DNA of 64,000 bases, taken from the NCBI GenBank assembly GCA_015493745.1, contig WGCN01000099.1:1541-65540 (forward strand). Direction: 5' to 3'. The DNA comes from Calditrichales bacterium (GTDB lineage Bacteria > Calditrichota > Calditrichia > Calditrichales > J004). The notes beneath the pieces are model-generated. The model was not told where the DNA came from. It did no database searches and saw nothing but the letters and a program-made list of their open reading frames with translations. Numbering within the stretch: the first letter of the stretch is position 1; every line of letters starts with the position of its first letter. Positions 1-64,000 of this stretch are shown here, piece by piece. Made by a program: the position numbers and the translations under genes.

Positions 1-560
1 ACTTTAAGGGTTTCTCACCGGATGCCGTAAATTTAATGATGCAGTATGACTGGCCGGGTAATGTGCGTGAAGTACGTAACTTTGTGGAAACGGCCATCAT
101 TCTCAATCGCGGAGAGGTTGTCCGTCCCGATTATGTGCGCAATGCCCTCAATATGCAAAACACCATGTCCGGTTCGTCGGATATGCTGCCCATGCCGGTT
201 AATAAAACCCCGGAACAGGTGGAACGGGAATTGATTTACCGTACCCTGGTGGCCATGAAGCTGGAAATCACCGAACTGAAACAGATGTTCGCCTCCTTTA
301 TACAGGGAGCCTCGATGCCGGGAGGGCCCTATCCGAACAATCTGCCTTCCTCGCCACCGGTGCCTGTCAGTTATATGCCCCAAGACAGCTCCGGCGTGGA
401 AAATGGCAATGAGGTTAAGCCGACCACCCTGGCCGGTATGGAGCGGGAAATGATTAAGGAAACTCTGAACCGTTTCGGCGGTAGCAGAAGAAAAACCGCC
501 CGCGCCCTGCAAATCAGCGAGCGGACCCTGTACCGAAAAATTAAGGAATATGGTTTGTAA
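1..560 (+). CDS. sigma-54-dependent transcriptional activator (NtrC/Fis family), C-terminal part; 5' end lies outside the window
   Basis: The frame is open from the window edge (..FSPDAVNLMMQYDWPGNVREVRNFVE). It carries the WPGNVRE signature that ends the sigma-54 AAA+ domain and a C-terminal Fis-type HTH (RKTARALQISERTLYRKIKEYGL). Confidence 0.85.
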   Translation, partial: FKGFSPDAVNLMMQYDWPGNVREVRNFVETAIILNRGEVVRPDYVRNALNMQNTMSGSSDMLPMPVNKTPEQVERELIYRTLVAMKLEITELKQMFASFIQGASMPGGPYPNNLPSSPPVPVSYMPQDSSGVENGNEVKPTTLAGMEREMIKETLNRFGGSRRKTARALQISERTLYRKIKEYGL

Positions 561-1051
561 TGCGTAAAGCCCTGATACCGGTTTTTACCTTGCTTTTTTT
601 GATTTCGTCCTGTGGCTACTACTCCTTTAAGGGAGCCCTGCCTTCCTATCTTAACTCCGTGGCCGTGCCGCTGTTTGATGATCGCAGCGCCTGGCCCGAT
701 ATCCGTGAAAAAGTCACCGACAGTGTTATTAACGGGTTTGTGAATGATAACACCCTGAAAGTGGTGGATGAGAGCCGGGCTACCCTGCTGTTAACCGGAA
801 CCATCCTTTCGGTTAACCGGGTGGAGCAGGCGGTGGAACAGGGTGAAAATGTTACCGAGTACCGTTTGATCGTTAAGGTAAAGGTGAAGTGCGAGGATGT
901 ACGCGCCTCAAAAAATATGTACAATAAAACCTTTGAAGCATACACCTTGCTACAGGCCTCAGCCGGACAGGATGAAATAGACGCCGCCGTAGATGAAGCT
1001 CTTGAAATTATTACCGAAGATATCGTAAACACTACCTTGAGTGGCTGGTAA
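560..1051 (+). CDS. LptE-like LPS-assembly lipoprotein
   Basis: 163 aa with a signal peptide and lipobox (LFLISS|C). CGYYSFKG followed by VAVPLFDD resembles LptE-family lipoproteins. The start overlaps the upstream stop (TAATG). Confidence 0.5.
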   Translation: MRKALIPVFTLLFLISSCGYYSFKGALPSYLNSVAVPLFDDRSAWPDIREKVTDSVINGFVNDNTLKVVDESRATLLLTGTILSVNRVEQAVEQGENVTEYRLIVKVKVKCEDVRASKNMYNKTFEAYTLLQASAGQDEIDAAVDEALEIITEDIVNTTLSGW

Positions 1052-1065
1052 GAGGAGATCGTTTT

Positions 1066-2253
1066 ATGTCCAATGTCATGGAAAAAGATTTTATACTTTT
1101 CGCATCAAAAGCACATGCCTTATTGCAGCAGGAAAAGGCCGAAAATGCCCTGCATCTGTCTGAGGCCGGCGTGCGCCGTTTTCCGCGCTATGCCGACGGG
1201 CATATGGTGCTGGGAATGTGTTATAAAGCCCTGGGAAGAACGGACGAGGCCCGGGCCGAATTCGAGCGCGCCATCACCTTTGCCCCTAACAATCTGGCCG
1301 CCATGAACGCGCTGGCGGAGATCAACCGGGAAAACGGTTTGCATCAAATTGCCCGTGATTGGCAAATAAAAAAACTGATGTATTTCCCTTATGATGACGC
1401 CCTGCAAGAGGAACTGGCCGGTGAACTGGCCCGTTTGCCCCTTGAAGCGCACACCCCGCCGGAAGCAGAGGAGACAGCTCCGGAAGACAGCGTTCAGGAA
1501 TTGCTTGACGAGGTGGATGAAGAGATGATCGTCGGGGAAGAGCTGATGGAAGAAGAGCCGCCGGTGGATGACCCGGCCGAAGAGGAGGATTTGTCCACCC
1601 TGATGGAAGAGACCGGGGATGTTTCCGCCGAAAGTGATGTTCAGATATCCGACCGGTTTGATCCCCTGGCCGATGAGCTCATTCTGGAAGAGTCGGCCGG
1701 TGATATGGAGAAGCCTGATTTAAGCGGTTTTGATAAAACCGATGAGGATTTTGCCTCATTGATGACCGATATGTTCAGCCCGGAAGCGGCTGAAACGGCG
1801 GAATCTCCCGAAAATGACGAGGAAGAATGGCTGGAGGTTCAGGACATCATTATAGAAGAGCAACCCGAACCGGAAGCCGAAATCCCGGTTGTGGAAGAAA
1901 AAGCCGCTCCCGTAAACGAAACCGATAAACTGATCAGTGAGCTGGAGTTGGTCAGCGAGGAGGAAGAGGCCTTGCTGATGGATGACGAACCCTTTGAAGA
2001 AAACGTGGAAGAACAATCCCCCTCTTCCGGTCCGGAGCAGCCCGTGTCCGGCGTCGGCGAAGAGGATGTAACCATTGAAAAACTGATGCTTAATCCCAAC
2101 CTGATCACTCCGACCTTTGGCGAGATATTGATCGCGCAAAAGAAATTTGCCGAGGCCCGCCATGTGTTCATGGAACTGAGCAAAAGGGAACCGGATAATC
2201 CCCGCTTTGTTAGAAAGATTTCATTCCTGGAAAAATTTTTACAGGTACAATAA
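1066..2253 (+). CDS. TPR-repeat protein with a long acidic low-complexity linker
   Basis: TPR-like helices occur at the N-terminus (GMCYKALGRTDEARAEFERAITFAPNN) and C-terminus (AQKKFAEARHVFMELSKREPDNP). The central ~230 aa is dominated by E, D and P. Confidence 0.6.
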   Translation: MSNVMEKDFILFASKAHALLQQEKAENALHLSEAGVRRFPRYADGHMVLGMCYKALGRTDEARAEFERAITFAPNNLAAMNALAEINRENGLHQIARDWQIKKLMYFPYDDALQEELAGELARLPLEAHTPPEAEETAPEDSVQELLDEVDEEMIVGEELMEEEPPVDDPAEEEDLSTLMEETGDVSAESDVQISDRFDPLADELILEESAGDMEKPDLSGFDKTDEDFASLMTDMFSPEAAETAESPENDEEEWLEVQDIIIEEQPEPEAEIPVVEEKAAPVNETDKLISELELVSEEEEALLMDDEPFEENVEEQSPSSGPEQPVSGVGEEDVTIEKLMLNPNLITPTFGEILIAQKKFAEARHVFMELSKREPDNPRFVRKISFLEKFLQVQ

Positions 2254-2273
2254 GCACACAGAAATTATCCTTA

Positions 2274-5200
2274 ATGACACGTATCCTCATTTTCTGTCTC
2301 ATCGGTATGCAATTATTGATGGGGCAGTCTTATTTTGTCCGGCTGACCGACGAAGGGCAGGGCCACAAGGCGGAACTGATCCGCGGTAATTTTAACACCC
2401 TGAATACCCTGGCCCGCGGTATCCGCCCCGGAAATATTAAGTTTCATGATCTTCTTCTGACTCATAACAACCGTTCCCCCTTTGAAAAATGGCTGCTGGT
2501 GCAAAAAGCGGATAAGGCCTTTTTGCAGGCTCTGCAACAGGCGAAATGGGCCGATCTCATTGAACCGGTGGGCGTTTTAAAAACCTCCGTGCTCAGCGAC
2601 GATTCCCTCAGCGCCGAACAGTGGTATCTGGAAAAAATAAACAGTGCCGGGGCCTGGGAGGTTTCCCGCGGGAGCAACGACGTGGTGGTGGGGGTAATCG
2701 ATACCGGTGTCGACTATGATCACCCCGACCTGCAGGGCCGCTTTTGGATAAACAGCGCCGAAGATCTGAACGGCAACGGCCGCCTGGACAGCGCTGATGA
2801 AAACGGTCTGGATGACGACGGCAACGGATTTATCGATGACGTCATCGGTTACGATTTTACCGATGCCCCGCGTTTCCCCGACGGCGGCGATTATATCACG
2901 CCCGATAACCGTCCCGATGATGAGTTCTCCGGCGGGCACGGGACCGAAGTGGCGGGGCTGATTGCCGCGGCCGCCGATAACGGTATCGGCATCAGCGGTG
3001 TGGCGCCGGGTGTCAGACTGATGGTTCTGCGCGCCGGTACCGCTTCGGGCTATCTGGAAGAGGATGATGTGGCCCAGGCTCTGTTTTACGCTCTGAATAA
3101 CGGCGCCCGGATTGTCAATATGTCCTTTGGCGATGTGGCGCTTTCCCGTTTTTTAAGGGATGTGATCCGCTATGTGGCCGGGCAGGGGTTGATCCTGATT
3201 GCCTCGGCGGGCAACAGTGCCACCGATCAGATTCATTTTCCTTCCGGATTGCCGGATGTCATTTCCGTCGGCGCCAGTGATCGCAATGACGGCCTGGCCG
3301 GGTTTTCCAACTACGGTTCTTCCATAGACCTGGTGGCGCCGGGGGTGGATATGATCAGTACCGCCCCGGGCGGAGGCTATAAAAGCCTTAACGGCACCTC
3401 CTTCAGCGCTCCCCTGGTATCCGGCGTGGCCGCCCTGTTGCTCAGCGCCCGGCCGCAATACAGCCCACAGACCCTGCGCAATGTTCTCATCTCCACCAGC
3501 GATGACATTATCTTCAACGGCTGGGATGTTTACAGCGGATCGGGCCGCCTGAATGCCGCGCGGGCGCTTTTGTTGCCCTATGGCGGCCGGATGCGCATCG
3601 ATGAACCGCTGGTAAACAGCGCCGTCTCCGCCCCCGAGGTACAAATACGGGCCACGGTGCAACATCCGGATCTGGAATCGTTCTCTCTGGATTACGGTCT
3701 GGGCGTTTCACCGCAAAACTGGCAAAGTCTCGGCAGCATTAGCGGTAGGCAGGTGTGGCAGGATTCCATCGCCACCCTCCGGCTGAGTTCCCTTCCCGAC
3801 ACTTTGATCGAATTGCGATTGACGGCGCTGCTGCGCACGGGCCGGACCCTGGAAATCCATTCCACCTTTGAAAAAGACCAGACTCCGCCGGTAATCAGCG
3901 ATATCGAACAAATCCCCTTGCTTGATGGCACGCAAAGCGCTGTTTTAATTACCTTTGGCACGGATGATATCAGCGTGGGCCGTTTGATGCTGATCAACCG
4001 GGATACCGGCGATACCACCATCGTCAATGCCAATTATCAGAGCCGTCGGCATCGCATAAAAATAGACCGCGAAACTTTTGACGGACGTTATGATTTCCGT
4101 GTGGGGGCTGTCAATCTGGCCGGATTGACGCGCTGGGCCGGGTGGCGCACGAAGGATCGTTTTGAACTGACGGATCGCTTTGACTGGCGTGGTTTTGAGG
4201 CCGTAACCTGGAGCCTGCCTCCGGGGTATATGCTGCCTCATGCCACCGATCTGGATCATGACGGCAAGCCGGAGGTGATCATGAGCCTGTATGATGAGGA
4301 GCAAAGCTTCGGCCCCCTGAATATTTATGAATTTGAGTCCGGCCATTTTGAACTGCGGCTGGAAACGGCCTTTCGGGTTATTCCCCGGGATGCCGGCGAT
4401 GTGGATGGCGACGGTCTTTCCGATATGCTATTGGGTTTTGGCCAGCAAACTTTTCTGTTCGAGGCCGTCACGGAGAATGGCTTTCCCACGGAACTGGTCT
4501 GGCAGGATACCGCCGCCTTTTGGGGAGCGCAATATGCCGATACGGATGGCGACGGTCGCGGGGAAATTATCGGCCGTCAGGGAGACGAAGGATACCGTAT
4601 TCTGGAAAGCGATGGTGATAACGGATTTAGGGAAAGCGCTTTTCTTGGCAACCCCACCCGTGGAGCCAACCGCCTGGGGGTGCCCCGCGTGCAATTATGG
4701 GATATGGACGGCGACGGCGTCCGGGAACTGGCCTATGGTGACTATGACGGTGACGTCCTGGTGTATAGGAACACGGGCAATGACAGTTGGGAACTGGCCG
4801 ATACGCTGCGTACCCGTTTTGAAAATTCCACGGAGATGATCACCGCCGTCGACAGTCTGCTGATTCTGGCCACCCATACCACGGAAAATGTCAATTACGA
4901 GCATGAGTTCGACGCCCGTTACTGGAGCATGGAAACATTTGCCTATAACCGGCAAGACGGGCTGCATGTTCTGGACACGATCTCCTTTTTCGGTTTTAGC
5001 GATACGCGCGACTTTGACAGTGCTATCCGCGGCTTTCCGTATCGGGGGCGGCCCACTCTTTTTGCCGCGCTGTTTCCCCATTTATATGTTCTTGAGCGAC
5101 GCGGGGCGCGGTGGATACCGGTCTGGCTGAAAGACAATGTACGTTCCAATACCGTTTTGTTTATGGATCTGAGCGGCGATACCCGGCCGGAGTTCTATGT

Positions 5201-6383
5201 CAATGACGGTATCACCATATCCGGATACCACGCGGGAAGCGAACAACGCCCCCCCGCGCCGCTTTTTTTGACGGTTACCGTGCGCGACAGCCAAAGCATC
5301 CGTCTGAACTGGCAAAGTGGCGCCGCGGATTATTATAAGGTCTACCGCAAAAAAGAGGCCGGAGATTGGCTGGCGGTGGACAGTGTGTCCGCCCGGGTGT
5401 ATGTGGATTCGGCTCTGAACAGGGACAGCCTGTATATTTACGCCCTGACCGCCGTTAACAGCGATTTTTCCCTGAGCGAAAGCTTTTTCAGCAACACCGA
5501 TTCCGTGCGCCTGTTTGCCATGCTGGCCGTCAGCGGGATACAGGCGGTGGATGCCCACAGCGTACGCGTCTTTTTTGACAAGGATCTGGATATCACGCGC
5601 AGCGTTGGTTTCCGGGCCTATTTAAACACGGACAGTATTGCCGCCAGCTCCGTTGTACCGGCCGGGGGACGCAACAGTCTGCTGATCTCTTTTGACAGGC
5701 CGCTGCAAGAGGGCCGCGACTATCAACTGATTTTGCAAAATATCTTCAGCGCCGACGGCATGCCCCTCTCGCGCGCCGGCGAGCGGTTGTGGTTTCGCTA
5801 TGATGCCGCGCCGGGACGGCCCATCGTCCGTGATAGCCGCTTGCGGGAAAACCGCCTGGATATTCGTTTCAGCCAGCCGATGAAGCGGGAGATGCTGACG
5901 GATGCGCGCTATTATGAAGTTATTCCCTCGGGAAGTATAAAAAATATCGCTTTATTGGATAGCATCGGATATTCGGTTCGCTTAACTTTAGATGATCAGA
6001 CACTACTGGGGGCTACGGGCCGGGCCAGTTACGTGCGTTTAGGCGAGTTGCAAAGCCTGTCGGGCCGCACCCTCGATGACGGAACGGTGGTAAGTCTGTT
6101 CCGCGCGGTTTCCGGCATGCGGGATACGCGGGTCTATCCCCAGCCCGACCGGGCGGATGAACCCTATCTCTATTTTGCGCCCCTGCCCGCCGGTGAAGCG
6201 TCATTGACGGTGATGAACATGAACGGAGCGTTGATACGCCGGGTGAAGGCCCAAACCGAGCTGGGCGGGCTGCGCTGGGATAAGCGCGATCGTAACGGCC
6301 AAAAGGTGGCGTCCGGCATATATATTTACATCCTGGAAACGTCCGCCGGACGTAAAGCAGGAAAGCTTGTAATCGTGAGGTGA
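2274..6383 (+). CDS. secreted S8 (subtilisin-family) serine peptidase with FG-GAP/VCBS-like repeats, an FN3-like domain and a T9SS C-terminal sorting domain
   Basis: Signal peptide present. Catalytic D/H/S motifs are VIDTGVDYDHPDL, HGTEVAGLIAA and GTSFSAPLVSGVAALL. DxDxDG repeats occur (DVDGDGLSD, DTDGDGRGE, DMDGDGVRE). The C-terminus (..SGIYIYILETSAGRKAGKLVIVR) is typical of T9SS type-A domains. Confidence 0.85.
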   Translation: MTRILIFCLIGMQLLMGQSYFVRLTDEGQGHKAELIRGNFNTLNTLARGIRPGNIKFHDLLLTHNNRSPFEKWLLVQKADKAFLQALQQAKWADLIEPVGVLKTSVLSDDSLSAEQWYLEKINSAGAWEVSRGSNDVVVGVIDTGVDYDHPDLQGRFWINSAEDLNGNGRLDSADENGLDDDGNGFIDDVIGYDFTDAPRFPDGGDYITPDNRPDDEFSGGHGTEVAGLIAAAADNGIGISGVAPGVRLMVLRAGTASGYLEEDDVAQALFYALNNGARIVNMSFGDVALSRFLRDVIRYVAGQGLILIASAGNSATDQIHFPSGLPDVISVGASDRNDGLAGFSNYGSSIDLVAPGVDMISTAPGGGYKSLNGTSFSAPLVSGVAALLLSARPQYSPQTLRNVLISTSDDIIFNGWDVYSGSGRLNAARALLLPYGGRMRIDEPLVNSAVSAPEVQIRATVQHPDLESFSLDYGLGVSPQNWQSLGSISGRQVWQDSIATLRLSSLPDTLIELRLTALLRTGRTLEIHSTFEKDQTPPVISDIEQIPLLDGTQSAVLITFGTDDISVGRLMLINRDTGDTTIVNANYQSRRHRIKIDRETFDGRYDFRVGAVNLAGLTRWAGWRTKDRFELTDRFDWRGFEAVTWSLPPGYMLPHATDLDHDGKPEVIMSLYDEEQSFGPLNIYEFESGHFELRLETAFRVIPRDAGDVDGDGLSDMLLGFGQQTFLFEAVTENGFPTELVWQDTAAFWGAQYADTDGDGRGEIIGRQGDEGYRILESDGDNGFRESAFLGNPTRGANRLGVPRVQLWDMDGDGVRELAYGDYDGDVLVYRNTGNDSWELADTLRTRFENSTEMITAVDSLLILATHTTENVNYEHEFDARYWSMETFAYNRQDGLHVLDTISFFGFSDTRDFDSAIRGFPYRGRPTLFAALFPHLYVLERRGARWIPVWLKDNVRSNTVLFMDLSGDTRPEFYVNDGITISGYHAGSEQRPPAPLFLTVTVRDSQSIRLNWQSGAADYYKVYRKKEAGDWLAVDSVSARVYVDSALNRDSLYIYALTAVNSDFSLSESFFSNTDSVRLFAMLAVSGIQAVDAHSVRVFFDKDLDITRSVGFRAYLNTDSIAASSVVPAGGRNSLLISFDRPLQEGRDYQLILQNIFSADGMPLSRAGERLWFRYDAAPGRPIVRDSRLRENRLDIRFSQPMKREMLTDARYYEVIPSGSIKNIALLDSIGYSVRLTLDDQTLLGATGRASYVRLGELQSLSGRTLDDGTVVSLFRAVSGMRDTRVYPQPDRADEPYLYFAPLPAGEASLTVMNMNGALIRRVKAQTELGGLRWDKRDRNGQKVASGIYIYILETSAGRKAGKLVIVR

Positions 6384-6386
6384 ATA

Positions 6387-7034
6387 ATGGCAAGGTATAA
6401 GAATCCCCTTATTGTAGGTGTTACCGGCGGCCTGGGCAGTGGACAGTCCACCGTGGCCAAGCTTATGGAAAAGGGCAACGCGAAGGTGATCAGCGCCGAC
6501 GAAATGGCCAAGCAGGCCATTGCTCGTAACAAATCCCTGCAAAAGGATCTGATGAAGGTTTTTGGCGAGGATATTTTTGAAAAGGGTCGGTTGAACCGTG
6601 CCTTGCTGGCCGAACGTGCCTTTAAGGATATCACCGAAACCCGTAAGCTAAATCAGCTGGTACATCCGCGCATGGTGGAGAATATCATCGAAGCCATGGA
6701 GAAAGCACGCTTTTCCGGCCGCTATCCGCTGATCATCATCGATGCGGCGTTGATTTACGAAATCAGCATTGAACGTAACTTTGACGCCATTATCGTGGTA
6801 ACGGCCTCCATCCCCAACCGTGAAAAGCGGGTTAAGGAACGTGACGGCATGTCCCGTCAGCAGTTCCGGGAACGGGCCAGCAAGCAGATACCCCTGAAGG
6901 ACAAAGCGGCCTGGGCCGATTTCGTAATCGAGAACAACGGTACCCTGGAAGAGTTGGAGGAAAAAACACGCAAAGTGTATAAAAAACTGATGGAAATGCA
7001 AAAAATAAAAGAACGCCGCGGCAAGCTGGCATAG
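6387..7034 (+). CDS. coaE: dephospho-CoA kinase (non-canonical P-loop GSGQST)
   Basis: 215 aa. The N-terminal IVGVTGGLGSGQSTVAKLM matches the CoaE P-loop context, and size and overall pattern fit CoaE. The Walker-A Lys position is Gln (codon CAG at 6444-6446). Confidence 0.75.
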   Translation: MARYKNPLIVGVTGGLGSGQSTVAKLMEKGNAKVISADEMAKQAIARNKSLQKDLMKVFGEDIFEKGRLNRALLAERAFKDITETRKLNQLVHPRMVENIIEAMEKARFSGRYPLIIIDAALIYEISIERNFDAIIVVTASIPNREKRVKERDGMSRQQFRERASKQIPLKDKAAWADFVIENNGTLEELEEKTRKVYKKLMEMQKIKERRGKLA

Positions 7035-7042
7035 GGGGCAAT

Positions 7043-8095
7043 ATGTTAAATGAAAAGCAGGCCAGGGAGTTGGTCCGGGAATATGGCGATCGTGTAAACG
7101 AGGGCCGTCCCATAAAAAAAATAATCGACGACGGGGATATTCCCCGGCTAAAGGGATGCACGGTATTGCAGGGTAAGGTGTCCGATTCCGTTTTCGGCCC
7201 GGATCTGAAAACCGCCGCCGGTCAACCGATACGGCTGATGTTTCGTAATAACCGCATCAGTACCCATGATGTTAACCGGGGCGCCATTCCTTTCAAAGAT
7301 CAGGTGCTGGCCATCAATCATGACCACATGTTGAAGCTGGTGTCCGATGTAACCGGCCATTCGCAGTTTGAGGTAGAGGGGTTGCATCCGGCCTCCACCG
7401 TTATCCCGGCCGAGAATCTTAAACTGATCATGTATGAAAACGTTTTGCGCATGTACATGGCGGAAAGCAGCACCTCCACATCGCTTTACCAGCATTGGCT
7501 GCGTGCCCGTGAAAACGGTCTGGAAACACTGAAATATGCCGGACATGTGCTGGAGGTGGATCAACTGGAGGTGAACGGCCGCTTGCCTTATCTGCTGGAT
7601 ACGCCTTCCACCAAGGATGAACATGATATGACCGTCGATCCGGCCTATCTGTTTGAGCATAATATCTGCACCCGCGATCAGCATATTCAAATCCGTAATG
7701 CCTCGTTGATGGCTTTTGGGGTTATCAGCCAGTATGTTAAGGATAAGGGGATGATACTGGTGGATACCAAAACCGAGCACGGCTTGAACAGCGAGGGCCG
7801 GATTGTGGTGGCCGATGAAGTATATACCATGGACTCCTCGCGATTCTGGAAATTGAATGACGACGGCACCATTTTGAAACGGGAGGGCAAGCCGGTCAGT
7901 TTTTCCAAGGAGTTTGCCCGCGGCATGGTTACCGAAAAGAATATGCAGTTCAGCAGGGAACAGGCCGGTGAGATAGCCGTCCGCTACATCATCGGTTTGC
8001 AGCATTTAACCGGAAAGGCGTTTGAGCCCGATATTCGCCCCCGTGATCAGCGTATCATCGAATCGGTGGAATTGATTCTGGATAAGCTTTGTTAG
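7043..8095 (+). CDS. purC: phosphoribosylaminoimidazole-succinocarboxamide (SAICAR) synthase, long form
   Basis: Motifs NRISTHDVNRGAIPFKDQVL, ILVDTKTEHG and ADEVYTMDSSRFW correspond to the SDRISAFD, DTKFEFG and DE..TPDSSRFW blocks of PurC. Confidence 0.8.
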   Translation: MLNEKQARELVREYGDRVNEGRPIKKIIDDGDIPRLKGCTVLQGKVSDSVFGPDLKTAAGQPIRLMFRNNRISTHDVNRGAIPFKDQVLAINHDHMLKLVSDVTGHSQFEVEGLHPASTVIPAENLKLIMYENVLRMYMAESSTSTSLYQHWLRARENGLETLKYAGHVLEVDQLEVNGRLPYLLDTPSTKDEHDMTVDPAYLFEHNICTRDQHIQIRNASLMAFGVISQYVKDKGMILVDTKTEHGLNSEGRIVVADEVYTMDSSRFWKLNDDGTILKREGKPVSFSKEFARGMVTEKNMQFSREQAGEIAVRYIIGLQHLTGKAFEPDIRPRDQRIIESVELILDKLC

Positions 8096-8097
8096 GG

Positions 8098-8111
8098 TCC
8101 GGCATGCCGGA
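8098..8111. terminator. 14-nt perfect palindrome (TCCGGCATGCCGGA) in the 18-nt gap between convergent genes; possible bidirectional terminator hairpin
   Basis: Read directly from the sequence. It lies between the purC stop (8095) and the stop of the minus-strand gene (8114). The stem is short and the U-tract poor. Confidence 0.3.
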
Positions 8112-8113
8112 GC

Positions 8114-8998
8114 TTAGTTAAAAATAAATTTGTGCACCACGTGCGAAGGCAGGGTTTCTTCCAGCCGGGCAAAGTTGCGCCAGCGGCTGATATTCTTTTT
8201 GATGCATTGTTCCACCAGGCGATTGCGCAGGGTGGAATCGAGAATGCGCACGCTGGAGGGGATGACAAATCCCCGGGGATCGATCTCAAATTCCACTTTA
8301 ATGGCGCCCCGGCTTATGGAATTGTTGCGAAGGGCTTTTTTAAAACAATTCTGAATGATGTTTTGTTTGCGGTACAACACGGTAAGCACTTCATTTTGAT
8401 CGCGATAGCCGTAGCGTCTTTCACTGGAGGTTAACATGGCCGGTACATCCAGTGCCAGGTCAGCTTCCCGCTTGATTTTATAATCATAGGGTTCACGCAA
8501 CAGATCATCGAGGTTTAGAGTTTCCGAGCGTACATGTCGTGCTCTTTGCCGGCCTTTTCCGAAATGTCCCGCCGGCGGCAGATAACTCAACTCTTCAAAA
8601 CCGATGGATGAGGCGTCAATATCCATATTATCCAATTCCGGCAGATTCTCATACGGGGATTTTTGTTTTTCCAGTTCTCCCAGGAGACCGCTTTTTTGAA
8701 TCTTCTTTTTGCGGACTTTCATCTCTTCCCGGGCACCGGCCGCCCGTTCCGCGTGCAAGGCCTCTTCTAACAAGGGACGTACCGGTTGTGGTTGTTCCTG
8801 TTCCAATATCAGTGATTGAAATCGCTCCTTAAGGACCTGATGTACCTGGGGTTGCAGGGCGGGGTAATCATAGGTTCCCAGAAAAACAATGATTAGAACG
8901 GTCAGGAACAGAACAACGCTGAAAATGGAGAGGAAGCGGCCGGGCAGGCGATCGCCAATCCTTTTGGCAAAATAGAGATCAAAATCCGTTTGATACAT
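8114..8998 (-). CDS. membrane-anchored protein with a TonB-C/AgmX-PglI-like C-terminal domain
   Basis: One N-terminal TM helix (FLSIFSVVLFLTVLIIVFLG), a charged linker, and a C-terminal ~80 aa (IQNCFKKALRNNSISRGAIKVEFEIDPRGFV..) resembling TonB-like or AgmX/PglI C-terminal domains. Confidence 0.4.
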   Translation of the reverse strand: MYQTDFDLYFAKRIGDRLPGRFLSIFSVVLFLTVLIIVFLGTYDYPALQPQVHQVLKERFQSLILEQEQPQPVRPLLEEALHAERAAGAREEMKVRKKKIQKSGLLGELEKQKSPYENLPELDNMDIDASSIGFEELSYLPPAGHFGKGRQRARHVRSETLNLDDLLREPYDYKIKREADLALDVPAMLTSSERRYGYRDQNEVLTVLYRKQNIIQNCFKKALRNNSISRGAIKVEFEIDPRGFVIPSSVRILDSTLRNRLVEQCIKKNISRWRNFARLEETLPSHVVHKFIFN

Positions 8999-9320
8999 AG
9001 GGACAATTCTTTGAGAATAATTTTTAAGCTTGGTTTCCTCCGGATGGCGTTACATATCTGAAGGGGTGTCTTTTTCCGCCGACTGGGCGGAGGTTTCTCA
9101 CATCCGACAAAATATCCGCACCACAGTAATGGAAGAAAACTTAAAAATAGGATACTTTTAAAATGAGTTAACGACAATTATAGTTAAATCCGCGACCCGG
9201 TGTGTGATGCAGGTCACCGGAACGGGGCTGCGTCGGATTTGTTTGATCGGATTGTGAACAAAGCCTACATTATTTACTTTCACACACCTTTATAATGACC
9301 GGAAATCCAATGGAGGAGCT

Positions 9321-9998
9321 ATGCTGAATCATATTTGGTTTTGGATGATCATGCTCAGTTTGTTTGTGGCCGCGGGCACGGATATCTATAATGAGATTAC
9401 TGCCCCGCCCGCCACGGAAACGGTGCAGGAGGAGTTATCGCTTAATAAACGGACAAAGCTGGGCCAGCTTTCCGATGCCGCCCTAAAATCAGCACAGACC
9501 GGGGTGGAAATCTCCCTGGGTCTGATCGGTATTATGGCCCTGTGGCTGGGCATTATGAAGGTGGCCGAGGAGGCCGGTTTTATAAAAATTCTGGCCCGCA
9601 TGGTGGCGCCCATAACGCGCCGTCTGTTTCCCGAAATTCCCGAGGATCATCCCTCCATCGGGGCTATGCTGATGAATATCGCCGCCAATATGCTGGGGCT
9701 AAGCAACGCGGCCACGCCATTGGGTTTAAAGGCCATGGAGGAACTGCAGAAGCTTAACCCCGATAAGGAAACGGCCAGTAATTCCATGATCACCTTTCTG
9801 GTAATCAATACCAGTGCCATCACCCTGATTCCCGCTTCGGCCATCGCCATCCGCGCTTCGCTGGGGTCGGTCAATCCGCAACAAATCATCGTGCCGTCGA
9901 TCATCGCCGCCACCATGGCCACCATCGTTGGATTGACCACGGTAAAGCTTATTCAAAGATATGAAGGGAAAAAGAAAAATAAGGGAGGGCAGGCCTGA
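9321..9998 (+). CDS. spmA: nucleoside-recognition-domain membrane protein, SpmA-like
   Basis: 225-aa polytopic membrane protein whose sequence pattern (GLIGIMALWLGIMKVAEEAG, MNIAANMLGLSNAATPLGLKAMEEL) is typical of SpmA. It is translationally coupled to an spmB-like gene. Confidence 0.7.
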   Translation: MLNHIWFWMIMLSLFVAAGTDIYNEITAPPATETVQEELSLNKRTKLGQLSDAALKSAQTGVEISLGLIGIMALWLGIMKVAEEAGFIKILARMVAPITRRLFPEIPEDHPSIGAMLMNIAANMLGLSNAATPLGLKAMEELQKLNPDKETASNSMITFLVINTSAITLIPASAIAIRASLGSVNPQQIIVPSIIAATMATIVGLTTVKLIQRYEGKKKNKGGQA

Positions 9999-10537
9999 TG
10001 GAGATACTGCGTTTGGTGATCGACTGGGCCTCTATTTTGGCCATTCCCACTATTATTTTATTGTTTATCGGTTACGGTGGTTATAAAAAGGTTGCGGTTT
10101 ACGAGGTTTTTGTGGAAGGAGCCAAGGAGGGGTTTGAGGTGGGGGTTAAAATCATTCCCTATCTGGTGGCCATGCTGATGGCCATTGCCATGTTCCGCGC
10201 CAGCGGCATGCTGGATATCCTGACCTGGCTGGCTTCGCCCGTTACCAATCTAATCGGTATGGCGCCGGAGTTGTTGCCCATGGCCCTGATGCGGCCCCTG
10301 TCCGGCAGCGGCTCCCTGGGTGTTATGAGTGAATTGATGAAGACCTTCGGCCCCGATTCGCTGATCGGCTTTACCGCCTCCACCATGTTTGGCAGTACGG
10401 AAACCACCTTTTATGTTTTGGCGGTTTACTTTGGCTCCGTGGGTGTGAAAAAGACCCGCTATGCCGCTCCTGCCGGTTTGCTGGCCGATGCCGCCGGTTT
10501 GATCACGGCCGTATTGATTTGCCAGTTGTGGTTTTAA
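9998..10537 (+). CDS. spmB: nucleoside-recognition-domain membrane protein, SpmB-like
   Basis: 179-aa membrane protein (LMRPLSGSGSLGVMSELM..FGSTETTFYVLAVYFGSVG) typical of SpmB. The start overlaps the spmA stop (TGATG). Confidence 0.7.
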   Translation: MEILRLVIDWASILAIPTIILLFIGYGGYKKVAVYEVFVEGAKEGFEVGVKIIPYLVAMLMAIAMFRASGMLDILTWLASPVTNLIGMAPELLPMALMRPLSGSGSLGVMSELMKTFGPDSLIGFTASTMFGSTETTFYVLAVYFGSVGVKKTRYAAPAGLLADAAGLITAVLICQLWF

Positions 10538-10607
10538 TTCTCATCCGTTATGATTACCGGAAAAACCGAAGAAAGGCCGGGGGCCTCTCCTGTGGCGGGC
10601 TGTTAAA

Positions 10608-11276
10608 ATGAAGAGGGATCTCAGTCTGATTTTGTTTATCCTGCTGTTCGGCCTGAGCCCGGTGCCCGCGCAGATACCCGTGCAGGAGGAGCCTTTCCAT
10701 CAGCCGGTTTATCAGGATGGTACTATGCGGATTTTGCGGGTGGCCCTGGCCCCGGGAGACACATCGCTTTTTCACCGGCACAGCCATAATATATTTTATG
10801 CCACCCTGAAAGGAACCCGTATGTGGCTGGAAGGCGCTGATGGACTAAGCCGGGAGGTGACTCTGCCCGACGGCTGGACGGGGGCCGATACCACGTATGC
10901 CGTTCGTCCCTTTGTCCATCGCATCGCCAATGTGGGGCGGGATTCCCTGGTGCTGTTTGCGGTTGAGTCGTTCCGGCCGCCGCGGTCCCGGCGCGAAATT
11001 CTTGCCGGCGATTCCGTGTTTTACGCCCGCAGGCATTATTTGGCGGCCGGGGAGGAAATAAAATTAGATATATCCGGGGCTGTAGTGCTGATCGTCCTGA
11101 AAGGCCGGGGCGAATTGCGGACAGGAAGCCAAAGGGGGCCACATGTACTTGACGGAAAACACCCCTGGTGCGTGCCGGAAATCAGGGATGGTGGCTATCT
11201 GCGCAACATGGGGGACAAAACGTTAATTTTTGTTGAAATAAGGTTAAACAGACCTTTGCAACAAAGCGGGCGCTAA
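10608..11276 (+). CDS. secreted hypothetical protein, cupin-like
   Basis: Has a signal peptide. HRHSHNIF and a beta-rich pattern suggest a cupin fold. No specific family was recognised. Confidence 0.35.
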   Translation: MKRDLSLILFILLFGLSPVPAQIPVQEEPFHQPVYQDGTMRILRVALAPGDTSLFHRHSHNIFYATLKGTRMWLEGADGLSREVTLPDGWTGADTTYAVRPFVHRIANVGRDSLVLFAVESFRPPRSRREILAGDSVFYARRHYLAAGEEIKLDISGAVVLIVLKGRGELRTGSQRGPHVLDGKHPWCVPEIRDGGYLRNMGDKTLIFVEIRLNRPLQQSGR

Positions 11277-11319
11277 CGTATATTTAAAGTTCATTTATCA
11301 TTCAAACCGGAGGAAAAAA

Positions 11320-11778
11320 ATGATGTTAAAAAGCGCTTTATTTACGCTGTTGTCGCTTTCCCTGCTGTTGGCGGGCGAAGCCAAACAATACGGCCAAAAG
11401 CTGACCCTGGAAAAGACCACTCCCATCGAAGCCATAGACAAGGCGCCGGAAAGCTTTGTGGGCAAAACCGTGCTGGTGGAAGGCACCGTGGTGGATGTAT
11501 GTAAAAAACGCGGCTGCTGGATTAAGGTGGTTGACGATAAGAGCGGCAGTTCCCTGCTGGTAAAGGTAAAAGACGGTGAGATCGTTTTTCCGCTGGAAGC
11601 ACGGGGCAAGACCGCCCGGGTGGAAGGGGTTTTTCAAAAGTTGGAATCCACCATGGAAGAGACGGTGGAACATGCCAAAAAAGCCTGCAAGCTGGAAGGT
11701 AAGGAATTTGACCCGGCCACGGTAACCAAACCGGATGTCAGTTATCGTTTAAAAGCCCTGGGCGCGGTTATTAAATAA
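11320..11778 (+). CDS. DUF4920-like secreted protein
   Basis: 152 aa with a signal peptide. The VEGTVVDVCKKRGCWIKV..VKVKDGEIVFP pattern matches my recollection of the DUF4920 family. Confidence 0.5.
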   Translation: MMLKSALFTLLSLSLLLAGEAKQYGQKLTLEKTTPIEAIDKAPESFVGKTVLVEGTVVDVCKKRGCWIKVVDDKSGSSLLVKVKDGEIVFPLEARGKTARVEGVFQKLESTMEETVEHAKKACKLEGKEFDPATVTKPDVSYRLKALGAVIK

Positions 11779-11794
11779 ATTTTAAGGAGAAGAT

Positions 11795-11822
11795 GGCCGG
11801 TTGTCCGCCGGCCTTTTTTTTT
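11795..11822 (+). terminator. rho-independent terminator downstream of the DUF4920-like gene
   Basis: GGCCGG-TTGTCCG-CCGGCC hairpin followed by a run of nine T. It sits inside the first 30 nt of the longest ORF (11793..) in the track. Confidence 0.8.
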
Positions 11823-11825
11823 GAT

Positions 11826-12377
11826 ATGACCTTCAGAAACCGGCTACGCCAGCTACACAGGGACTTCGGTTATTTCTTTTTTGGCATGAGTGTTATCTTT
11901 GCTGTTTCCGGCCTGGCCGTTAACCATATCGACGATTGGAATCCCAATTATGATATCAGGGTAAAAACCGGACGTTTGGATTCCGCGCTTTCCCTGGCCG
12001 GCCCCCTGCCCATTACGCAAATTGCCCGAAGCATCGGTCTGCAGGATTCGGTGACCGGCTATGTGCGCAGCGACCGGCACCGCTTTATGATCTTTCTGGG
12101 AACGAACAGCCTGGAAATTGATACCCTTAGACGTACCTATCGTTACGAACAGGTGGAGGAACGCTGGCTGTTGCATGCCTTTAACCGTCTTCATTTAAAT
12201 GAGTTGAAAAATGGATGGGTCTTCTTTTCGGACTTTTTCGCCCTGGGCCTCTTTTTTATGGCGGTCAGCGGTCTGTTCTTAAACAGGGGGCGTAACGGTT
12301 TAAAAGGTCGCGGCGGCTGGCTGGCGCTGGCGGGTGTGCTGATTCCCTTTATCTTTGTATTTTTATATTTGATGTAA
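11826..12377 (+). CDS. PepSY-associated TM-helix protein
   Basis: RQLHRDFGYFFFGMSVIFAVSGLAVNH and a C-terminal TM helix are typical of PepSY_TM proteins. I moved the start to the ATG at 11826 because the upstream in-frame codons are the terminator hairpin and T-run. Confidence 0.6.
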   Translation: MTFRNRLRQLHRDFGYFFFGMSVIFAVSGLAVNHIDDWNPNYDIRVKTGRLDSALSLAGPLPITQIARSIGLQDSVTGYVRSDRHRFMIFLGTNSLEIDTLRRTYRYEQVEERWLLHAFNRLHLNELKNGWVFFSDFFALGLFFMAVSGLFLNRGRNGLKGRGGWLALAGVLIPFIFVFLYLM

Positions 12378-12526
12378 CAGTGGAGCTCCGGCGCAAGAGA
12401 GCCATACCTCCGGTGGCGGCTCACCTCTTTCCCGGGGAGAGTGCGGAATGACGGTAGGGAAATTTACATCCCAAACCGATGGTTCATCTTCCATAAAAAA
12501 CAATTTTTACCCCACCAATTCACCTG

Positions 12527-12563
12527 TATAAAAATCCCGGCCTCTCTTTTAGGAAAAGCCGGG
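12527..12563 (-). terminator. rho-independent terminator of maeB
   Basis: On the minus strand, CCCGGCTTTTC-CTAAAA-GAGAGGCCGGG forms an 11-bp stem with two G-U pairs, followed by ATTTTTATA. It lies immediately 3' of the maeB stop. Confidence 0.6.
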
Positions 12564-12576
12564 ATGATCCGGGTTC

Positions 12577-14841
12577 CTATTTCCTTGACTGGGCGTCCAT
12601 TACGGCGATGGCCGTCATATTGACCACGCCGATCTCGTCATAATCGCCTATTTGCAGCGGATGCACCGGTTTCTTCAAACCCATCAGTATGGGGCCGATG
12701 GTTTCCGCGCCGCCCAGATGTTCCAAAAGCTTATAGGCGATATTGCCCGATTCAATATTGGGGAAGATCAGTACATTGGCTCCGTTTTTACCGGCCAGTC
12801 TGCTAAAGGGAAACACCTCATCCAGAATGGCCGGACTTACCGCCGTGCTGGCCTGCATCTCGCCGTCGATAATCAGGTTCGGTTCACGTTCATGGACGAT
12901 TTTGATGGCTTCGCGGATTTTATTGTTGACGATATGCTTTACGCTGCCAAAGTTGGAAAAGGAGAGCAGCGCCACCCGTGGTTCCACGCCCATGCGCTTA
13001 ACCTCGCGGGCGGTAAGGATGGCGATATCGGCCAGTTCCTGCGCGCTGGGGTTGATATTGATGGTTGTGTCGGCAAAATAGTAGGTCTTATCCTTATAGA
13101 TGACCATATGCAGACCGGCCACATGGCTGGCCTCCTCACGCACGCCGATAATCTCCAGGGCGGGCTTGATGGTATCCCGGTAGCGGTGGGTCAGCCCGGA
13201 AACCATGCCGTCGGCGTCATCGGCATGGACCATCATGGCGCCGAAGTAGACCGGATCCTGCATGATGTGGCGGGCGTCGGTTTTCAGTACCCCCTTGCGC
13301 TGGCGCAGGGTATAGTAGGTGTCGGCATAACTTTCCAGCTTGTCACTCTGTTCCGGGTCGATGATGGTCACGCTTTTTTCCAGATGGGCAATCTCCATTT
13401 CAGCCATGGCCGCCCGTATTTTTTCCACATTGCCCAATAGCACCGGCCTGGCCATGCCCTCGGCCACGATGATTTCACAAGCCTTGAGGATGGTCGGCGA
13501 GTCACCCTCGGGATAAACAATGCGCTTGGGCGCCTTTTTGGCCTTGTTGATGAAAACGCGGGTGATGTGCCGGCCAATGCCCAGACGGTCTTCCAGTTCT
13601 TCCTTGTACTTTTCGATGTCGATGGTGCGTCGCGCCACTCCCGTTTCCATGGCCGCCCGGGCCACGGCGGAGGCTTCCCATATCAGCACACGGGGGTCAA
13701 AGGGCTTGGGGATCAGATAGTCCAGGCCGAACTTCAACTGGGTGTCGCCATAGGCCTGCATCACCGAAAAGGGGACCGGTTCCTTGGCCAGATCGGCCAG
13801 GGCGCGCGCGGCAGCCACCTTCATCTCCTCATTGATGCTGGTGGCGTACACATCCAGCGCCCCGCGGAAAATAAAGGGGAAACCCAGCACATTGTTTACC
13901 TGATTGGGATAATCGCTGCGTCCGGTGGCGATGATGACGTCGTCGCGCCAGGCCCGGGCGTTTTCATAGGTGATTTCCGGATCGGGATTGGCCATGGCAA
14001 AGATGATGGGATGATCGCCCATGGATTGAACCATTTCCTTGGTCAGCAGGTTGGCCACGGATACGCCGAAAAAGGCGTCGGCGCCCACCAGGGCCTCCTC
14101 GATGGTGCGGGCGTCGGTATCGGCGGCCAGTTCTTCCTTATACTTGTTCATGCCCGCCGTGCGTCCCTTGTAGATAACCCCCTTGCTGTCGCACATGATC
14201 ACATTTTCCTTCTTTACCCCCAGGGAGATGTAGAACTTGGCACAGGCAATGCCGGCGGCTCCCGCCCCGCTGAAGACCACCTTCATCTTTTCCAGCGGCT
14301 TGCCGATCAGCTCGGAGGCATTCAACAGGGCCGCGCCCGATATGATGGCCGTGCCATGCTGGTCGTCATGAAAAACGGGAATGTTCATTTCCTTTTTAAG
14401 AGTTTCTTCGATCTCAAAACATTCCGGGGCCTTGATATCCTCCAGGTTGATGCCGCCAAAGGTGGGTTCCAGCAGTTTTACGGTTTGGATGATCTCCCGG
14501 GCATCCTGGGTGCGCAGCTCCAGGTCAAAGACGTCGATATCGGCAAAGCGTTTAAACAAAACCCCCTTGCCTTCCATAACCGGCTTGCCCGCTTCCGGGC
14601 CGATATTGCCCAGGCCCAATACGGCGGTGCCGTTGCTGACCACGGCCACCAGGTTGCCGCGGGCGGTGTATTTAAAAACATCGTCCACATTTTCCTTGAT
14701 TTCCAGACAGGGAACGGCCACGCCGGGCGTATAGGCCAGTGAAAGGTCTTTTTGGGTGATACAGGGTTTGGTGGTATTCACCTCAATCTTTCCCGGACGT
14801 CCGGTGGTGTGGTATTTTAATGCTTCATCATGGTAGTTCAT
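12577..14841 (-). CDS. maeB: NADP-dependent malic enzyme with a C-terminal phosphotransacetylase-like domain
   Basis: 754 aa. The N-terminal half is a malic enzyme ([48 protein letters not shown]). The C-terminal ~330 aa is PTA-like, which is the classic MaeB architecture. Confidence 0.9.
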
Positions 14842-15071
14842 TTTAGAATCCTTGTATTAATACGAACGGTCAAAATCTGACTTACTAATTTACCAAAAAA
14901 AATAACCAATACATGTAAAAATTGTGTTTTTTGATCAGTATTTCTCTAAAAAAGCGGGAAATTCCCCCCCCAAAAAAAATAACAGTTCTCCAGGCAGCTT
15001 CCGGGTGGATAGTAAAAAAAAAATAGCCGGCCTCTTGCATCACATAAACGCGAATGTTATGTTGCCTTAAA

Positions 15072-15085
15072 CGATAACTTTATCG
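15072..15085. promoter_or_regulatory. candidate LacI-family operator (CGATAA-CT-TTATCG)
   Basis: A perfect 6+2+6 palindrome 9 nt upstream of the LacI-family gene that leads the hexuronate operon. Confidence 0.35.
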
Positions 15086-15093
15086 GTTAAGTA

Positions 15094-16122
15094 ATGAGCA
15101 GTCCGAAACGCATAACATTGAACGATATTGCCCTCAGGCTCGGGATATCCAAGGTGGCCGTCTCCAAGGCGCTGCGCGATCATCCCGATATCAGTCCGGC
15201 CACCCGGGCGCGGGTAAAGCAGATGGCCGAAAGTCTGGGCTATGTGCCCAACTACATGGCCCGCAACCTTTCCGCCCGCAAAACTCTGACCGTCGGTCTT
15301 GTCGTTCCTAAAATAGCCCATCACTTTTTCTCGCAGGCTATCGAAGCCATCTATGAAACGGCGGAGGAAAGCAATTACGAAATCATCTTAACCGTTTCCC
15401 GCGAAGACGAGAGTCGTGAGCGGCGGCAAATAAAAACCCTGCTTTCCATGCGCGTGGACGGCCTGTTGGTTTCTCTGGCCCAAAACACACGCCGGACGGA
15501 TATTTTTAAGGAAGTGCGGGATCATGGCCTGCCGCTGGTCTTCTTTGACCGTGTTCCGGATGAGCCGGGATATAGTGCCGTAACCACCGATGACCACCGG
15601 GGTGCCTATGAGTCGGTGGCCTGGTTTGCCGCCCGGGGGTATAAAAAAATCGCTCATATCGGCGGATACCGGCATACCGGTATCGGTCGCCGGCGGGATA
15701 GCGGGTACCGCGCGGCCATGGAAAAATACGGCCATGACATACCTTCCGGTTTTGTTGTGGAAGGAGGCTTCAGCGAAGAGGACGGTTATCGGGGCTTGAT
15801 GAAGATATACGACCGGGTGGGGCTGCCGGAGGTGCTTTTTACCGTAACCTTTCCCGTGGCCCTGGGCGCGGTAAGGGCCATGCAGGATTTGGGAAAGAGC
15901 GTACCGGACGATATGCAAATCGTCTCCTTTGGCGGAAGCGCTTACAGCCGCTATATGAAACCGGCCATCAGCTATTTCGATCAACCGGCCCGTGAGATAG
16001 GCAAGACCGCCACGAACATGCTGCTCGAGGAGATCGGGGGCCGGCAAAAAAGCGGACGGTTCGTGGAATTGCCCGGGAAACTGATTTTAAGTCCTGAATT
16101 TCAAAAAGAGTTGAAAAAATGA
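15094..16122 (+). CDS. LacI-family transcriptional regulator
   Basis: N-terminal HTH (ITLNDIALRLGISKVAVSKALRDHPDIS) followed by a periplasmic-binding-protein-like sugar-binding core. It overlaps uxaC by 4 nt. Confidence 0.85.
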   Translation: MSSPKRITLNDIALRLGISKVAVSKALRDHPDISPATRARVKQMAESLGYVPNYMARNLSARKTLTVGLVVPKIAHHFFSQAIEAIYETAEESNYEIILTVSREDESRERRQIKTLLSMRVDGLLVSLAQNTRRTDIFKEVRDHGLPLVFFDRVPDEPGYSAVTTDDHRGAYESVAWFAARGYKKIAHIGGYRHTGIGRRRDSGYRAAMEKYGHDIPSGFVVEGGFSEEDGYRGLMKIYDRVGLPEVLFTVTFPVALGAVRAMQDLGKSVPDDMQIVSFGGSAYSRYMKPAISYFDQPAREIGKTATNMLLEEIGGRQKSGRFVELPGKLILSPEFQKELKK

Positions 16123-17531
16123 GCAAGATAAATTTACACCCCGACCGTTATTTTGATCCGCAACCGGAGGTGCGCCGGATCGCCCGTGAATTGTATGACC
16201 ATGTCCGGGGTCTGCCGCTTGTTTGTCCCCATGGCCATGTGGAACCGCGCCTGCTGGCGGAAGATGTCCCCTTTCCGGATCCGGCCTCCTTACTTCTTAT
16301 TCCGGATCATTATATCTTTCGCATGTTATATTCCCGGGGTATTTCCCTGGAATCTCTCGGTATTCCGACCGTGGATGGTACAGCTGTGGAGCAGGACAGC
16401 CGTAAGATATGGCGTATCTTTTGCGCCCACTATTATCTGTTTGCCGCCACACCCACGGGATGCTGGCTGGAGCATGTACTGGCCGCCGTTTTGGATATTG
16501 ACGAAAAACCTTCCGCCCGTAATGCCGACACCCTGTATGATGCCATTTTGGAAAAGCTTGCCCGTCCGGCTTTTCGGCCGCGGGCCCTGTATGAACAGTT
16601 CAATATCGAAGTGCTGAGTACCACGGACGCCGCATCGGATTCCCTGGAATATCACCGGGCCCTCAGTGACTCGTCTTTTAAGGGAAGGGTGATTCCCACA
16701 TTCCGCCCCGACGGGGTAACCGATATTGCCGCCCGGGCCTGGCCGGAGGAAATGGATCGCCTGCGGGCGGCCAGCGGCCTGGCCATTCATTCCTATCGCG
16801 AGTTCATCGCCGCTCTGGAAAAGCGGCGGGCCTTTTTCAGGGAAATGGGCGCCACGGCCACCGATCATGGCGTTAATACCCCCTTTACCCATCGGCTAAG
16901 CGGGCAAGAGGCCGAAACCATTTTTCAAAAAGCTCTGAAGGGACAGGTTGACGCCAATGACGCCCGTCTTTTTACGGCACACATGCTGATGGAAATGGCC
17001 CGCATGAGCGTCGATGACGGCCTGGTAATGCAAATCCACCCCGGCGCCTGGCGTAACCACAACCGCTTTATCCATGAACGCTTCGGTGCGGATAAGGGCG
17101 CCGATATCCCGGTGCACACCGAGTTTACGGGAAACCTGCGCCCCCTGCTGGAGGCCTACGGCAATGATCCGAATTTCCGGCTGATTGTTTTTACCCTGGA
17201 TGAATCGACCTATGCCCGCGAGCTGGCGCCCCTGGCCGGGCACTATCCGGCCATGCGTCTTGGTCCGCCCTGGTGGTTTCATGACAGCATCCACGGCATG
17301 ATCCGCTATCGCGAAAGGGTAACCGAAACCGCCGGTTTCTATAATACGGTTGGATTTAATGATGATACCCGGGCTTTTCTTTCCATTCCCGCCCGGCATG
17401 ATCTGAACCGGCGGGTGGATGCCAATTTTCTGGCCGGACTGGTCAGTCGTCATATTCTGGATATGGAACAGGCCCGGGAAATTGCCCGGGCGCTGGCCTA
17501 TGACCTGGCCAGGGATGGTTACAAACTCTAA
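16119..17531 (+). CDS. uxaC: glucuronate isomerase
   Basis: 470 aa, the typical UxaC length. The N-terminal pattern DRYFDP..ARELY..LPLVCPHGHV and the operon context (uxuA, kdgK, eda) support the call. Confidence 0.75.
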   Translation: MSKINLHPDRYFDPQPEVRRIARELYDHVRGLPLVCPHGHVEPRLLAEDVPFPDPASLLLIPDHYIFRMLYSRGISLESLGIPTVDGTAVEQDSRKIWRIFCAHYYLFAATPTGCWLEHVLAAVLDIDEKPSARNADTLYDAILEKLARPAFRPRALYEQFNIEVLSTTDAASDSLEYHRALSDSSFKGRVIPTFRPDGVTDIAARAWPEEMDRLRAASGLAIHSYREFIAALEKRRAFFREMGATATDHGVNTPFTHRLSGQEAETIFQKALKGQVDANDARLFTAHMLMEMARMSVDDGLVMQIHPGAWRNHNRFIHERFGADKGADIPVHTEFTGNLRPLLEAYGNDPNFRLIVFTLDESTYARELAPLAGHYPAMRLGPPWWFHDSIHGMIRYRERVTETAGFYNTVGFNDDTRAFLSIPARHDLNRRVDANFLAGLVSRHILDMEQAREIARALAYDLARDGYKL

Positions 17532-17538
17532 ACTCAAA

Positions 17539-18807
17539 ATGAAAAAGGAAAAGCAACACGTGCAGTTAAATAAATATTCTTTTGGCGTGGGCGACCGTTT
17601 TGCCCATCAGGCCAGGGCGCAATTAAGCGCCTTGCAAAAGGCCGCCCGGGCCGGGGTGGAGATTACCCCCGTCTGGAACAAATCCTTCCGCGAACATAAA
17701 ATTATCGGCAGCGATCCCCGCGTAACCCGGCAAAAGGCGGATGAGGCGGTGCGCGACCTCTCCTGGAAAGAGGCCTATTTTGTCGATGCCGATCATATCA
17801 ATCTGGATAATGTCGATTTCTTTATGGACTCCTGCGACTTTTTTACCATCGATGTCGCCGATTACATCGGTAAGCCTGCCGCGCCGGAAACGGTTGACCG
17901 TTTTGTGCAAAGCTGTGCCGCGCTGACCGGTCGCCATAAACTGCCCCTGCTGGATGCCGCCATGGAGATCAGCGAAGAGTTGATCCGGGCAACGGCGCAA
18001 AAATATCTCTTTGCCGCCGGGGAAGCGGGCAAGATATACCGGCACATCAAAGAGGAAAAAGGAAGCCGGGCCTTTATCGCCGAGGTCTCCATGGATGAAA
18101 CCGATGATCCGCAAAGCCCGGTGGAGCTGTTTGTAATCCTGGCGGCGCTTTCCTTTTACGGGGTGGAATTGCACACCCTGGCCCCGAAGTTCAGCGGGCG
18201 TTTTAACAAAGGGGTCGATTATGCGGGCGACCTCTCCCGCTTTGCCGAAGAGTTTGAGCGTGACCTGGCGGTGATCCGTCTGGCCGGGGAGTATTTTGAT
18301 CTTCCCGCCACCCTTAAACTGAGCGTGCATTCCGGCAGCGACAAATTTTCCCTCTACCCCGTGATCCGGCAGGCCATCCGCAAATTTGACGCCGGTATCC
18401 ACGTAAAAACCGCCGGAACCACCTGGCTGGAGGAGTTGATCGGGCTGGCCGAGGCGGGTGGCGACGGACTGGAAATGGCCGTTGAAATTTACCGCCGGGC
18501 GCTGGAGGCCTTCGAGGATTTATGCGCCCCCTATGCCACGGTGATCGATATCGATCCGCAAAAACTGCCGGCTATGGAGGAGGTGCGCAAATGGGACGGT
18601 TCCCGCTTTGCCCGCGCCCTGCGCCATAATCCCGGTGACTCTTTGTATAACCCTCATTTTCGGCAATTGCTGCATGTGGGCTATAAAATTGCCGCCAATA
18701 TGGGACAGCGCTATCTGCACATGCTGGAAAAACATGAAACCGTGGTGGCCGGGAATGTCACCGCCAATATTTTTGAACGGCATATACGCCCGTTGTTTTT
18801 GGATTAA
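17539..18807 (+). CDS. uxaE: tagaturonate/fructuronate epimerase-like protein (UxaE family)
   Basis: ~422 aa. The N-terminal YSFGVGDRFAHQA.. motif and the position between uxaC and a mannonate-forming reductase fit UxaE. The start is set at the ATG at 17539; the longer ORF from 17419 overlaps uxaC out of frame. Confidence 0.55.
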   Translation: MKKEKQHVQLNKYSFGVGDRFAHQARAQLSALQKAARAGVEITPVWNKSFREHKIIGSDPRVTRQKADEAVRDLSWKEAYFVDADHINLDNVDFFMDSCDFFTIDVADYIGKPAAPETVDRFVQSCAALTGRHKLPLLDAAMEISEELIRATAQKYLFAAGEAGKIYRHIKEEKGSRAFIAEVSMDETDDPQSPVELFVILAALSFYGVELHTLAPKFSGRFNKGVDYAGDLSRFAEEFERDLAVIRLAGEYFDLPATLKLSVHSGSDKFSLYPVIRQAIRKFDAGIHVKTAGTTWLEELIGLAEAGGDGLEMAVEIYRRALEAFEDLCAPYATVIDIDPQKLPAMEEVRKWDGSRFARALRHNPGDSLYNPHFRQLLHVGYKIAANMGQRYLHMLEKHETVVAGNVTANIFERHIRPLFLD

Positions 18808-18821
18808 AAAAGGAGAGACCG

Positions 18822-19649
18822 TTGAATTACAGGGATAATCTGTTTGATGTAAGCGGCAAGGTGGTGGTCATCACCGGAGGCAGCGGCGTTCTGGGCAGCG
18901 CGCTGGCCTGTGATCTGGCCGAAAGAGGCGCCCGTCTGGCGTTGCTGAGCCGCAATCCCGCTCCGGAAAAGAAAATCGAGGAGCGGCTGATTCGATCGGA
19001 AGGCGACTATACGCTGCTGGCCTGTGATGTGCTGGATAGGGAGTCGGTAAAATCCGCCCTGCGTGAGACACTGAATCACTATGGCCGGGTGGATGTGCTG
19101 ATTAACGGCGCCGGGGGTAACGATCCGCGGGCGACCACTTCTGCGGAAAAAAGTTTCTTCGATATTCCGGCCCAGGCCTTTAATAATGTGCTGGAGCTGA
19201 ATCTGACCGGCACGGTGATACCTTCCCAGGTATTCGGCGCCTACTTTGCCCAGTCCGGCCGGGGGGTGATTTTAAACATCTCGTCCATGAACGCCTTTCG
19301 TCCGCTGACGCGCATACCGGCCTATTCGGCGGCCAAGGCGGCGCTGAGCAATTTTACGCAGTGGCTGGCCGTGCACATGGCGCAGGAATACTCCCCCAAA
19401 ATCCGGGTCAATGCCATTGCCCCCGGTTTTTTTCTTACCAGGCAGAACCGTTTTCTACTGGTGGATAAAGAAAGCGGAAAGCCCACACCACGCGGCCTGG
19501 CCATATTACAACATACCCCGGCCGGGCGTTACGGTGCCCCGGAGGATCTGGCCGGGGCCGTGATCTGGCTGATCTCGGATGCTTCATGTTTTGTAACCGG
19601 TACCGTTGTGGCCGTGGATGGCGGCTTTTCCGCGTTTAGCGGCGTTTGA
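18822..19649 (+). CDS. SDR-family oxidoreductase, probably a fructuronate reductase (SDR-type UxuB)
   Basis: TGGSGVLG cofactor motif and YSAAK catalytic motif; TTG start after AAAGGAGAG. The function is inferred only from its position between the uxaE-like gene and uxuA. Confidence 0.6.
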   Translation: MNYRDNLFDVSGKVVVITGGSGVLGSALACDLAERGARLALLSRNPAPEKKIEERLIRSEGDYTLLACDVLDRESVKSALRETLNHYGRVDVLINGAGGNDPRATTSAEKSFFDIPAQAFNNVLELNLTGTVIPSQVFGAYFAQSGRGVILNISSMNAFRPLTRIPAYSAAKAALSNFTQWLAVHMAQEYSPKIRVNAIAPGFFLTRQNRFLLVDKESGKPTPRGLAILQHTPAGRYGAPEDLAGAVIWLISDASCFVTGTVVAVDGGFSAFSGV

Positions 19650-19664
19650 TAAAGGAGATCGCAA

Positions 19665-20717
19665 ATGAAAATGACCTTTCGCTGGTATGGCGCGGACGAT
19701 CCGGTGACGTTGCAAAAAATCAGACAGATTCCCGTGGTGGCGGGTATTGTCAGCGCTTTGTATGATGTTCCGGTGGGGGCAGCCTGGCCTTTGGAAAAAA
19801 TTGTAGCCTTGAAGGAGAGGGTTGAGGGGGCCGGTCTCCGTCTGGAGGTGATCGAGAGTATTCCGGTGCATGAGGATATAAAGCTGGGCCGGCCGGAACG
19901 GGAGCGCTGGGTGGATCATTACATGCAAAGCATCGAAAATATGGGCCGGGCCGGCATTCCGGTTTTATGCTATAACTTTATGCCTGTTTTCGACTGGACA
20001 CGCACCGATCTGTCTTTGAGAATGGCCGACGGCTCCGACACCCTGAGTTACAGGGATGCCGCCTTGCGGGAGATCGATCTGAGCCGGGGCACGGGGGAAC
20101 TGCCGGGCTGGGCGGCCGCCTACACCGCCGGTGAGCTGAACAGGCTTTTGGAAGCCTACAAGGCCGTGGACGGGGAACGTTTATGGGACAATCTGGCCTG
20201 GTTTCTGGAGCGTGTGGTGCCGGTGGCGGAAAAAAGCGGCGTCAAAATGGCCATCCACCCCGATGATCCGCCCTGGTCCATTTTCGGGCTGCCGCGTATC
20301 ATCACCAATGAGGAGAATATCAACCGCCTGTTGAGTCTGGTAGATAGTCCGGCCAATGGGATCACCTTTTGTACCGGCTCTCTGGGGCCCCTGCCGGAAA
20401 ACGATCTGCCGGGCATGGTGCGCCGTATTGGGGGCCGTGGCCGTATTCATTTTGCCCACTGCCGCAATATCCGGCGCGTTGGCGCCCGGGACTTTTATGA
20501 AACGGCCCATCCCGGAGCAGCGGGCGATGTGGACATGGCCGCTGTTTTGAAGGCCTATAGGGAAACCGGTTTCCGCGGCCCCATGCGTCCCGATCACGGC
20601 CGCATGATCTGGGGGGAAGCGGGGCGCCCCGGTTACGGTTTATACGATCGCGCTTTGGGCGCCATGTATCTGTACGGACTTTGGGAAGGATGTTCAGGGG
20701 AAAGGAAAAAAGGATGA
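19665..20717 (+). CDS. uxuA: mannonate dehydratase
   Basis: The N-terminus MKMTFRWYGADDPV mirrors E. coli UxuA (TWRWYGPNDPV). 350 aa, in an operon context. Confidence 0.9.
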   Translation: MKMTFRWYGADDPVTLQKIRQIPVVAGIVSALYDVPVGAAWPLEKIVALKERVEGAGLRLEVIESIPVHEDIKLGRPERERWVDHYMQSIENMGRAGIPVLCYNFMPVFDWTRTDLSLRMADGSDTLSYRDAALREIDLSRGTGELPGWAAAYTAGELNRLLEAYKAVDGERLWDNLAWFLERVVPVAEKSGVKMAIHPDDPPWSIFGLPRIITNEENINRLLSLVDSPANGITFCTGSLGPLPENDLPGMVRRIGGRGRIHFAHCRNIRRVGARDFYETAHPGAAGDVDMAAVLKAYRETGFRGPMRPDHGRMIWGEAGRPGYGLYDRALGAMYLYGLWEGCSGERKKG

Positions 20718-21355
20718 GTCGCAAGGAGATAACCCGCAAAATAATGGAAAGCGGGGCGGTGGCCGTGGTGCGCCTGCCCGATGCGGATAAGTTGCTTAAG
20801 GCGGCCGCGGCCCTGCGTCTGGGCGGGCTGGAAGCCATCGAGATCACCATGACCACCCCCGGCGCCTTGCAGGCCATAAGCCGCCTGGCCGGTGAAGGGT
20901 TCTTTGTGGGAGTGGGATCGGTACTGGACGGGGCAACCGCCCGCCGGGCCGTTGAGGCGGGGGCCCGTTATGTGGTTTCGCCGGTTTATAAAAAAGAGAT
21001 CATCGAAGCGGCTCATGCCGGGGAGGTGCCGGCCCTGCCGGGCGCCTTTTCGCCCACGGAAATTCAACAGGCTTTTGAGGCGGGGGCGGATATCGTCAAG
21101 GTTTTCCCGGCTAATATTTCCGGTATGGCCTTTTTTAAAGCGGTGCTGGCGCCCATGCCCCACCTCAGGCTGATGCCCACCGGGGGCGTCACCGTGGAAA
21201 ATGCCGGAGAGTGGATCCGGGCCGGCGCCTGTGCCGTGGGGGTTGGTTCCGCCCTGTTGAACAAGGAAATCATCGCACGTGGGGAGTGGGAACTGCTAAC
21301 CCGCCGCGCCCGCGAACTGTGTGATAATATTAAGGTTGCCCGTGCAAAGGGCTGA
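20714..21355 (+). CDS. eda: 2-dehydro-3-deoxyphosphogluconate (KDPG) aldolase
   Basis: The motifs AVAVVR, EITMTTPGAL, GVGSVLD, YVVSP, PGAFSPTE, GADIVKVFPA and MPTGGV are the Eda signature blocks. The ATG at 20714 overlaps the uxuA stop (ATGA). Confidence 0.85.
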   Translation: MSRKEITRKIMESGAVAVVRLPDADKLLKAAAALRLGGLEAIEITMTTPGALQAISRLAGEGFFVGVGSVLDGATARRAVEAGARYVVSPVYKKEIIEAAHAGEVPALPGAFSPTEIQQAFEAGADIVKVFPANISGMAFFKAVLAPMPHLRLMPTGGVTVENAGEWIRAGACAVGVGSALLNKEIIARGEWELLTRRARELCDNIKVARAKG

Positions 21356-21379
21356 TGCAATCGGAAAGGGAGGGTAAAT

Positions 21380-22408
21380 ATGAAAGTTGTGACATTCGGC
21401 GAGATTATGCTGCGTCTTTCCACACCCGGTTTTAGCCGCTTTATGCAGGCTGATCGATTTGATGTGCATTATGGCGGCGGTGAGGCCAACGTGGCGGTTT
21501 CCCTGGCCAACTTTGGCCTGCAAAGCGCCTTTGTAACCCGCCTGCCGGAGAATGAACTGGGGCAGGCCGCCGTGAATATGCTGCGCGGGCATGGGGTGGA
21601 TACAAGCCATATCCTGCGTGGCGGCGAGCGTATCGGGATATATTTTCTGGAAACCGGCGCCAGCCAGCGCCCCTCAAAGGTGATCTATGACCGGGCACAT
21701 TCCGCTGTTTCCGCCATTGACGGCCGGGAGGTGGACTGGGGTGCGCTCTTCCGGGATGCGGGCTGGTTTCACTGGACGGGGATCACTCCCGCCCTGGGAG
21801 AGCCCTGCCGCCAGGCCCTGGAGATGGCCTGCGCCGCCGCCCGCCGGGCCGGTGTTACCATAAGCTGCGATCTTAATTACCGCAAAAAACTGTGGAGCCC
21901 GCGGGAAGCGCAACAGGTGATGCAACCGCTGATGAGCTATGTGGATGTTTGTATCGCCAATGAGGAGGATGCGCAAAAAAGTCTCGGCCTGACCATTTCC
22001 GCCGGCGATGTAGACAAGGGGCAGCTGAACATGGAGGCTTATGCTGAAACGGCCCGGACATTGAAAAAGCGCTACGGATTTAAAACGGTAGCCATCACCT
22101 TAAGGGAGAGCCGTTCCGCCTCCGAAAACGGCTGGAGCGCCCTTTTGCTTGATAACAGGGATTGTAAAACCCCGGCGCTGTCCCGCAAATACACCATTCG
22201 GCTGGTGGATCGCGTGGGCGGGGGAGACGCCTTTGCCGCCGGTCTGATTTACGGCCTGTTGACCAGGGAGAAAAGCCGGGAGGCCCTGGAGTTTGCCGTG
22301 GCTGCATCCTGTCTTAAGCAGACCATTCCCGGAGATGTTAACCTGGTTAGCGCGGAGGAGGTGGAAAAACTGGCGACCGGCGGTGGCGGCGGCCGCGTGG
22401 AACGGTGA
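21380..22408 (+). CDS. kdgK: 2-dehydro-3-deoxygluconokinase (PfkB family)
   Basis: The N-terminus [30 protein letters not shown] and the C-terminal [17 protein letters not shown] are typical of KdgK. Confidence 0.85.
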
Positions 22409-22550
22409 CGTAACCACTAAATTCTTTATTCTGCCGTTGGATAATTTCGCGTTGAATTGTTGTGTTTATAAAAGTATCTATAACCTTAAAAGTTGTTGGT
22501 GAGAGAAGCGCCGGCAACCTCAGCTTTAACCCGATTAACCGAGTATTTGA

Positions 22551-23621
22551 ATGATTCCCCTAAGTAAAGAAAAAGCATCCCTGTTAAGCATGGGCGGTGT
22601 TTTTGTCCCCAGTCCCCTGGCCCTGACGCCGGAAAAGACGATGGACGAATCCTACCAGCGTCTGCTCACCCTGTATTACATCCGTAGCGGCGCCCGTTCC
22701 GTTGTACCGGCAGCGCATACCGGTGAGTTTGCCTTGAATGATTTGGGGCTTTATGAACGGTGGCTTAAAATCGTTATGGAAATGACCCGGCAATATGGCC
22801 GGGATATGGTCAATATTGCCGCCGTTAGCGGGAAGGAGGCCGTAAAACAGGCCGGGATCGCCGCCGCCGCCGGTTATGACCTGGTGTTGCTGGCCCCGAC
22901 CGCCTTTTCCGGCAGGTCGCCGGAAAAGGTTGTGGCGCTGGTACGGGAGATAGCCTCGGTTATTCCCGTGCTGGCCTTTGAACTGCAACGGGCCATTCCC
23001 GGCAGCTACCCTTTTACCCCCGCCTTGTGGCGTGAGCTTTTTACCATCGTTTACGGGGCCAAGGGGGCCTCGTTTGACACTTACCGTTCGCTGGTGATGC
23101 TGGAGGCGGCCGCGCTAGCCGCGAACCGCGAACATCTGATATTGCTGACCGGAAATGACGACAGGATTGTCAGCGATCTGGCAGGAGAGTATTCCTTTTT
23201 CAAAGAGGGTGAAAAAAAGAGTGTCCGCTATGCCGGTGGTTTGCTGGGGCACTTTGCCACGGATACCCACGCCGTAAACCGCTGGGTAAAAGCGCTTATG
23301 GATAACCGGGCGGGCGATGGCTGGGACTTTCCCCTTTCCCGCGAAGAACTGGCGCATGCCGTTAACCATTGCAATATGGTGCTTTTTGACGCCCTGGGCA
23401 ATTTTGAAAACTCGGTGTGGGGTGTAAAGTACCGCCTGAGCCGTTTAGGGTTGTTACCCGCGCCCGTATGCTTCAGCGAAACGGGTCGGCCGGGGCAGGC
23501 GGAGGCCATCGATGCTGTTTACGGCAGCTATCCCGATTTATGTGACGAGGCCTTTTTGCGCGAAGAAATGAGTTATCTTAAAAAGGAAACCGGCATAAAA
23601 GAGAAGACGGGGGGCGCATGA
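22551..23621 (+). CDS. DapA-like (class I aldolase / dihydrodipicolinate synthase superfamily) protein of unknown specificity
   Basis: PAAHTGEFALN aligns with the GTTGE block and VYGAKGASFD with the catalytic-Lys block (iKdssgd) of DapA/NAL-family TIM barrels. At 356 aa it is longer than DapA. Confidence 0.4.
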   Translation: MIPLSKEKASLLSMGGVFVPSPLALTPEKTMDESYQRLLTLYYIRSGARSVVPAAHTGEFALNDLGLYERWLKIVMEMTRQYGRDMVNIAAVSGKEAVKQAGIAAAAGYDLVLLAPTAFSGRSPEKVVALVREIASVIPVLAFELQRAIPGSYPFTPALWRELFTIVYGAKGASFDTYRSLVMLEAAALAANREHLILLTGNDDRIVSDLAGEYSFFKEGEKKSVRYAGGLLGHFATDTHAVNRWVKALMDNRAGDGWDFPLSREELAHAVNHCNMVLFDALGNFENSVWGVKYRLSRLGLLPAPVCFSETGRPGQAEAIDAVYGSYPDLCDEAFLREEMSYLKKETGIKEKTGGA

Positions 23622-24652
23622 GATACAACGAAATACGTACCGGGCAGGATTTATGGCAATTTATGACCCGTCCTTCGGAAACGCTGACGGCCTTTCTGGC
23701 CAGGGAAAAAGGGGATATTTCCGTTCTGGGCGGCAGCGGCAAAATGGGCAAGGAGCTGACGGCGCTGATAAAAAACACCGATAAGATAAACGGCGTTAAA
23801 AGGAACATCTTTGTGGCTTCCACTTTCTCCAATCCGGAAGATAAGACGTTGCTGGAGGAGTTGGGCGCCATTTGCCTGCAAGGGGACATCTCCTCGGAAT
23901 CTTTTTTAAAGGGATTGCCCGTTACGCCGCACATGGTCTATATGGTCGGTTTTAAGTTCGGCAGCTCCGGAGACTACCGCAAGGCCTTTCACATCAACTC
24001 CATCGTGCCTTATCTGGTTGGGTCGAAATACGGCAAATCAAACAATGTGGTCTTTTCATCGGGCAACCCCTACCCGCATACTTCCGCTACCGGTGAAGGT
24101 TGTGTGGAAAGCGAGGCACTTCAACCCACCGGTATCTATGGCTGGACGATCATCGCCCGCGAGAGTTCCTTTAAAACCACGGCTATGTTATACCCGGATC
24201 AGAAAAACAGCTTTTACCGCCTGATGTATGCCCAGCATCTTAACTACGGTGTGTTGGTCGATCTGGCCCGCATGGTTAAAAACGGCGAACCGGTTTCCCT
24301 GGCCATGCCGGCGGTAAACCTGATCTCGCAAAGGGACGCCAATGAAATAGCCATCCGCTGCCTGGGGGAATGTTTGCCGGGGGAGGGATTGACCCTCAAT
24401 GTGGCCGGCCCCGTTTGGCAGGTAAGGGATATTGTAGAGCGTATCGCGCATCATATGGGCAAAAAAGCGTTGTTTGCCGGTGAGGAACATGAAGAAGCCC
24501 TGCTGGCCAACGATGCTCTGTGCCGTTCTTTGTTTGGCGAATACCGTGACCGGGGAGAAGAGATGATCGAAGCCGCGGCACATTGGATTAAGAATGACGG
24601 CCCGGTGTGGCACAAACCTACTTATTTTGGAAAAGTGAATCACCAATATTAA
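23618..24652 (+). CDS. NAD(P)-dependent epimerase/dehydratase-fold protein
   Basis: Rossmann motif VLGGSGKMGKEL. 344 aa. The start overlaps the upstream stop (ATGA). Confidence 0.55.
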   Translation: MRYNEIRTGQDLWQFMTRPSETLTAFLAREKGDISVLGGSGKMGKELTALIKNTDKINGVKRNIFVASTFSNPEDKTLLEELGAICLQGDISSESFLKGLPVTPHMVYMVGFKFGSSGDYRKAFHINSIVPYLVGSKYGKSNNVVFSSGNPYPHTSATGEGCVESEALQPTGIYGWTIIARESSFKTTAMLYPDQKNSFYRLMYAQHLNYGVLVDLARMVKNGEPVSLAMPAVNLISQRDANEIAIRCLGECLPGEGLTLNVAGPVWQVRDIVERIAHHMGKKALFAGEEHEEALLANDALCRSLFGEYRDRGEEMIEAAAHWIKNDGPVWHKPTYFGKVNHQY

Positions 24653-24715
24653 ATCCGTAAGACCGGCGGAAGTAAGGACCACCGCGGGAAAACGGATTAA
24701 ACGGACGGTAAAAAC

Positions 24716-25885
24716 GTGGAAACACAAAAGATAAAACTGGGTCCGCAACAGATGAAGCTATACGGCTTTGTCTGTTTTTTTGATCCACAGGGCTTTAAGC
24801 TCCGTGGGGAAGATAACAGGCGTGTGCGCCTGTCCCTGAAAAAATCAGCGGCTCAGGAAGAAATTATTGAAATTGACAATGCCGATCAGCCGCTGATACC
24901 CCTTTCCCGGGAACGCGGGGCCAGGCTGGCCGGGCAGGAGCCGTTCCGCGTGGTATCGGGCGACGATGATGGCGGCGAGGCCGTTTACCTGCTCAGTGCC
25001 CGCACCGGCTGGAATCAGACGCGCACGTTTTTGCAGAAGCTCATAGCATCGGAAAGCAACGCTCTGTTCATGGCCCGGTATCTGGTGGCGGGTAACGAGG
25101 TCTATCTTGGCAGCGGTGATGTTTTCAGGGCGGATGAAACCCTTTTCTGGATAGGCATGGTTCTGGTCCATCCCGAGGTGCAAAAGCAGGGCATTGCCAG
25201 GCGGTTGTTGCAGACCTGTCTGGAATACAGCTACAATGAGAATCGTAATGCCGTTGTCGGTCTGGATGCCACGCCGATGGGTAAGCCCCTGTATAAGCGG
25301 CTGGGTTTCCGGGATAGTTTCAATATCTGGCTGTGTACCCTGCCCTTAAAAAGGCACTCCTTTGACCTGAAGGGCGAGCTGAATATCGAAAAAATTTCCC
25401 ACGGTTCCCGTTTGCAGGCCTATCTGGATGAGCGGCTGGTATCGGGTAAGGGGGGCCAGACGGCTCTTTTACAGTCTCTGGGTGACGACGGATGTTTTCT
25501 GGCCCTGAAACGGGGGCGGGTTGTGGGGGTTGTCTTCAGCCGCCCCGGCAGAATAAAGCCCCATGTGGGCCCCTTGATAGCCGATTCTCCGCTGATAGCC
25601 GCCGCCCTGCTGCAAAAGGTGTGTGATCACTGGCTGAAGAGAGGTGAGCATAGTTTGTTTATGATGATCCCCGAACAACATTTTAATGAAACGGGGCAGG
25701 GCAGCTGCCGGGAATGGGAATTTTGTCTGCCCTTCAGGGTGACGTGCGAGCGGATTCTTACCCGCATGTACCATATCCCGGCGGAAGGGGAGAGTCATAT
25801 TCAAAAGATTGAAAACTATATGGAACGTGAACAACGGGAAGTATTGCCCACCTTGTTTGCCATAGGCGGGGCGGAAATAAGTTAG
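24716..25885 (+). CDS. GNAT-family N-acetyltransferase with an extra N-terminal domain
   Basis: Acetyl-CoA motif VHPEVQKQGIARRLLQTCLEY. GTG start; an alternative ATG exists at 24752. Confidence 0.6.
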   Translation: METQKIKLGPQQMKLYGFVCFFDPQGFKLRGEDNRRVRLSLKKSAAQEEIIEIDNADQPLIPLSRERGARLAGQEPFRVVSGDDDGGEAVYLLSARTGWNQTRTFLQKLIASESNALFMARYLVAGNEVYLGSGDVFRADETLFWIGMVLVHPEVQKQGIARRLLQTCLEYSYNENRNAVVGLDATPMGKPLYKRLGFRDSFNIWLCTLPLKRHSFDLKGELNIEKISHGSRLQAYLDERLVSGKGGQTALLQSLGDDGCFLALKRGRVVGVVFSRPGRIKPHVGPLIADSPLIAAALLQKVCDHWLKRGEHSLFMMIPEQHFNETGQGSCREWEFCLPFRVTCERILTRMYHIPAEGESHIQKIENYMEREQREVLPTLFAIGGAEIS

Positions 25886-25891
25886 GAGAAT

Positions 25892-27019
25892 ATGCACAGA
25901 GCCGTAACCATCACCCGGGATTTGATCGCCATCCCGTCTGTAAATGCCATGGGGAAAGCCCATTCCGCGCCGGAGATTTATTCCGAGCGGAAAATGGCTT
26001 TTTACCTGCTTCGCTTTTTGGCCGGGCTCGGCCTGGAAACGGAGATCATTGCCGCCGATGAGCAACATCCCAACATAATGGCCCGCATGGAGGGGGAAAC
26101 CGATGAAACGGTTTTGCTGGAAGCCCACATGGATACGGTTTCGCACCTGAACATGACCATAGACCCCTTTGATCCTAAAATTGAAAACGAACGACTGTAC
26201 GGGCGGGGCTCCTGCGATACCAAGGCTTCCCTGGCCACCTATTTGTACGCCATGGAGTGGCTGGTCAAACATAAGGTTAAGCCCAAAAGAAATCTGATAC
26301 TGCTGGCCGTGCATAACGAGGAGTATAATTTCGGCGGTATCCGGGAGTGTGTCGAAAAAGGGCTGAAGGCGGACTATGCCCTGGTGGGGGAGCCGACCTC
26401 CCTGAACATTATACACGCCCACAAGGGGGTGTGCCGCTTTACGCTGGAGACAAAAGGTAAGAATGCCCACGGAGCCCTGCCCTGGCTGGGGGAAAACGCC
26501 ATCTACGGTATGGCCGATGTTTTGCAGGCCATAAAATCCTATGAAAAATCGCTGAAACGCCTCGTCCACCCCGATCTGGGTTGCGCCACCATCAATGTGG
26601 GCACGATAGAGGGAGGACTGGCGGTGAACATCGTTCCCGACCGTTGCCGTTTGCGGATAGACCGTCGCCTGTTGCCGGGCGAAACGGCCGCTTCGGTCAT
26701 CGCCGGATTAAAAAAGGCCCTGCCGGAAAATGTGCCGCTTACGGTTTCCGGGGCGGAGCTGTTTGCCCCCGCCGTTCATACCCCGCGTACCTCCCGGGTG
26801 TGTGCCCTGGTGGAAGACGCCTGCCGCCGGGCCGGTGTGGAAACCCGTTACGAAACCGCCCATTTCGCCACCGATGCCTCCGTGCTTTCCGCGGCGGGCA
26901 TACCGGCCGTGGTATTCGGGCCGGGATCGATCGAACAGGCACATACGCCGGATGAGTATATCGAAACGGAACAAATTGAAAAAGCCGCGGCGATCATTTT
27001 AAACCTGTTGCAGGAATAA
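25892..27019 (+). CDS. M20-family metallohydrolase (ArgE/DapE-like deacylase)
   Basis: Metal-ligand blocks LLEAHMDTV, GRGSCDTK and HNEEYN, plus the C-terminal GPGSIEQAHTPDEYI, are typical of ArgE/DapE-type enzymes. Confidence 0.75.
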   Translation: MHRAVTITRDLIAIPSVNAMGKAHSAPEIYSERKMAFYLLRFLAGLGLETEIIAADEQHPNIMARMEGETDETVLLEAHMDTVSHLNMTIDPFDPKIENERLYGRGSCDTKASLATYLYAMEWLVKHKVKPKRNLILLAVHNEEYNFGGIRECVEKGLKADYALVGEPTSLNIIHAHKGVCRFTLETKGKNAHGALPWLGENAIYGMADVLQAIKSYEKSLKRLVHPDLGCATINVGTIEGGLAVNIVPDRCRLRIDRRLLPGETAASVIAGLKKALPENVPLTVSGAELFAPAVHTPRTSRVCALVEDACRRAGVETRYETAHFATDASVLSAAGIPAVVFGPGSIEQAHTPDEYIETEQIEKAAAIILNLLQE

Positions 27020-27020
27020 T

Positions 27021-28379
27021 ATGTCTGTCGATATGGAAAAACAGAATCATGCCCTGCATGTGGAGGAAAAAAGGCCCTTTCATGTGATTGCCAAGCCGGG
27101 CGGGGCCATTTGCAATCTGGATTGCGGCTATTGCTTCTATCTTGAAAAAGAGAAGCTTTACCCCCAAACCCGTAAATGGGCCATGCCGCCGGATATCCTG
27201 GAACGGTTTATAAAGCAAAAAATCGAATCCGATGACGCGCCGACGGTGCACTTTGCCTGGCAGGGCGGAGAGCCGACCCTGCTGGGGGTGGATTTCTTCC
27301 GGCGGGTGGTCAGTCTGCAAAAGAAATATGCCGGGGAGAAAAAGATTGAAAATGGTTTCCAGACCAACGGCGTCTTACTCAATGATGAATGGTGCGCTTT
27401 TTTCAGGGAGAACGATTTCCTGATCGGCCTGTCCGTCGACGGTCCCCGGCATGTGCATGACCGTTACCGGGTGGACAAGGGGCAAAAGCCCACCTTTGAC
27501 AAGGTAATGAAAGGTCTGGAAATACTGAAACGTCATGGCGTGGCCTTTAATACCCTGACGGTAGTACACCGGGACAATGCCGCTTTTCCCGTGGAGATAT
27601 ACGAGTTCCTCCGCAAATCGGGCAGTATTTACATGCAATTCATTCCCATCGTTGAACCGGCTTCCGGCGGGAAAGCCCCGGTAACGGAATGGTCTGTTAC
27701 CCCGGAGCAGTGGGGGGACTTTTTAACTACCGTTTTTGATGTGTGGGTCATGCGGGATGTAAGCCGGGTTTACGTGCAGTTGTTCGATGTGGCTTTGGGT
27801 CGCTGGCTGGGCCTGCCATCGGCTTTGTGCCTGTTTGCCGAGCAGTGCGGCGATGCCCTGGCCATAGAACATAACGGCGATCTCTACGCCTGTGATCATT
27901 ATGTATCGCCCCAATATAAGCTGGGAAACATTGCCGGGCAGTCGTTGCTATCCATGGTCAATTCCGCTCGGCAACGGCAGTTCGGCCGGGACAAATCGGA
28001 AACATTGCCGGAGACGTGCCGGCAATGCGAAGTGCTTTTTGCCTGCAACGGAGAGTGTCCCAAGAACCGTCTGGGGCAGGCATCCGGCGGGGAAGAGGGG
28101 CTGAACTATCTGTGCGCGGGCTATAAAAAGTTTTTTCGGCATATCGATCCCTATATGCGCTTTATGGCCGGGGAACTGGCCGCCGGGCGCCCGCCCGCCA
28201 ATGTAATGGTCTGGGCGGCGGAAAGGGCGGGCGGCTTTGCCGCCCGCAGGGCCGGGGCCAACGATCCTTGCCCCTGCGGAAGCGGACTCAAATATAAAAA
28301 ATGTTGTATGAAGTATAAAACAACTTCAGTTAAGGGCGCCGACGGTGGCGCGGGAGTAGAGTATGGAAAAGTCAATTAG
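27021..28379 (+). CDS. anaerobic sulfatase-maturating enzyme (radical SAM/SPASM) with a C-terminal SEC-C motif
   Basis: CNLDCGYC (Cx3Cx2C, 27111-27134), SPASM Cys clusters (CLFAEQCG..ACDHY, CRQCEVLFACNGECPKNR), and a tail CPCGSGLKYKKCC (28269-28307). Confidence 0.85.
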   Translation: MSVDMEKQNHALHVEEKRPFHVIAKPGGAICNLDCGYCFYLEKEKLYPQTRKWAMPPDILERFIKQKIESDDAPTVHFAWQGGEPTLLGVDFFRRVVSLQKKYAGEKKIENGFQTNGVLLNDEWCAFFRENDFLIGLSVDGPRHVHDRYRVDKGQKPTFDKVMKGLEILKRHGVAFNTLTVVHRDNAAFPVEIYEFLRKSGSIYMQFIPIVEPASGGKAPVTEWSVTPEQWGDFLTTVFDVWVMRDVSRVYVQLFDVALGRWLGLPSALCLFAEQCGDALAIEHNGDLYACDHYVSPQYKLGNIAGQSLLSMVNSARQRQFGRDKSETLPETCRQCEVLFACNGECPKNRLGQASGGEEGLNYLCAGYKKFFRHIDPYMRFMAGELAAGRPPANVMVWAAERAGGFAARRAGANDPCPCGSGLKYKKCCMKYKTTSVKGADGGAGVEYGKVN

Positions 28380-29745
28380 GGACATATCCAGACGCCGGTT
28401 TCTGGAAAAGGCCGGCGTGCTGGCCGGTGGTCTGGGGTTGGCCGGACTGAGCATGCTGGTACCGGGCTGCGGGCCGGGCCGGGAAAAGCCGCCGAATATT
28501 TTATTGCTGGTGGCCGATGACGCCGGCTGGCATGATGTGGGCTATCATGGTTCCGAAATTAAAACACCGCATATCGACGCGCTGGCCAAAACGGGTCTGG
28601 AACTGGATCAGTTTTATGTATATCCCACCTGTTCGCCAAGCCGGGCTTCCCTGTTGACCGGACGTTACGCCAGCCGTTTCGGTATTGCCGGGCCCATAGA
28701 CATGCGCAGCAGGCAAACCCTGCCCAAGGATGTGATCACCCTGCCGGAAATGCTGCGTCGCCGGGGCTATAACACGGCCATCACCGGCAAATGGCATCTG
28801 GGCTTGCGCCCGGAAAGCGGGCCGCGCCAATTCGGTTTTGATTACAGCTACGGTTTTTTACACGGTCAGATCGATCAATACACGCACAGGTATAAAAACG
28901 GCGATTTAAGCTGGCACCGCAACGGCGCTTTTATCGAGGAGGAGGGCCATGCCACGGATTTGATTACCCGCGAGGCGGTGGCGTTTATCAAGGAAAAGCG
29001 CGACAAAAGCCGTCCCTTTTTTCTATATGTGCCCTTCAGCGTGCCGCATTATCCCCTGCAGGAGGAAGAGAAATGGCTGAAACCGTACACCCACATCAAA
29101 AACAAATCGCGCCGCCTTTTTGCCGCATCCATGAGTCACATGGATGACAGCGTGGGCCGGCTGATCCGTACCCTGGAAGAGGAAAAGCTGAGGGAAAATA
29201 CCCTGGTTATTTTTCTTAGCGATAACGGGGCTCAGGAAAAGTGGGCCGCCACCTTTGAATATGAGGGACGGCACGGTCCCTACGACCGTCTGGGAGATAA
29301 CCGGCCCCTGCGCGACTGGAAAAAAAGCCTGTACGAAGGGGGGATACGCGTACCGGCCCTGGTCAACTGGCCGGGTAAAATAAAGGCCGGTAAGGTGAAA
29401 GGCATGCTTACGGTAAATGATATCTTCCCCACTATTGCCGCCCTGGTCAATGCCCCGCTTAAAACCGAATGGCAACTGGACGGAGAAAATATCTGGCCTG
29501 TGCTGGCCGGCAAGATGGATCCGGGGCCGCGTACCCTTTATCTGCGCACGGACCGGCAGGCTGTTTTGCGCAAGGGGGACTGGAAGCTGATCCACACCGG
29601 GAAGACCCTGGAAGAGGGCACGGATGAACTGTATAACCTGGCCGACGATCCTGAAGAAAAGATAAACCTGGCCGCGGAAAAGGCGGACATGGTAGACAGC
29701 TTAAGGAGGGATCTGGCCGCGGAAATGGCCCGGGACAGCCAATGA
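28363..29745 (+). CDS. Cys-type arylsulfatase-family sulfatase, Tat-signal lipoprotein-like
   Basis: The SRRRFLEKAG twin-arginine signal is followed by LVPGC. The active-site motif is CSPSRASLLTGR (Cys90), with LLLVADDAGWHD and GKWHLG also present. Confidence 0.9.
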   Translation: MEKSIRDISRRRFLEKAGVLAGGLGLAGLSMLVPGCGPGREKPPNILLLVADDAGWHDVGYHGSEIKTPHIDALAKTGLELDQFYVYPTCSPSRASLLTGRYASRFGIAGPIDMRSRQTLPKDVITLPEMLRRRGYNTAITGKWHLGLRPESGPRQFGFDYSYGFLHGQIDQYTHRYKNGDLSWHRNGAFIEEEGHATDLITREAVAFIKEKRDKSRPFFLYVPFSVPHYPLQEEEKWLKPYTHIKNKSRRLFAASMSHMDDSVGRLIRTLEEEKLRENTLVIFLSDNGAQEKWAATFEYEGRHGPYDRLGDNRPLRDWKKSLYEGGIRVPALVNWPGKIKAGKVKGMLTVNDIFPTIAALVNAPLKTEWQLDGENIWPVLAGKMDPGPRTLYLRTDRQAVLRKGDWKLIHTGKTLEEGTDELYNLADDPEEKINLAAEKADMVDSLRRDLAAEMARDSQ

Positions 29746-29788
29746 CATGCAAAATTGGAGTAGTTTGAAAGAAACGGAGACAAGGATA

Positions 29789-31054
29789 ATGCGATCATTA
29801 ATCATGAAAGGGGCCGTCCTTTTTTTATGGGCCGGCATTTTGTTCAACGCGGGCGCGCAGCAAAAGCTGTATGATACCGCGCATATGCCCATCGTCGATA
29901 TGCATACCCATCTTAACGGACCCGATGAGTACAGGCAATGCGTGCGGACGATGGATGAATGGGGGGGAACCCTCAGCATCACCCTGAACAGAAACGACAC
30001 GGCGCTGGTCGCCTACGCGCGCGATTCGCTGCAGGGCCGCATCCTGATGGCCGGACGCGGCTTACGTTTTTCGCCGCGGGAAGTCGAACGTATGAAAGAG
30101 GTGGGGCTGGTCGGGCTAAAATCACACCTGCGCTACCATACCCTTGCTTCCCAACTACGGGAAGACCAGATTAAAAAAATGGGTGAACTCGGTTTTCCCT
30201 TTATCGCCCTGCATGTGGCCGATCCGCCGGAAGACCACTACTACAATGAAAACTTCATGAAGGCGCAACAGGACGCGGAACGGGTAATTCACAACAATCC
30301 GCAAACGAATTTTATCATGGCCCACGGTTTTTATCTTACCAACCGGGACGCGGATATAGATACCCTGCGCAAGTTTTTTGACCGCAATCCCAATTTGTAT
30401 GTGGATATCGTATGCAGCAAATGGTGGGATGCGCCCCGGCCCTCATATAACAAACTGCGCCGTCTGCTGATAGACTATAAAGACCGTTTTCTCTTTGGAA
30501 CGGATTTTAAGGTAACACGCCACGCGCCTGCTTTCCGCTTTTTACGCGAGAAACTGGAAACGGCCAAACCGCTGACCTTTGGCATGAACGGCGGCCCCGG
30601 CCCGGGACTGGCCCTGCCCCTGGATGTGTTGAATCATATCTATTACTGGAATGCGGCCAGAATCATTCCCGGGGTCAGGCAGGCTCTGGAAAAACTGGGT
30701 TACGAGATCAGCGACCGGCCTCCCGCGGCTCAGCCGGTAAAACCGGATCTGACCTACGACCCGGCGCCGGTGAGGGTACTGATCCATGAGGAAGCCGCTT
30801 CTCCGGATGCGGACGGATTTAAGGTGCAGATTGACCTGAGCGCCTATGATCGTTCCCTGCCGGGGCGGCTGGAAATTATGGACTATAAAAAGAAAAAAGT
30901 CAAAACCCTGTACAAGGGGATGCTCGGCGGTAAACGTTCCCTGGAATGGGATTTTACAAATGATGCCGGCGAAAAGATCAAGCCCGGGTTTTACCGCCTG
31001 TGGCTGATACTGGAAGAGAATAAATCGGTGGAAAGTAATTTTACGGTGGAATAA
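29789..31054 (+). CDS. secreted amidohydrolase-fold (metal-dependent hydrolase) protein with a T9SS/FlgD-Ig-like C-terminal domain
   Basis: IVDMHTHLNG metal motif. The C-terminal ~80 aa (RLEIMDYKKKKVKTLY..PGFYRLWLILEENKSVESNFTVE) resembles a T9SS sorting domain. I chose the start at 29789 because it gives a clean signal peptide (MRSLIMKGAVLFLWAGILFNAGAQQ); the longest ORF starts at 29747. Confidence 0.55.
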   Translation: MRSLIMKGAVLFLWAGILFNAGAQQKLYDTAHMPIVDMHTHLNGPDEYRQCVRTMDEWGGTLSITLNRNDTALVAYARDSLQGRILMAGRGLRFSPREVERMKEVGLVGLKSHLRYHTLASQLREDQIKKMGELGFPFIALHVADPPEDHYYNENFMKAQQDAERVIHNNPQTNFIMAHGFYLTNRDADIDTLRKFFDRNPNLYVDIVCSKWWDAPRPSYNKLRRLLIDYKDRFLFGTDFKVTRHAPAFRFLREKLETAKPLTFGMNGGPGPGLALPLDVLNHIYYWNAARIIPGVRQALEKLGYEISDRPPAAQPVKPDLTYDPAPVRVLIHEEAASPDADGFKVQIDLSAYDRSLPGRLEIMDYKKKKVKTLYKGMLGGKRSLEWDFTNDAGEKIKPGFYRLWLILEENKSVESNFTVE

Positions 31055-31093
31055 AAAGGCACCGGTTAATACAACGAATAAGGAGAGTGTTTG

Positions 31094-32332
31094 ATGTTCA
31101 GGTTTGCCGCTAAGCTGGCCTTGGTAATGCTAATGGGTTTTCAGACGTTAAACGCGCAATCGGTCTGGAATGAAAAAACGGCAGTTAAAGAGGCGCTTCG
31201 GTTTTTGCAGAAGGTGGAAGACGAGACCATCCGCGAACAGATAAAAATCACGGAGATTCCCGCACCGCCTTTTAAGGAAGGGCAACGGGCGGAGTATTTG
31301 ATGAAGCGTTTTCGCGATCTGGGCTTGCATGACGTGCGCCGCGATAGCGAAGGCAATGTGATAGCCGCCTACCCCGGTGGCGGAGACGGACCGCTTTTGG
31401 TACTCTCCGCCCATCTGGATTCGGTTTTTCCGGAAGGGACCGATGTGAAGGTGCGCCGCGAGGGAAATATTCTGAAGGGCCCGGGCATTAGTGATGACAG
31501 CCGGGGGCTGGCGGTGATGCTGGCCGTGGCCCGCGCTCTCACCCTTCATAAGATAACCATCGGCGGCCGGTTGCTTTTTGTGGGTACCGTGGGCGAGGAA
31601 GGGCCGGGCAATCTGCGCGGTGTGCGTCACCTTTTCGAAAAGGAGTTGGAAGAGGTGGATTACTTTATCTCCATAGACGACGTGGGCTTAAAAACCATTT
31701 CCACCGCCGTGGGCAGTAACCGCTACAAAGTAATTTTCCGCGGCAGCGGCGGGCACAGTTATGCCGATTTCGGCATCCGTAACCCCATGCACGCTCTGGG
31801 GCGGGCCATGGCCGGTATTGCCGATTTTCAGGTATCCTCCCGGCCCAAAACTACTTTCAGCATCGGCCGTGTTTCCGGCGGTACATCGGTGAATTCCATC
31901 GCGCATACCGTCTGGATGGAAGTGGATATGCGTTCCCAGGACGCGGAAGAACTGGACAAGCTGGACCGGATGTTTAAAAAAACGGTATACAAGGCCCTTG
32001 TCCGGGAAAACCGCCGCTGGAGCTCCGGCGATACCCTGACCGTTGAATTTGTAACCATCGGGAAGCGGCCCACCGGCACCCTGCCGGAAAAGGCGACCAT
32101 TTTGCAGGCGGTGAGCCGGGCGGATCAGGCCCTGGGCATTGAGTCGCAATATCAGCCCGGCAGCACCGACGCCAACGTACCCATCAGCATGGGGATTGAA
32201 GCGGTGACCCTGGGCGGCGGCGGAGACGGGCAATATAAACACTCCCTGCAGGAAACGTTTGATACAACGGATAGTTATATCGGTACCCAAAGAATCTTTT
32301 TAGCTGTTTTGGAACTCCTGGGTGTGCGGTAA
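31094..32332 (+). CDS. secreted M20-family peptidase (peptidase T-like)
   Basis: Signal peptide present. Metal blocks are VLSAHLDSV, GPGISDDSRG and GTVGEEG. The ATG at 31094 lies 7 nt after AAGGAGAG; the track ORF starts at a TTG at 31091. Confidence 0.7.
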   Translation: MFRFAAKLALVMLMGFQTLNAQSVWNEKTAVKEALRFLQKVEDETIREQIKITEIPAPPFKEGQRAEYLMKRFRDLGLHDVRRDSEGNVIAAYPGGGDGPLLVLSAHLDSVFPEGTDVKVRREGNILKGPGISDDSRGLAVMLAVARALTLHKITIGGRLLFVGTVGEEGPGNLRGVRHLFEKELEEVDYFISIDDVGLKTISTAVGSNRYKVIFRGSGGHSYADFGIRNPMHALGRAMAGIADFQVSSRPKTTFSIGRVSGGTSVNSIAHTVWMEVDMRSQDAEELDKLDRMFKKTVYKALVRENRRWSSGDTLTVEFVTIGKRPTGTLPEKATILQAVSRADQALGIESQYQPGSTDANVPISMGIEAVTLGGGGDGQYKHSLQETFDTTDSYIGTQRIFLAVLELLGVR

Positions 32333-32373
32333 GGATCGGGTACAGAGATAAAATAAATCTTCATTCCGGCGGA

Positions 32374-32412
32374 GAAAGCATTGTAAAAAGCCGGGAAGCA
32401 TTGTATTATAAT
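32374..32412 (+). promoter_or_regulatory. two 10-bp direct repeats (AAGCATTGTA, 20-bp period) abutting a TATAAT box; candidate LytTR autoregulatory promoter
   Basis: Repeats at 32376-32385 and 32396-32405, identical over 10 nt (11 of 12 when extended), followed by TATAAT at 32407-32412, 28 nt upstream of the LytTR regulator start. Confidence 0.4.
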
Positions 32413-32439
32413 AGGGAAGGCATGGAAGGGTAAAAGCGT

Positions 32440-33171
32440 ATGACGCCACTTAGAACAATAATTATTGATGATGTCAAGCTCATCCGTGAGGAGCTTAAGG
32501 CCCTGTTGCAAAGCTATCCGGAAATCGAGGTGATTGGTGAGGCCGGTACCGTGGATCAGGCCATAGAGCTGGTGACCACCTATAAACCCGATGTGGTTTT
32601 TTTGGATATACAACTCAAGGATGAAACGGGATTTACCCTGTTGGAAAAAATAAAGATGGATTTGAAAATCATCTTTATTACCGCCTATGATCAATACGCC
32701 ATCCGTGCTTTCGAGGTCAATGCCCTGGACTATCTGCTTAAACCGGTCGACAAGGGTCGGCTGGATAAGGCCATATCGCGTCTGGTTTCCGAGGAAAGTG
32801 ACGTTAATGTGGTTAAAAACGATAAGCTTGACTATAACGATGTCATTTATCTGTTAATTAACGGCTCTTTCAAATTTGTAAAGATAAAAGCCATACGCTG
32901 TCTGATAGCCGCCGGAAAATATTCCTATATTTATTATGGCGAAAGAAAAAGCAAAGATCTGGTTTCCAAGACCCTGCTGGAGTGGGAGAAGATACTGCCG
33001 GATCAGTATCTGGTGCGGATTCACAGATCGACCATCGTTAACTTTGAACATGTGGAGCGGGTGAAAAAGCAGAAAAATAATTGTCATGAAGTCTATGTAC
33101 GGGGTATTGAGCAGCCCTTTATCATCAGCCGGCGCTATGCTTCCCGGCTGAAAAAATTTCTGGTCCGCTGA
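32440..33171 (+). CDS. LytR/AlgR-family response regulator (receiver + LytTR DNA-binding domain)
   Basis: Receiver motifs IIIDDV and DVVFLDIQL. The C-terminal part (IRCLIAAGKYSYIYYG..LVRIHRSTIVNFEHV) is a LytTR domain. Confidence 0.85.
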   Translation: MTPLRTIIIDDVKLIREELKALLQSYPEIEVIGEAGTVDQAIELVTTYKPDVVFLDIQLKDETGFTLLEKIKMDLKIIFITAYDQYAIRAFEVNALDYLLKPVDKGRLDKAISRLVSEESDVNVVKNDKLDYNDVIYLLINGSFKFVKIKAIRCLIAAGKYSYIYYGERKSKDLVSKTLLEWEKILPDQYLVRIHRSTIVNFEHVERVKKQKNNCHEVYVRGIEQPFIISRRYASRLKKFLVR

Positions 33172-33506
33172 CAGGCGAAGGCAGTGAAGGCGGTTTTCCT
33201 GTTACCCGGTTTGAATTTTCCCGGCCGTTCCCCTATCTTAAACACAAGCTTTGACCGGTGGTGATGCTTTGGCGGCTCAGCACGGAAAAGCCTTTTTCAC
33301 CTTATCCAAATCCATCAATTCATAATGCACACAACCATTTCGCGGTGCCGCTGCCAACAGCTTCGGTGCTATTAACCGTTCGATACCATATAGTGCCGTT
33401 AAGTGCTAAGCTTTTGGTTTGATGGCAAAAAAGGATTTTATTTCGATAACTACTTTCATGACTCTCGTCTGTATTTTTTCATTTCTACTGTTTTTCGGGA
33501 TTATTG

Positions 33507-33875
33507 ATGAAGCAATTAAAAGCGCTGGTAATAGATGATGTTAAGTTGATTCGTGCTGAGTTGAAAATGATACTTGCAGACTTTAAGAACATTGAAGTTA
33601 TTGGAGAAGCCGGTGATGTCAATGAAGCCCTGAAGCTGATCAGTGAAAAAAAACCGGATATTGTTTTCCTGGATATTCATTTACCGGGTTCTTCGGGGTT
33701 TGATTTGCTGGACAGGGTAGAGGAAAGGCTCCATGTGGTTTTCATATCATCGTACTTTTACAAGTACTCGGCGAAAATCAAGGAATACAATCCCGTGGGA
33801 TTGTTGAGTAAACCCATAAGAAAAGAGATGCTTTCCAAGACACTGGAAAGTTTGATGAAACGAACGTTGGAATAA
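33507..33875 (+). CDS. stand-alone receiver (CheY-like) response regulator, paralogue of the upstream LytTR regulator's receiver domain
   Basis: ~122 aa with VIDDVKLIRAELK..IEVIGEAGDV..PDIVFLDIHLPGSSGF, strongly similar to residues 8-70 of the 32440 gene. It ends cleanly after receiver helix 5. ATG at 33507; the track ORF starts at a TTG at 33504. Confidence 0.8.
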   Translation: MKQLKALVIDDVKLIRAELKMILADFKNIEVIGEAGDVNEALKLISEKKPDIVFLDIHLPGSSGFDLLDRVEERLHVVFISSYFYKYSAKIKEYNPVGLLSKPIRKEMLSKTLESLMKRTLE

Positions 33876-34041
33876 ACAAACAGACCGGGTAGCCTAAGTT
33901 GAAAAGAGTATGGCTCCACTTAAATACTGGCGGGTAAAAAATCCCTCCTTTTATTTGTGGTTATGGAACGTTGGTGGAGAAGGACGGCAACTTAGGTGAG
34001 TCCCGGATTATACGATGTCAACAAAAAGGTAAAGCAAAAAG

Positions 34042-35523
34042 ATGTATTCATTCTCTGATCAGCCCCTCCGGAGAATCTTGGTCCGGAAAATGAGATTGTC
34101 GGCATTTTTTATGATCGCCATCCTTTTCTTTTCCTGCTCGGAAAAAGAGAACAGCGGCGTGCTGGCTGAAGTTGACGGTAAGGCCATCACCGTGGAAGAG
34201 TTTTTGAACCGGGCCGAGCTCACCCCCCGGCCTCATTATTGCCGTAAGGGATCGGAAAAAGACAAGAACATCGTCCTGAATACGCTGATAGTTGAAAAGC
34301 TGTTAGCCCTTGATGGCCGGGAAGAGAGCGTCCTGGCCGGACAAAAGTTGTTCCGGGCCTTCATTAAGGGCCGCAAGGAGCAATATATGCGGGAAGAGCT
34401 GTTTAACCGGCTGGCCGCCCGTGAAACGGATATAGACTCTCTGGAGCTGAAGGAAGCCTTCCACCGCGCGGGTTATATCTATGAGGTGAAATTCATTATT
34501 CAAAACAGCGCGCAGGCCGGCGCCCTGCTGGAAAAACTGCAAAAAAATCCCCTGCAAAAGCGAAGGATTCTGGCTGAAACCTATCATGATTTTAAGCCCG
34601 CCAACCATACGGTTTATTTTGAGGATCCCGAATATCCCGCCCTGCATCATGCCATATTTGATTCGGTCTGGCAGAAGGGCGATATCATCGGCCCGGTCAG
34701 AATGCGTGAAACCAAATACATGACTCTGGAGATCACCCGGGTTCTTTATGAACCGGCCATGTCGCAAAACGAAAAAGTTATCCGGAAAAAACGTGTCCGG
34801 GAAAGAATTCTGGAACGTAAAACCAATCAAAGATGGAATGCCTACACTGCCAAACTCATGAAAGGGGTATCGGTCTCCTTTAATCCCAAAATAACGATGG
34901 AGGTGGCCGCTCTTTGGTCGAAGAATTTCAAAACCTCAACCCTTGAAAAGGAAAACGATCAGAAAGAAAGAAACTACGGTCGTTTTGTGCGTGAGATTGA
35001 GAAAATAAAAGATCAGCCCATGTTTACCGTATCCGGCAAGGTATGGCACGTCGGGGATTTTACGGAAGCCTTGTCGTCCCATCCGCTTGTTTTTCGCAAG
35101 GCGGATATGGCGCCTTCGGAATTCATAGGGCAATTTAAACTGGCCGTTATCGATCTGATCCAGGACAGTTACATAACACGTGACGCTTATGCCCGGGGCA
35201 TTGACCGCCTAAGCAGCGTACAGAGAAATACCGCCATGTGGGAAGATGCTTATCTGGCGTTGGAAAACAGAAGCCGGGTACTTTCCATGCTTTCTCCGGG
35301 GAGCGGCAATGCCGATTTTCACAAGACGATGGATGTTTACATAGAGCGGCTCATCGATAAGTACAAAGACCGCATAAAAATCAACCGTGAATTGCTGGCA
35401 GGCATAAAGCTGACCGGAACGGATTTTATTTCCAGTCAGCAGTTTGTGCCCTATTCCCAAATCGTGCCCCATTTTCCGGTATTGACGAAAGAAGAAAAAT
35501 TGCTGTACGGGCGAAAGATGTAA
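34042..35523 (+). CDS. SurA-N-like putative periplasmic chaperone lipoprotein (no PPIase motif recognised)
   Basis: An internal Met at 34090 gives a lipoprotein signal (MRLSAFFMIAILFFS|C). AEVDGKAITVEEFLNRAE resembles the SurA/PpiD N-terminal chaperone domain. It is the first gene of the outer-membrane operon. Confidence 0.4.
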   Translation: MYSFSDQPLRRILVRKMRLSAFFMIAILFFSCSEKENSGVLAEVDGKAITVEEFLNRAELTPRPHYCRKGSEKDKNIVLNTLIVEKLLALDGREESVLAGQKLFRAFIKGRKEQYMREELFNRLAARETDIDSLELKEAFHRAGYIYEVKFIIQNSAQAGALLEKLQKNPLQKRRILAETYHDFKPANHTVYFEDPEYPALHHAIFDSVWQKGDIIGPVRMRETKYMTLEITRVLYEPAMSQNEKVIRKKRVRERILERKTNQRWNAYTAKLMKGVSVSFNPKITMEVAALWSKNFKTSTLEKENDQKERNYGRFVREIEKIKDQPMFTVSGKVWHVGDFTEALSSHPLVFRKADMAPSEFIGQFKLAVIDLIQDSYITRDAYARGIDRLSSVQRNTAMWEDAYLALENRSRVLSMLSPGSGNADFHKTMDVYIERLIDKYKDRIKINRELLAGIKLTGTDFISSQQFVPYSQIVPHFPVLTKEEKLLYGRKM

Positions 35524-35620
35524 ATGGGAATGGAAAACCTCTATCAGAAGGAATGTTGCAGATGCACAGGAACCATATAAAACGAACCTTGGAAAATAAA
35601 AAATATAAAACGGAGTTATC

Positions 35621-38600
35621 GTGATGATCGCAAAGCCACGCTATACCATTGTTTTGGTTTTGATATTTTCCTTTTTGTGTATTCAATCGGCCATGGCCGG
35701 CACAACGGGAAAACTGGCAGGAAGGGTGACAGACGCCGAGACCGGCGATCCGCTTCCCGGAGTGAATATTTTGCTGGAAGGCACAACAATGGGTGCCTCG
35801 GCCGATGTGAACGGTGAATATTATATTATAAACATCCCCCCCGGTACCTATGAGGTTCAGGCTGTTTATATAGGGTTTACCACCAGCATTGTCAGAAATG
35901 TGCAAATAAATATCGACCGTACCACCCAGGTGGATTTTGAGCTGTCGCAAACCGTTCTGGAGCAATCCGAGGCCATTGTGGTGGAAGCCCAAAGCGAAGT
36001 GATACAGAAAGATATGACCGGCTCCCTTTCCACGGTAAGCTCTGCAGATATCGACGACATGCCGGTGCAAACCATCAGCGAGGTCATCAATTTGCAGGCC
36101 GGGGTTATCGAGGGTGACGGCGGAATCCATGTCCGCGGGGGGCGCGCCGGGGAAACCCGTTTTATGGTGGATGGTGTTTCCATAACCAATCTGAACGGTA
36201 GCCAGGGTATCGATATTGAAACCGATGCCGTGCAGGAAATGCAGTTGATCAGCGGTACCTTTAACGCTGAATACGGCAAGGCCATGTCGGGAATTGTCAA
36301 CATCATCACCAAGGAAGGCGGGGATGAGTACTCGGCACAGGTGCAGGCCATTCTCGGTTCCTTTTACAGTCAAAGTGATATCTACAGCGTTATGAATAGC
36401 TATGGACCGGGTTTCAGTTCGGTCGTGGGTAAAACGGTTATGATCGATCAGTCGGATAAGCCCTTGTCGGAGATACGGCCCAACTATGATGTGCGGGGTA
36501 TCCTTTCCGGGCCGGTGCCCTTTTTGGGCAAGGATTTTAACTTTTTTGTCAGCGGCCGCTTTACCAGCAACAACGGCTATCTGTACGGCCGCCGGTGGTT
36601 CACACCGCAGGGGCTGCCCGGAGACAGCGCCCTGGTTCCGCTAAGGCCGCAAAATTCCAGCTCCATCCAGGGGAAAATCACCTGGCGCCCCTTTCCCGGT
36701 TTTAAATTGAGCTATTCGGCTTTTTACAATTACTCCAGGCGGGATCGCTTTACCAGCATCGTTAACCGCTATGTGCCCGACTCCGGCCCGATGAGCCTGA
36801 ATCAGGGCCTGTCACAGACTTTGTCCTTAAATCATGCTTTTTCTGCCAGTACATTTATGGATTTTAAATTGAGCCGCTATGATACGGAACGGGAAAGTTA
36901 CCTTTATAAAGACCCCACGGCCATGCCGGGCTACTTTATCCGTATTTATAAGGAGATAGACGGGGAAATCGTTCAGGAAGATGTCTATTATTCCTCCAAT
37001 AGCGAGAAGGATGCCATTGTGGCCAATGCCAAGGAAAACGGCTGGTCCTATGAGTTTATCATCGATCCCAAAAGATCCGAAGGGTATATCGATCCCGTTC
37101 TGAATTCAAATCCCCTGTCCTATTCTTTCCGCAGCCGCTATGTACCACCCGATTTCAGTTTCAGCAAGGATCAGTTCTGGCTGGCCAAGCTTGACCTGAC
37201 CAGCCAGGTGTCCAAACATCACATGGTTAAGGGTGGTTTCGAGGCTATTTATAATACCGTGGAGCGCAAGGGTTTTACCCTGCGGCCCAAGACCGACAGC
37301 GACGGCAACCAGATTGAACCCTATGAACCCTACGTGGAAGATGAAAGCAGTATCTGGACCAACTCCTTTACGCGCAATCCCATAGAGATATCGGCCTATA
37401 TTCAGGATAAGATGGAGTTTGATCAGCTTATCGTCAATCTCGGTCTGCGCATGGATTATTTTGATCCCGATTATATTACCCCTGTCGATCCGCAAGACCC
37501 CGATATCTATAACCCCGCCAATCCCGAGTGGATAGGCCCCAACTGGGATGAGGACTATTACTTTAACCTGAAGACGGCCGAGGAAAAACGGGCCTATGAG
37601 CAGGCCAACAGCTATACGCCGGAAGAACGTCGCAAGCTAATGCAAAAACGGGTTAAGCCCAAGGTACAGGTCAGTCCGCGTATCGGTCTGGCCTATCCCA
37701 TAAGTGAAAAAGGCGTTATTCATCTTTCCTACGGTCACTTCTTTCAAATGCCGGACGCTCGTTATCTCTATGGCAACGCCTCCAGCATCCGTCCCGATTA
37801 CAAACTCTCGGTCGGATCTCAGCAACAACTGTTTGGCAATGCCGATCTTAAGGCTGAGCGCACGGTACAGTATGAAATAGGGCTGCAATCCGAAGTTATG
37901 CCCGGTTTTGGTCTGGACATAACCCTGTTCTATAAGGATATCCGTGACTGGATCGGTATTTCACCGCCGGTGGATACCAAACACGGCCAGGTTACCCGCT
38001 ATGTACAGTATGAAAACAAGGACTATGCTAATATACGCGGTGTCACATTATCCTTCGAAGCCCGCCCAACGCGTAATTTTACCGCCATGGTGGATTACAC
38101 CTTTCAGGTAGCCGAGGGAACATACTCCTCCCCCAATGACGCCTATGCCGCCCTGCTCAGCAATCAGGAGCCGGCGCAAAAGCTGATTTATATGGACTAT
38201 GACCGCCGCCACAGCCTGAACGGTATTTTTACCTACCGCTGGGAAGGCTGGGTTGCTTCTCTGATCGGGAAATTTAACACCGGATTCCCCTACACCCCGG
38301 AAAAGGTGGCCGGTTCACCCCAGGCCAACTACCGTGGCTGGCGGGAAAATATCGCCCGCAGGCCCAATAACAGCCAGGTGGATTTACGGGTGGACAAAAC
38401 TCTGCTAACCCTGGCCGGTATGACCCATAAAATCTACTTAAGGGTATTTAATCTGTTTGATCAAAAGAGTGAACTGCAGGTCTTTTCCGATACCGGAACG
38501 GCGGCCTACACCAGTTACGGAACACACAGTTGGGTCAGCTATAACCCCAACCGTATCGGTTCTCTGGAACACTATTTGTTAAATCCCACGTGGTATCAGC

Positions 38601-38641
38601 CGCCACGGGAAATACAGCTCGGCTATATCATAAACTTTTAA
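35621..38641 (+). CDS. SusC-type TonB-dependent outer-membrane receptor (CarboxypepD_reg + plug + barrel)
   Basis: Signal peptide, then a carboxypeptidase-regulatory-like domain (GKLAGRVTDAETGDPLPGVNILLEG..YEVQAVYIGF), a plug (IHVRGGRAGETRFMVDGVSI), a ~800-aa barrel and a terminal ..LGYIINF. Confidence 0.85.
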   Translation: MMIAKPRYTIVLVLIFSFLCIQSAMAGTTGKLAGRVTDAETGDPLPGVNILLEGTTMGASADVNGEYYIINIPPGTYEVQAVYIGFTTSIVRNVQINIDRTTQVDFELSQTVLEQSEAIVVEAQSEVIQKDMTGSLSTVSSADIDDMPVQTISEVINLQAGVIEGDGGIHVRGGRAGETRFMVDGVSITNLNGSQGIDIETDAVQEMQLISGTFNAEYGKAMSGIVNIITKEGGDEYSAQVQAILGSFYSQSDIYSVMNSYGPGFSSVVGKTVMIDQSDKPLSEIRPNYDVRGILSGPVPFLGKDFNFFVSGRFTSNNGYLYGRRWFTPQGLPGDSALVPLRPQNSSSIQGKITWRPFPGFKLSYSAFYNYSRRDRFTSIVNRYVPDSGPMSLNQGLSQTLSLNHAFSASTFMDFKLSRYDTERESYLYKDPTAMPGYFIRIYKEIDGEIVQEDVYYSSNSEKDAIVANAKENGWSYEFIIDPKRSEGYIDPVLNSNPLSYSFRSRYVPPDFSFSKDQFWLAKLDLTSQVSKHHMVKGGFEAIYNTVERKGFTLRPKTDSDGNQIEPYEPYVEDESSIWTNSFTRNPIEISAYIQDKMEFDQLIVNLGLRMDYFDPDYITPVDPQDPDIYNPANPEWIGPNWDEDYYFNLKTAEEKRAYEQANSYTPEERRKLMQKRVKPKVQVSPRIGLAYPISEKGVIHLSYGHFFQMPDARYLYGNASSIRPDYKLSVGSQQQLFGNADLKAERTVQYEIGLQSEVMPGFGLDITLFYKDIRDWIGISPPVDTKHGQVTRYVQYENKDYANIRGVTLSFEARPTRNFTAMVDYTFQVAEGTYSSPNDAYAALLSNQEPAQKLIYMDYDRRHSLNGIFTYRWEGWVASLIGKFNTGFPYTPEKVAGSPQANYRGWRENIARRPNNSQVDLRVDKTLLTLAGMTHKIYLRVFNLFDQKSELQVFSDTGTAAYTSYGTHSWVSYNPNRIGSLEHYLLNPTWYQPPREIQLGYIINF

Positions 38642-38656
38642 TAAATGGATTAAAAA

Positions 38657-41600
38657 ATGAAAAGAATACATCTCATCCTTTTTATACTGTTGGCCGGAGT
38701 ATTGTTGGTTCAGTCCCAGGAGTCCATCGACAAACTGAACGGCGATATGTTTTATAACCGGCGCGGTTTGCATAACGGCAATCAAATCCGCACCTCTTTT
38801 GGAAACGACGGACAGATAGGTTTCCGCGGCGCCCGCGGTTCCACCCGGGAAATCCCCGGAGAGTGGCCGGTAAATTCCGGACATGTCTATTTAACCAAAA
38901 TCGTACTTTTGCCCATGGCCGAAGTCCGCGATAAAAACGGAAACATCGAGCACATCGTGTCGGAGTCCCACGGCACAAATACCACCTGGGAGTTCCTGAC
39001 GTCCATTGGTGACCTGGATGTGGATGGCCGCTGGCGGACAATCACGCCCCTGCCCGGTTTTATCAACCCGGCCCTGATGACCCTGCCCGCGGATTCGGCC
39101 TCTCCGGCCCTGAGCGACCTGAGGAACACCTGGCCCATGTTCTGGCCAGATAAAATGAAAGACCCCTTTGATCCGGGCTGGCCGGGACAGTGGAACGGTT
39201 ACTTTGGAAAAGGGCAGATCAAGGCCGATCAGGAAAGTTATTGGGTGGCCGACGATTATCAGAACGATGAATTCGATTATTTTCCCGATGAAAACAATCT
39301 CAGCCGCCGGGGCATGGGCATTCGCATCTTTTACCGTGGCTTGCAGTGGTCGAATCCCATGGTGGAGGATGTTATGTTCATCATTTACGATATCGAAAAC
39401 GTGGGCACCAAAAGCCTGGATAAAATGAACTTTGCCATGCTTCCCGATATTGACGCCGGACCGGTTATCGGCGAATGGGATTTTAACCCCGATAAAAACT
39501 CTTTCGAAAAAGAGGAAGACTGGTTTTATATATATGACGAAAACTGGGTAAACGCCGGGGTGGGCGCCTATTTTACACCTATCGCCTATTGCGCCTATGC
39601 CCTGTATGAAACGCCCGGTAACGAGTTTGACGGCATCGATAACGACCAGGATGGCGATTTGGGTAAAACCGCCGGTTCCACGGGTGAAGGGATCAATATC
39701 ACCGAGTCCCTTTTTCAAAGGGGGCCGCTCGGGCTGACCGACACCATTGTGATTGTGGACTATAAAACCTATAAAAGAACTCTTAACACCCTGGAGGGTT
39801 TGAAACTTTCCAGCCCGGAGCTTTTTTCCGGCGATACCCTGGTCATCGACTTTATCGGCCGTCCGCAAAAATTCTGGCCCGGAAAGGAGCTGGATGAAAT
39901 TCCCTTTAACAATATCGATGACAACTTAAACGGTCTGATTGATGAAAATAACGGTACCGAAGTGGAAAACGGCCTGTTTAGCTACATTTATGAAGGCAAC
40001 CTGGCCATAGACTATTTTAGCGGAGCCGGAAAAAACAATCCCATGATCGACGAGAGCCGCAAGGACGGCATCGATAATGACAAGGATTGGACTTTTCTCG
40101 ATGACTCCGGGGTGGATGGTAAAAAGGAGACCGGCGACTATGGCGAGGGGGATGACCTGCCCACCAGTAAGTATCAATGGCTGGGCGACAGCCTGATCGT
40201 CCATGACGGCCCGGGTGAGCCGAATATCGATGCCACCGATATTACCGAAAGCGACATGATCGGTATGACCTCCTATTTCAGTACGCAGGACTGGCAAGCC
40301 TATCTGTTGTGGGAAGATGAAAAATTATGGAATGTTACCATCCCCGGTAAAATAGAAGGTATTGCCCATACCGTGGAGGTCTCTTTTATGGGCTCGGGCT
40401 ATTTCCCGCTCCCCTCCGGACAGATCGAGCGTTTCTCCGGCGCCATAATGTATAACAACAAGCTGGACGGATTAAGACGCACCAAGGCCAATGCCCAGCG
40501 AGCCTATGACGGTAACTATCAGTTTTACCGCGCGCCGGAGCGGCCCACGCTGCGCGCCGTGCCCGGTGACGGCAAGGTGACCCTCTATTGGGATGATCTG
40601 GCCGAGAAATCGGTGGATCCGCTGTTGGGTGAGGACTTCGAGGGATACCGCATCTATCGCAGTACCGGTATCGATTTTAAGGATATGCCTCAAATCACCA
40701 ATGCCTTTGGCGATGAAAAGTTGATGGAGCCCCTGGCTCAGTTTGATCTGATTAACGGCATTAAAGGTCTTTCACCCGGTGTGATCGAAGGGGTTCAGTT
40801 CTATCTGGGCGATGATACCGGCCTGCGACATGAATGGGTGGATACCACCGTGGTCAACGGTCAACGCTATTTCTACTATATATCCTCCTATGATCATGGT
40901 GATCCGGCCTCACTGGTGGCTCCGACGGAGAGCAATAAAACCATCCTGCTGGATCCGACCACCGGCGATGTGATTAAAAAGAGTTCCAATGTGGTGGTGG
41001 TTACCCCCAACGCCTCATCGGCCGGTTATCAAAGAGCCCCGGACGATGTGGGTATCGAACTGGCCGAGGGGGTTTCCGACGCGGTGCTCTATCTGGAGGT
41101 TTTTGATTCTCCGGCCATAAAGGATGACAACCGTTACCGGGTTACTTTTGAGGATTCCGTGATCGCCGTACCGGGTTATCAGAAAAAACAACTGGTCACC
41201 ACATCCGTTACCCTTGAAAATTTAACGACCGGTAAGGTTTTGCTGGACCGCACCACAAAAGGTCTGTTTGGCACGGAATTTCCGGTAACCGAAGGCTTTA
41301 AGCTGCATTTGAACAATCCTCCGGTGGTGAAAGTGGACACCACTTCCGGCTTTGAGCGCCAGGGGGTATACAAGCCGTCCTTCGCCACCTTTTACAAAGG
41401 AACAAAGGGCACCATTACCGCCGATGATTACCTGATCGAATTCGGCGAAGTGGGTATCGATACCTCCACGCAGTTCAAACCGGCCAGCAAAAACCTGCCC
41501 GCCAAGCCGGTCAACTTTACCATAACCAATCTGGTAACCGGGCGGAAGATAGACTTTGCCTTTAACGAGCGCGATCCGTTTCCCTCCGTTCCCGCGGATG

Positions 41601-42175
41601 AGGCCGGTAAGTTTACCTTTAAATCGGGCCGGTTTGCCTTTTCCGATGAGATCTATTTTCTGGAGGAGGATGAAAACGGTGATTTGCAAACCACCTGGCT
41701 GGTAAAAATGGGTGAGAGCACCAATCCGGCGGATACCACCAATCCCGGTCCGGGGGATGTGCTGACCCTGAAAACCATAAAGCCGGCCCTGGCCCGCGAT
41801 GCCTTTGAGTTTACCACCATCGGCGAGTCGATAGACCAGAAAAAGGCTGCCGCCGAGATGGATCGCATTAAGGTTGTGCCCAATCCCTATGTGGTAAGCA
41901 ACAGTTGGGAAAGGAACAATCCTTTTAGTACGGGCCGCGGACCGAGGGAATTGCATTTTACCCATCTGCCGGCCAGGTGCACGATCCGTATTTTTGATGT
42001 CGCCGGACAATTGGTGGATGTCATTGAAAGGGATGTCAGCAATGTGGTGGATGGCGTACAGGTTTGGGATATGCGCACCAAGGATGGTTTGGAAATCGGG
42101 TTTGGTATTTATATCTATTACATAGACGCCCCGGGTGTGGGTACTATTGCCGGTAAGTTTGCCGTTATTAAATAA
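38657..42175 (+). CDS. 1172-aa secreted protein of unknown function with DxDxDG-type Ca-binding loops and a T9SS C-terminal sorting domain
   Basis: Signal peptide (LAGVLLVQSQE). Acidic loops are DGIDNDQDGD (39629-39658), NNIDDNLNGLIDENNG (39908-39955) and DGIDNDKDW (40064-40090). The C-terminal domain (41867-42172) reads KVVPNPYVV..CTIRIFDVAGQLV..GIYIYYID..GKFAVIK. Confidence 0.6.
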   Translation: MKRIHLILFILLAGVLLVQSQESIDKLNGDMFYNRRGLHNGNQIRTSFGNDGQIGFRGARGSTREIPGEWPVNSGHVYLTKIVLLPMAEVRDKNGNIEHIVSESHGTNTTWEFLTSIGDLDVDGRWRTITPLPGFINPALMTLPADSASPALSDLRNTWPMFWPDKMKDPFDPGWPGQWNGYFGKGQIKADQESYWVADDYQNDEFDYFPDENNLSRRGMGIRIFYRGLQWSNPMVEDVMFIIYDIENVGTKSLDKMNFAMLPDIDAGPVIGEWDFNPDKNSFEKEEDWFYIYDENWVNAGVGAYFTPIAYCAYALYETPGNEFDGIDNDQDGDLGKTAGSTGEGINITESLFQRGPLGLTDTIVIVDYKTYKRTLNTLEGLKLSSPELFSGDTLVIDFIGRPQKFWPGKELDEIPFNNIDDNLNGLIDENNGTEVENGLFSYIYEGNLAIDYFSGAGKNNPMIDESRKDGIDNDKDWTFLDDSGVDGKKETGDYGEGDDLPTSKYQWLGDSLIVHDGPGEPNIDATDITESDMIGMTSYFSTQDWQAYLLWEDEKLWNVTIPGKIEGIAHTVEVSFMGSGYFPLPSGQIERFSGAIMYNNKLDGLRRTKANAQRAYDGNYQFYRAPERPTLRAVPGDGKVTLYWDDLAEKSVDPLLGEDFEGYRIYRSTGIDFKDMPQITNAFGDEKLMEPLAQFDLINGIKGLSPGVIEGVQFYLGDDTGLRHEWVDTTVVNGQRYFYYISSYDHGDPASLVAPTESNKTILLDPTTGDVIKKSSNVVVVTPNASSAGYQRAPDDVGIELAEGVSDAVLYLEVFDSPAIKDDNRYRVTFEDSVIAVPGYQKKQLVTTSVTLENLTTGKVLLDRTTKGLFGTEFPVTEGFKLHLNNPPVVKVDTTSGFERQGVYKPSFATFYKGTKGTITADDYLIEFGEVGIDTSTQFKPASKNLPAKPVNFTITNLVTGRKIDFAFNERDPFPSVPADEAGKFTFKSGRFAFSDEIYFLEEDENGDLQTTWLVKMGESTNPADTTNPGPGDVLTLKTIKPALARDAFEFTTIGESIDQKKAAAEMDRIKVVPNPYVVSNSWERNNPFSTGRGPRELHFTHLPARCTIRIFDVAGQLVDVIERDVSNVVDGVQVWDMRTKDGLEIGFGIYIYYIDAPGVGTIAGKFAVIK

Positions 42176-42207
42176 ACCCATGGGGAAAAGATTTGGAAGG
42201 AAATGTA

Positions 42208-43236
42208 ATGTTGCGATATAAGAAGATTTATTTAATGGTTCTGTTAATGTGCGGCCTGAGCATGGGGCAGGTAACCAAGGTGGGTACCACCGTGGCCAAC
42301 TTTCTTTTGATAGAATCGGGCGCCAGGGCGGTGGCTATGGGTGGGGCCTATGTGGCCGTTGCCGAAGGGCCGGTGGCCATGTATTGGAATCCCTCGGGTA
42401 TTGCGCAGATTAATAAGTTTTCCACCTCCTTTAGCCGCAGCGACTGGCTTCTGGATTTAAGCTATAACTTTGTGGGAGCGGTTATGCCGGTGGGCACCAA
42501 CGGCACCCTGGGGATAAATGCCCTTTTCCTGAGCATGGATGACATGCAAATTACCACGGAGTATTTTCCCGAAGGAGTGGAGAACGGCTATTTTAGCGCC
42601 GGCAACTATGCCGTGGGGGTTAGTTATGGCTTCAGGTTGACCGACAGGTTTTCCATGGGCTTTACGGGAAAGCTTATCTATGAATATATCTCGCAAAGCT
42701 CGGCCACGGCCGTGGCCATGGATATCGGTACCCTGTATGTTACCGAGTTTGATGATCTGCGCATAGGCATGAGCATCTCCAACTATGGCACCAAAATGCA
42801 ACTGAGCGGCGGTGATTTGCTGATTCAGCACGATCGCTATGATCAGGAAGGCAACAATCCCAATATCAACGCCAATCTGGCGACGGACTCCTTTGATCTG
42901 CCGTTGATTTTTCGCTTTGGCCTCAGTTGGGATGCCTTGAAGGGCAAGCATGACAGCAATCTGCTTTTGGCGGTGGATGCTCTGGTACCCAACAATAATT
43001 ACCAGAGTCTGAACGCCGGCATGGAGTATGTGCTGAAGAAAATGTTCAGCCTGCGCGCCGGTTACAATACCTGGTATGGCTTTGGGCAAAAAGATGAAAA
43101 CGATCAAAGCGGCCTCTCCCTCGGTGTCGGTTTAAAGTACTCCTTTGACGCCACGGCGGTGAGCATCGATTATGCCTACCGGGACTATGGCGTTTTAAAT
43201 GACATCCAGATGTTTGCCATCCAATTATCCTTTTAA
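42208..43236 (+). CDS. PorV/PorQ (LptO)-family outer-membrane beta-barrel
   Basis: Signal peptide, then VGTTVANFLLIESGARAVAMGGAYVAVAEGPVAMYWNPSGIA, which is the characteristic PorV-family N-terminal block. The pattern is beta-rich and ends ..FAIQLSF. ATG at 42208 lies 6 nt after GGAAGGA. Confidence 0.65.
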   Translation: MLRYKKIYLMVLLMCGLSMGQVTKVGTTVANFLLIESGARAVAMGGAYVAVAEGPVAMYWNPSGIAQINKFSTSFSRSDWLLDLSYNFVGAVMPVGTNGTLGINALFLSMDDMQITTEYFPEGVENGYFSAGNYAVGVSYGFRLTDRFSMGFTGKLIYEYISQSSATAVAMDIGTLYVTEFDDLRIGMSISNYGTKMQLSGGDLLIQHDRYDQEGNNPNINANLATDSFDLPLIFRFGLSWDALKGKHDSNLLLAVDALVPNNNYQSLNAGMEYVLKKMFSLRAGYNTWYGFGQKDENDQSGLSLGVGLKYSFDATAVSIDYAYRDYGVLNDIQMFAIQLSF

Positions 43237-43240
43237 AGAA

Positions 43241-43275
43241 GGATGCGGGATTAAATATCCCGCATCCCATATTTT
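43241..43275 (+). terminator. rho-independent terminator closing the outer-membrane operon
   Basis: A perfect 11-bp stem GGATGCGGGAT-TAAAT-ATCCCGCATCC followed by CATATTTT, 5 nt after the stop codon. Confidence 0.8.
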
Positions 43276-43347
43276 GACTAAACATGCCCGGTTAAGGCCC
43301 GGAAACGTCCGGTTACCTGATTGGGCTTTCATTTAAATTAAAAGACT

Positions 43348-45489
43348 ATGATGCGAATATTGTTTGTCACCCTGACGGTGATGATTATGATTATGTTGGC
43401 CTCTTGTGGCCGGGACAAGGGAAAGAGTGCCTTTTCCGAATCCGCCTCCGAATTGACTTTCGAAAATGATGCCTTGCGCCTGTCGGTTGACGATGGCATG
43501 AATATCCGTCTTTTGCGGAAAAATAACGGTAAGACTTTCAATCTGGTGAGTCCGGGCCGCGATCCTTTTACGTTGGTGATTAACGGACAGGAACTGAAAG
43601 ATTTTACGCTGGATCGTAGGCAAACGCAAATCCTGCCTCTTGACAGTCTGTGGGGTAAGGGGCAGCGGCTGATTGTCCGCGGAAGGACCGCCGGGCCCTC
43701 CGGTTCCGAAATCGGGAAAACACTCTTCATCGACCTTTACGATGATTTTCCTTCGGCGGTTCTCCTTTCCGCACGGTATAGAAATATAAGCCATACGGAC
43801 AGCCTTTTTGTGAACAAGGAGATCAATAACCGTTTTCGCCTGGATGCCCGGTTGGAGAATCCCGCCCATAAAAGTTATGATTTCTGGATTTTGCAGGGCG
43901 GTTCCTATAAAACGCGGCCCGACTGGATTATGCCGGTTACGGCCGATTTTGATTATTTAAATTATCAGGGACCGGATTATGAAAACGATGAGGCTGGCGG
44001 CGGTCTGCCGGTTTTGGATGTCTGGTCGAGGGAAACGGGTTTTTTGATTGGCAGTGTCGAGGAAAAACCCACCCTGATCTCATTGCCGGCGCGGGTGGCG
44101 GGGGACAGCCTGTTACATATCGCCATTGAATACGAGCGCGAGGATCATAAATTCACCGCCGGCTATCAATCCATCACCACCGTTATTGCTGTGCATGAAG
44201 GTGATTTCTATAACGGTCTGAAAAATTACAGGGATATTATGGCCGGCCGGGGACTTAAAATGATAAGTCTCTCCGCGGATAATCCCGTCTATGACGCCAT
44301 CTGGTGTGGTTGGGGGTTTGGGCCGGACTTTACCACTTCCCAGATGATTGAAATGATTCCCCTGTTAAAGGAGTGGGGCATAAAGGTGGTGACGGTTGAT
44401 TTCGGCTGGTTTACGGCCAATGGCGATTTTGACCGGCTTAATCCGGAAATTTTCCCCAACGGCGAATCCGATATCCGGGCCTTTGTAAAAACATTTCATG
44501 ATGCCGGGTTCCGCATAAAGCTCTGGATAACCCCGGCCATAGCCGGACCGGATTTGATGGCCCGTCATCCGCAATGGCTGATGAAAGACCGCCATGGCCT
44601 TTTGTATCAAAAGGAAAAGTTTGGCAAGCCGTATGCTTTTTTATGCCCCGCCGTGGATGAGGTGCGCGCCTATTACGGGCAATTGACCCGGAAAATAATC
44701 GGCGACTGGGGCTTTGACGGTTTTAAGGCCGATCAGGAAATCATCAACGCCATCCCCAATTGTTACAACCCGGCTCACAACCACCCTACCCCCCAGGCCT
44801 CGTTTGAAGAGCTTCCGGGGCTTTATAAGATTATGGCCGATGAAACCTTTAAAATAAAACCGGACGCCATCCTCGAGGTATGTCCCTGCGGCATGTTCCC
44901 CTCATTTTATAAAATGCCCTATTACAACCAGCCCTTGTCATCGGATTTTAACACGCAATGGCAAATTCGTCACCGCGGCAAAGTCATAAAATCCCTGATG
45001 GGCGCCAATGCCGCTTATTATGGCGACCATGTGGAACGCCACTACACACCGGACTATTTTGCTTCTGTCATCGGCAGCGGGGGTATTCCCGGGACCATGG
45101 CCGTGTTACGCGAAGAGGATAACTATCCCGTGTTGAGGGCCAAATACCCCGGCTATATTTCACCGGAAAGAAAAGTGCTGTTTAAAAAATGGCTGGACTT
45201 GTATAAACGCTATCCTTTAAGCAAGGGGCACTATCAAAATCTGTATGATCTGGGTTATGACATCCCCGAGACCCATGCCATCGAGAAAGACGGGGTGATG
45301 TACTATGCCTTTTACGCCGATAAATGGTCGGGAACAGTTGAGTTACGCGGTCTGAAAGACGGTACGTATGATATCGTTGATTATGTTAACGATGTGACTC
45401 TGGCCCGCATACAAGGCCCGGGAAAGATAACGGTAGAATTTGAACGCTATCTTCTGGTAAAAGCCGTACCGGCCGGTTCCGGGAATTAA
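43348..45489 (+). CDS. GH36-like (clan GH-D, alpha-galactosidase-type) glycoside hydrolase lipoprotein
   Basis: Lipobox (MLAS|C). At 713 aa the size is right for GH36. The blocks VTVDFGWF, KLWITP, GFDGFKADQE and EVCPCGMF correspond to the DDGWF, WxEPE, KWD and CxGGG blocks of GH36/27 enzymes. Confidence 0.45.
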   Translation: MMRILFVTLTVMIMIMLASCGRDKGKSAFSESASELTFENDALRLSVDDGMNIRLLRKNNGKTFNLVSPGRDPFTLVINGQELKDFTLDRRQTQILPLDSLWGKGQRLIVRGRTAGPSGSEIGKTLFIDLYDDFPSAVLLSARYRNISHTDSLFVNKEINNRFRLDARLENPAHKSYDFWILQGGSYKTRPDWIMPVTADFDYLNYQGPDYENDEAGGGLPVLDVWSRETGFLIGSVEEKPTLISLPARVAGDSLLHIAIEYEREDHKFTAGYQSITTVIAVHEGDFYNGLKNYRDIMAGRGLKMISLSADNPVYDAIWCGWGFGPDFTTSQMIEMIPLLKEWGIKVVTVDFGWFTANGDFDRLNPEIFPNGESDIRAFVKTFHDAGFRIKLWITPAIAGPDLMARHPQWLMKDRHGLLYQKEKFGKPYAFLCPAVDEVRAYYGQLTRKIIGDWGFDGFKADQEIINAIPNCYNPAHNHPTPQASFEELPGLYKIMADETFKIKPDAILEVCPCGMFPSFYKMPYYNQPLSSDFNTQWQIRHRGKVIKSLMGANAAYYGDHVERHYTPDYFASVIGSGGIPGTMAVLREEDNYPVLRAKYPGYISPERKVLFKKWLDLYKRYPLSKGHYQNLYDLGYDIPETHAIEKDGVMYYAFYADKWSGTVELRGLKDGTYDIVDYVNDVTLARIQGPGKITVEFERYLLVKAVPAGSGN

Positions 45490-45495
45490 GGGCCT

Positions 45496-46365
45496 ATGAA
45501 ACCGGAGATCGCCCTGTTTTCCAAACATCTGCAATGGTGCGCCCGGGAGGAGTTGCCCAGGGCGGTGCGCGCTGCCGGAGCCGACGGGCTGGATTTAACC
45601 GTGCGGCCCGGCGGGCATGTTGCGCCGGAACGGGTGGAGGATGAACTACCGGACTATGTGCGGCTGTGCCGTTCCGCCGGCAGTGATGTGCTGATGATCT
45701 GCACGGCCATCGAAAAGGCTTCGGATATAACCACGGAAAAAATCCTCAAAACGGCGGCTTCCCTGGGCATAAAATATTACCGCATGGGCTGGCTGGATTA
45801 TCCCGCGGATATCCGGAGCGGTTTGGACGACATAAAATCCCGCCTGAAGGATCTGGCGGCCATGAATGAGCACTATGGCATCCGGGGCGCTTATCAAAAT
45901 CATGACGGTCGTTGGTTCGGAGCGCCGGTATGGGATCTGGCCCGTCTTCTGGATGAGATCGACTCTCCCTGGCTGGGAGTGCAATACGATGTCTTAAACG
46001 CCACCATAGAAGGCTGTAAATCCTGGCCCCTGGCTTATGACTTCATCAAACCACATATCCATACCATAGCGGTAAAAGACGCCGTATGGCGCAAAACAAA
46101 GGGCGGCTGGCGTATTGAGTATCGTCCCCTTGGCCGCGGGTGGATGGAGGCGGCCGTCTTCATTAAAAAAGAAAAGGGGCGGGGCGGGCCGGTTCCTTTT
46201 ACCATGCATTTTGAGTATGAACTGGGCGGCGCGGAAACAGGCGCGGCAAAATTAACCCTCTCCGGGGATAAAGTGATCGCGGCCATGAAAAAGGATGTGG
46301 CCTTCCTGCGCCGTTTATGGTACGAGACGGAGCCGGGGGACACAACGGAAAGCAACAGAAAATGA
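45496..46365 (+). CDS. sugar phosphate isomerase/epimerase (xylose-isomerase-like TIM barrel)
   Basis: 289 aa. The pattern (GADGLDLTVRPGGHV.., YQNHDG, QYDVLN.., HIHTIAVKD) is typical of AP-endonuclease-2/XylA-like TIM barrels. Confidence 0.65.
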   Translation: MKPEIALFSKHLQWCAREELPRAVRAAGADGLDLTVRPGGHVAPERVEDELPDYVRLCRSAGSDVLMICTAIEKASDITTEKILKTAASLGIKYYRMGWLDYPADIRSGLDDIKSRLKDLAAMNEHYGIRGAYQNHDGRWFGAPVWDLARLLDEIDSPWLGVQYDVLNATIEGCKSWPLAYDFIKPHIHTIAVKDAVWRKTKGGWRIEYRPLGRGWMEAAVFIKKEKGRGGPVPFTMHFEYELGGAETGAAKLTLSGDKVIAAMKKDVAFLRRLWYETEPGDTTESNRK

Positions 46366-47405
46366 AAACAAAAAAAGTGATAAATACAGCCGTAATCGGT
46401 TTGGGACGCGCCGGCTGGCAAATTCATATCCCGCAAATAACGGCCCATGAAAATTTTAAATTTACCGCCGCCGTGGATCCGTTGGAATCGCGAAGAAAGG
46501 AAGCCCGGGAACAATTTGGGGTGAACACCTATGCCGATTGCCGCTCGCTTTTTGAAAGTGAAAAACCCGACCTGGTGGTTATCGTTTCGCCCACCCACTT
46601 CCACAAGGAGCAGGCGGTGATGGCTTTTGAACACGGCGTGGATGTATTGTGTGACAAGCCCATGGCCGTATCCCTGATGGAGGCGCGGGAAATGGCCGCG
46701 GCCATGCGTCGGCATAAACGCCGCATGATGCTCTACCAGCCGCATCGCGCCTATGTGGAAACGGTAGCCCTGCGCCATCTTCTGGCGAAAAATCTCATTG
46801 GCCGGGTTTTTCTGATCAAACGATCCTGGTGCCGTTACCGCGTGCGGGTGGACTGGCAGGCTTTTTCCCGGTATGGCGGCGGTGAGCTTAACAATTCCGG
46901 CGCTCATTTTGTGGATCAACTGCTCTACCTGGCCGCTTCGCCGGTGACAAATATGCACTGCCTCCGTCGCAAGATCATCAGCAAGGGCGACGCGGAAGAT
47001 TTTGCCCGCCTGATTCTGGAAACGGCAAACGGCATGGTATTGGATGTCGAGGTCAACTTCGTGGCGGCCATTCCCTCGCGGCCCATGGAAGTCTATGGCG
47101 AGCGGGGAACCTTAATCCTCGATGAAGAGACCCCGGCCTGGCGGGCGCGTTATTATGATGAAGGTGCCGCTGAAAATTTCAAACTGCAAAACAGCCTGGC
47201 CGCGGAAAATCGTTCTTATATGGATGATCAGCGCTTTTCGTGGCGGGAGGCCACTTTCCCGCTGGAGGATTATAAGCCGGTTAATTTTTACCGGAAATGT
47301 TATGACTATTTTGCGGGGGGAGAGGAACCGTTTATTCCGGTGGAGGAGTCCCTCGAGGTCATGCGTATCCTGGAAGAGTGTAAGAAAAAGTCCGCGCTAA
47401 GCTGA
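46362..47405 (+). CDS. Gfo/Idh/MocA-family oxidoreductase
   Basis: VIGLGRAGW Rossmann motif and LCDKPMA (EKP-type) motif. The ATG at 46362 overlaps the upstream stop (ATGA). Confidence 0.85.
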   Translation: MKTKKVINTAVIGLGRAGWQIHIPQITAHENFKFTAAVDPLESRRKEAREQFGVNTYADCRSLFESEKPDLVVIVSPTHFHKEQAVMAFEHGVDVLCDKPMAVSLMEAREMAAAMRRHKRRMMLYQPHRAYVETVALRHLLAKNLIGRVFLIKRSWCRYRVRVDWQAFSRYGGGELNNSGAHFVDQLLYLAASPVTNMHCLRRKIISKGDAEDFARLILETANGMVLDVEVNFVAAIPSRPMEVYGERGTLILDEETPAWRARYYDEGAAENFKLQNSLAAENRSYMDDQRFSWREATFPLEDYKPVNFYRKCYDYFAGGEEPFIPVEESLEVMRILEECKKKSALS

Positions 47406-47573
47406 AAGAGAACCGGTGTCCGGAAAGACAAGGGAGTGTACCGGCAGCCACTTATTGTATTATTTGGCCGCTTAATACTTAAATCTTTTTTCATGAAGAT
47501 ATAATCCTTTCTTTTATGCCGGAATAACGGATTCCCGGACAAACCCATGACGCTTCTATAAAGGAAAAATGGC

Positions 47574-49292
47574 ATGAAGCCCGTACAGATGCTGGACTAT
47601 ATTGTGATCCTGGCCTACATGTTAATCACTCTGGGTGTAGGGGTCTATTTTAAAAATTTCAACAAAGGCGCCGCCGATTTTTTTAAGGGCGGCAATCAAA
47701 TCCCCTGGCTGGTTTCCGGCTTAAGTGCCTTTATGACCGGCTTCAGCGCCTGGACCTTTACCGCCGCCTCCGGCATTGCTTACGATCATGGCATCATCAT
47801 CATCCTGCTTTATCTGGGGAATGCCCTTACCTTTCTCTTTGGATACTGGCTTTTTGCCGCCCGCTGGCGCCGGGCGCGTATCTCATCGCCCATGGAGTAT
47901 CTTTCGGAACGTTTTGATCAACCCACCCGTCAGACCTTTTCCTGGTCGACGGTCTTTTTCGATCTGTTCATGGTGTCCGTATGGCTTTTTGCCCTGGGCA
48001 AGTATGTGGCCGTGGCTACGCAAATCCCCGTCAATTGGGTGATACTCGGCGCCGGCGGGATTATTCTGGCCTATTGCCTGGTGGGCGGCTTATGGGCCGT
48101 GGTGGTTACCGACTTTTTGCAGGGTGTTATTCTTTTACCCTTTACCATAATTCTGGCTTTTGCCGCCGTGTATAAAATAGGAGGCGTCACGGAGTTCCTC
48201 TCGGCCCTGCCGGCGGAAATGCTGACCGTGGGGCATTCGGAATATTCCAGTTGGATATTTCTGGTCTCCTGGACCATGATGGTTATCTTTGGTTATAACA
48301 CCCGCGCCCACGCCCAGCGTTATTACAGCGTGGATACGGAAAAATCGGCCAAAAAAATATCCTTGCTGAATTTTGTATTGTTCGTTTTGGGCGCGTTTAT
48401 CTGGTTCATCCCGCCCATGGCCACGCGCATCCTGTATCCGGAAATCGGCGCCATGTGGCCCAATGCCTCCAATCCGCAGGAGGGCGCCTATGCCGTCATC
48501 AGTCTGACCCTGTTGCCCCACGGACTGATCGGGGTTATGCTGGCCGCCATTTTCAGTGCCAGTATGTCCAATATCTCCAGCTATTACAACCTCTTCTCGG
48601 CCATTGTCACCACCGATATTGTGCCCCGTTTTTACCGTAAGCCGCTGGATGACAAGCAGAAGATGTTTATCGGGCAGGTGACAACCCTGGTGGTCGGTCT
48701 GCTCGTGCCGGCCCTGGCTCTGTTTATGGCCGGTAGCGGACACAGCGCCTTTAACCTGATGAATTCCTTCAATTCCATCATCAGTATCGCCTATGGCCCT
48801 CCGGCGCTTATCGGTTTCCTGTCGCGTAAAACACCCCACTGGTCGGGTTTGTTCTACTTTGTCATCGCCTTGATTCTCGGCAGTGTCGGTTGGTTCTATT
48901 GGGGCTGGAATATCCCGGAGAATGTACTTTATGTTACCCCGCTGAGCATCGTAATCATGTTTGGCAGCAGCTATTTAACCGGCTTTCTCAAGGAAAAAAA
49001 TATTTATGTTCAAAGACGCGCCCTCTTTTTTAAAAAGCAGGATACACCCATAGATGTTAAAAAAGAGGTCGGTGACTCATCCCATATCGAACATCTGGTT
49101 TTTTCATTCTTAGCCCGGGTGACGGCCCTTATTGCCGTTTTGAGTCTTTTGTTCATTCTGTTTAACGATGACGGTGAAATGCTCACCATCATACTCTACT
49201 CTTCCATTACGCTGTTGCTGGCCATAATCTTTTTGGTGTTGAGCAAAAGGAAGTCACTATTAAAACCGGATGTTTTGCATGAAGGCCGTTAA
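47574..49292 (+). CDS. sodium:solute symporter (SSS) family transporter
   Basis: 572 aa and polytopic. The N-terminal pattern DYIVILAYML..GVYF...DFFKGGNQIPW is typical of SSS carriers. Confidence 0.8.
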   Translation: MKPVQMLDYIVILAYMLITLGVGVYFKNFNKGAADFFKGGNQIPWLVSGLSAFMTGFSAWTFTAASGIAYDHGIIIILLYLGNALTFLFGYWLFAARWRRARISSPMEYLSERFDQPTRQTFSWSTVFFDLFMVSVWLFALGKYVAVATQIPVNWVILGAGGIILAYCLVGGLWAVVVTDFLQGVILLPFTIILAFAAVYKIGGVTEFLSALPAEMLTVGHSEYSSWIFLVSWTMMVIFGYNTRAHAQRYYSVDTEKSAKKISLLNFVLFVLGAFIWFIPPMATRILYPEIGAMWPNASNPQEGAYAVISLTLLPHGLIGVMLAAIFSASMSNISSYYNLFSAIVTTDIVPRFYRKPLDDKQKMFIGQVTTLVVGLLVPALALFMAGSGHSAFNLMNSFNSIISIAYGPPALIGFLSRKTPHWSGLFYFVIALILGSVGWFYWGWNIPENVLYVTPLSIVIMFGSSYLTGFLKEKNIYVQRRALFFKKQDTPIDVKKEVGDSSHIEHLVFSFLARVTALIAVLSLLFILFNDDGEMLTIILYSSITLLLAIIFLVLSKRKSLLKPDVLHEGR

Positions 49293-49293
49293 G

Positions 49294-51501
49294 ATGAAAA
49301 TTATTGCTAAAATCCTAAGTGAAATACGTTTGTATATCTTGCTGACCGGTGTGATGTTTTTTACGGGTGCGGGAATTATATCCGCCGGTGAACTTTCCTC
49401 CTCCCCGCAATGGCAGGTGGTGGGCCAGGGCGGCGGCGGTGTGGTCAGCGATGTGGTGGTACACCCCACCGATCCGGATATCGTTTGGGTGGAAACCGAT
49501 TTGACAGGTATCTTCAAGTCTACCGATGGCGGAAAGACTTTTCGCCGTATGTCGGGGCCGGTGGAGCGCCAGGAACAGTTGTTTGAGTGGATGCGGGGCA
49601 TGGATCATGAACTGGTCTATGATCCGACCGATCCGGAGATTATGTACTGGGCTGTGGACGGCGGCATATACACCGTGCCCGGCCTTTACAAGTCCGTTGA
49701 CGGCGGGGAGAACTGGTTTAAAATACCGGGATCGCCCGATCTGAACCCGGCGGCCATCGTGGTGGATTACAAGGGGGTTGTTTACGGAATAAAGCATAAA
49801 AAAATGTGGGTCTCGGATGACAAGGGAAAAACATGGCGGCAGATGCCGGATGTGCCCACCTATTTTGCCGACGCCTATGACTGGCGCCGCCGCAACCGTA
49901 TCTTTATTTATGTAACCAGAGCCAACCGTATCATCATCGGTGATCGCTATGAAGATACGGGAATCTATTTCTCTGACGACCAGGGCGGGCATTGGCAGCA
50001 GGCCCTGAACGGCCGGGAAATCATGGATGTTGCCGTCTCACCGGTTGACCCCGGTCTGGTTATGGCCCTGGAACAGGATGGCACTATTTTTCGCTCCGTT
50101 GACGGTGGCAAAACTTTTGAGGAGGTTGAAGAGCTTTCCAATTCTTATTATTCCTGGGGGAAGTGGCCCCCGTATTATGGCAGCATTGCCATTAATCGTG
50201 AAAATCATGTCATGGCCATCGGCCGCTGGGAAATGGGCATAAGCAACGACGGCGGCAAAACCTTTGCCGTTTACGATGAAAAGAGACCTTCGTGGGATCC
50301 GGCCGGTTATATCTTTTCCGCCCGCCAGGACTGGCAGGGCCTGTTTAAGTCCAATAAGCTGGCCGCCTCGCCCAGTCCCGGAAAGTGGTTTTCCGTTGAC
50401 GGACACATGCTCAAGGAAATCAATAACAACGGCCTGAGCTGGACGGGGCGCTATCAGGGAATAGACATTCTCTGCTTGTACAGTCCGCCGGTGATCGATA
50501 AGCGCGATCCCGACGTCATCCATGTGGCCGCCGGGGATAATGGCCATTTTTATTCCGTGAATGGCGGAAAAAGCTGGAAAACCTCCGAGACCAAAATGGT
50601 GAATGTGGACGGTCTGGCGCAGGATCCCGGCAATCCGGATGTCTGGTATAAATTGTATGGCCGCCGGCCCGGAGTGGCGGGTAAAGTGTTTAAATCCGGA
50701 GATAACGGCGTAACCTGGGAATATGCGGGACGCATCCCCATGCCCGGCTTTTCCGGCCGTTCCGAATCCGACCCCTCCTTTTACCGGGGGTGGTGCGGCT
50801 GGCTGGCCGTCGATCCGACTAACTCGAAACGTATATTTGCCACCCATCGCGCTTCCGACGGCCTTTATATGTCCGAAGATGGCGGCCGTAATTTTCGCCG
50901 TATTTTGGCTCTGGACAAACCCTGGCAACTGGAAGTGACCCGTTCCGGTACGATCTTTATCTGTACCTGGGATTCCCGCGGCTTGTACCGCAGCAGGGAT
51001 CATGGGCGAACCTTTGAAATGATCCACGAAGGCATGGTGAACGATTTTGCGGTTCATCCGCAAAATGACGATATTGTTTATATCAATGTTGATTCCTTCA
51101 GGCACGCCTGGGCCACCGCCCGTGTAAAACCGCCGTATGAGCAAAACCGGGTTTACAAGGACAAGGGCAAGGGGCGTCTGTACAAAACAAGCGATGGCGG
51201 CAACCATTGGGAATTGCTGGGGGCCTTTGACGGTTTTGCCCTTTATATCGAACCCAATTTCCCCAATGTGATGCTCATGTCCACCCGTGATGGCGGGCAG
51301 GGCATCATGCGCAGCGCGGACGGGGGGAAAAGCTGGGTCTCCATACACGGCAATCATAACAATTATCATCCCCGCGGTTTTATCTATGGCGGTGTGCCCG
51401 GCCGGGTTTACACCTGGAATCATAATATGGAAAAGCTGGATAATATCCATCTCGACCATCTGTTTGAAAAAGCGCAAACGGAAGAAAAAATCATACCGTG
51501 A
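49294..51501 (+). CDS. BNR/Asp-box repeat double beta-propeller protein (GH74/sortilin-VPS10-like)
   Basis: Twelve S-x-D-x-G-x-T/S-W/F boxes (STDGGKTF, SVDGGENW, SDDKGKTW, SDDQGGHW, SVDGGKTF, SNDGGKTF, SVNGGKSW, SGDNGVTW, SEDGGRNF, SRDHGRTF, TSDGGNHW, SADGGKSW). It has an N-terminal signal or anchor. Alternative starts are at 49270 and 49279. Confidence 0.75.
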   Translation: MKIIAKILSEIRLYILLTGVMFFTGAGIISAGELSSSPQWQVVGQGGGGVVSDVVVHPTDPDIVWVETDLTGIFKSTDGGKTFRRMSGPVERQEQLFEWMRGMDHELVYDPTDPEIMYWAVDGGIYTVPGLYKSVDGGENWFKIPGSPDLNPAAIVVDYKGVVYGIKHKKMWVSDDKGKTWRQMPDVPTYFADAYDWRRRNRIFIYVTRANRIIIGDRYEDTGIYFSDDQGGHWQQALNGREIMDVAVSPVDPGLVMALEQDGTIFRSVDGGKTFEEVEELSNSYYSWGKWPPYYGSIAINRENHVMAIGRWEMGISNDGGKTFAVYDEKRPSWDPAGYIFSARQDWQGLFKSNKLAASPSPGKWFSVDGHMLKEINNNGLSWTGRYQGIDILCLYSPPVIDKRDPDVIHVAAGDNGHFYSVNGGKSWKTSETKMVNVDGLAQDPGNPDVWYKLYGRRPGVAGKVFKSGDNGVTWEYAGRIPMPGFSGRSESDPSFYRGWCGWLAVDPTNSKRIFATHRASDGLYMSEDGGRNFRRILALDKPWQLEVTRSGTIFICTWDSRGLYRSRDHGRTFEMIHEGMVNDFAVHPQNDDIVYINVDSFRHAWATARVKPPYEQNRVYKDKGKGRLYKTSDGGNHWELLGAFDGFALYIEPNFPNVMLMSTRDGGQGIMRSADGGKSWVSIHGNHNNYHPRGFIYGGVPGRVYTWNHNMEKLDNIHLDHLFEKAQTEEKIIP

Positions 51502-51602
51502 TCCGGAAAGCCTGTTGGTATCTCCGGCGTTTTACCGGTGTGCCCGGCCGGGATGGGGAAACCGCAGAATAGAATATCAACCAAAAGAGTACAGGAAATA
51601 AA

Positions 51603-52361
51603 ATGAAAATCAGGGTTTTTGAAAACAGCGCGGCTTTAAGCCGGGCGGCGGCCCGCATGGCGGCCGCCACTATCCGCGAAGCCATTGAGAAGAAAGGGCA
51701 GGCCACCTTTGTGGCCGCTACCGGCGCTTCGCAATTTGAGTTTCTGGAGTTTCTGACCGCCGATAAGGAGATTGACTGGAGTAAAACCACCATGTTCCAT
51801 TTGGATGAATATGTGGGGCTGCCGGAAACTCATAAGGCCAGCTTCCGGAAGTATCTCCGGGAACGTTTTATCGCCAAGACCCATCCGGGAACGGTGCATC
51901 TGATCAACGGCGATGCTCCTTCCGCCGAAGCGGAAGCGGAGCGGTTGAACCGGCTGATCTCCGGCCGGGAAATCGATATCGCCTTTGTCGGCGTGGGGGA
52001 AAACGGGCATTTGGCCTTTAACGATCCCCCCGCCGATTTTGAGACCCATACCCCTTTTCTGGTATTGGATCTTGATGAAAGATGCCGCCTGCAACAGGTC
52101 AATGAAGGGTGGTTCGACAGCATCGATCTGGTGCCGCGTAAAGCCATATCCATGTCGGTAAATGAGATTCTGCGCGCCGATACGGTGGTTTGCTGCGTGC
52201 CCGGGGAACGCAAGGCGGAAGCGGTGAAGAATTGTTTTGACAGCGATCTCATCTCCCCGCAATATCCTTCATCCATCCTGAAAAAACACAAACGGGCCTA
52301 TATATTCCTGGATAAATCATCGGCCTTTATGTTAAGTCCCGGCAGGTACAGCGTCGCATGA
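51603..52361 (+). CDS. nagB: glucosamine-6-phosphate deaminase
   Basis: 252 aa. ATGASQFEFL.., FHLDEYVGL and VGENGHLAFNDP are NagB/6-phosphogluconolactonase-family blocks. nagA is adjacent. Confidence 0.85.
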   Translation: MKIRVFENSAALSRAAARMAAATIREAIEKKGQATFVAATGASQFEFLEFLTADKEIDWSKTTMFHLDEYVGLPETHKASFRKYLRERFIAKTHPGTVHLINGDAPSAEAEAERLNRLISGREIDIAFVGVGENGHLAFNDPPADFETHTPFLVLDLDERCRLQQVNEGWFDSIDLVPRKAISMSVNEILRADTVVCCVPGERKAEAVKNCFDSDLISPQYPSSILKKHKRAYIFLDKSSAFMLSPGRYSVA

Positions 52362-53347
52362 AAGCGCCGGGATTTGTCGATCTTCAGGTCAACGGCTATG
52401 CCGGGGTGGATTTCCATGACCCATCGACCACCGTTGCCGATGTGCTGATCTGCGCGGAAGCGCTGGCCCGGGCGGGAACGGCCGGTTTTCTGGCCACCAT
52501 CACCACATCCCCCCGTGAGAGCATGGAACGCTGCGTGGACACATTGCGCCAGGCCATTGAGCGACAGGGAGCCGCGGGCAATATTCTCGGCATCCATCTC
52601 GAGGGACCGTTTATTTCCCCGGAATATGGTTTCGTGGGTATGCATCCCCCGCGGGCGGTATCTCCTCCCGACGCCTTCTGGCTGGAAAAAGTCCGTAAGC
52701 TGGCCGGCGGACATCTGAAAATGGTCACCCTGGCTCCGGAATATGAACAGAGCGCCGCGTTGATCGCCGCATTCAGTCCGGAAATCATTTTTGCCGCCGG
52801 ACATTCCAATGCCGCTTATCCGCAATTACAAAAGGCGGTGCGGGCCGGTTTGCGCATGGCCACCCATGTCGGTAACGGTTGCGTTCAAACGGTGGATCGC
52901 CATAACAATCCCCTGGTACACATTCTGGCCAGCGCGGAGCTGAGCCTCTCCTTTATTCCGGACGGCTTTCATCTGCCCGAGGCTTTTATCCGCATGCTGG
53001 TCAACAGCCGTCCCGTGGAAAAGCTGATTGCGGTCAGCGATGCCATGACCCAGGCCGGACTGCCCCCCGGTGAGTATGAAAATATCGACGGTACGCGGGT
53101 GGTGCTGGAAGAAAACGGCTGGCTGCATACGGCCGGGGATGCCAATGTTCTGGCCGGTTCCAGCTACAATCTTTTGCAATGCATGAACCACCTGGCGGCT
53201 CTTTCCCTCCTGGAGGAAGAGGGACTGTGGCGCGTGGGTCTGCTTAATCCCCTGAAGATGCTGGGGCTGGATGTGGAGACGTTTTTAAAAAGAGGCGGGG
53301 GACTGCGTTACGATAGCGCGACCCGTCGGTTTGTGCAGGGGCCTTAA
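52358..53347 (+). CDS. nagA: N-acetylglucosamine-6-phosphate deacetylase (short form lacking the usual N-terminal ~50 aa)
   Basis: Block-by-block similarity to E. coli NagA: PGFVDLQVNG (PGFIDVQLNG), LGIHLEGP, VTLAPE, AGHSNA, ATHVGNG, DG.H and AGSS. The start overlaps the nagB stop (ATGA). Confidence 0.85.
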   Translation: MKAPGFVDLQVNGYAGVDFHDPSTTVADVLICAEALARAGTAGFLATITTSPRESMERCVDTLRQAIERQGAAGNILGIHLEGPFISPEYGFVGMHPPRAVSPPDAFWLEKVRKLAGGHLKMVTLAPEYEQSAALIAAFSPEIIFAAGHSNAAYPQLQKAVRAGLRMATHVGNGCVQTVDRHNNPLVHILASAELSLSFIPDGFHLPEAFIRMLVNSRPVEKLIAVSDAMTQAGLPPGEYENIDGTRVVLEENGWLHTAGDANVLAGSSYNLLQCMNHLAALSLLEEEGLWRVGLLNPLKMLGLDVETFLKRGGGLRYDSATRRFVQGP

Positions 53348-53387
53348 AACCGCCCGCTGCTAGTGGATCATCAATAAGTGAGAAATT

Positions 53388-55313
53388 ATGTTCGGATTAC
53401 ACCTGCTTGATATTTTGGCCATTTTGCTTTATTTCGGCGTCGTGGTGTTCATCGGCATGATGGCCAACCGGCGCATAAAAAACGAAGAAGATTATTTTAT
53501 GGGCGGCCGCAAGTTCGGCAAGCTTATTTCCGTTTTTCTGGCCTTTGGCACGGGCACCAGTTCCGATACGGCCATTTCCGCCTCGCGGGAGACCTACCGT
53601 GCCGGCATGGCCGGCATATGGATCCAGTTGTTATGGTTGTTTATCACTCCTTTTTACTGGATCGTGGCCCCCTGGTACCGAAGACTGCGGGTGATTACCG
53701 GTGGCGATTACTTCCAACTGCGTTTTAACAGCAAGGCCCTGACCGGCTTGTATGTCGGTTTTAGCTTCCTGTACCTGATGTTCGCCATTGCCGTGGCCAT
53801 GACCGCCATTGGCAAAACGGTGGAGATTGTGACCGTAAAGCCGGTACAGGAACTTACCGTTGAGGAAAGGCAAAGCGTTGAGCAGTATGAGGAATTGACG
53901 CAACTGCGGCAAAGTCAAAGTGAAAGAACCCTGGAGGCCCGGGAGCAATCACGTCTGGAGGAACTGAGCGCCCTGGAAAAGGCGGGCGCCGTTAAGGCAC
54001 GCTATTCCTTTTTAAATACCTCGGTGGCGGTGCCGGTTATCGCCCTGATCATCCTTTTTTACGGAGTGGCGGGCGGTCTGTTTGCCGCCGCCTGGACCGA
54101 TTCCCTGCAGGGCATTCTCATCCTGTTACTCTCCATGCTGCTGTTGCCCAGCGGCCTTAGCGAGATCGGCTGGTTCTCCGGCCTGCATGAAAAGATCCCC
54201 GACCATATGTTTGATCTTGTCTCCAACGCCACGGCCAGCGAATATACGTGGTACTACATACTGGTGCTGATCGTCATGAATCTGGTGGGGGTGGTGGCCC
54301 AGCCCCATTTTTTTGCCACCGGCGGCGGCGGCGCCAAGGATGAGATCACCGCCCGCGTGGGCATGGTCTTCGGTAATTTTCTTAAGCGCTTCACCACCAT
54401 CATGTGGGGACTGACCGGCATTGTGGCCCTGGCCCTGTTTGGCGATGTTATAAAAGATGCCGACATGATCTGGGGCTATGCCACCCGTCAATTGCTGGGG
54501 CCGGGTTTTGTGGGCATAATGATCGCCTGTCTGCTGGCGGCGGCCATGTCCAGCGCCGATGCCCTGATGATCTGCGGTTCGGCCCTGTTTACGCGCAATT
54601 TTTATGAGTATATCGTGCCGGGTAAATCCGAAAAACACTATGTGCTGATCGGACGTTTGGCTTCGGTGGCGCTGATCGTCGGTGCCGTGGCCATCAGCCT
54701 CTATTTTAATAATATCTTAAGTCTGCTTAAGTACATTTGGCAGCTTCCGGTAATTTTCGGTACCGTTTTCTGGCTCAGCATCTACTGGCGTCGGCTTACC
54801 GTAAAGGCGGCCCTGACCGCCGTGGGCTACTCCTGGATCATGATCGTTTTGCTGCCCGGCATCCTGCCGGAGTTTTCCTGGGTGGCCGGGCACGCGCATA
54901 AGGAAATCCTGGCGCAGCCGAACCTGGCCATGCTTTACATGGTTGGCTTTGATCTCCCCTCCCTGTCAAAACCCATGCTGATGACCATCAATTACGGACT
55001 GCAGGTGATCGTACCTTTTCTGCTTCTGTTTGCCGTAAGCCTGGTCACCGCTCCCCCGGAAAGAAAGCGGCTCAATGAGGTGTTTGCCCGTCTGCACACC
55101 CCCGTCTGTGCCGATGAGAACGAAGACCGTAACAGGGTGCGGGCCTGTGTCAACAATCCGCAATTGCTGGAAAAGGACAAGTGGCTTCCCGGCAGTAACT
55201 GGGAGTTTATCCGTCCCGATAAAAAATCGGTGAACGGTTTTCTCATCTGTATCGCCATCGCCTTTGCCATACTCGGTTTTGCCTTTTTCATCTCCCGTTT
55301 AACATTTCCCTGA
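53388..55313 (+). CDS. sodium:solute symporter (SSS) family transporter with a charged cytoplasmic insert
   Basis: 641 aa and polytopic. DYFMGGRKFG is typical of the SSS N-terminus. A ~60-aa charged insert (EERQSVEQYEELTQLRQSQSERTLEAREQSRLEEL) lies between TM segments. Confidence 0.8.
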   Translation: MFGLHLLDILAILLYFGVVVFIGMMANRRIKNEEDYFMGGRKFGKLISVFLAFGTGTSSDTAISASRETYRAGMAGIWIQLLWLFITPFYWIVAPWYRRLRVITGGDYFQLRFNSKALTGLYVGFSFLYLMFAIAVAMTAIGKTVEIVTVKPVQELTVEERQSVEQYEELTQLRQSQSERTLEAREQSRLEELSALEKAGAVKARYSFLNTSVAVPVIALIILFYGVAGGLFAAAWTDSLQGILILLLSMLLLPSGLSEIGWFSGLHEKIPDHMFDLVSNATASEYTWYYILVLIVMNLVGVVAQPHFFATGGGGAKDEITARVGMVFGNFLKRFTTIMWGLTGIVALALFGDVIKDADMIWGYATRQLLGPGFVGIMIACLLAAAMSSADALMICGSALFTRNFYEYIVPGKSEKHYVLIGRLASVALIVGAVAISLYFNNILSLLKYIWQLPVIFGTVFWLSIYWRRLTVKAALTAVGYSWIMIVLLPGILPEFSWVAGHAHKEILAQPNLAMLYMVGFDLPSLSKPMLMTINYGLQVIVPFLLLFAVSLVTAPPERKRLNEVFARLHTPVCADENEDRNRVRACVNNPQLLEKDKWLPGSNWEFIRPDKKSVNGFLICIAIAFAILGFAFFISRLTFP

Positions 55314-55335
55314 TCCACCGAAAAAGAGAAGTGCC

Positions 55336-56988
55336 ATGAAAAGAGTTCTTTTGTTCATTATCGGGATTTCCGCCGCGCTTTGGGCGCGGGAAGCGGAATA
55401 TCTGCGGAACCTGCCCTTTGAGATGCCGGCCATCAAACAAACCTCCTTCCCGGAGCGGGATTTCAACATCCTCGATTTTGGCGCCACCGGTGACGGGCAT
55501 ACGCTCAACACCCGGGCCATTAACCGGGCCATGGAAGCGGCGGCACGCGCCGGCGGCGGAAGGGTCGTCATTCCCCGGGGGATATGGCTTACCGGCCCCA
55601 TCCGTCTTAAAAGCAACATCAATTTACACCTGGAAGCAGGGGCCCTGGTTTTGTTCAGCTCCGATCTGAAGGAGTACGAAATCATTGAAACCGTTTGGGA
55701 AGGACGGCCGCAAAAACGGTTCATCTCGCCTCTTTACGGCAAGGATCTGGAAAATATCGCCATCACCGGCAAGGGGGTGTTTGACGGTTCCGGTGATAAA
55801 TGGCGACCGGTTTTAAAGTGGGAAATGACCGCCGGGCAGTGGCAGGCGCTGGTGCAAAGGGGCGGCACGGTTACCCGGCAGTGGGGCACCGATGTCTGGT
55901 GGCCTTCACAGCAGGCGGCCCGGGGGGCGGAAACGGTTAAAGCCCTGGATAAAAGAGAAGCGTCTCTCGAAGAATACCGCAAGGCGGGGGAGTATCTGCG
56001 CCCGGTTCTGCTCAGCCTGGTAAACTGCCGGCGGGTATTGCTGGACGGGCCCACTTTTCAAAATTCGCCGGCCTGGAACATCCATCCCCGGGAGTGCGAG
56101 GATGTGATCATCCGTAATATTACCGTGCGCAATCCCTGGTATTCCACCAACGGCGACGGGCTGGATATCGAATCCAGCAAAAATGTACTGGTTCATAGCA
56201 GCACCTTTGATGTGGGCGATGACGCCATCTGCCTGAAATCGGGCCGGGACGCTTATGGCCGGGCGCTGGGTAAGCCCAGTGAAAATATAGTAATCGCCAA
56301 CTGCACCGTCTATAACGGCCATGGCGGCTTTGTCATCGGCAGCGAAATGTCCGGCGGCGTGCGCAATGTGCTGGTACGCGATTGCCTCTTTATCGGCACC
56401 GATCTCGGTTTGCGTTTTAAAAGCGCCCGCGGCCGCGGCGGCGTGGTGGAAAATATCTATATCCGCGATATTCTGATGAAGGATATCCATACCGACGCCA
56501 TCCGTTTTAACACCTTTTACCGGGGTGTTTCCCCCAAGGAGAGTTTTGGCCGGGCGGACTATAAAAAGCAGACGCCGGCGCCCGTAACGGAAGAGACGCC
56601 CCTGTTCCGGAACATATATATGGAAAATATTGTGTGTAGCGGCGCGGGCCGGGCGGCATTCATACAGGGCCTGCCCGAACAGGCGGTGCGGGGAATAGAA
56701 ATAAAAAATCTGCGTGTCAGCGCCGATCAGGGAATTACGGTGGTCAATACGGACGGACTGAAATTTATCGACTCTTCGCTGGATATCCCGCAAGGCGAAA
56801 CGGTCTATATCGTTAACAGCAGGGATATCGCTTTTGTGGCCAACCATCCCCCGGCGGGCGCGCTTCGTGTCTGGCTGGCCGGGCCCAAAACAGGCGCTGT
56901 CTTATTTAAGGGATACGACCCCCGGGAAATTACGGAGTCTCTTCGTCTGGACAACGATGTGCCGAACAGGCCCCGCATCGAGCGCTGA
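55336..56988 (+). CDS. glycoside hydrolase family 28 (polygalacturonase/rhamnogalacturonase-type)
   Basis: Signal peptide present. The GH28 blocks are NGDGLDI, VGDDAICLKSG, GHGGFVIGSE and GLRFKS. Confidence 0.85.
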   Translation: MKRVLLFIIGISAALWAREAEYLRNLPFEMPAIKQTSFPERDFNILDFGATGDGHTLNTRAINRAMEAAARAGGGRVVIPRGIWLTGPIRLKSNINLHLEAGALVLFSSDLKEYEIIETVWEGRPQKRFISPLYGKDLENIAITGKGVFDGSGDKWRPVLKWEMTAGQWQALVQRGGTVTRQWGTDVWWPSQQAARGAETVKALDKREASLEEYRKAGEYLRPVLLSLVNCRRVLLDGPTFQNSPAWNIHPRECEDVIIRNITVRNPWYSTNGDGLDIESSKNVLVHSSTFDVGDDAICLKSGRDAYGRALGKPSENIVIANCTVYNGHGGFVIGSEMSGGVRNVLVRDCLFIGTDLGLRFKSARGRGGVVENIYIRDILMKDIHTDAIRFNTFYRGVSPKESFGRADYKKQTPAPVTEETPLFRNIYMENIVCSGAGRAAFIQGLPEQAVRGIEIKNLRVSADQGITVVNTDGLKFIDSSLDIPQGETVYIVNSRDIAFVANHPPAGALRVWLAGPKTGAVLFKGYDPREITESLRLDNDVPNRPRIER

Positions 56989-57118
56989 AAGGGCTTTGAC
57001 GGACAGCCACTGACTACTTTATTCCTCCATTTAATTCTTTATAATATGATTATCGGCCTCGCCCCCTTATTATCCTGCCTGTATAAAATGTTCTTATCAA
57101 GCGGGGCTGACAGATATT

Positions 57119-57997
57119 ATGAAATCTAAAAGCTGGTTATACTACGCGCTTATAACCACCGTGCTTTGGGGGGTATGGGGCGCTTTGATTGAAATACCGG
57201 AAAAAGCGGGTTTCCCGGCAACGCTGGGTTATGCCGTTTGGGCGCTAACCCTGATACCGGTAAGTTTTGTGGCCCTGCGGATGATCGCCTGGGAGCTCGA
57301 TCGTTCCCGGCGGGCCGTTTTGCTGGGCATTGGCGCCGGACTGATGGGCTCCGGGGGGCAGTTGATTTTGTTTGAAACCCTGCGCCTGGGTCCGGCCTAT
57401 ATCGTTTTTCCCCTGATCTCCCTCTATCCCGTGGTGACCATCATTCTTTCGGTACTCATCCTTAAGGAAAAAGCCGGGCTCCGCGCCTGGATCGGTATTG
57501 TGGTGGCCCTGATTGCCGTGGTGTTGTTCTCCTATCAGGAACCCAACGCTTCGCCGGTCAAGGGTTTCTTCTGGATGGTGCTGGCCATGATCGTCTTTTT
57601 GCTGTGGGGGATTCAGGCCTTTTTGCTTAAGCTGGGCGGAGACGCTTCGGAACCGGGCAGCATCAAGCCGGAAAGCTTTACCTTTTATACCATGGTCAGT
57701 TCCGTCCTGCTGATACCGGTCGCGCTTATGATGACCGACTTCTCCGCGGATATCAACTGGGGCTTTTCCGGGGTCTATACCGCCGTGCTGGTGCAGTTGC
57801 TTAATGCCGCCGGTTTTCTCTTTTTTGCCTATACCATTCGCTATGGAAAAGCCATCGTGGTGGTGCCGCTGATGTCCCTGGCGCCGGTGGTAACCGTTCT
57901 GCTTTCCCTGGTCATCTACTCGGTCATTCCGCATCCCATTACGCTAAGCGGCATGGCTCTGGCCTTTGTGGCCATTTTTCTGCTGTCAAAAGAATAA
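57119..57997 (+). CDS. DMT-superfamily (EamA-like) transporter
   Basis: 292 aa with ~10 TM helices arranged as two repeated halves, typical of EamA/DMT carriers. Confidence 0.7.
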   Translation: MKSKSWLYYALITTVLWGVWGALIEIPEKAGFPATLGYAVWALTLIPVSFVALRMIAWELDRSRRAVLLGIGAGLMGSGGQLILFETLRLGPAYIVFPLISLYPVVTIILSVLILKEKAGLRAWIGIVVALIAVVLFSYQEPNASPVKGFFWMVLAMIVFLLWGIQAFLLKLGGDASEPGSIKPESFTFYTMVSSVLLIPVALMMTDFSADINWGFSGVYTAVLVQLLNAAGFLFFAYTIRYGKAIVVVPLMSLAPVVTVLLSLVIYSVIPHPITLSGMALAFVAIFLLSKE

Positions 57998-58034
57998 CCG
58001 TTATAACAACAACACGTCTATCTTGAGGTAAAAA

Positions 58035-58874
58035 ATGCATAAGTACAGAATGAATCGTTTGTTTAGTTCCGCCGGCAAATGCCTGGATGTGGCCATCGAT
58101 CACGGTTTTTTTAACGAAGCGGCTTTTTTAAGCGGCATCGAGGATATGCACAAGGCCATAAAAACCATCGTCGACGCCCGGCCGGATGCCATTCAGTTGA
58201 CCGTGGGGCAGGCCCATATTTTGCAATCCCTTCCCGGGAAGGATAAGCCGGCGCTGGTTCTGCGCACCGATATCGCCAATTGCTACGGCACCAAACTGCC
58301 GGACTATATCTACAGCCGCATGATAGAGCGTCCCGTGGAACAGGCGCTCCGGTTTGATGCGGCCTGCGTGGTCGTTAACCTGTTACAGTTGCCGGATCAG
58401 CCGGCCCTGCACGAGCAATGCGTGGAAAATATCTGCCGTATAAAACCCGAATGCGAACGCTATGGCATGCCGCTGATGGTTGAGCCGCTGGTGATGAAGC
58501 CCAACAGTGAAAAGGGCGGCTATATGGTGGACGGCGATTTGGCCAAGATACTTCCCCTGGTGCGCCAGGCGGCCGAGTTGGGGGCCGATATCATCAAAGC
58601 CGACCCCTGCGACGATGTGGAGGATTATCATAAGGTGATAGAAGTTGCCGGACGGCCCGTGTTGCCCCGTGGCGGCGGCCGCGCTCCGGAAGCGGAAATC
58701 TTACGCCGCACCCACGATCTTATCCGCCAGGGCGCGCAAGGCATCGTTTACGGACGCAATATCATCCAGCATGAAAATCCGGCGGGGATGACCCAGGCAC
58801 TGATGGCCATCCTGCATGAGGACGCGGATGTCTCCTCCGCCATGGAGATACTGCGGGGCCGGGGAGGTCAGTGA
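58035..58874 (+). CDS. DhnA/FbaB/LsrF-type class I aldolase-family protein
   Basis: LDVAIDHG at the N-terminus, GADIIKADP (Schiff-base Lys block) and GIVYGRNI at the C-terminus match the DeoC/FbaB class I aldolase family. Confidence 0.65.
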   Translation: MHKYRMNRLFSSAGKCLDVAIDHGFFNEAAFLSGIEDMHKAIKTIVDARPDAIQLTVGQAHILQSLPGKDKPALVLRTDIANCYGTKLPDYIYSRMIERPVEQALRFDAACVVVNLLQLPDQPALHEQCVENICRIKPECERYGMPLMVEPLVMKPNSEKGGYMVDGDLAKILPLVRQAAELGADIIKADPCDDVEDYHKVIEVAGRPVLPRGGGRAPEAEILRRTHDLIRQGAQGIVYGRNIIQHENPAGMTQALMAILHEDADVSSAMEILRGRGGQ

Positions 58875-60025
58875 TGGCAGCGCAACGGGTCGTCAGGTTC
58901 GGTATCATCGGCGCGGGACTGATGGGCCGGGAGTTTGCCGTGGCCGCCGCGCGCTGGGCCACCCTTACCGGGCTGGAATGCCGTCCGGAGATTGTGGCCG
59001 TATGCGACTTGAACAGCGAGCTGTTGTCATGGTACGGGCGCAATTTTGACTCCGTCAAACAACAAACCACGGACTACAGGGCCCTGCTTGAAAACAGGGA
59101 AGTGGAAGCCGTTTATTGCGCGGTGCCCCATAATCTGCACCGGGATATCTATTCGGACATCATCCGCGCGGGCAAGCATCTAATGGCCGAAAAACCCTTT
59201 GGCATTGACAGGGAGGCCAATGGGGACATTTTAAGCGTTCTGGAGAAGAATCCCGGCGTATTCGTGCGCTGCTCCTCGGAATTTCCTTTTTTCCCCGGCG
59301 GTCTGCGCATGCAAAAACTTATTCGTGAAAATCCCTGGGGACGCATTCTGGAGGTGAATTGCGGTTTTCTTCACTCCTCGGATATGGACTATAATAAGCC
59401 CATAAACTGGAAAAGGATGGCCCGCTATAACGGCGCCTACGGCTGCATGGGCGATCTGGGCATGCATGCCCTGCATATTCCCATCCGCTCCGGCTGGCTG
59501 CCGCGCAGGTTGTATGCTTCCCTGACCAACGTGGTGGAGCGCCGGCCCGACGGCCGGGGAGGATTTACCGCCTGCGATACCTGGGATAACGCCACCCTGC
59601 TCTGTGAAACCCGCCATCCGCGCGAGGGCTATGACTTTCCGTTGACGGTAAAAACACAGCGCATCGCGCCGGGACAAACCGACACCTGGTATATCGAAAT
59701 TCTAGGTACCAAATACAGCGCGCGCTACTCCACCAAGTATCCTAAAACCTTTGAATATATGAGCTATGAAAACGGCGGCGCCCAGGAATGGCGGCGCGAG
59801 GACATGGGCTTTGCCTCCCTTTATCAAACCATCACCGGTGGTATATTTGAATTTGGTTTTACCGACGCCATTATGCAAATGTGGGCCGCCTTCATGGATG
59901 AATTGTGCCATCCGGAAAAGGAAATGCCCTATGGCTGTATCCGGCCCGAAGAGACAAAACTTCAGCACGACATTCTCAGCGCCGCCCTGAAATCGGCGGC
60001 GAAGGGCCTTGTCGTTACGCCATGA
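58871..60025 (+). CDS. Gfo/Idh/MocA-family oxidoreductase
   Basis: FGIIGAGLMGRE Rossmann motif and MAEKPFG motif. The GTG/ATG start overlaps the upstream stop. Confidence 0.85.
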   Translation: MMAAQRVVRFGIIGAGLMGREFAVAAARWATLTGLECRPEIVAVCDLNSELLSWYGRNFDSVKQQTTDYRALLENREVEAVYCAVPHNLHRDIYSDIIRAGKHLMAEKPFGIDREANGDILSVLEKNPGVFVRCSSEFPFFPGGLRMQKLIRENPWGRILEVNCGFLHSSDMDYNKPINWKRMARYNGAYGCMGDLGMHALHIPIRSGWLPRRLYASLTNVVERRPDGRGGFTACDTWDNATLLCETRHPREGYDFPLTVKTQRIAPGQTDTWYIEILGTKYSARYSTKYPKTFEYMSYENGGAQEWRREDMGFASLYQTITGGIFEFGFTDAIMQMWAAFMDELCHPEKEMPYGCIRPEETKLQHDILSAALKSAAKGLVVTP

Positions 60026-60075
60026 CGTCCGGGAATAAAATATGATTTTGTTTCACTTTCCAGGAGATTGATAAA

Positions 60076-61458
60076 ATGATTAAGCCAAAAGTAGGATTTA
60101 TAGTATACGGAGTTCATAAGGACGGACTGCTTGATCCCATGGGGACGCCTTTTATTGACGAGGCCCTGGTGGGTGCCGCCCGCCAAAGCCTGCGGCAGGC
60201 GGGACTGGAACTGGTGGAACATGACCTGGTTATAGCCAGCCGCGAGGAAGCCCGGGCTTGTTTTGCCAAATATAAAAAGATGGATGATCTGGACGCCGTG
60301 GTGCTTTTTTCCGGCACCTGGGTCTGGGCGGCCCATCTGATAGCCGCCATTCGCGACTTCTCCTTTAGCGGCAAGGGCATCGTTTTGTGGACCCATCCCG
60401 GATCACAGGGCTGGCGGCCGGTGGGGGGACTGGTGATGCAGGCCGCGCTTAAGGAGGTGGGCATCGCTCACCGCTTTGTTTATGGCGCCCATGATGATGC
60501 CGCGGATATGAATAAAATTGTCTCCTATTGCCTGGCCGCCCATGAAAAAAACAGTCTGAATATGAGTACGGTGGGCGTTTTTGGCGGACGCGGCATGGGA
60601 CAAACCTGCGGAGCGGCGGATCCTTCCCAGTGGATGCGTCAGTTTGGCATCGATATCGACTCCCGCGATACCACCGAACTGATAAAGACCGCCGGGGAGG
60701 TCAGCGCGGAGGAGATTCTTGAAGCGCGCAAAGCCATACAGCCCCTGTTTGCCGATCCCATTCCCGATAATGAAACCGCCGGGAAATCGATCCGCCTTTA
60801 TCTGGCCCTTAAAAAAATCGTGGCCCGGGAGAAATGGGCCACCTACACCATTCAGTCCTTTCCCGGTCTGGGCGATGACTACAGCGCTACCTGCTTTGCC
60901 CAAAGCATGATGCTCAACGAAGGCATGGGGACTTCGACCCTGTCCGATTTTAACACGCTGTTGACATCAAAACTGCTCTCCGACCTGAGTGAGGATCCCG
61001 TGTATTACGGCGATTTACAGCATGTGGATAAATCCAATAATGAGATAAAAATCATTGGCGACGGAGCCTGTCCGCCTTCACTGGCCGGAACGCTTGAGCC
61101 GGCCGGATTTGCCGAGCACGGCATCCCCACCGAGGGTGAAGCGGGGGGCATCTCCGTAAAACTGGTCTGCAAACCGGGCAAGGGCGTGCTGGCCCGGCTG
61201 GGACGGAACAACGGCGCCTTTGAAATGGTGATCACCCGCTGCACCGTCTTTGAACCCTCCGCGGAGGAGTTGGAAAAAAGAAAACTGGAGTGCGGCATTC
61301 CCTTTTGGCCCCATGCCTTTGTTACCGCCCATTGCGATATCGAGGCCCTGTTGCAGGCCTGGAATAACGAATATGCCGTTCTGGGTTACGGCGAGCATCT
61401 CTATGACGCGCTGGTCGACTTTTGCGCCCTTACCGGCATAAAGGCCATTGCCCTGTGA
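60076..61458 (+). CDS. L-fucose/L-arabinose isomerase-family protein (specificity unknown)
   Basis: 460 aa. The N-terminal KVGFIVYGV..., the overall size and the layout resemble FucI/AraA-like sugar isomerases. Recognition is by general pattern only. Confidence 0.45.
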   Translation: MIKPKVGFIVYGVHKDGLLDPMGTPFIDEALVGAARQSLRQAGLELVEHDLVIASREEARACFAKYKKMDDLDAVVLFSGTWVWAAHLIAAIRDFSFSGKGIVLWTHPGSQGWRPVGGLVMQAALKEVGIAHRFVYGAHDDAADMNKIVSYCLAAHEKNSLNMSTVGVFGGRGMGQTCGAADPSQWMRQFGIDIDSRDTTELIKTAGEVSAEEILEARKAIQPLFADPIPDNETAGKSIRLYLALKKIVAREKWATYTIQSFPGLGDDYSATCFAQSMMLNEGMGTSTLSDFNTLLTSKLLSDLSEDPVYYGDLQHVDKSNNEIKIIGDGACPPSLAGTLEPAGFAEHGIPTEGEAGGISVKLVCKPGKGVLARLGRNNGAFEMVITRCTVFEPSAEELEKRKLECGIPFWPHAFVTAHCDIEALLQAWNNEYAVLGYGEHLYDALVDFCALTGIKAIAL

Positions 61459-62321
61459 TTCGCCGTGAGTACCGGGACGAAAACTGGTACATGTTGTATA
61501 CCCCGGAAGACGGCGCACGCATCGATCGACTGCAATACCGGGATGTGGATCTGCTCACCACGCGCCCCGAATCCTTTCGCCCGCCCCGGCAGGATTACGG
61601 CCGCTATGAAACGCGTCCGGTGTATGGTTATGACGATTGTTTTCCCAGTGTGGAGGAAAGCGCTTATCCCGGTATGGATTGGCGGGTGCCCGACCACGGT
61701 GAGATTTGCTGGCTGAAGTGGGATGCGGTTCCCCATGACAACGGTGTTTTTTTTATTGTGAAAAGCAGCAGACTGCCCCTGGTGTTTAAGCGCAAAATGG
61801 TTTTTACGGAAAGTGAATTGCAATGGCATTTTGAGGTGGTTAATCACGGCGATAAAACCTATCCCTTTCAGCATGTGATTCACCCCATGATACCGCTGGA
61901 CGATGTCAGCGCCGTTGAATTGCCGGAATTTAGCGAAACCCATGACGCCATCCGGAACAAAAAACTTGAGCTCAAAAGCGCCCCGGAACTGTCGCGTTTT
62001 CTGCTGGCGCGTCCGCGGGGGTCGGCCAATATGCTTTTTGTGCGGGGCGTGGCGTCCAACCGGGTGTACTTTGAGCTGAGGAAACAACTGGGTTTGACCA
62101 TTGTTTTTCCGGCGGAATACTTTTCAACCATCGGCATCTGGTGGAACAGGGACGGCTATCCCGATGAAGAGGGGCTGCGCCGCAATGAATGCGCCTTTGA
62201 ACCGGTGCCCGGCTCCAACAGCACCCTGTCCGATGCCTTTGAAGAAAATCGCTGTCTGTTTGTGGAACCCGGGCAGAGATTCCGCTGGCAAATAAGCTGG
62301 CATCTTCAGGCCGTTGACTGA
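61455..62321 (+). CDS. hypothetical protein, galactose-mutarotase-like fold suspected
   Basis: A GTG start at 61455 overlaps the upstream stop (GTGA). It is beta-rich with DDCFP, PDHGEICW, FQHVIHP and ECAFEPVPG motifs reminiscent of aldose-1-epimerase-superfamily proteins. Confidence 0.35.
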   Translation: MIRREYRDENWYMLYTPEDGARIDRLQYRDVDLLTTRPESFRPPRQDYGRYETRPVYGYDDCFPSVEESAYPGMDWRVPDHGEICWLKWDAVPHDNGVFFIVKSSRLPLVFKRKMVFTESELQWHFEVVNHGDKTYPFQHVIHPMIPLDDVSAVELPEFSETHDAIRNKKLELKSAPELSRFLLARPRGSANMLFVRGVASNRVYFELRKQLGLTIVFPAEYFSTIGIWWNRDGYPDEEGLRRNECAFEPVPGSNSTLSDAFEENRCLFVEPGQRFRWQISWHLQAVD

Positions 62322-62365
62322 CGGCCGCCCGGAGGAAGAGGATTTTTTAAACGCAGAAAAAGAAA

Positions 62366-63379
62366 GTGAACGATATGCCTCTTATTACAGAGCGTAAACA
62401 GGTTGAGGCTATTTATGAAAGCGCGGCGGTCCGGGGGTGGGTGTTGCCCGCCTTTAACACGGAAAACCTGACCACCACGGAAGCCATTCTGGCGGCGGCC
62501 ACGGAGTACGCGGCCGGTCGCGGGCTGAGCGATATGCCGGTGATCATCGGTATTACCAACAATTATCCCTCGCGTCCTCAGGCGCGTAAATACAGCCATG
62601 GCGCCCAGTGGGAACTGGGCATGCGTCTGTTCCTAAAGGAACTGGAGATATTAACCTCTCCGGACTCGCCTTATGCCGCGTTGCAGGTAATGATTCATCT
62701 GGATCATATACTGTGGGATGTGGACGCCGGATTGCTGGAATGGGACATGGGGCAGTTTTCCTCGATCATGTTTGATGCCTCCACCCTCTCCCTGGAAGAA
62801 AATATCGCTAAAACCGCGGCCTTTGTGGAAAAACATCAACGGCATATCCTGATCGAGGGAGCCTGCGATGTGATCCGCCCGGCGTCGGACAACGATACCG
62901 GGCTGACCACGCCGGAGGACGCCCACGCCTATCTCAGCAAAACCGGCGTGGATATCATCGTGGCCAACCTGGGGACGGAGCACCGCGCTTCCCGGGCAGG
63001 CGTAAGGTATCATGCCTCGCTGGCCCGGGAGATCAGCAGGCGTTTGGGGCGCGGATGTCTGTGCCTGCACGGCGCTTCATCGGTTCCCCCGGAACATCTG
63101 GGCACCCTGTTTAACGACGGTATCCGGCGGATAAACATCTGGACGGCCCTGGAGCGGGAAAGCTCCGCCGTGCTGTTGCAGTCCATGCTCAAGCACGCCT
63201 CGTCCATAGTCGGCGCGGACAAAACAAGGCAATTACTGGAAAAAGGATGGCTGGGGCCGCTGGTTAAGGCGGAGAACGAAGCCTCGGTTGACTATTGTAC
63301 TACGGCCTATCGCCAGGAAATAGTATTTAAAGCCATGAAGGAAATGGTAAAAAAGTATTACCGGATATTTTACGGTTAA
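62366..63379 (+). CDS. class II (metal-dependent) ketose-bisphosphate aldolase-family protein
   Basis: VLPAFNTENLTTTEAILAAA, MIHLDH, SIMFDAS and VANLGTEH match class II FBA/tagatose-bisphosphate aldolase blocks. GTG start; an alternative ATG is at 62375. Confidence 0.6.
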   Translation: MNDMPLITERKQVEAIYESAAVRGWVLPAFNTENLTTTEAILAAATEYAAGRGLSDMPVIIGITNNYPSRPQARKYSHGAQWELGMRLFLKELEILTSPDSPYAALQVMIHLDHILWDVDAGLLEWDMGQFSSIMFDASTLSLEENIAKTAAFVEKHQRHILIEGACDVIRPASDNDTGLTTPEDAHAYLSKTGVDIIVANLGTEHRASRAGVRYHASLAREISRRLGRGCLCLHGASSVPPEHLGTLFNDGIRRINIWTALERESSAVLLQSMLKHASSIVGADKTRQLLEKGWLGPLVKAENEASVDYCTTAYRQEIVFKAMKEMVKKYYRIFYG

Positions 63380-63416
63380 CGGGAGCGGGGTTTAACCCAG
63401 GGATGCATGGCGTATC

Positions 63417-64000
63417 ATGAAAAAGAGTGAAAAAAAGCATTATCTCGGGCTTGATATCGGCAGCAGTGGTTGCAAGGCGGTTGTTTTTGACGACCGCGGC
63501 CGTCAGCGGGCCTCGGCCTACCGTGAATATGACGTCCGCTTTACGGAAGATGGCGGAGCGGAACTGGATAGCGATGAGGTGATAGAACGTTGTTTTGAAG
63601 TTGTCCGTCAGTGCGCCTCCGGGGTTGAAGCGGGATCGGTGGCCGCCCTGGCCGTTTCCAGTCAGGGCGAGGCCTTTACCGCCGTGGATGATTCGGGCCG
63701 GGCCCTGTGCCGGGCCATGATCTCCTCGGATACGCGGGCCGAGGCCTGTGTGGAACCTGCGTTGCAGGCCCTTGGCCGCGAAAAACTGTACCGGACCACG
63801 GGGCATACCGCGCATCCCATGTTTACCCTGTTTAAGCTGCTGTGGTTCCGGGAAAACAGAGCCGATCTTTGGCGGCGGACCCGCTATTTTTTATGCTTTG
63901 AAGACTTGTTCCACTTACGGTTGGGGCTCAAGCCGGCCATCGGCCATTCCCTGGCCGGGCGCACCATGCTGTTTGATGTCCGCCGCAAAAAGTGGGCCCC
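63417..64000 (+). CDS. FGGY-family carbohydrate kinase (xylulokinase-like), N-terminal part; 3' end lies outside the window
   Basis: This ORF is absent from the ORF track because it runs off the window. My own translation gives MKKSEKKHYLGLDIGSSGCKAVVFDD..AVSSQGEAFTAVD..HPMFTLFKLLWFREN, the FGGY N-terminal domain signature. The frame stays open to position 64000. Confidence 0.8.
   Translation, partial: MKKSEKKHYLGLDIGSSGCKAVVFDDRGRQRASAYREYDVRFTEDGGAELDSDEVIERCFEVVRQCASGVEAGSVAALAVSSQGEAFTAVDDSGRALCRAMISSDTRAEACVEPALQALGREKLYRTTGHTAHPMFTLFKLLWFRENRADLWRRTRYFLCFEDLFHLRLGLKPAIGHSLAGRTMLFDVRRKKWA

Follow-up and report, generated by a model that had tools for sequence, protein, structure and literature searches.

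The locus analyzed here raises the question of what serves a TonB-dependent transporter at the cell surface when the gene behind it does not encode a SusD-like lipoprotein. The locus lies in a stretch of 64,000 nucleotides from a Calditrichales bacterium (the window), and the original prediction read four of its genes as one transcription unit for a SurA-like lipoprotein (S), a SusC-type transporter (T), a large protein with a type IX secretion system (T9SS) sorting domain (B), and a PorV-like barrel (V). The features discussed below are as follows.

32440-33171, + strand: LytTR response regulator, REC and LytTR DNA-binding domains (Pfam Response_reg 2e-22, LytTR 6e-18)
33504-33875, + strand: REC-only receiver protein, 123 aa (Pfam Response_reg 8e-17)
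34042-35523, + strand: S, SurA/PpiD-like lipoprotein, 493 aa as ORF (sub-threshold SurA_N_2; family links)
35621-38641, + strand: T, TonB-dependent transporter, 1006 aa (Pfam CarboxypepD_reg 5e-18, Plug 2e-9, TonB_dep_Rec barrel 3e-27)
38657-42175, + strand: B, secreted protein of an uncharacterized family, 1172 aa (no Pfam, NCBIfam, or PDB match; AF2 model)
39656-40042, + strand: variable cassette 1 of B, residues 334-462 (low column conservation)
41159-41731, + strand: variable cassette 2 of B, residues 835-1025 (lowest column conservation, 0.25)
41858-42172, + strand: C-terminal domain of B, residues 1068-1172 (hhalign to cargo tails; NCBIfam; conservation)
42208-43236, + strand: V, PorV/PorQ-family outer-membrane beta-barrel, 342 aa (NF033709, 209 bits)
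43241-43267, + strand: hairpin with a perfect 11-bp stem (top terminator-like site in 31000-45000; sequence reading)
43348-45489, + strand: GH-like lipoprotein with a DUF6259/melibiase/GH31-type TIM barrel (Pfam DUF6259 8e-12, Melibiase 2e-10, GH31 8e-8)

Re-reading of the sequence bore out the predicted layout: the four genes share the + strand, with gaps of only 97, 15, and 32 nt in the order S/T/B/V, two response regulators on their 5' side, and the hairpin after V. T begins with GTG; for V, the mechanical ORF list gives TTG at 42193 and the gene caller of a public assembly gives ATG at 42208. The hairpin (GGATGCGGGAT-TAAAT-ATCCCGCATCC; seven G-C pairs in the stem), with its modest T-run (CATATTTTGA), ranks first among terminator-like sites over the 14 kb scanned, where such sites as a class were not enriched (22 found vs. 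17.5 expected), and it is probably the intrinsic terminator closing the S-T-B-V unit. The LytTR protein, whose closest NCBIfam placement is BtsR/LytR, probably controls transcription of the locus. At L086, a homologous locus with 72% identity, the upstream region likewise contains a 123-aa REC-only gene, beside a Y_Y_Y plus His_kinase sensor.

The unit is conserved, as predicted, although its core proved to be a triad of T, B, and V rather than all four genes. In species-representative genomes drawn from several FCB phyla, 52 B genes had flanks long enough to assess; V adjoins B in all 52, and T lies directly upstream in 51. This order is kept far beyond close relatives, spanning KSB1/Zhuqueibacterota, Calditrichota, Neomarinimicrobiota, Ignavibacteria, Kryptonia, and Stahlbacteria, and triads also occur in tandem. 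Distances among T, B, and V proteins correlate at r 0.79-0.87, values that are confounded by species phylogeny. No SusD-like gene accompanied this clade of transporters among the neighbors examined, in agreement with the claim that SusD is absent as a partner. None of the four outcomes named as contrary to the original prediction (gene order confined to close relatives, an enzyme-family match over most of B, failure of V on PorV/FadL-type models, or a SusD-like gene as the usual partner) was observed, and no published description of a T-B-V module was found.

S, by comparison, is an accessory: jackhmmer recovered its family in 43 of 84 loci, where the gene usually sits just before T or after V/B. 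Its true start is probably Met17 (34090), from which translation would yield a lipoprotein signal peptide (MRLSAFFMIAILFFSC) with the lipobox FFSC. On its own it matches only SurA_N_2 in Pfam, below threshold (16.8 bits vs. 28.5; E 0.0065), and it has no relative in the PDB. The domains of 42 family members (Rotamase parvulin in 36, SurA_N_3 in 24, SurA_N_2 in 19) uphold the predicted SurA-like assignment at the level of a SurA_N plus parvulin chaperone family, but the window copy has no Rotamase/PPIase domain detectable with Pfam. S is therefore best treated as a candidate accessory chaperone.

The surroundings of the triad point to glycan utilization. Flanking genes encode T9SS-tagged CAZymes, CBM20/48 binding proteins, LacI regulators, and sugar transporters; among nearest neighbors, Por_Secre_tail appears in 24 of 87, with CBM20, alpha-amylase, GH94, LacI, and SSF recurrent, and T9SS-tailed GH10, GH67, GH43, GH97, and CBM9 proteins are exemplified beside triads. 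A cargo-type tail is encoded by 36 of the 60 genes directly 3' of the triad. A Pfam scan of 40 members of this downstream family shows mostly non-catalytic proteins (Por_Secre_tail in 36, CBM20 in 23, CBM48 in 13). The presence of T9SS in triad genomes was read solely from these adjacent cargo tails. In the window, no T9SS-tagged CAZyme or CBM protein adjoins the triad, and an adjoining cargo gene is likewise absent at L086 and some other loci. The window context consists of a sulfatase and its maturase, M20 deacylases, the GH-like lipoprotein, GH28, SSF symporters, and uronate and aminosugar catabolism. The GH-like lipoprotein, with the N-terminus MLASCGRDKG, probably acts in the periplasm on imported sugars.

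T has a signal peptide, and its plug and large barrel are accompanied by a CarboxypepD_reg N-terminal extension and a TonB-box-like motif (EAIVVEA); extension, plug, and barrel all score above their Pfam cut-offs. The predicted SusC-type architecture is thus present, but membership of the SusC/RagA subfamily did not hold. On TIGR04056, T scores 60.7 bits against a cut-off of 368 and covers only model positions 2-214 of 981 (N-terminal extension and plug); among 46 homologues, the strongest match is no better than E 7e-31. A profile of the T family finds Cir/FepA plugs as its best PDB matches, and it aligns with the SusC homolog 8aa4 over positions 9-234 only, again the extension and plug, leaving the barrel unaligned. 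On these grounds, the SusC/RagA subfamily was ruled out for T. The Oar transporter of Myxococcus is reported to be required for secretion of the protease PopC (PMC6434023), and T, with its CarboxypepD_reg domain and a partial OMP_b-brl_4 match (39.8 bits), might export in the same manner, or the triad might build an adhesin- or coat-like surface structure without nutrient import, as the Ig/FN3-like domains in which B is rich could suggest. We regard either variant as very improbable: the OMP_b-brl_4 match spans just ~110 of 838 model positions (366-473), B already has a T9SS-type tail and a dedicated PorV/PorQ-like partner, and the flanks hold sugar regulators, CAZymes, CBM proteins, and sugar transporters.

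Behind a Sec signal peptide, B has a conserved scaffold that is rich in beta structure and contains acidic loops of the Ca type, together with an FN3-like domain, two variable cassettes, and, at its C-terminus, a T9SS-like domain. Its family, 1,100-1,600 residues in length, comprises 3,825 clusters at 50% identity (E<=1e-3), with more than 1,656 word-index matches for B. Searches of Pfam and NCBIfam gave nothing at E<=0.01, profile search found no relative in the PDB, and Foldseek with the AF2 model (pLDDT 80, pTM 0.71, nearly all beta) returned only FN3 arrays and PorZ, with TM-scores <0.1; the claim that B matches no characterized enzyme family was accordingly sustained. An extracellular enzyme of unrecognized fold, acting on polysaccharide or protein, T9SS-secreted and then released or attached, with T importing its products and V serving as secretion or shuttle partner, is nevertheless conceivable. 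About 600 residues of conserved N-terminal scaffold, in which Asp, Glu, and His are often invariant, lack a counterpart in structure or sequence, and the T9SS cargoes of triad loci are often enzymes. However, no catalytic family emerged from any of the searches above, the invariant acidic residues sit in DxDxDG-type Ca-loop motifs, the conservation of the tail exceeds what a removable signal would need, and it would be unusual for one enzyme family to stay one-to-one with a transporter across starch-type, xylan-type, and sulfated or uronic glycan loci. We therefore consider catalysis by B improbable.

Column conservation and the alignment of distant homologues divide B into a constant scaffold and two variable cassettes. 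Scaffold conservation is 0.41-0.56, and residues 35-333 and 463-834 remain aligned in distant homologues; residues 301-470 fall to 0.28, and cassette 1 is absent or enlarged in those homologues. Cassette 2 has grown to ~640 aa in the B variants P0183, P0172, and P0241. In P0183 and P0241, both of which lie within T-B-V triads, the enlarged cassette holds a Reg_prop beta-propeller matching the glycan-sensing domains of Bacteroides hybrid two-component systems (PDB 4a2l, E 6.6e-29; 3v9f, E 8e-23 and 2.5e-16). Cassette 2 is thus a candidate ligand-binding region. B paralogues are 40-45% identical, much closer than SusD paralogues usually are, a similarity that a structural role explains no less well than a substrate-specific one.

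The original prediction also assigned B a T9SS sorting domain. Homology to type A cargo tails was confirmed: against the tails of 10 neighboring Por_Secre_tail cargo proteins, hhalign gave 95.3% probability (E 2e-8, 76 columns) vs. 0.2-0.3% for control regions. The curated cut-off was missed, with TIGR04183 at 14.1 bits vs. 23. In isolation, the tail matches the C-termini of PorU (E 5e-4) and PorZ (E 9e-4) best in NCBIfam. It is the best-conserved region of B (column conservation 0.56), and its pairwise identity is 57% vs. 39% for cargo tails. By sequence, then, it is a divergent, unusually conserved T9SS type A-like sorting domain. The tails of PorU and PorZ stay retained on PorV and PorQ (PMC10202324), and we propose that the tail of B may likewise be retained and bound by V.

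The family assignment of V agrees with such a role. V scores 209 bits on the PorV/PorQ family model NF033709 (cut-off 90), and its family profile finds Flavobacterium johnsoniae PorV (6h3i_F, E 4e-25) in the PDB. As a PorV-like barrel it therefore stands at the family level, although it resembles PorQ more than PorV and falls short of both equivalog models (PorQ 116 bits vs. 220, PorV 76 vs. 250; PorV2 73 vs. 325), a pattern shared by 46 of 46 homologues. From its fixed position beside B and these relationships, V is probably a dedicated anchor for B. The same data admit a narrower role, in which B and V serve T9SS attachment at their own locus, as analogues of PorZ-PorQ or PorU-PorV, with V-held B receiving or tethering the cargo encoded there (CBM proteins, CAZymes) beside T in a surface 'utilisome' but neither binding substrate nor capping T. 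The tail matches, the third rank of PorZ in the Foldseek search, the PorQ-leaning scores of V, the cargo encoded directly 3' of so many triads (36/60), and strong scaffold conservation, as for a machinery part, all speak for such a module. Outside its tail, however, B shows neither detectable PorU/PorZ similarity nor a C25-type peptidase signature; its variable cassettes, some of them glycan-sensor-type propellers, suit ligand recognition; the window triad, L086, and others lack adjacent cargo; and attachment does not need the one-to-one linkage with T (51/52). A purely attaching role is thus a tentative alternative that we think rather unlikely.

Several indirect lines favor surface ligand binding by B, and we lean, slightly, toward reading S-T-B-V as a module for glycan import, with V keeping B on the cell surface via a retained tail. 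We infer T9SS export, tail retention, B-V and B-T contacts, ligand binding, and import. The four proteins would form the outer-membrane core of a glycan-utilization locus of a KSB1-like FCB bacterium, with T as the TonB-energized importer. B would use Sec to pass the inner membrane and, via its C-terminal domain, T9SS to pass the outer one; its tail, left uncleaved, would dock on the PorQ/PorV-like V in the manner of PorZ on PorQ and PorU on PorV, tethering B beside or over T. The constant scaffold would contact V and T, and the two cassettes would bind a locus-specific oligosaccharide and pass it to T; B and V would therefore do jointly for T what the SusD lipoprotein does for SusC. S may act as an optional periplasmic chaperone assembling the large outer-membrane proteins. 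Products of neighboring genes, namely CAZymes and CBM20/48 binding proteins secreted by T9SS, would work before import, and periplasmic hydrolases and SSF or ABC transporters after it.

TonB-dependent transporters with co-encoded surface ligand-capture lipoproteins are familiar from BtuB-BtuG, TbpA-TbpB, and HmuR-HmuY. In those systems the capture protein is lipid-anchored, whereas B carries a Sec type I signal together with a T9SS-like tail and is presumably anchored by the barrel V. In PorZ-PorQ and PorU-PorV, as presumably in B-V, a T9SS substrate keeps its C-terminal domain on a cognate 14-strand barrel of the PorV family (PMC10202324), and the tail of B is nearest those of PorU and PorZ. 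B is, however, unrelated to them beyond the tail, V falls below both equivalog cut-offs, and B-V pairs are multi-copy, locus-specific, and genetically coupled to a TonB-dependent transporter rather than to T9SS core genes. SprB-SprF and other type B tail systems also place a dedicated barrel gene, there PorP/SprF-like, beside its own T9SS substrate (PMC10202324), but V belongs to the PorV/PorQ family, the tail of B aligns with type A tails, and the triad is tied to nutrient loci rather than gliding adhesins. In the Bacteroidota BAM complex, BamG, a FadL/PorV-like 14-strand barrel, lies against a second barrel and grips a surface protein with its extracellular loops (PMC12578637). The BamG model is weakly matched by 10 of 46 V proteins, although BamA-BamG-BamH functions in barrel assembly and does so with a lipoprotein, BamH, and without any T9SS tail.

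A close parallel in locus organization is the SusC/SusD(/SusE/F) core of polysaccharide utilization loci in Bacteroidota. Both have a CarboxypepD_reg TonB-dependent transporter of ~1000 aa directly followed by a gene for a surface partner, often with a non-catalytic CBM-bearing binding protein next; both are surrounded by CAZymes, a dedicated regulator, and inner-membrane sugar transporters, and both occur in several paralogous copies per genome. They differ in that T falls outside the SusC/RagA subfamily, B is all-beta with 1,100-1,600 residues and a T9SS-like tail whereas SusD is a TPR-fold lipoprotein, the triad has V as an obligatory third gene, and its accessory binding proteins carry T9SS tails, not lipid anchors. 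One true SusCDE operon has been reported in Melioribacter roseus, and a T-B-V triad (L075) occurs in a MAG assigned to this species; therefore, both systems probably coexist there. The window locus is one example of an outer-membrane module that is very widespread in KSB1, Calditrichota, Marinimicrobia, and Ignavibacteria but apparently undescribed, in which T, B, and V together would take the place of SusC/SusD in sugar-utilization loci.

Glycan import is the best-supported function for the triad T-B-V, in which a TonB-dependent transporter (T), a 1172-aa secreted protein (B) and a PorV/PorQ-family barrel (V) would act together. In the window, the triad is preceded by the gene for a SurA/PpiD-like lipoprotein (S), and the layout is as originally described: four co-directional genes with short gaps (97, 15 and 32 nt for S/T, T/B and B/V, respectively), a hairpin after V and two response regulators upstream.

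Genes and signals of the window locus
32440-33171, + strand, LytTR response regulator, upstream of S
33504-33875, + strand, receiver-only protein, 123 aa, TTG start, between the LytTR regulator and S
34042-35523, + strand, S, ORF of 493 aa
35621-38641, + strand, T, ORF of 1006 aa
38657-42175, + strand, B, ORF of 1172 aa
42208-43236, + strand, V, ORF of 342 aa
43241-43267, + strand, hairpin with a perfect 11-bp stem after V, highest-ranking terminator-like site across the 14 kb scanned

As a class, terminator-like sites were not enriched in those 14 kb. A protein identical to B is recorded on an ENA metagenome scaffold, where the surrounding gene calls are the same. No second triad was found within the window, and neither Rfam families at gathering score nor tRNA genes were found in the whole 64 kb. 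The receiver-only protein resembles the receiver domain of the neighboring LytTR regulator, and its gene is kept upstream of a 72%-identical homologous locus (L086:1687-2058), where it adjoins a LytS-type propeller sensor (Y_Y_Y + His_kinase). No sensor kinase of this type was seen among the window genes scanned.

A pattern scan covering one genome per GTDB species recovered at least 581 confirmed B loci. The best 80 of these belong to KSB1, Calditrichota/Caldithrix, Neomarinimicrobiota, Ignavibacteria (Melioribacter, Rosettibacter and Ignavibacterium), Kryptonium and Stahlbacteria. In all 52 loci with enough flank, V adjoins B (47 downstream, 5 upstream), and T lies directly upstream of B in 51 of them. 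The order T-V-B was observed in 6 of 84 loci (L020, L022, L023, L030, L034 and L036); in five of these, the short contig L023 being the exception, S sits directly downstream of B rather than upstream of T. The predicted conservation of gene order thus holds for the T-B-V core, which is kept across several phyla, but not for S, linked copies of which were recovered by jackhmmer in only 43 of 84 loci. Because T and V are near-constant beside B whereas the placement and presence of S vary, the core unit is T-B-V and S is accessory. Some triads stand in tandem, and at one locus the V of the preceding triad is shared by a second T-B pair. This locus (L001:1-13396, on a contig shared with L031) reads T-B-V-T-B, followed by MEDS and PAS histidine kinase genes; since the second T-B pair lacks its own V, one V may serve two B proteins. 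Distance correlations among T, B and V (0.79-0.87, mirror-tree) are confounded by species phylogeny and were therefore given no weight.

T belongs to the TonB-dependent transporter superfamily, with a plug and a 22-strand barrel: it scores 38.1 bits for Plug (cut-off 23.9) and 97.1 bits for TonB_dep_Rec_b-barrel (cut-off 27) in Pfam, and also exceeds the cut-off for CarboxypepD_reg. By eye only, a motif SEAIVVEAQ (family consensus EEVxVVAER) was noted between the N-terminal extension and the plug, the expected site of a TonB box. The original description of T as a SusC-type barrel was wrong. TIGR04056 (SusC/RagA) reached 60.7 bits against a cut-off of 368 and covered only model positions 2-214 of 981, with a best E-value of 7e-31 among 46 T homologues from other triads. 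When the T family profile was compared with the PDB, the plugs of Cir and FepA matched best, and the SusC homolog 8aa4 aligned only at positions 9-234, i.e., the N-terminal extension and plug without the barrel. No curated transporter subfamily claims T. An Oar-like export or adhesin role would find some footing in the match of T to PF25183 (OMP_b-brl_4; 39.8 bits); this match spans only model positions 366-473 of 838 rather than most of the model, the Oar-type assignment was rejected, and such a role is highly improbable. The absence of a SusD partner, by comparison, was correctly anticipated. No SusD/RagB-family gene was found directly downstream of T, where B (or V then B) stands instead in 51 of 52 loci, and the SusD family is absent from the 25 commonest Pfam families of 87 sampled neighbors.

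The expectation that B would match no characterized enzyme family was borne out. No relative was found in Pfam, NCBIfam or the PDB, the last searched with the single sequence and with a 55-sequence profile. The protein nonetheless represents a large family: a word-indexed search returned more than 1,656 hits, and an exhaustive search of clusters at 50% identity returned 3,825 at E<=1e-3 and 515 at E<=1e-30, the nearest named relatives coming from candidate division KSB1, Zhuqueibacterota and Calditrichaeota. The AF2 model of B is nearly all beta (pLDDT 80, pTM 0.71), whereas residues 22-625 predicted alone from a 12-sequence alignment reached a pLDDT of 44.5. A Foldseek search with the whole model against the PDB yielded FN3/Ig arrays and PorZ, all at TM<0.1, and no enzyme fold, a result informative solely as a negative for enzyme folds. 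The reading of B as an enzyme of unknown fold is improbable. The invariant Asp, Asn and Gly residues of B lie in DxDxDG-type acidic loops.

The last ~105 residues of B, originally proposed to be a T9SS sorting tail, are homologous to genuine cargo tails from the same lineages. Compared with ten Pfam-annotated Por_Secre_tail cargo tails, this region gave an hhalign probability of 95.3% (E 2e-8, 76 columns), against 0.2-0.3% for two other regions of B used as controls. Matches to curated models stayed sub-threshold: the isolated tail scored 14.1 bits with TIGR04183, below the cut-off of 23 (E 0.035), and 0.18 (E-value) with CHU_C, and PF18962 reported no match. The homology thus stands, while the curated TIGR04183 assignment does not. 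The AF2 model places a seven-strand beta domain at residues 1072-1170, and the best matches of the isolated tail are the C-termini of PorU and PorZ. The tail is also the most conserved region of B (column conservation 0.56), and its pairwise identity is 57%, whereas cargo tails of the same loci reach 39% and B overall 41%.

The assignment of V to the PorV family proved sound at the family level. V matches NF033709 (PorV/PorQ family) with 209 bits against a cut-off of 90 over model positions 1-326 of 326; this model is also matched by 46 of 46 V homologues, and the V family profile matches the solved F. johnsoniae PorV (6h3i_F) with an E-value of 4e-25. The equivalog cut-offs were missed for PorV (NF033710, 76.3 of 250 bits), PorQ (NF033711, 116 of 220) and PorV2 (NF052325, 73.4 of 325), a pattern repeated in all 46 homologues. 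V is classified by these profiles as a distinct PorV/PorQ subfamily nearest PorQ. The resemblance of tail and barrel to PorZ and PorQ also points to a PorZ/PorQ-like cargo-attachment module, a reading that is unlikely but credible; the constant company of T and the carbohydrate-related genes around the triads speak for glycan import.

Outside the tail, B is built unevenly. Conservation is lowest in residues 301-470 and 791-1058, and in distant homologues residues 35-333, 463-834 and 1025-1172 stay aligned while two cassettes, 334-462 and 835-1025, are deleted or expanded. In three long homologues (P0183, P0241 and P0172), B variants of ~1,590 residues carry an expanded cassette of ~640 residues.

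Long B variants flanked by both T and V
L088:3022-7800, P0183, ~1,590 residues
L089:4102-8859, P0241, ~1,590 residues

The second cassette of both P0183 and P0241 is a Reg_prop beta-propeller whose matches are periplasmic sensor domains from hybrid two-component systems of Bacteroides (4a2l, E 6.6e-29; 3v9f, E 8e-23 and 2.5e-16). 4a2l/4a2m corresponds to the heparin-sensing domain of BT4663. By these matches, the propeller is a putative sensor-type module reused in a surface protein.

A regex-based lipobox count on B, V and T was rejected, as the matched cysteines fell within signal-peptide hydrophobic cores; mature N-termini were judged instead from conserved sequences read directly. Signal-peptidase I cleavage is predicted between VQS and QES in B (38657-38725) and between SMG and QVT in V (42208-42275), leaving an N-terminal Gln, as in many homologues. 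This residue recalls the 'Q-rule' described for Bacteroidetes, which is reportedly not valid across the whole FCB group (PMC5837995).

For S, the proposed SurA-like lipoprotein identity fits the family better than the window copy. Among 42 members of the jackhmmer family, Rotamase (parvulin PPIase) was matched by 36, SurA_N_3 by 24 and SurA_N_2 by 19, so that homology to SurA/PpiD/PrsA-type chaperones is supported by these profiles. The window copy scores a sub-threshold 16.8 bits for SurA_N_2 (cut-off 28.5) and has no Rotamase match or otherwise detectable PPIase domain; judged from its sequence, PPIase activity is doubtful. With the annotated start (34042-34092), 16 additional residues precede what is otherwise a typical lipoprotein signal peptide, MRLSAFFMIAILFFSC; translation probably begins at the ATG at 34090 (Met17), which would yield that signal peptide.

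The neighborhoods of the triads are rich in carbohydrate-related genes. In a random sample of 87 nearest genes, 24 encode a Por_Secre_tail, and CBM20, alpha-amylase, GH94, GDSL esterases, LacI regulators and SSF symporters recur. LuxR response regulators, ABC sugar permeases and a GDSL plus TPR protein are further recurrent neighbors. In 36 of 60 loci, the gene that immediately follows the triad encodes a cargo-type tail. Among 40 members of this downstream family scanned against Pfam, Por_Secre_tail was found in 36, CBM20 in 23 and CBM48 in 13, and the proteins are mostly non-catalytic. Directly downstream of many triads, repeated CBM20, CBM48, X25 or CBM53 modules are combined with a T9SS tail. 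These proteins look like T9SS-delivered analogues of the SusE/F binding proteins, and one of them has a weak SusF_SusE match. T9SS-tailed GH10, GH67, GH43, GH97 and CBM9 proteins occur at individual loci. In 23 loci, a GDSL esterase plus TPR protein of ~650 aa is encoded two or three genes after the triad, in most cases on the opposite strand; TPR neighbors considered as SusD-like candidates were ruled out, being these GDSL plus TPR proteins.

Examples of genes near triads in other genomes
L052:12189-13691, CBM protein, first gene after the triad
L077:13372-14865, CBM protein, first gene after the triad
L019:14627-16672, CBM protein, first gene after the triad
L083:18535-20451, - strand, GDSL plus TPR protein, near the triad

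In the window, the triad is accompanied by a sulfatase with its radical-SAM maturase, two M20 deacylases, a GNAT protein, an amidohydrolase, a lipoprotein DUF6259/melibiase-like hydrolase, a BNR/sortilin protein, a GH28 enzyme, two SSF symporters, a NagB-like isomerase and a hexuronate pathway (UxaC, UxuA).

Window genes bearing on substrate and secretion
2274-6383, + strand, subtilase with FG-GAP repeats, 1369 aa (Peptidase_S8, 6e-59)
15094-22408, + strand, hexuronate catabolism cluster: LacI, UxaC, short-chain dehydrogenase, UxuA, putative KDPG aldolase, putative KDG kinase
17419-18807, + strand, 462-aa ORF in this cluster, between UxaC and the short-chain dehydrogenase
27021-29745, + strand, radical-SAM/SPASM protein (anaerobic sulfatase-maturase type), overlapping the start of the sulfatase gene

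A minus-strand ORF in the hexuronate cluster (17623-18402) was dismissed as spurious. The M20 deacylases, GNAT protein and amidohydrolase flank the maturase and sulfatase genes just upstream of the regulators, which suggests a sulfated or N-acylated glycan as the target of the window locus. From the window neighbors taken together, we infer a glycan of sulfated or acylated aminosugar and uronic acid. The subtilase C-terminus (residues 1300-1369) matches the cargo-tail HMM (E 7e-7). B aside, this protein is the window's sole T9SS-type cargo, which suggests that the host uses a T9SS. The locus is not a polysaccharide utilization locus in the strict Bacteroidota definition, an adjacent susC-like/susD-like pair, as there is no SusD and T falls outside the SusC subfamily. 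It does belong to the PUL-like, TonB-dependent carbohydrate utilization loci in the broad sense, as a TonB-dependent transporter accompanies CAZymes, a regulator and inner-membrane sugar transporters here and at other loci.

The triad is regarded as a putative TonB-dependent glycan-uptake locus with a surface partner, made up of different parts, namely, a transporter outside the SusC subfamily, a partner with a T9SS tail and an anchor of the PorQ/V-like type. In the proposed mechanism, B would be exported by Sec and then by the T9SS, and its unusually constrained tail would stay bound to its own PorQ/V-like barrel, V. B would thereby stay fixed to the cell surface, beside or on T, with its variable cassettes capturing ligand; T would import the glycan, the direction of transport being part of the proposal. 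A tail retained on its barrel is a documented arrangement in PorU-PorV and PorZ-PorQ, and the same principle has been hypothesized for cognate PorV-like barrels generally (PMC10202324). The Bacteroidota BAM complex provides a documented case of a FadL-like barrel that is packed against a second barrel and retains a surface protein (PMC12578637). It is plausible, if a little short of evenly balanced, that T-B-V constitutes a hitherto unrecognized class of outer-membrane machinery for glycan import, and the chief counterpart of SusCD in FCB phyla outside the Bacteroidia (KSB1/Zhuqueibacterota, Calditrichota, Marinimicrobia, Ignavibacteria and Kryptonia). Its capture subunit would be delivered by the T9SS, kept permanently on a dedicated PorQ/V-like barrel via an uncleaved C-terminal domain, and equipped with interchangeable cassettes for ligand binding, some of them modules of the Bacteroides hybrid two-component sensor type. 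The original interpretation is upheld in part: the genomic predictions hold, and none of the four contrary outcomes named beforehand (gene order confined to close relatives, an enzyme match over most of B, failure of V with PorV-type models, a SusD-like gene as the usual partner) was found.

Prediction of glycan use from metagenomes relies on SusC/SusD pairs as its standard marker. To our knowledge, few or none of these pairs occur in KSB1, Calditrichota, Marinimicrobia and Ignavibacteria, groups that abound in sediments, hot springs, the dark ocean and bioreactors. No description of the triad was found in the literature searched, which lay largely outside subscription journals, nor in the Caldithrix and Zhuqueibacterota genome papers or the T9SS literature. 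The Melioribacter genome paper describes one true SusCDE operon and reports no triad, and a 2026 review of bacterial glycoside transporters mentions none of PorV, the T9SS, Ignavibacteria, Calditrichota or Marinimicrobia. Cultured carriers exist, such as Rosettibacter primus (L019), and a MAG assigned to Melioribacter roseus (L075) contains a triad as well; therefore, the hypothesis is directly testable. B, currently annotated only as hypothetical, belongs to a large family whose cassette architecture offers a route to substrate prediction. If the proposal is true, the triad, with thousands of sequence clusters and a setting among CAZymes, would serve as a SusCD-equivalent marker for these phyla, and it would alter the estimated range of organisms with direct polysaccharide uptake. 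The principle of a cognate barrel holding a retained tail, known from PorV/PorQ, would be extended from the T9SS machinery to nutrient acquisition, a new non-secretory use of the PorV family. A TonB-dependent transporter could then recruit a barrel-anchored rather than a lipid-anchored surface partner, which would represent a second, independent solution to surface capture.
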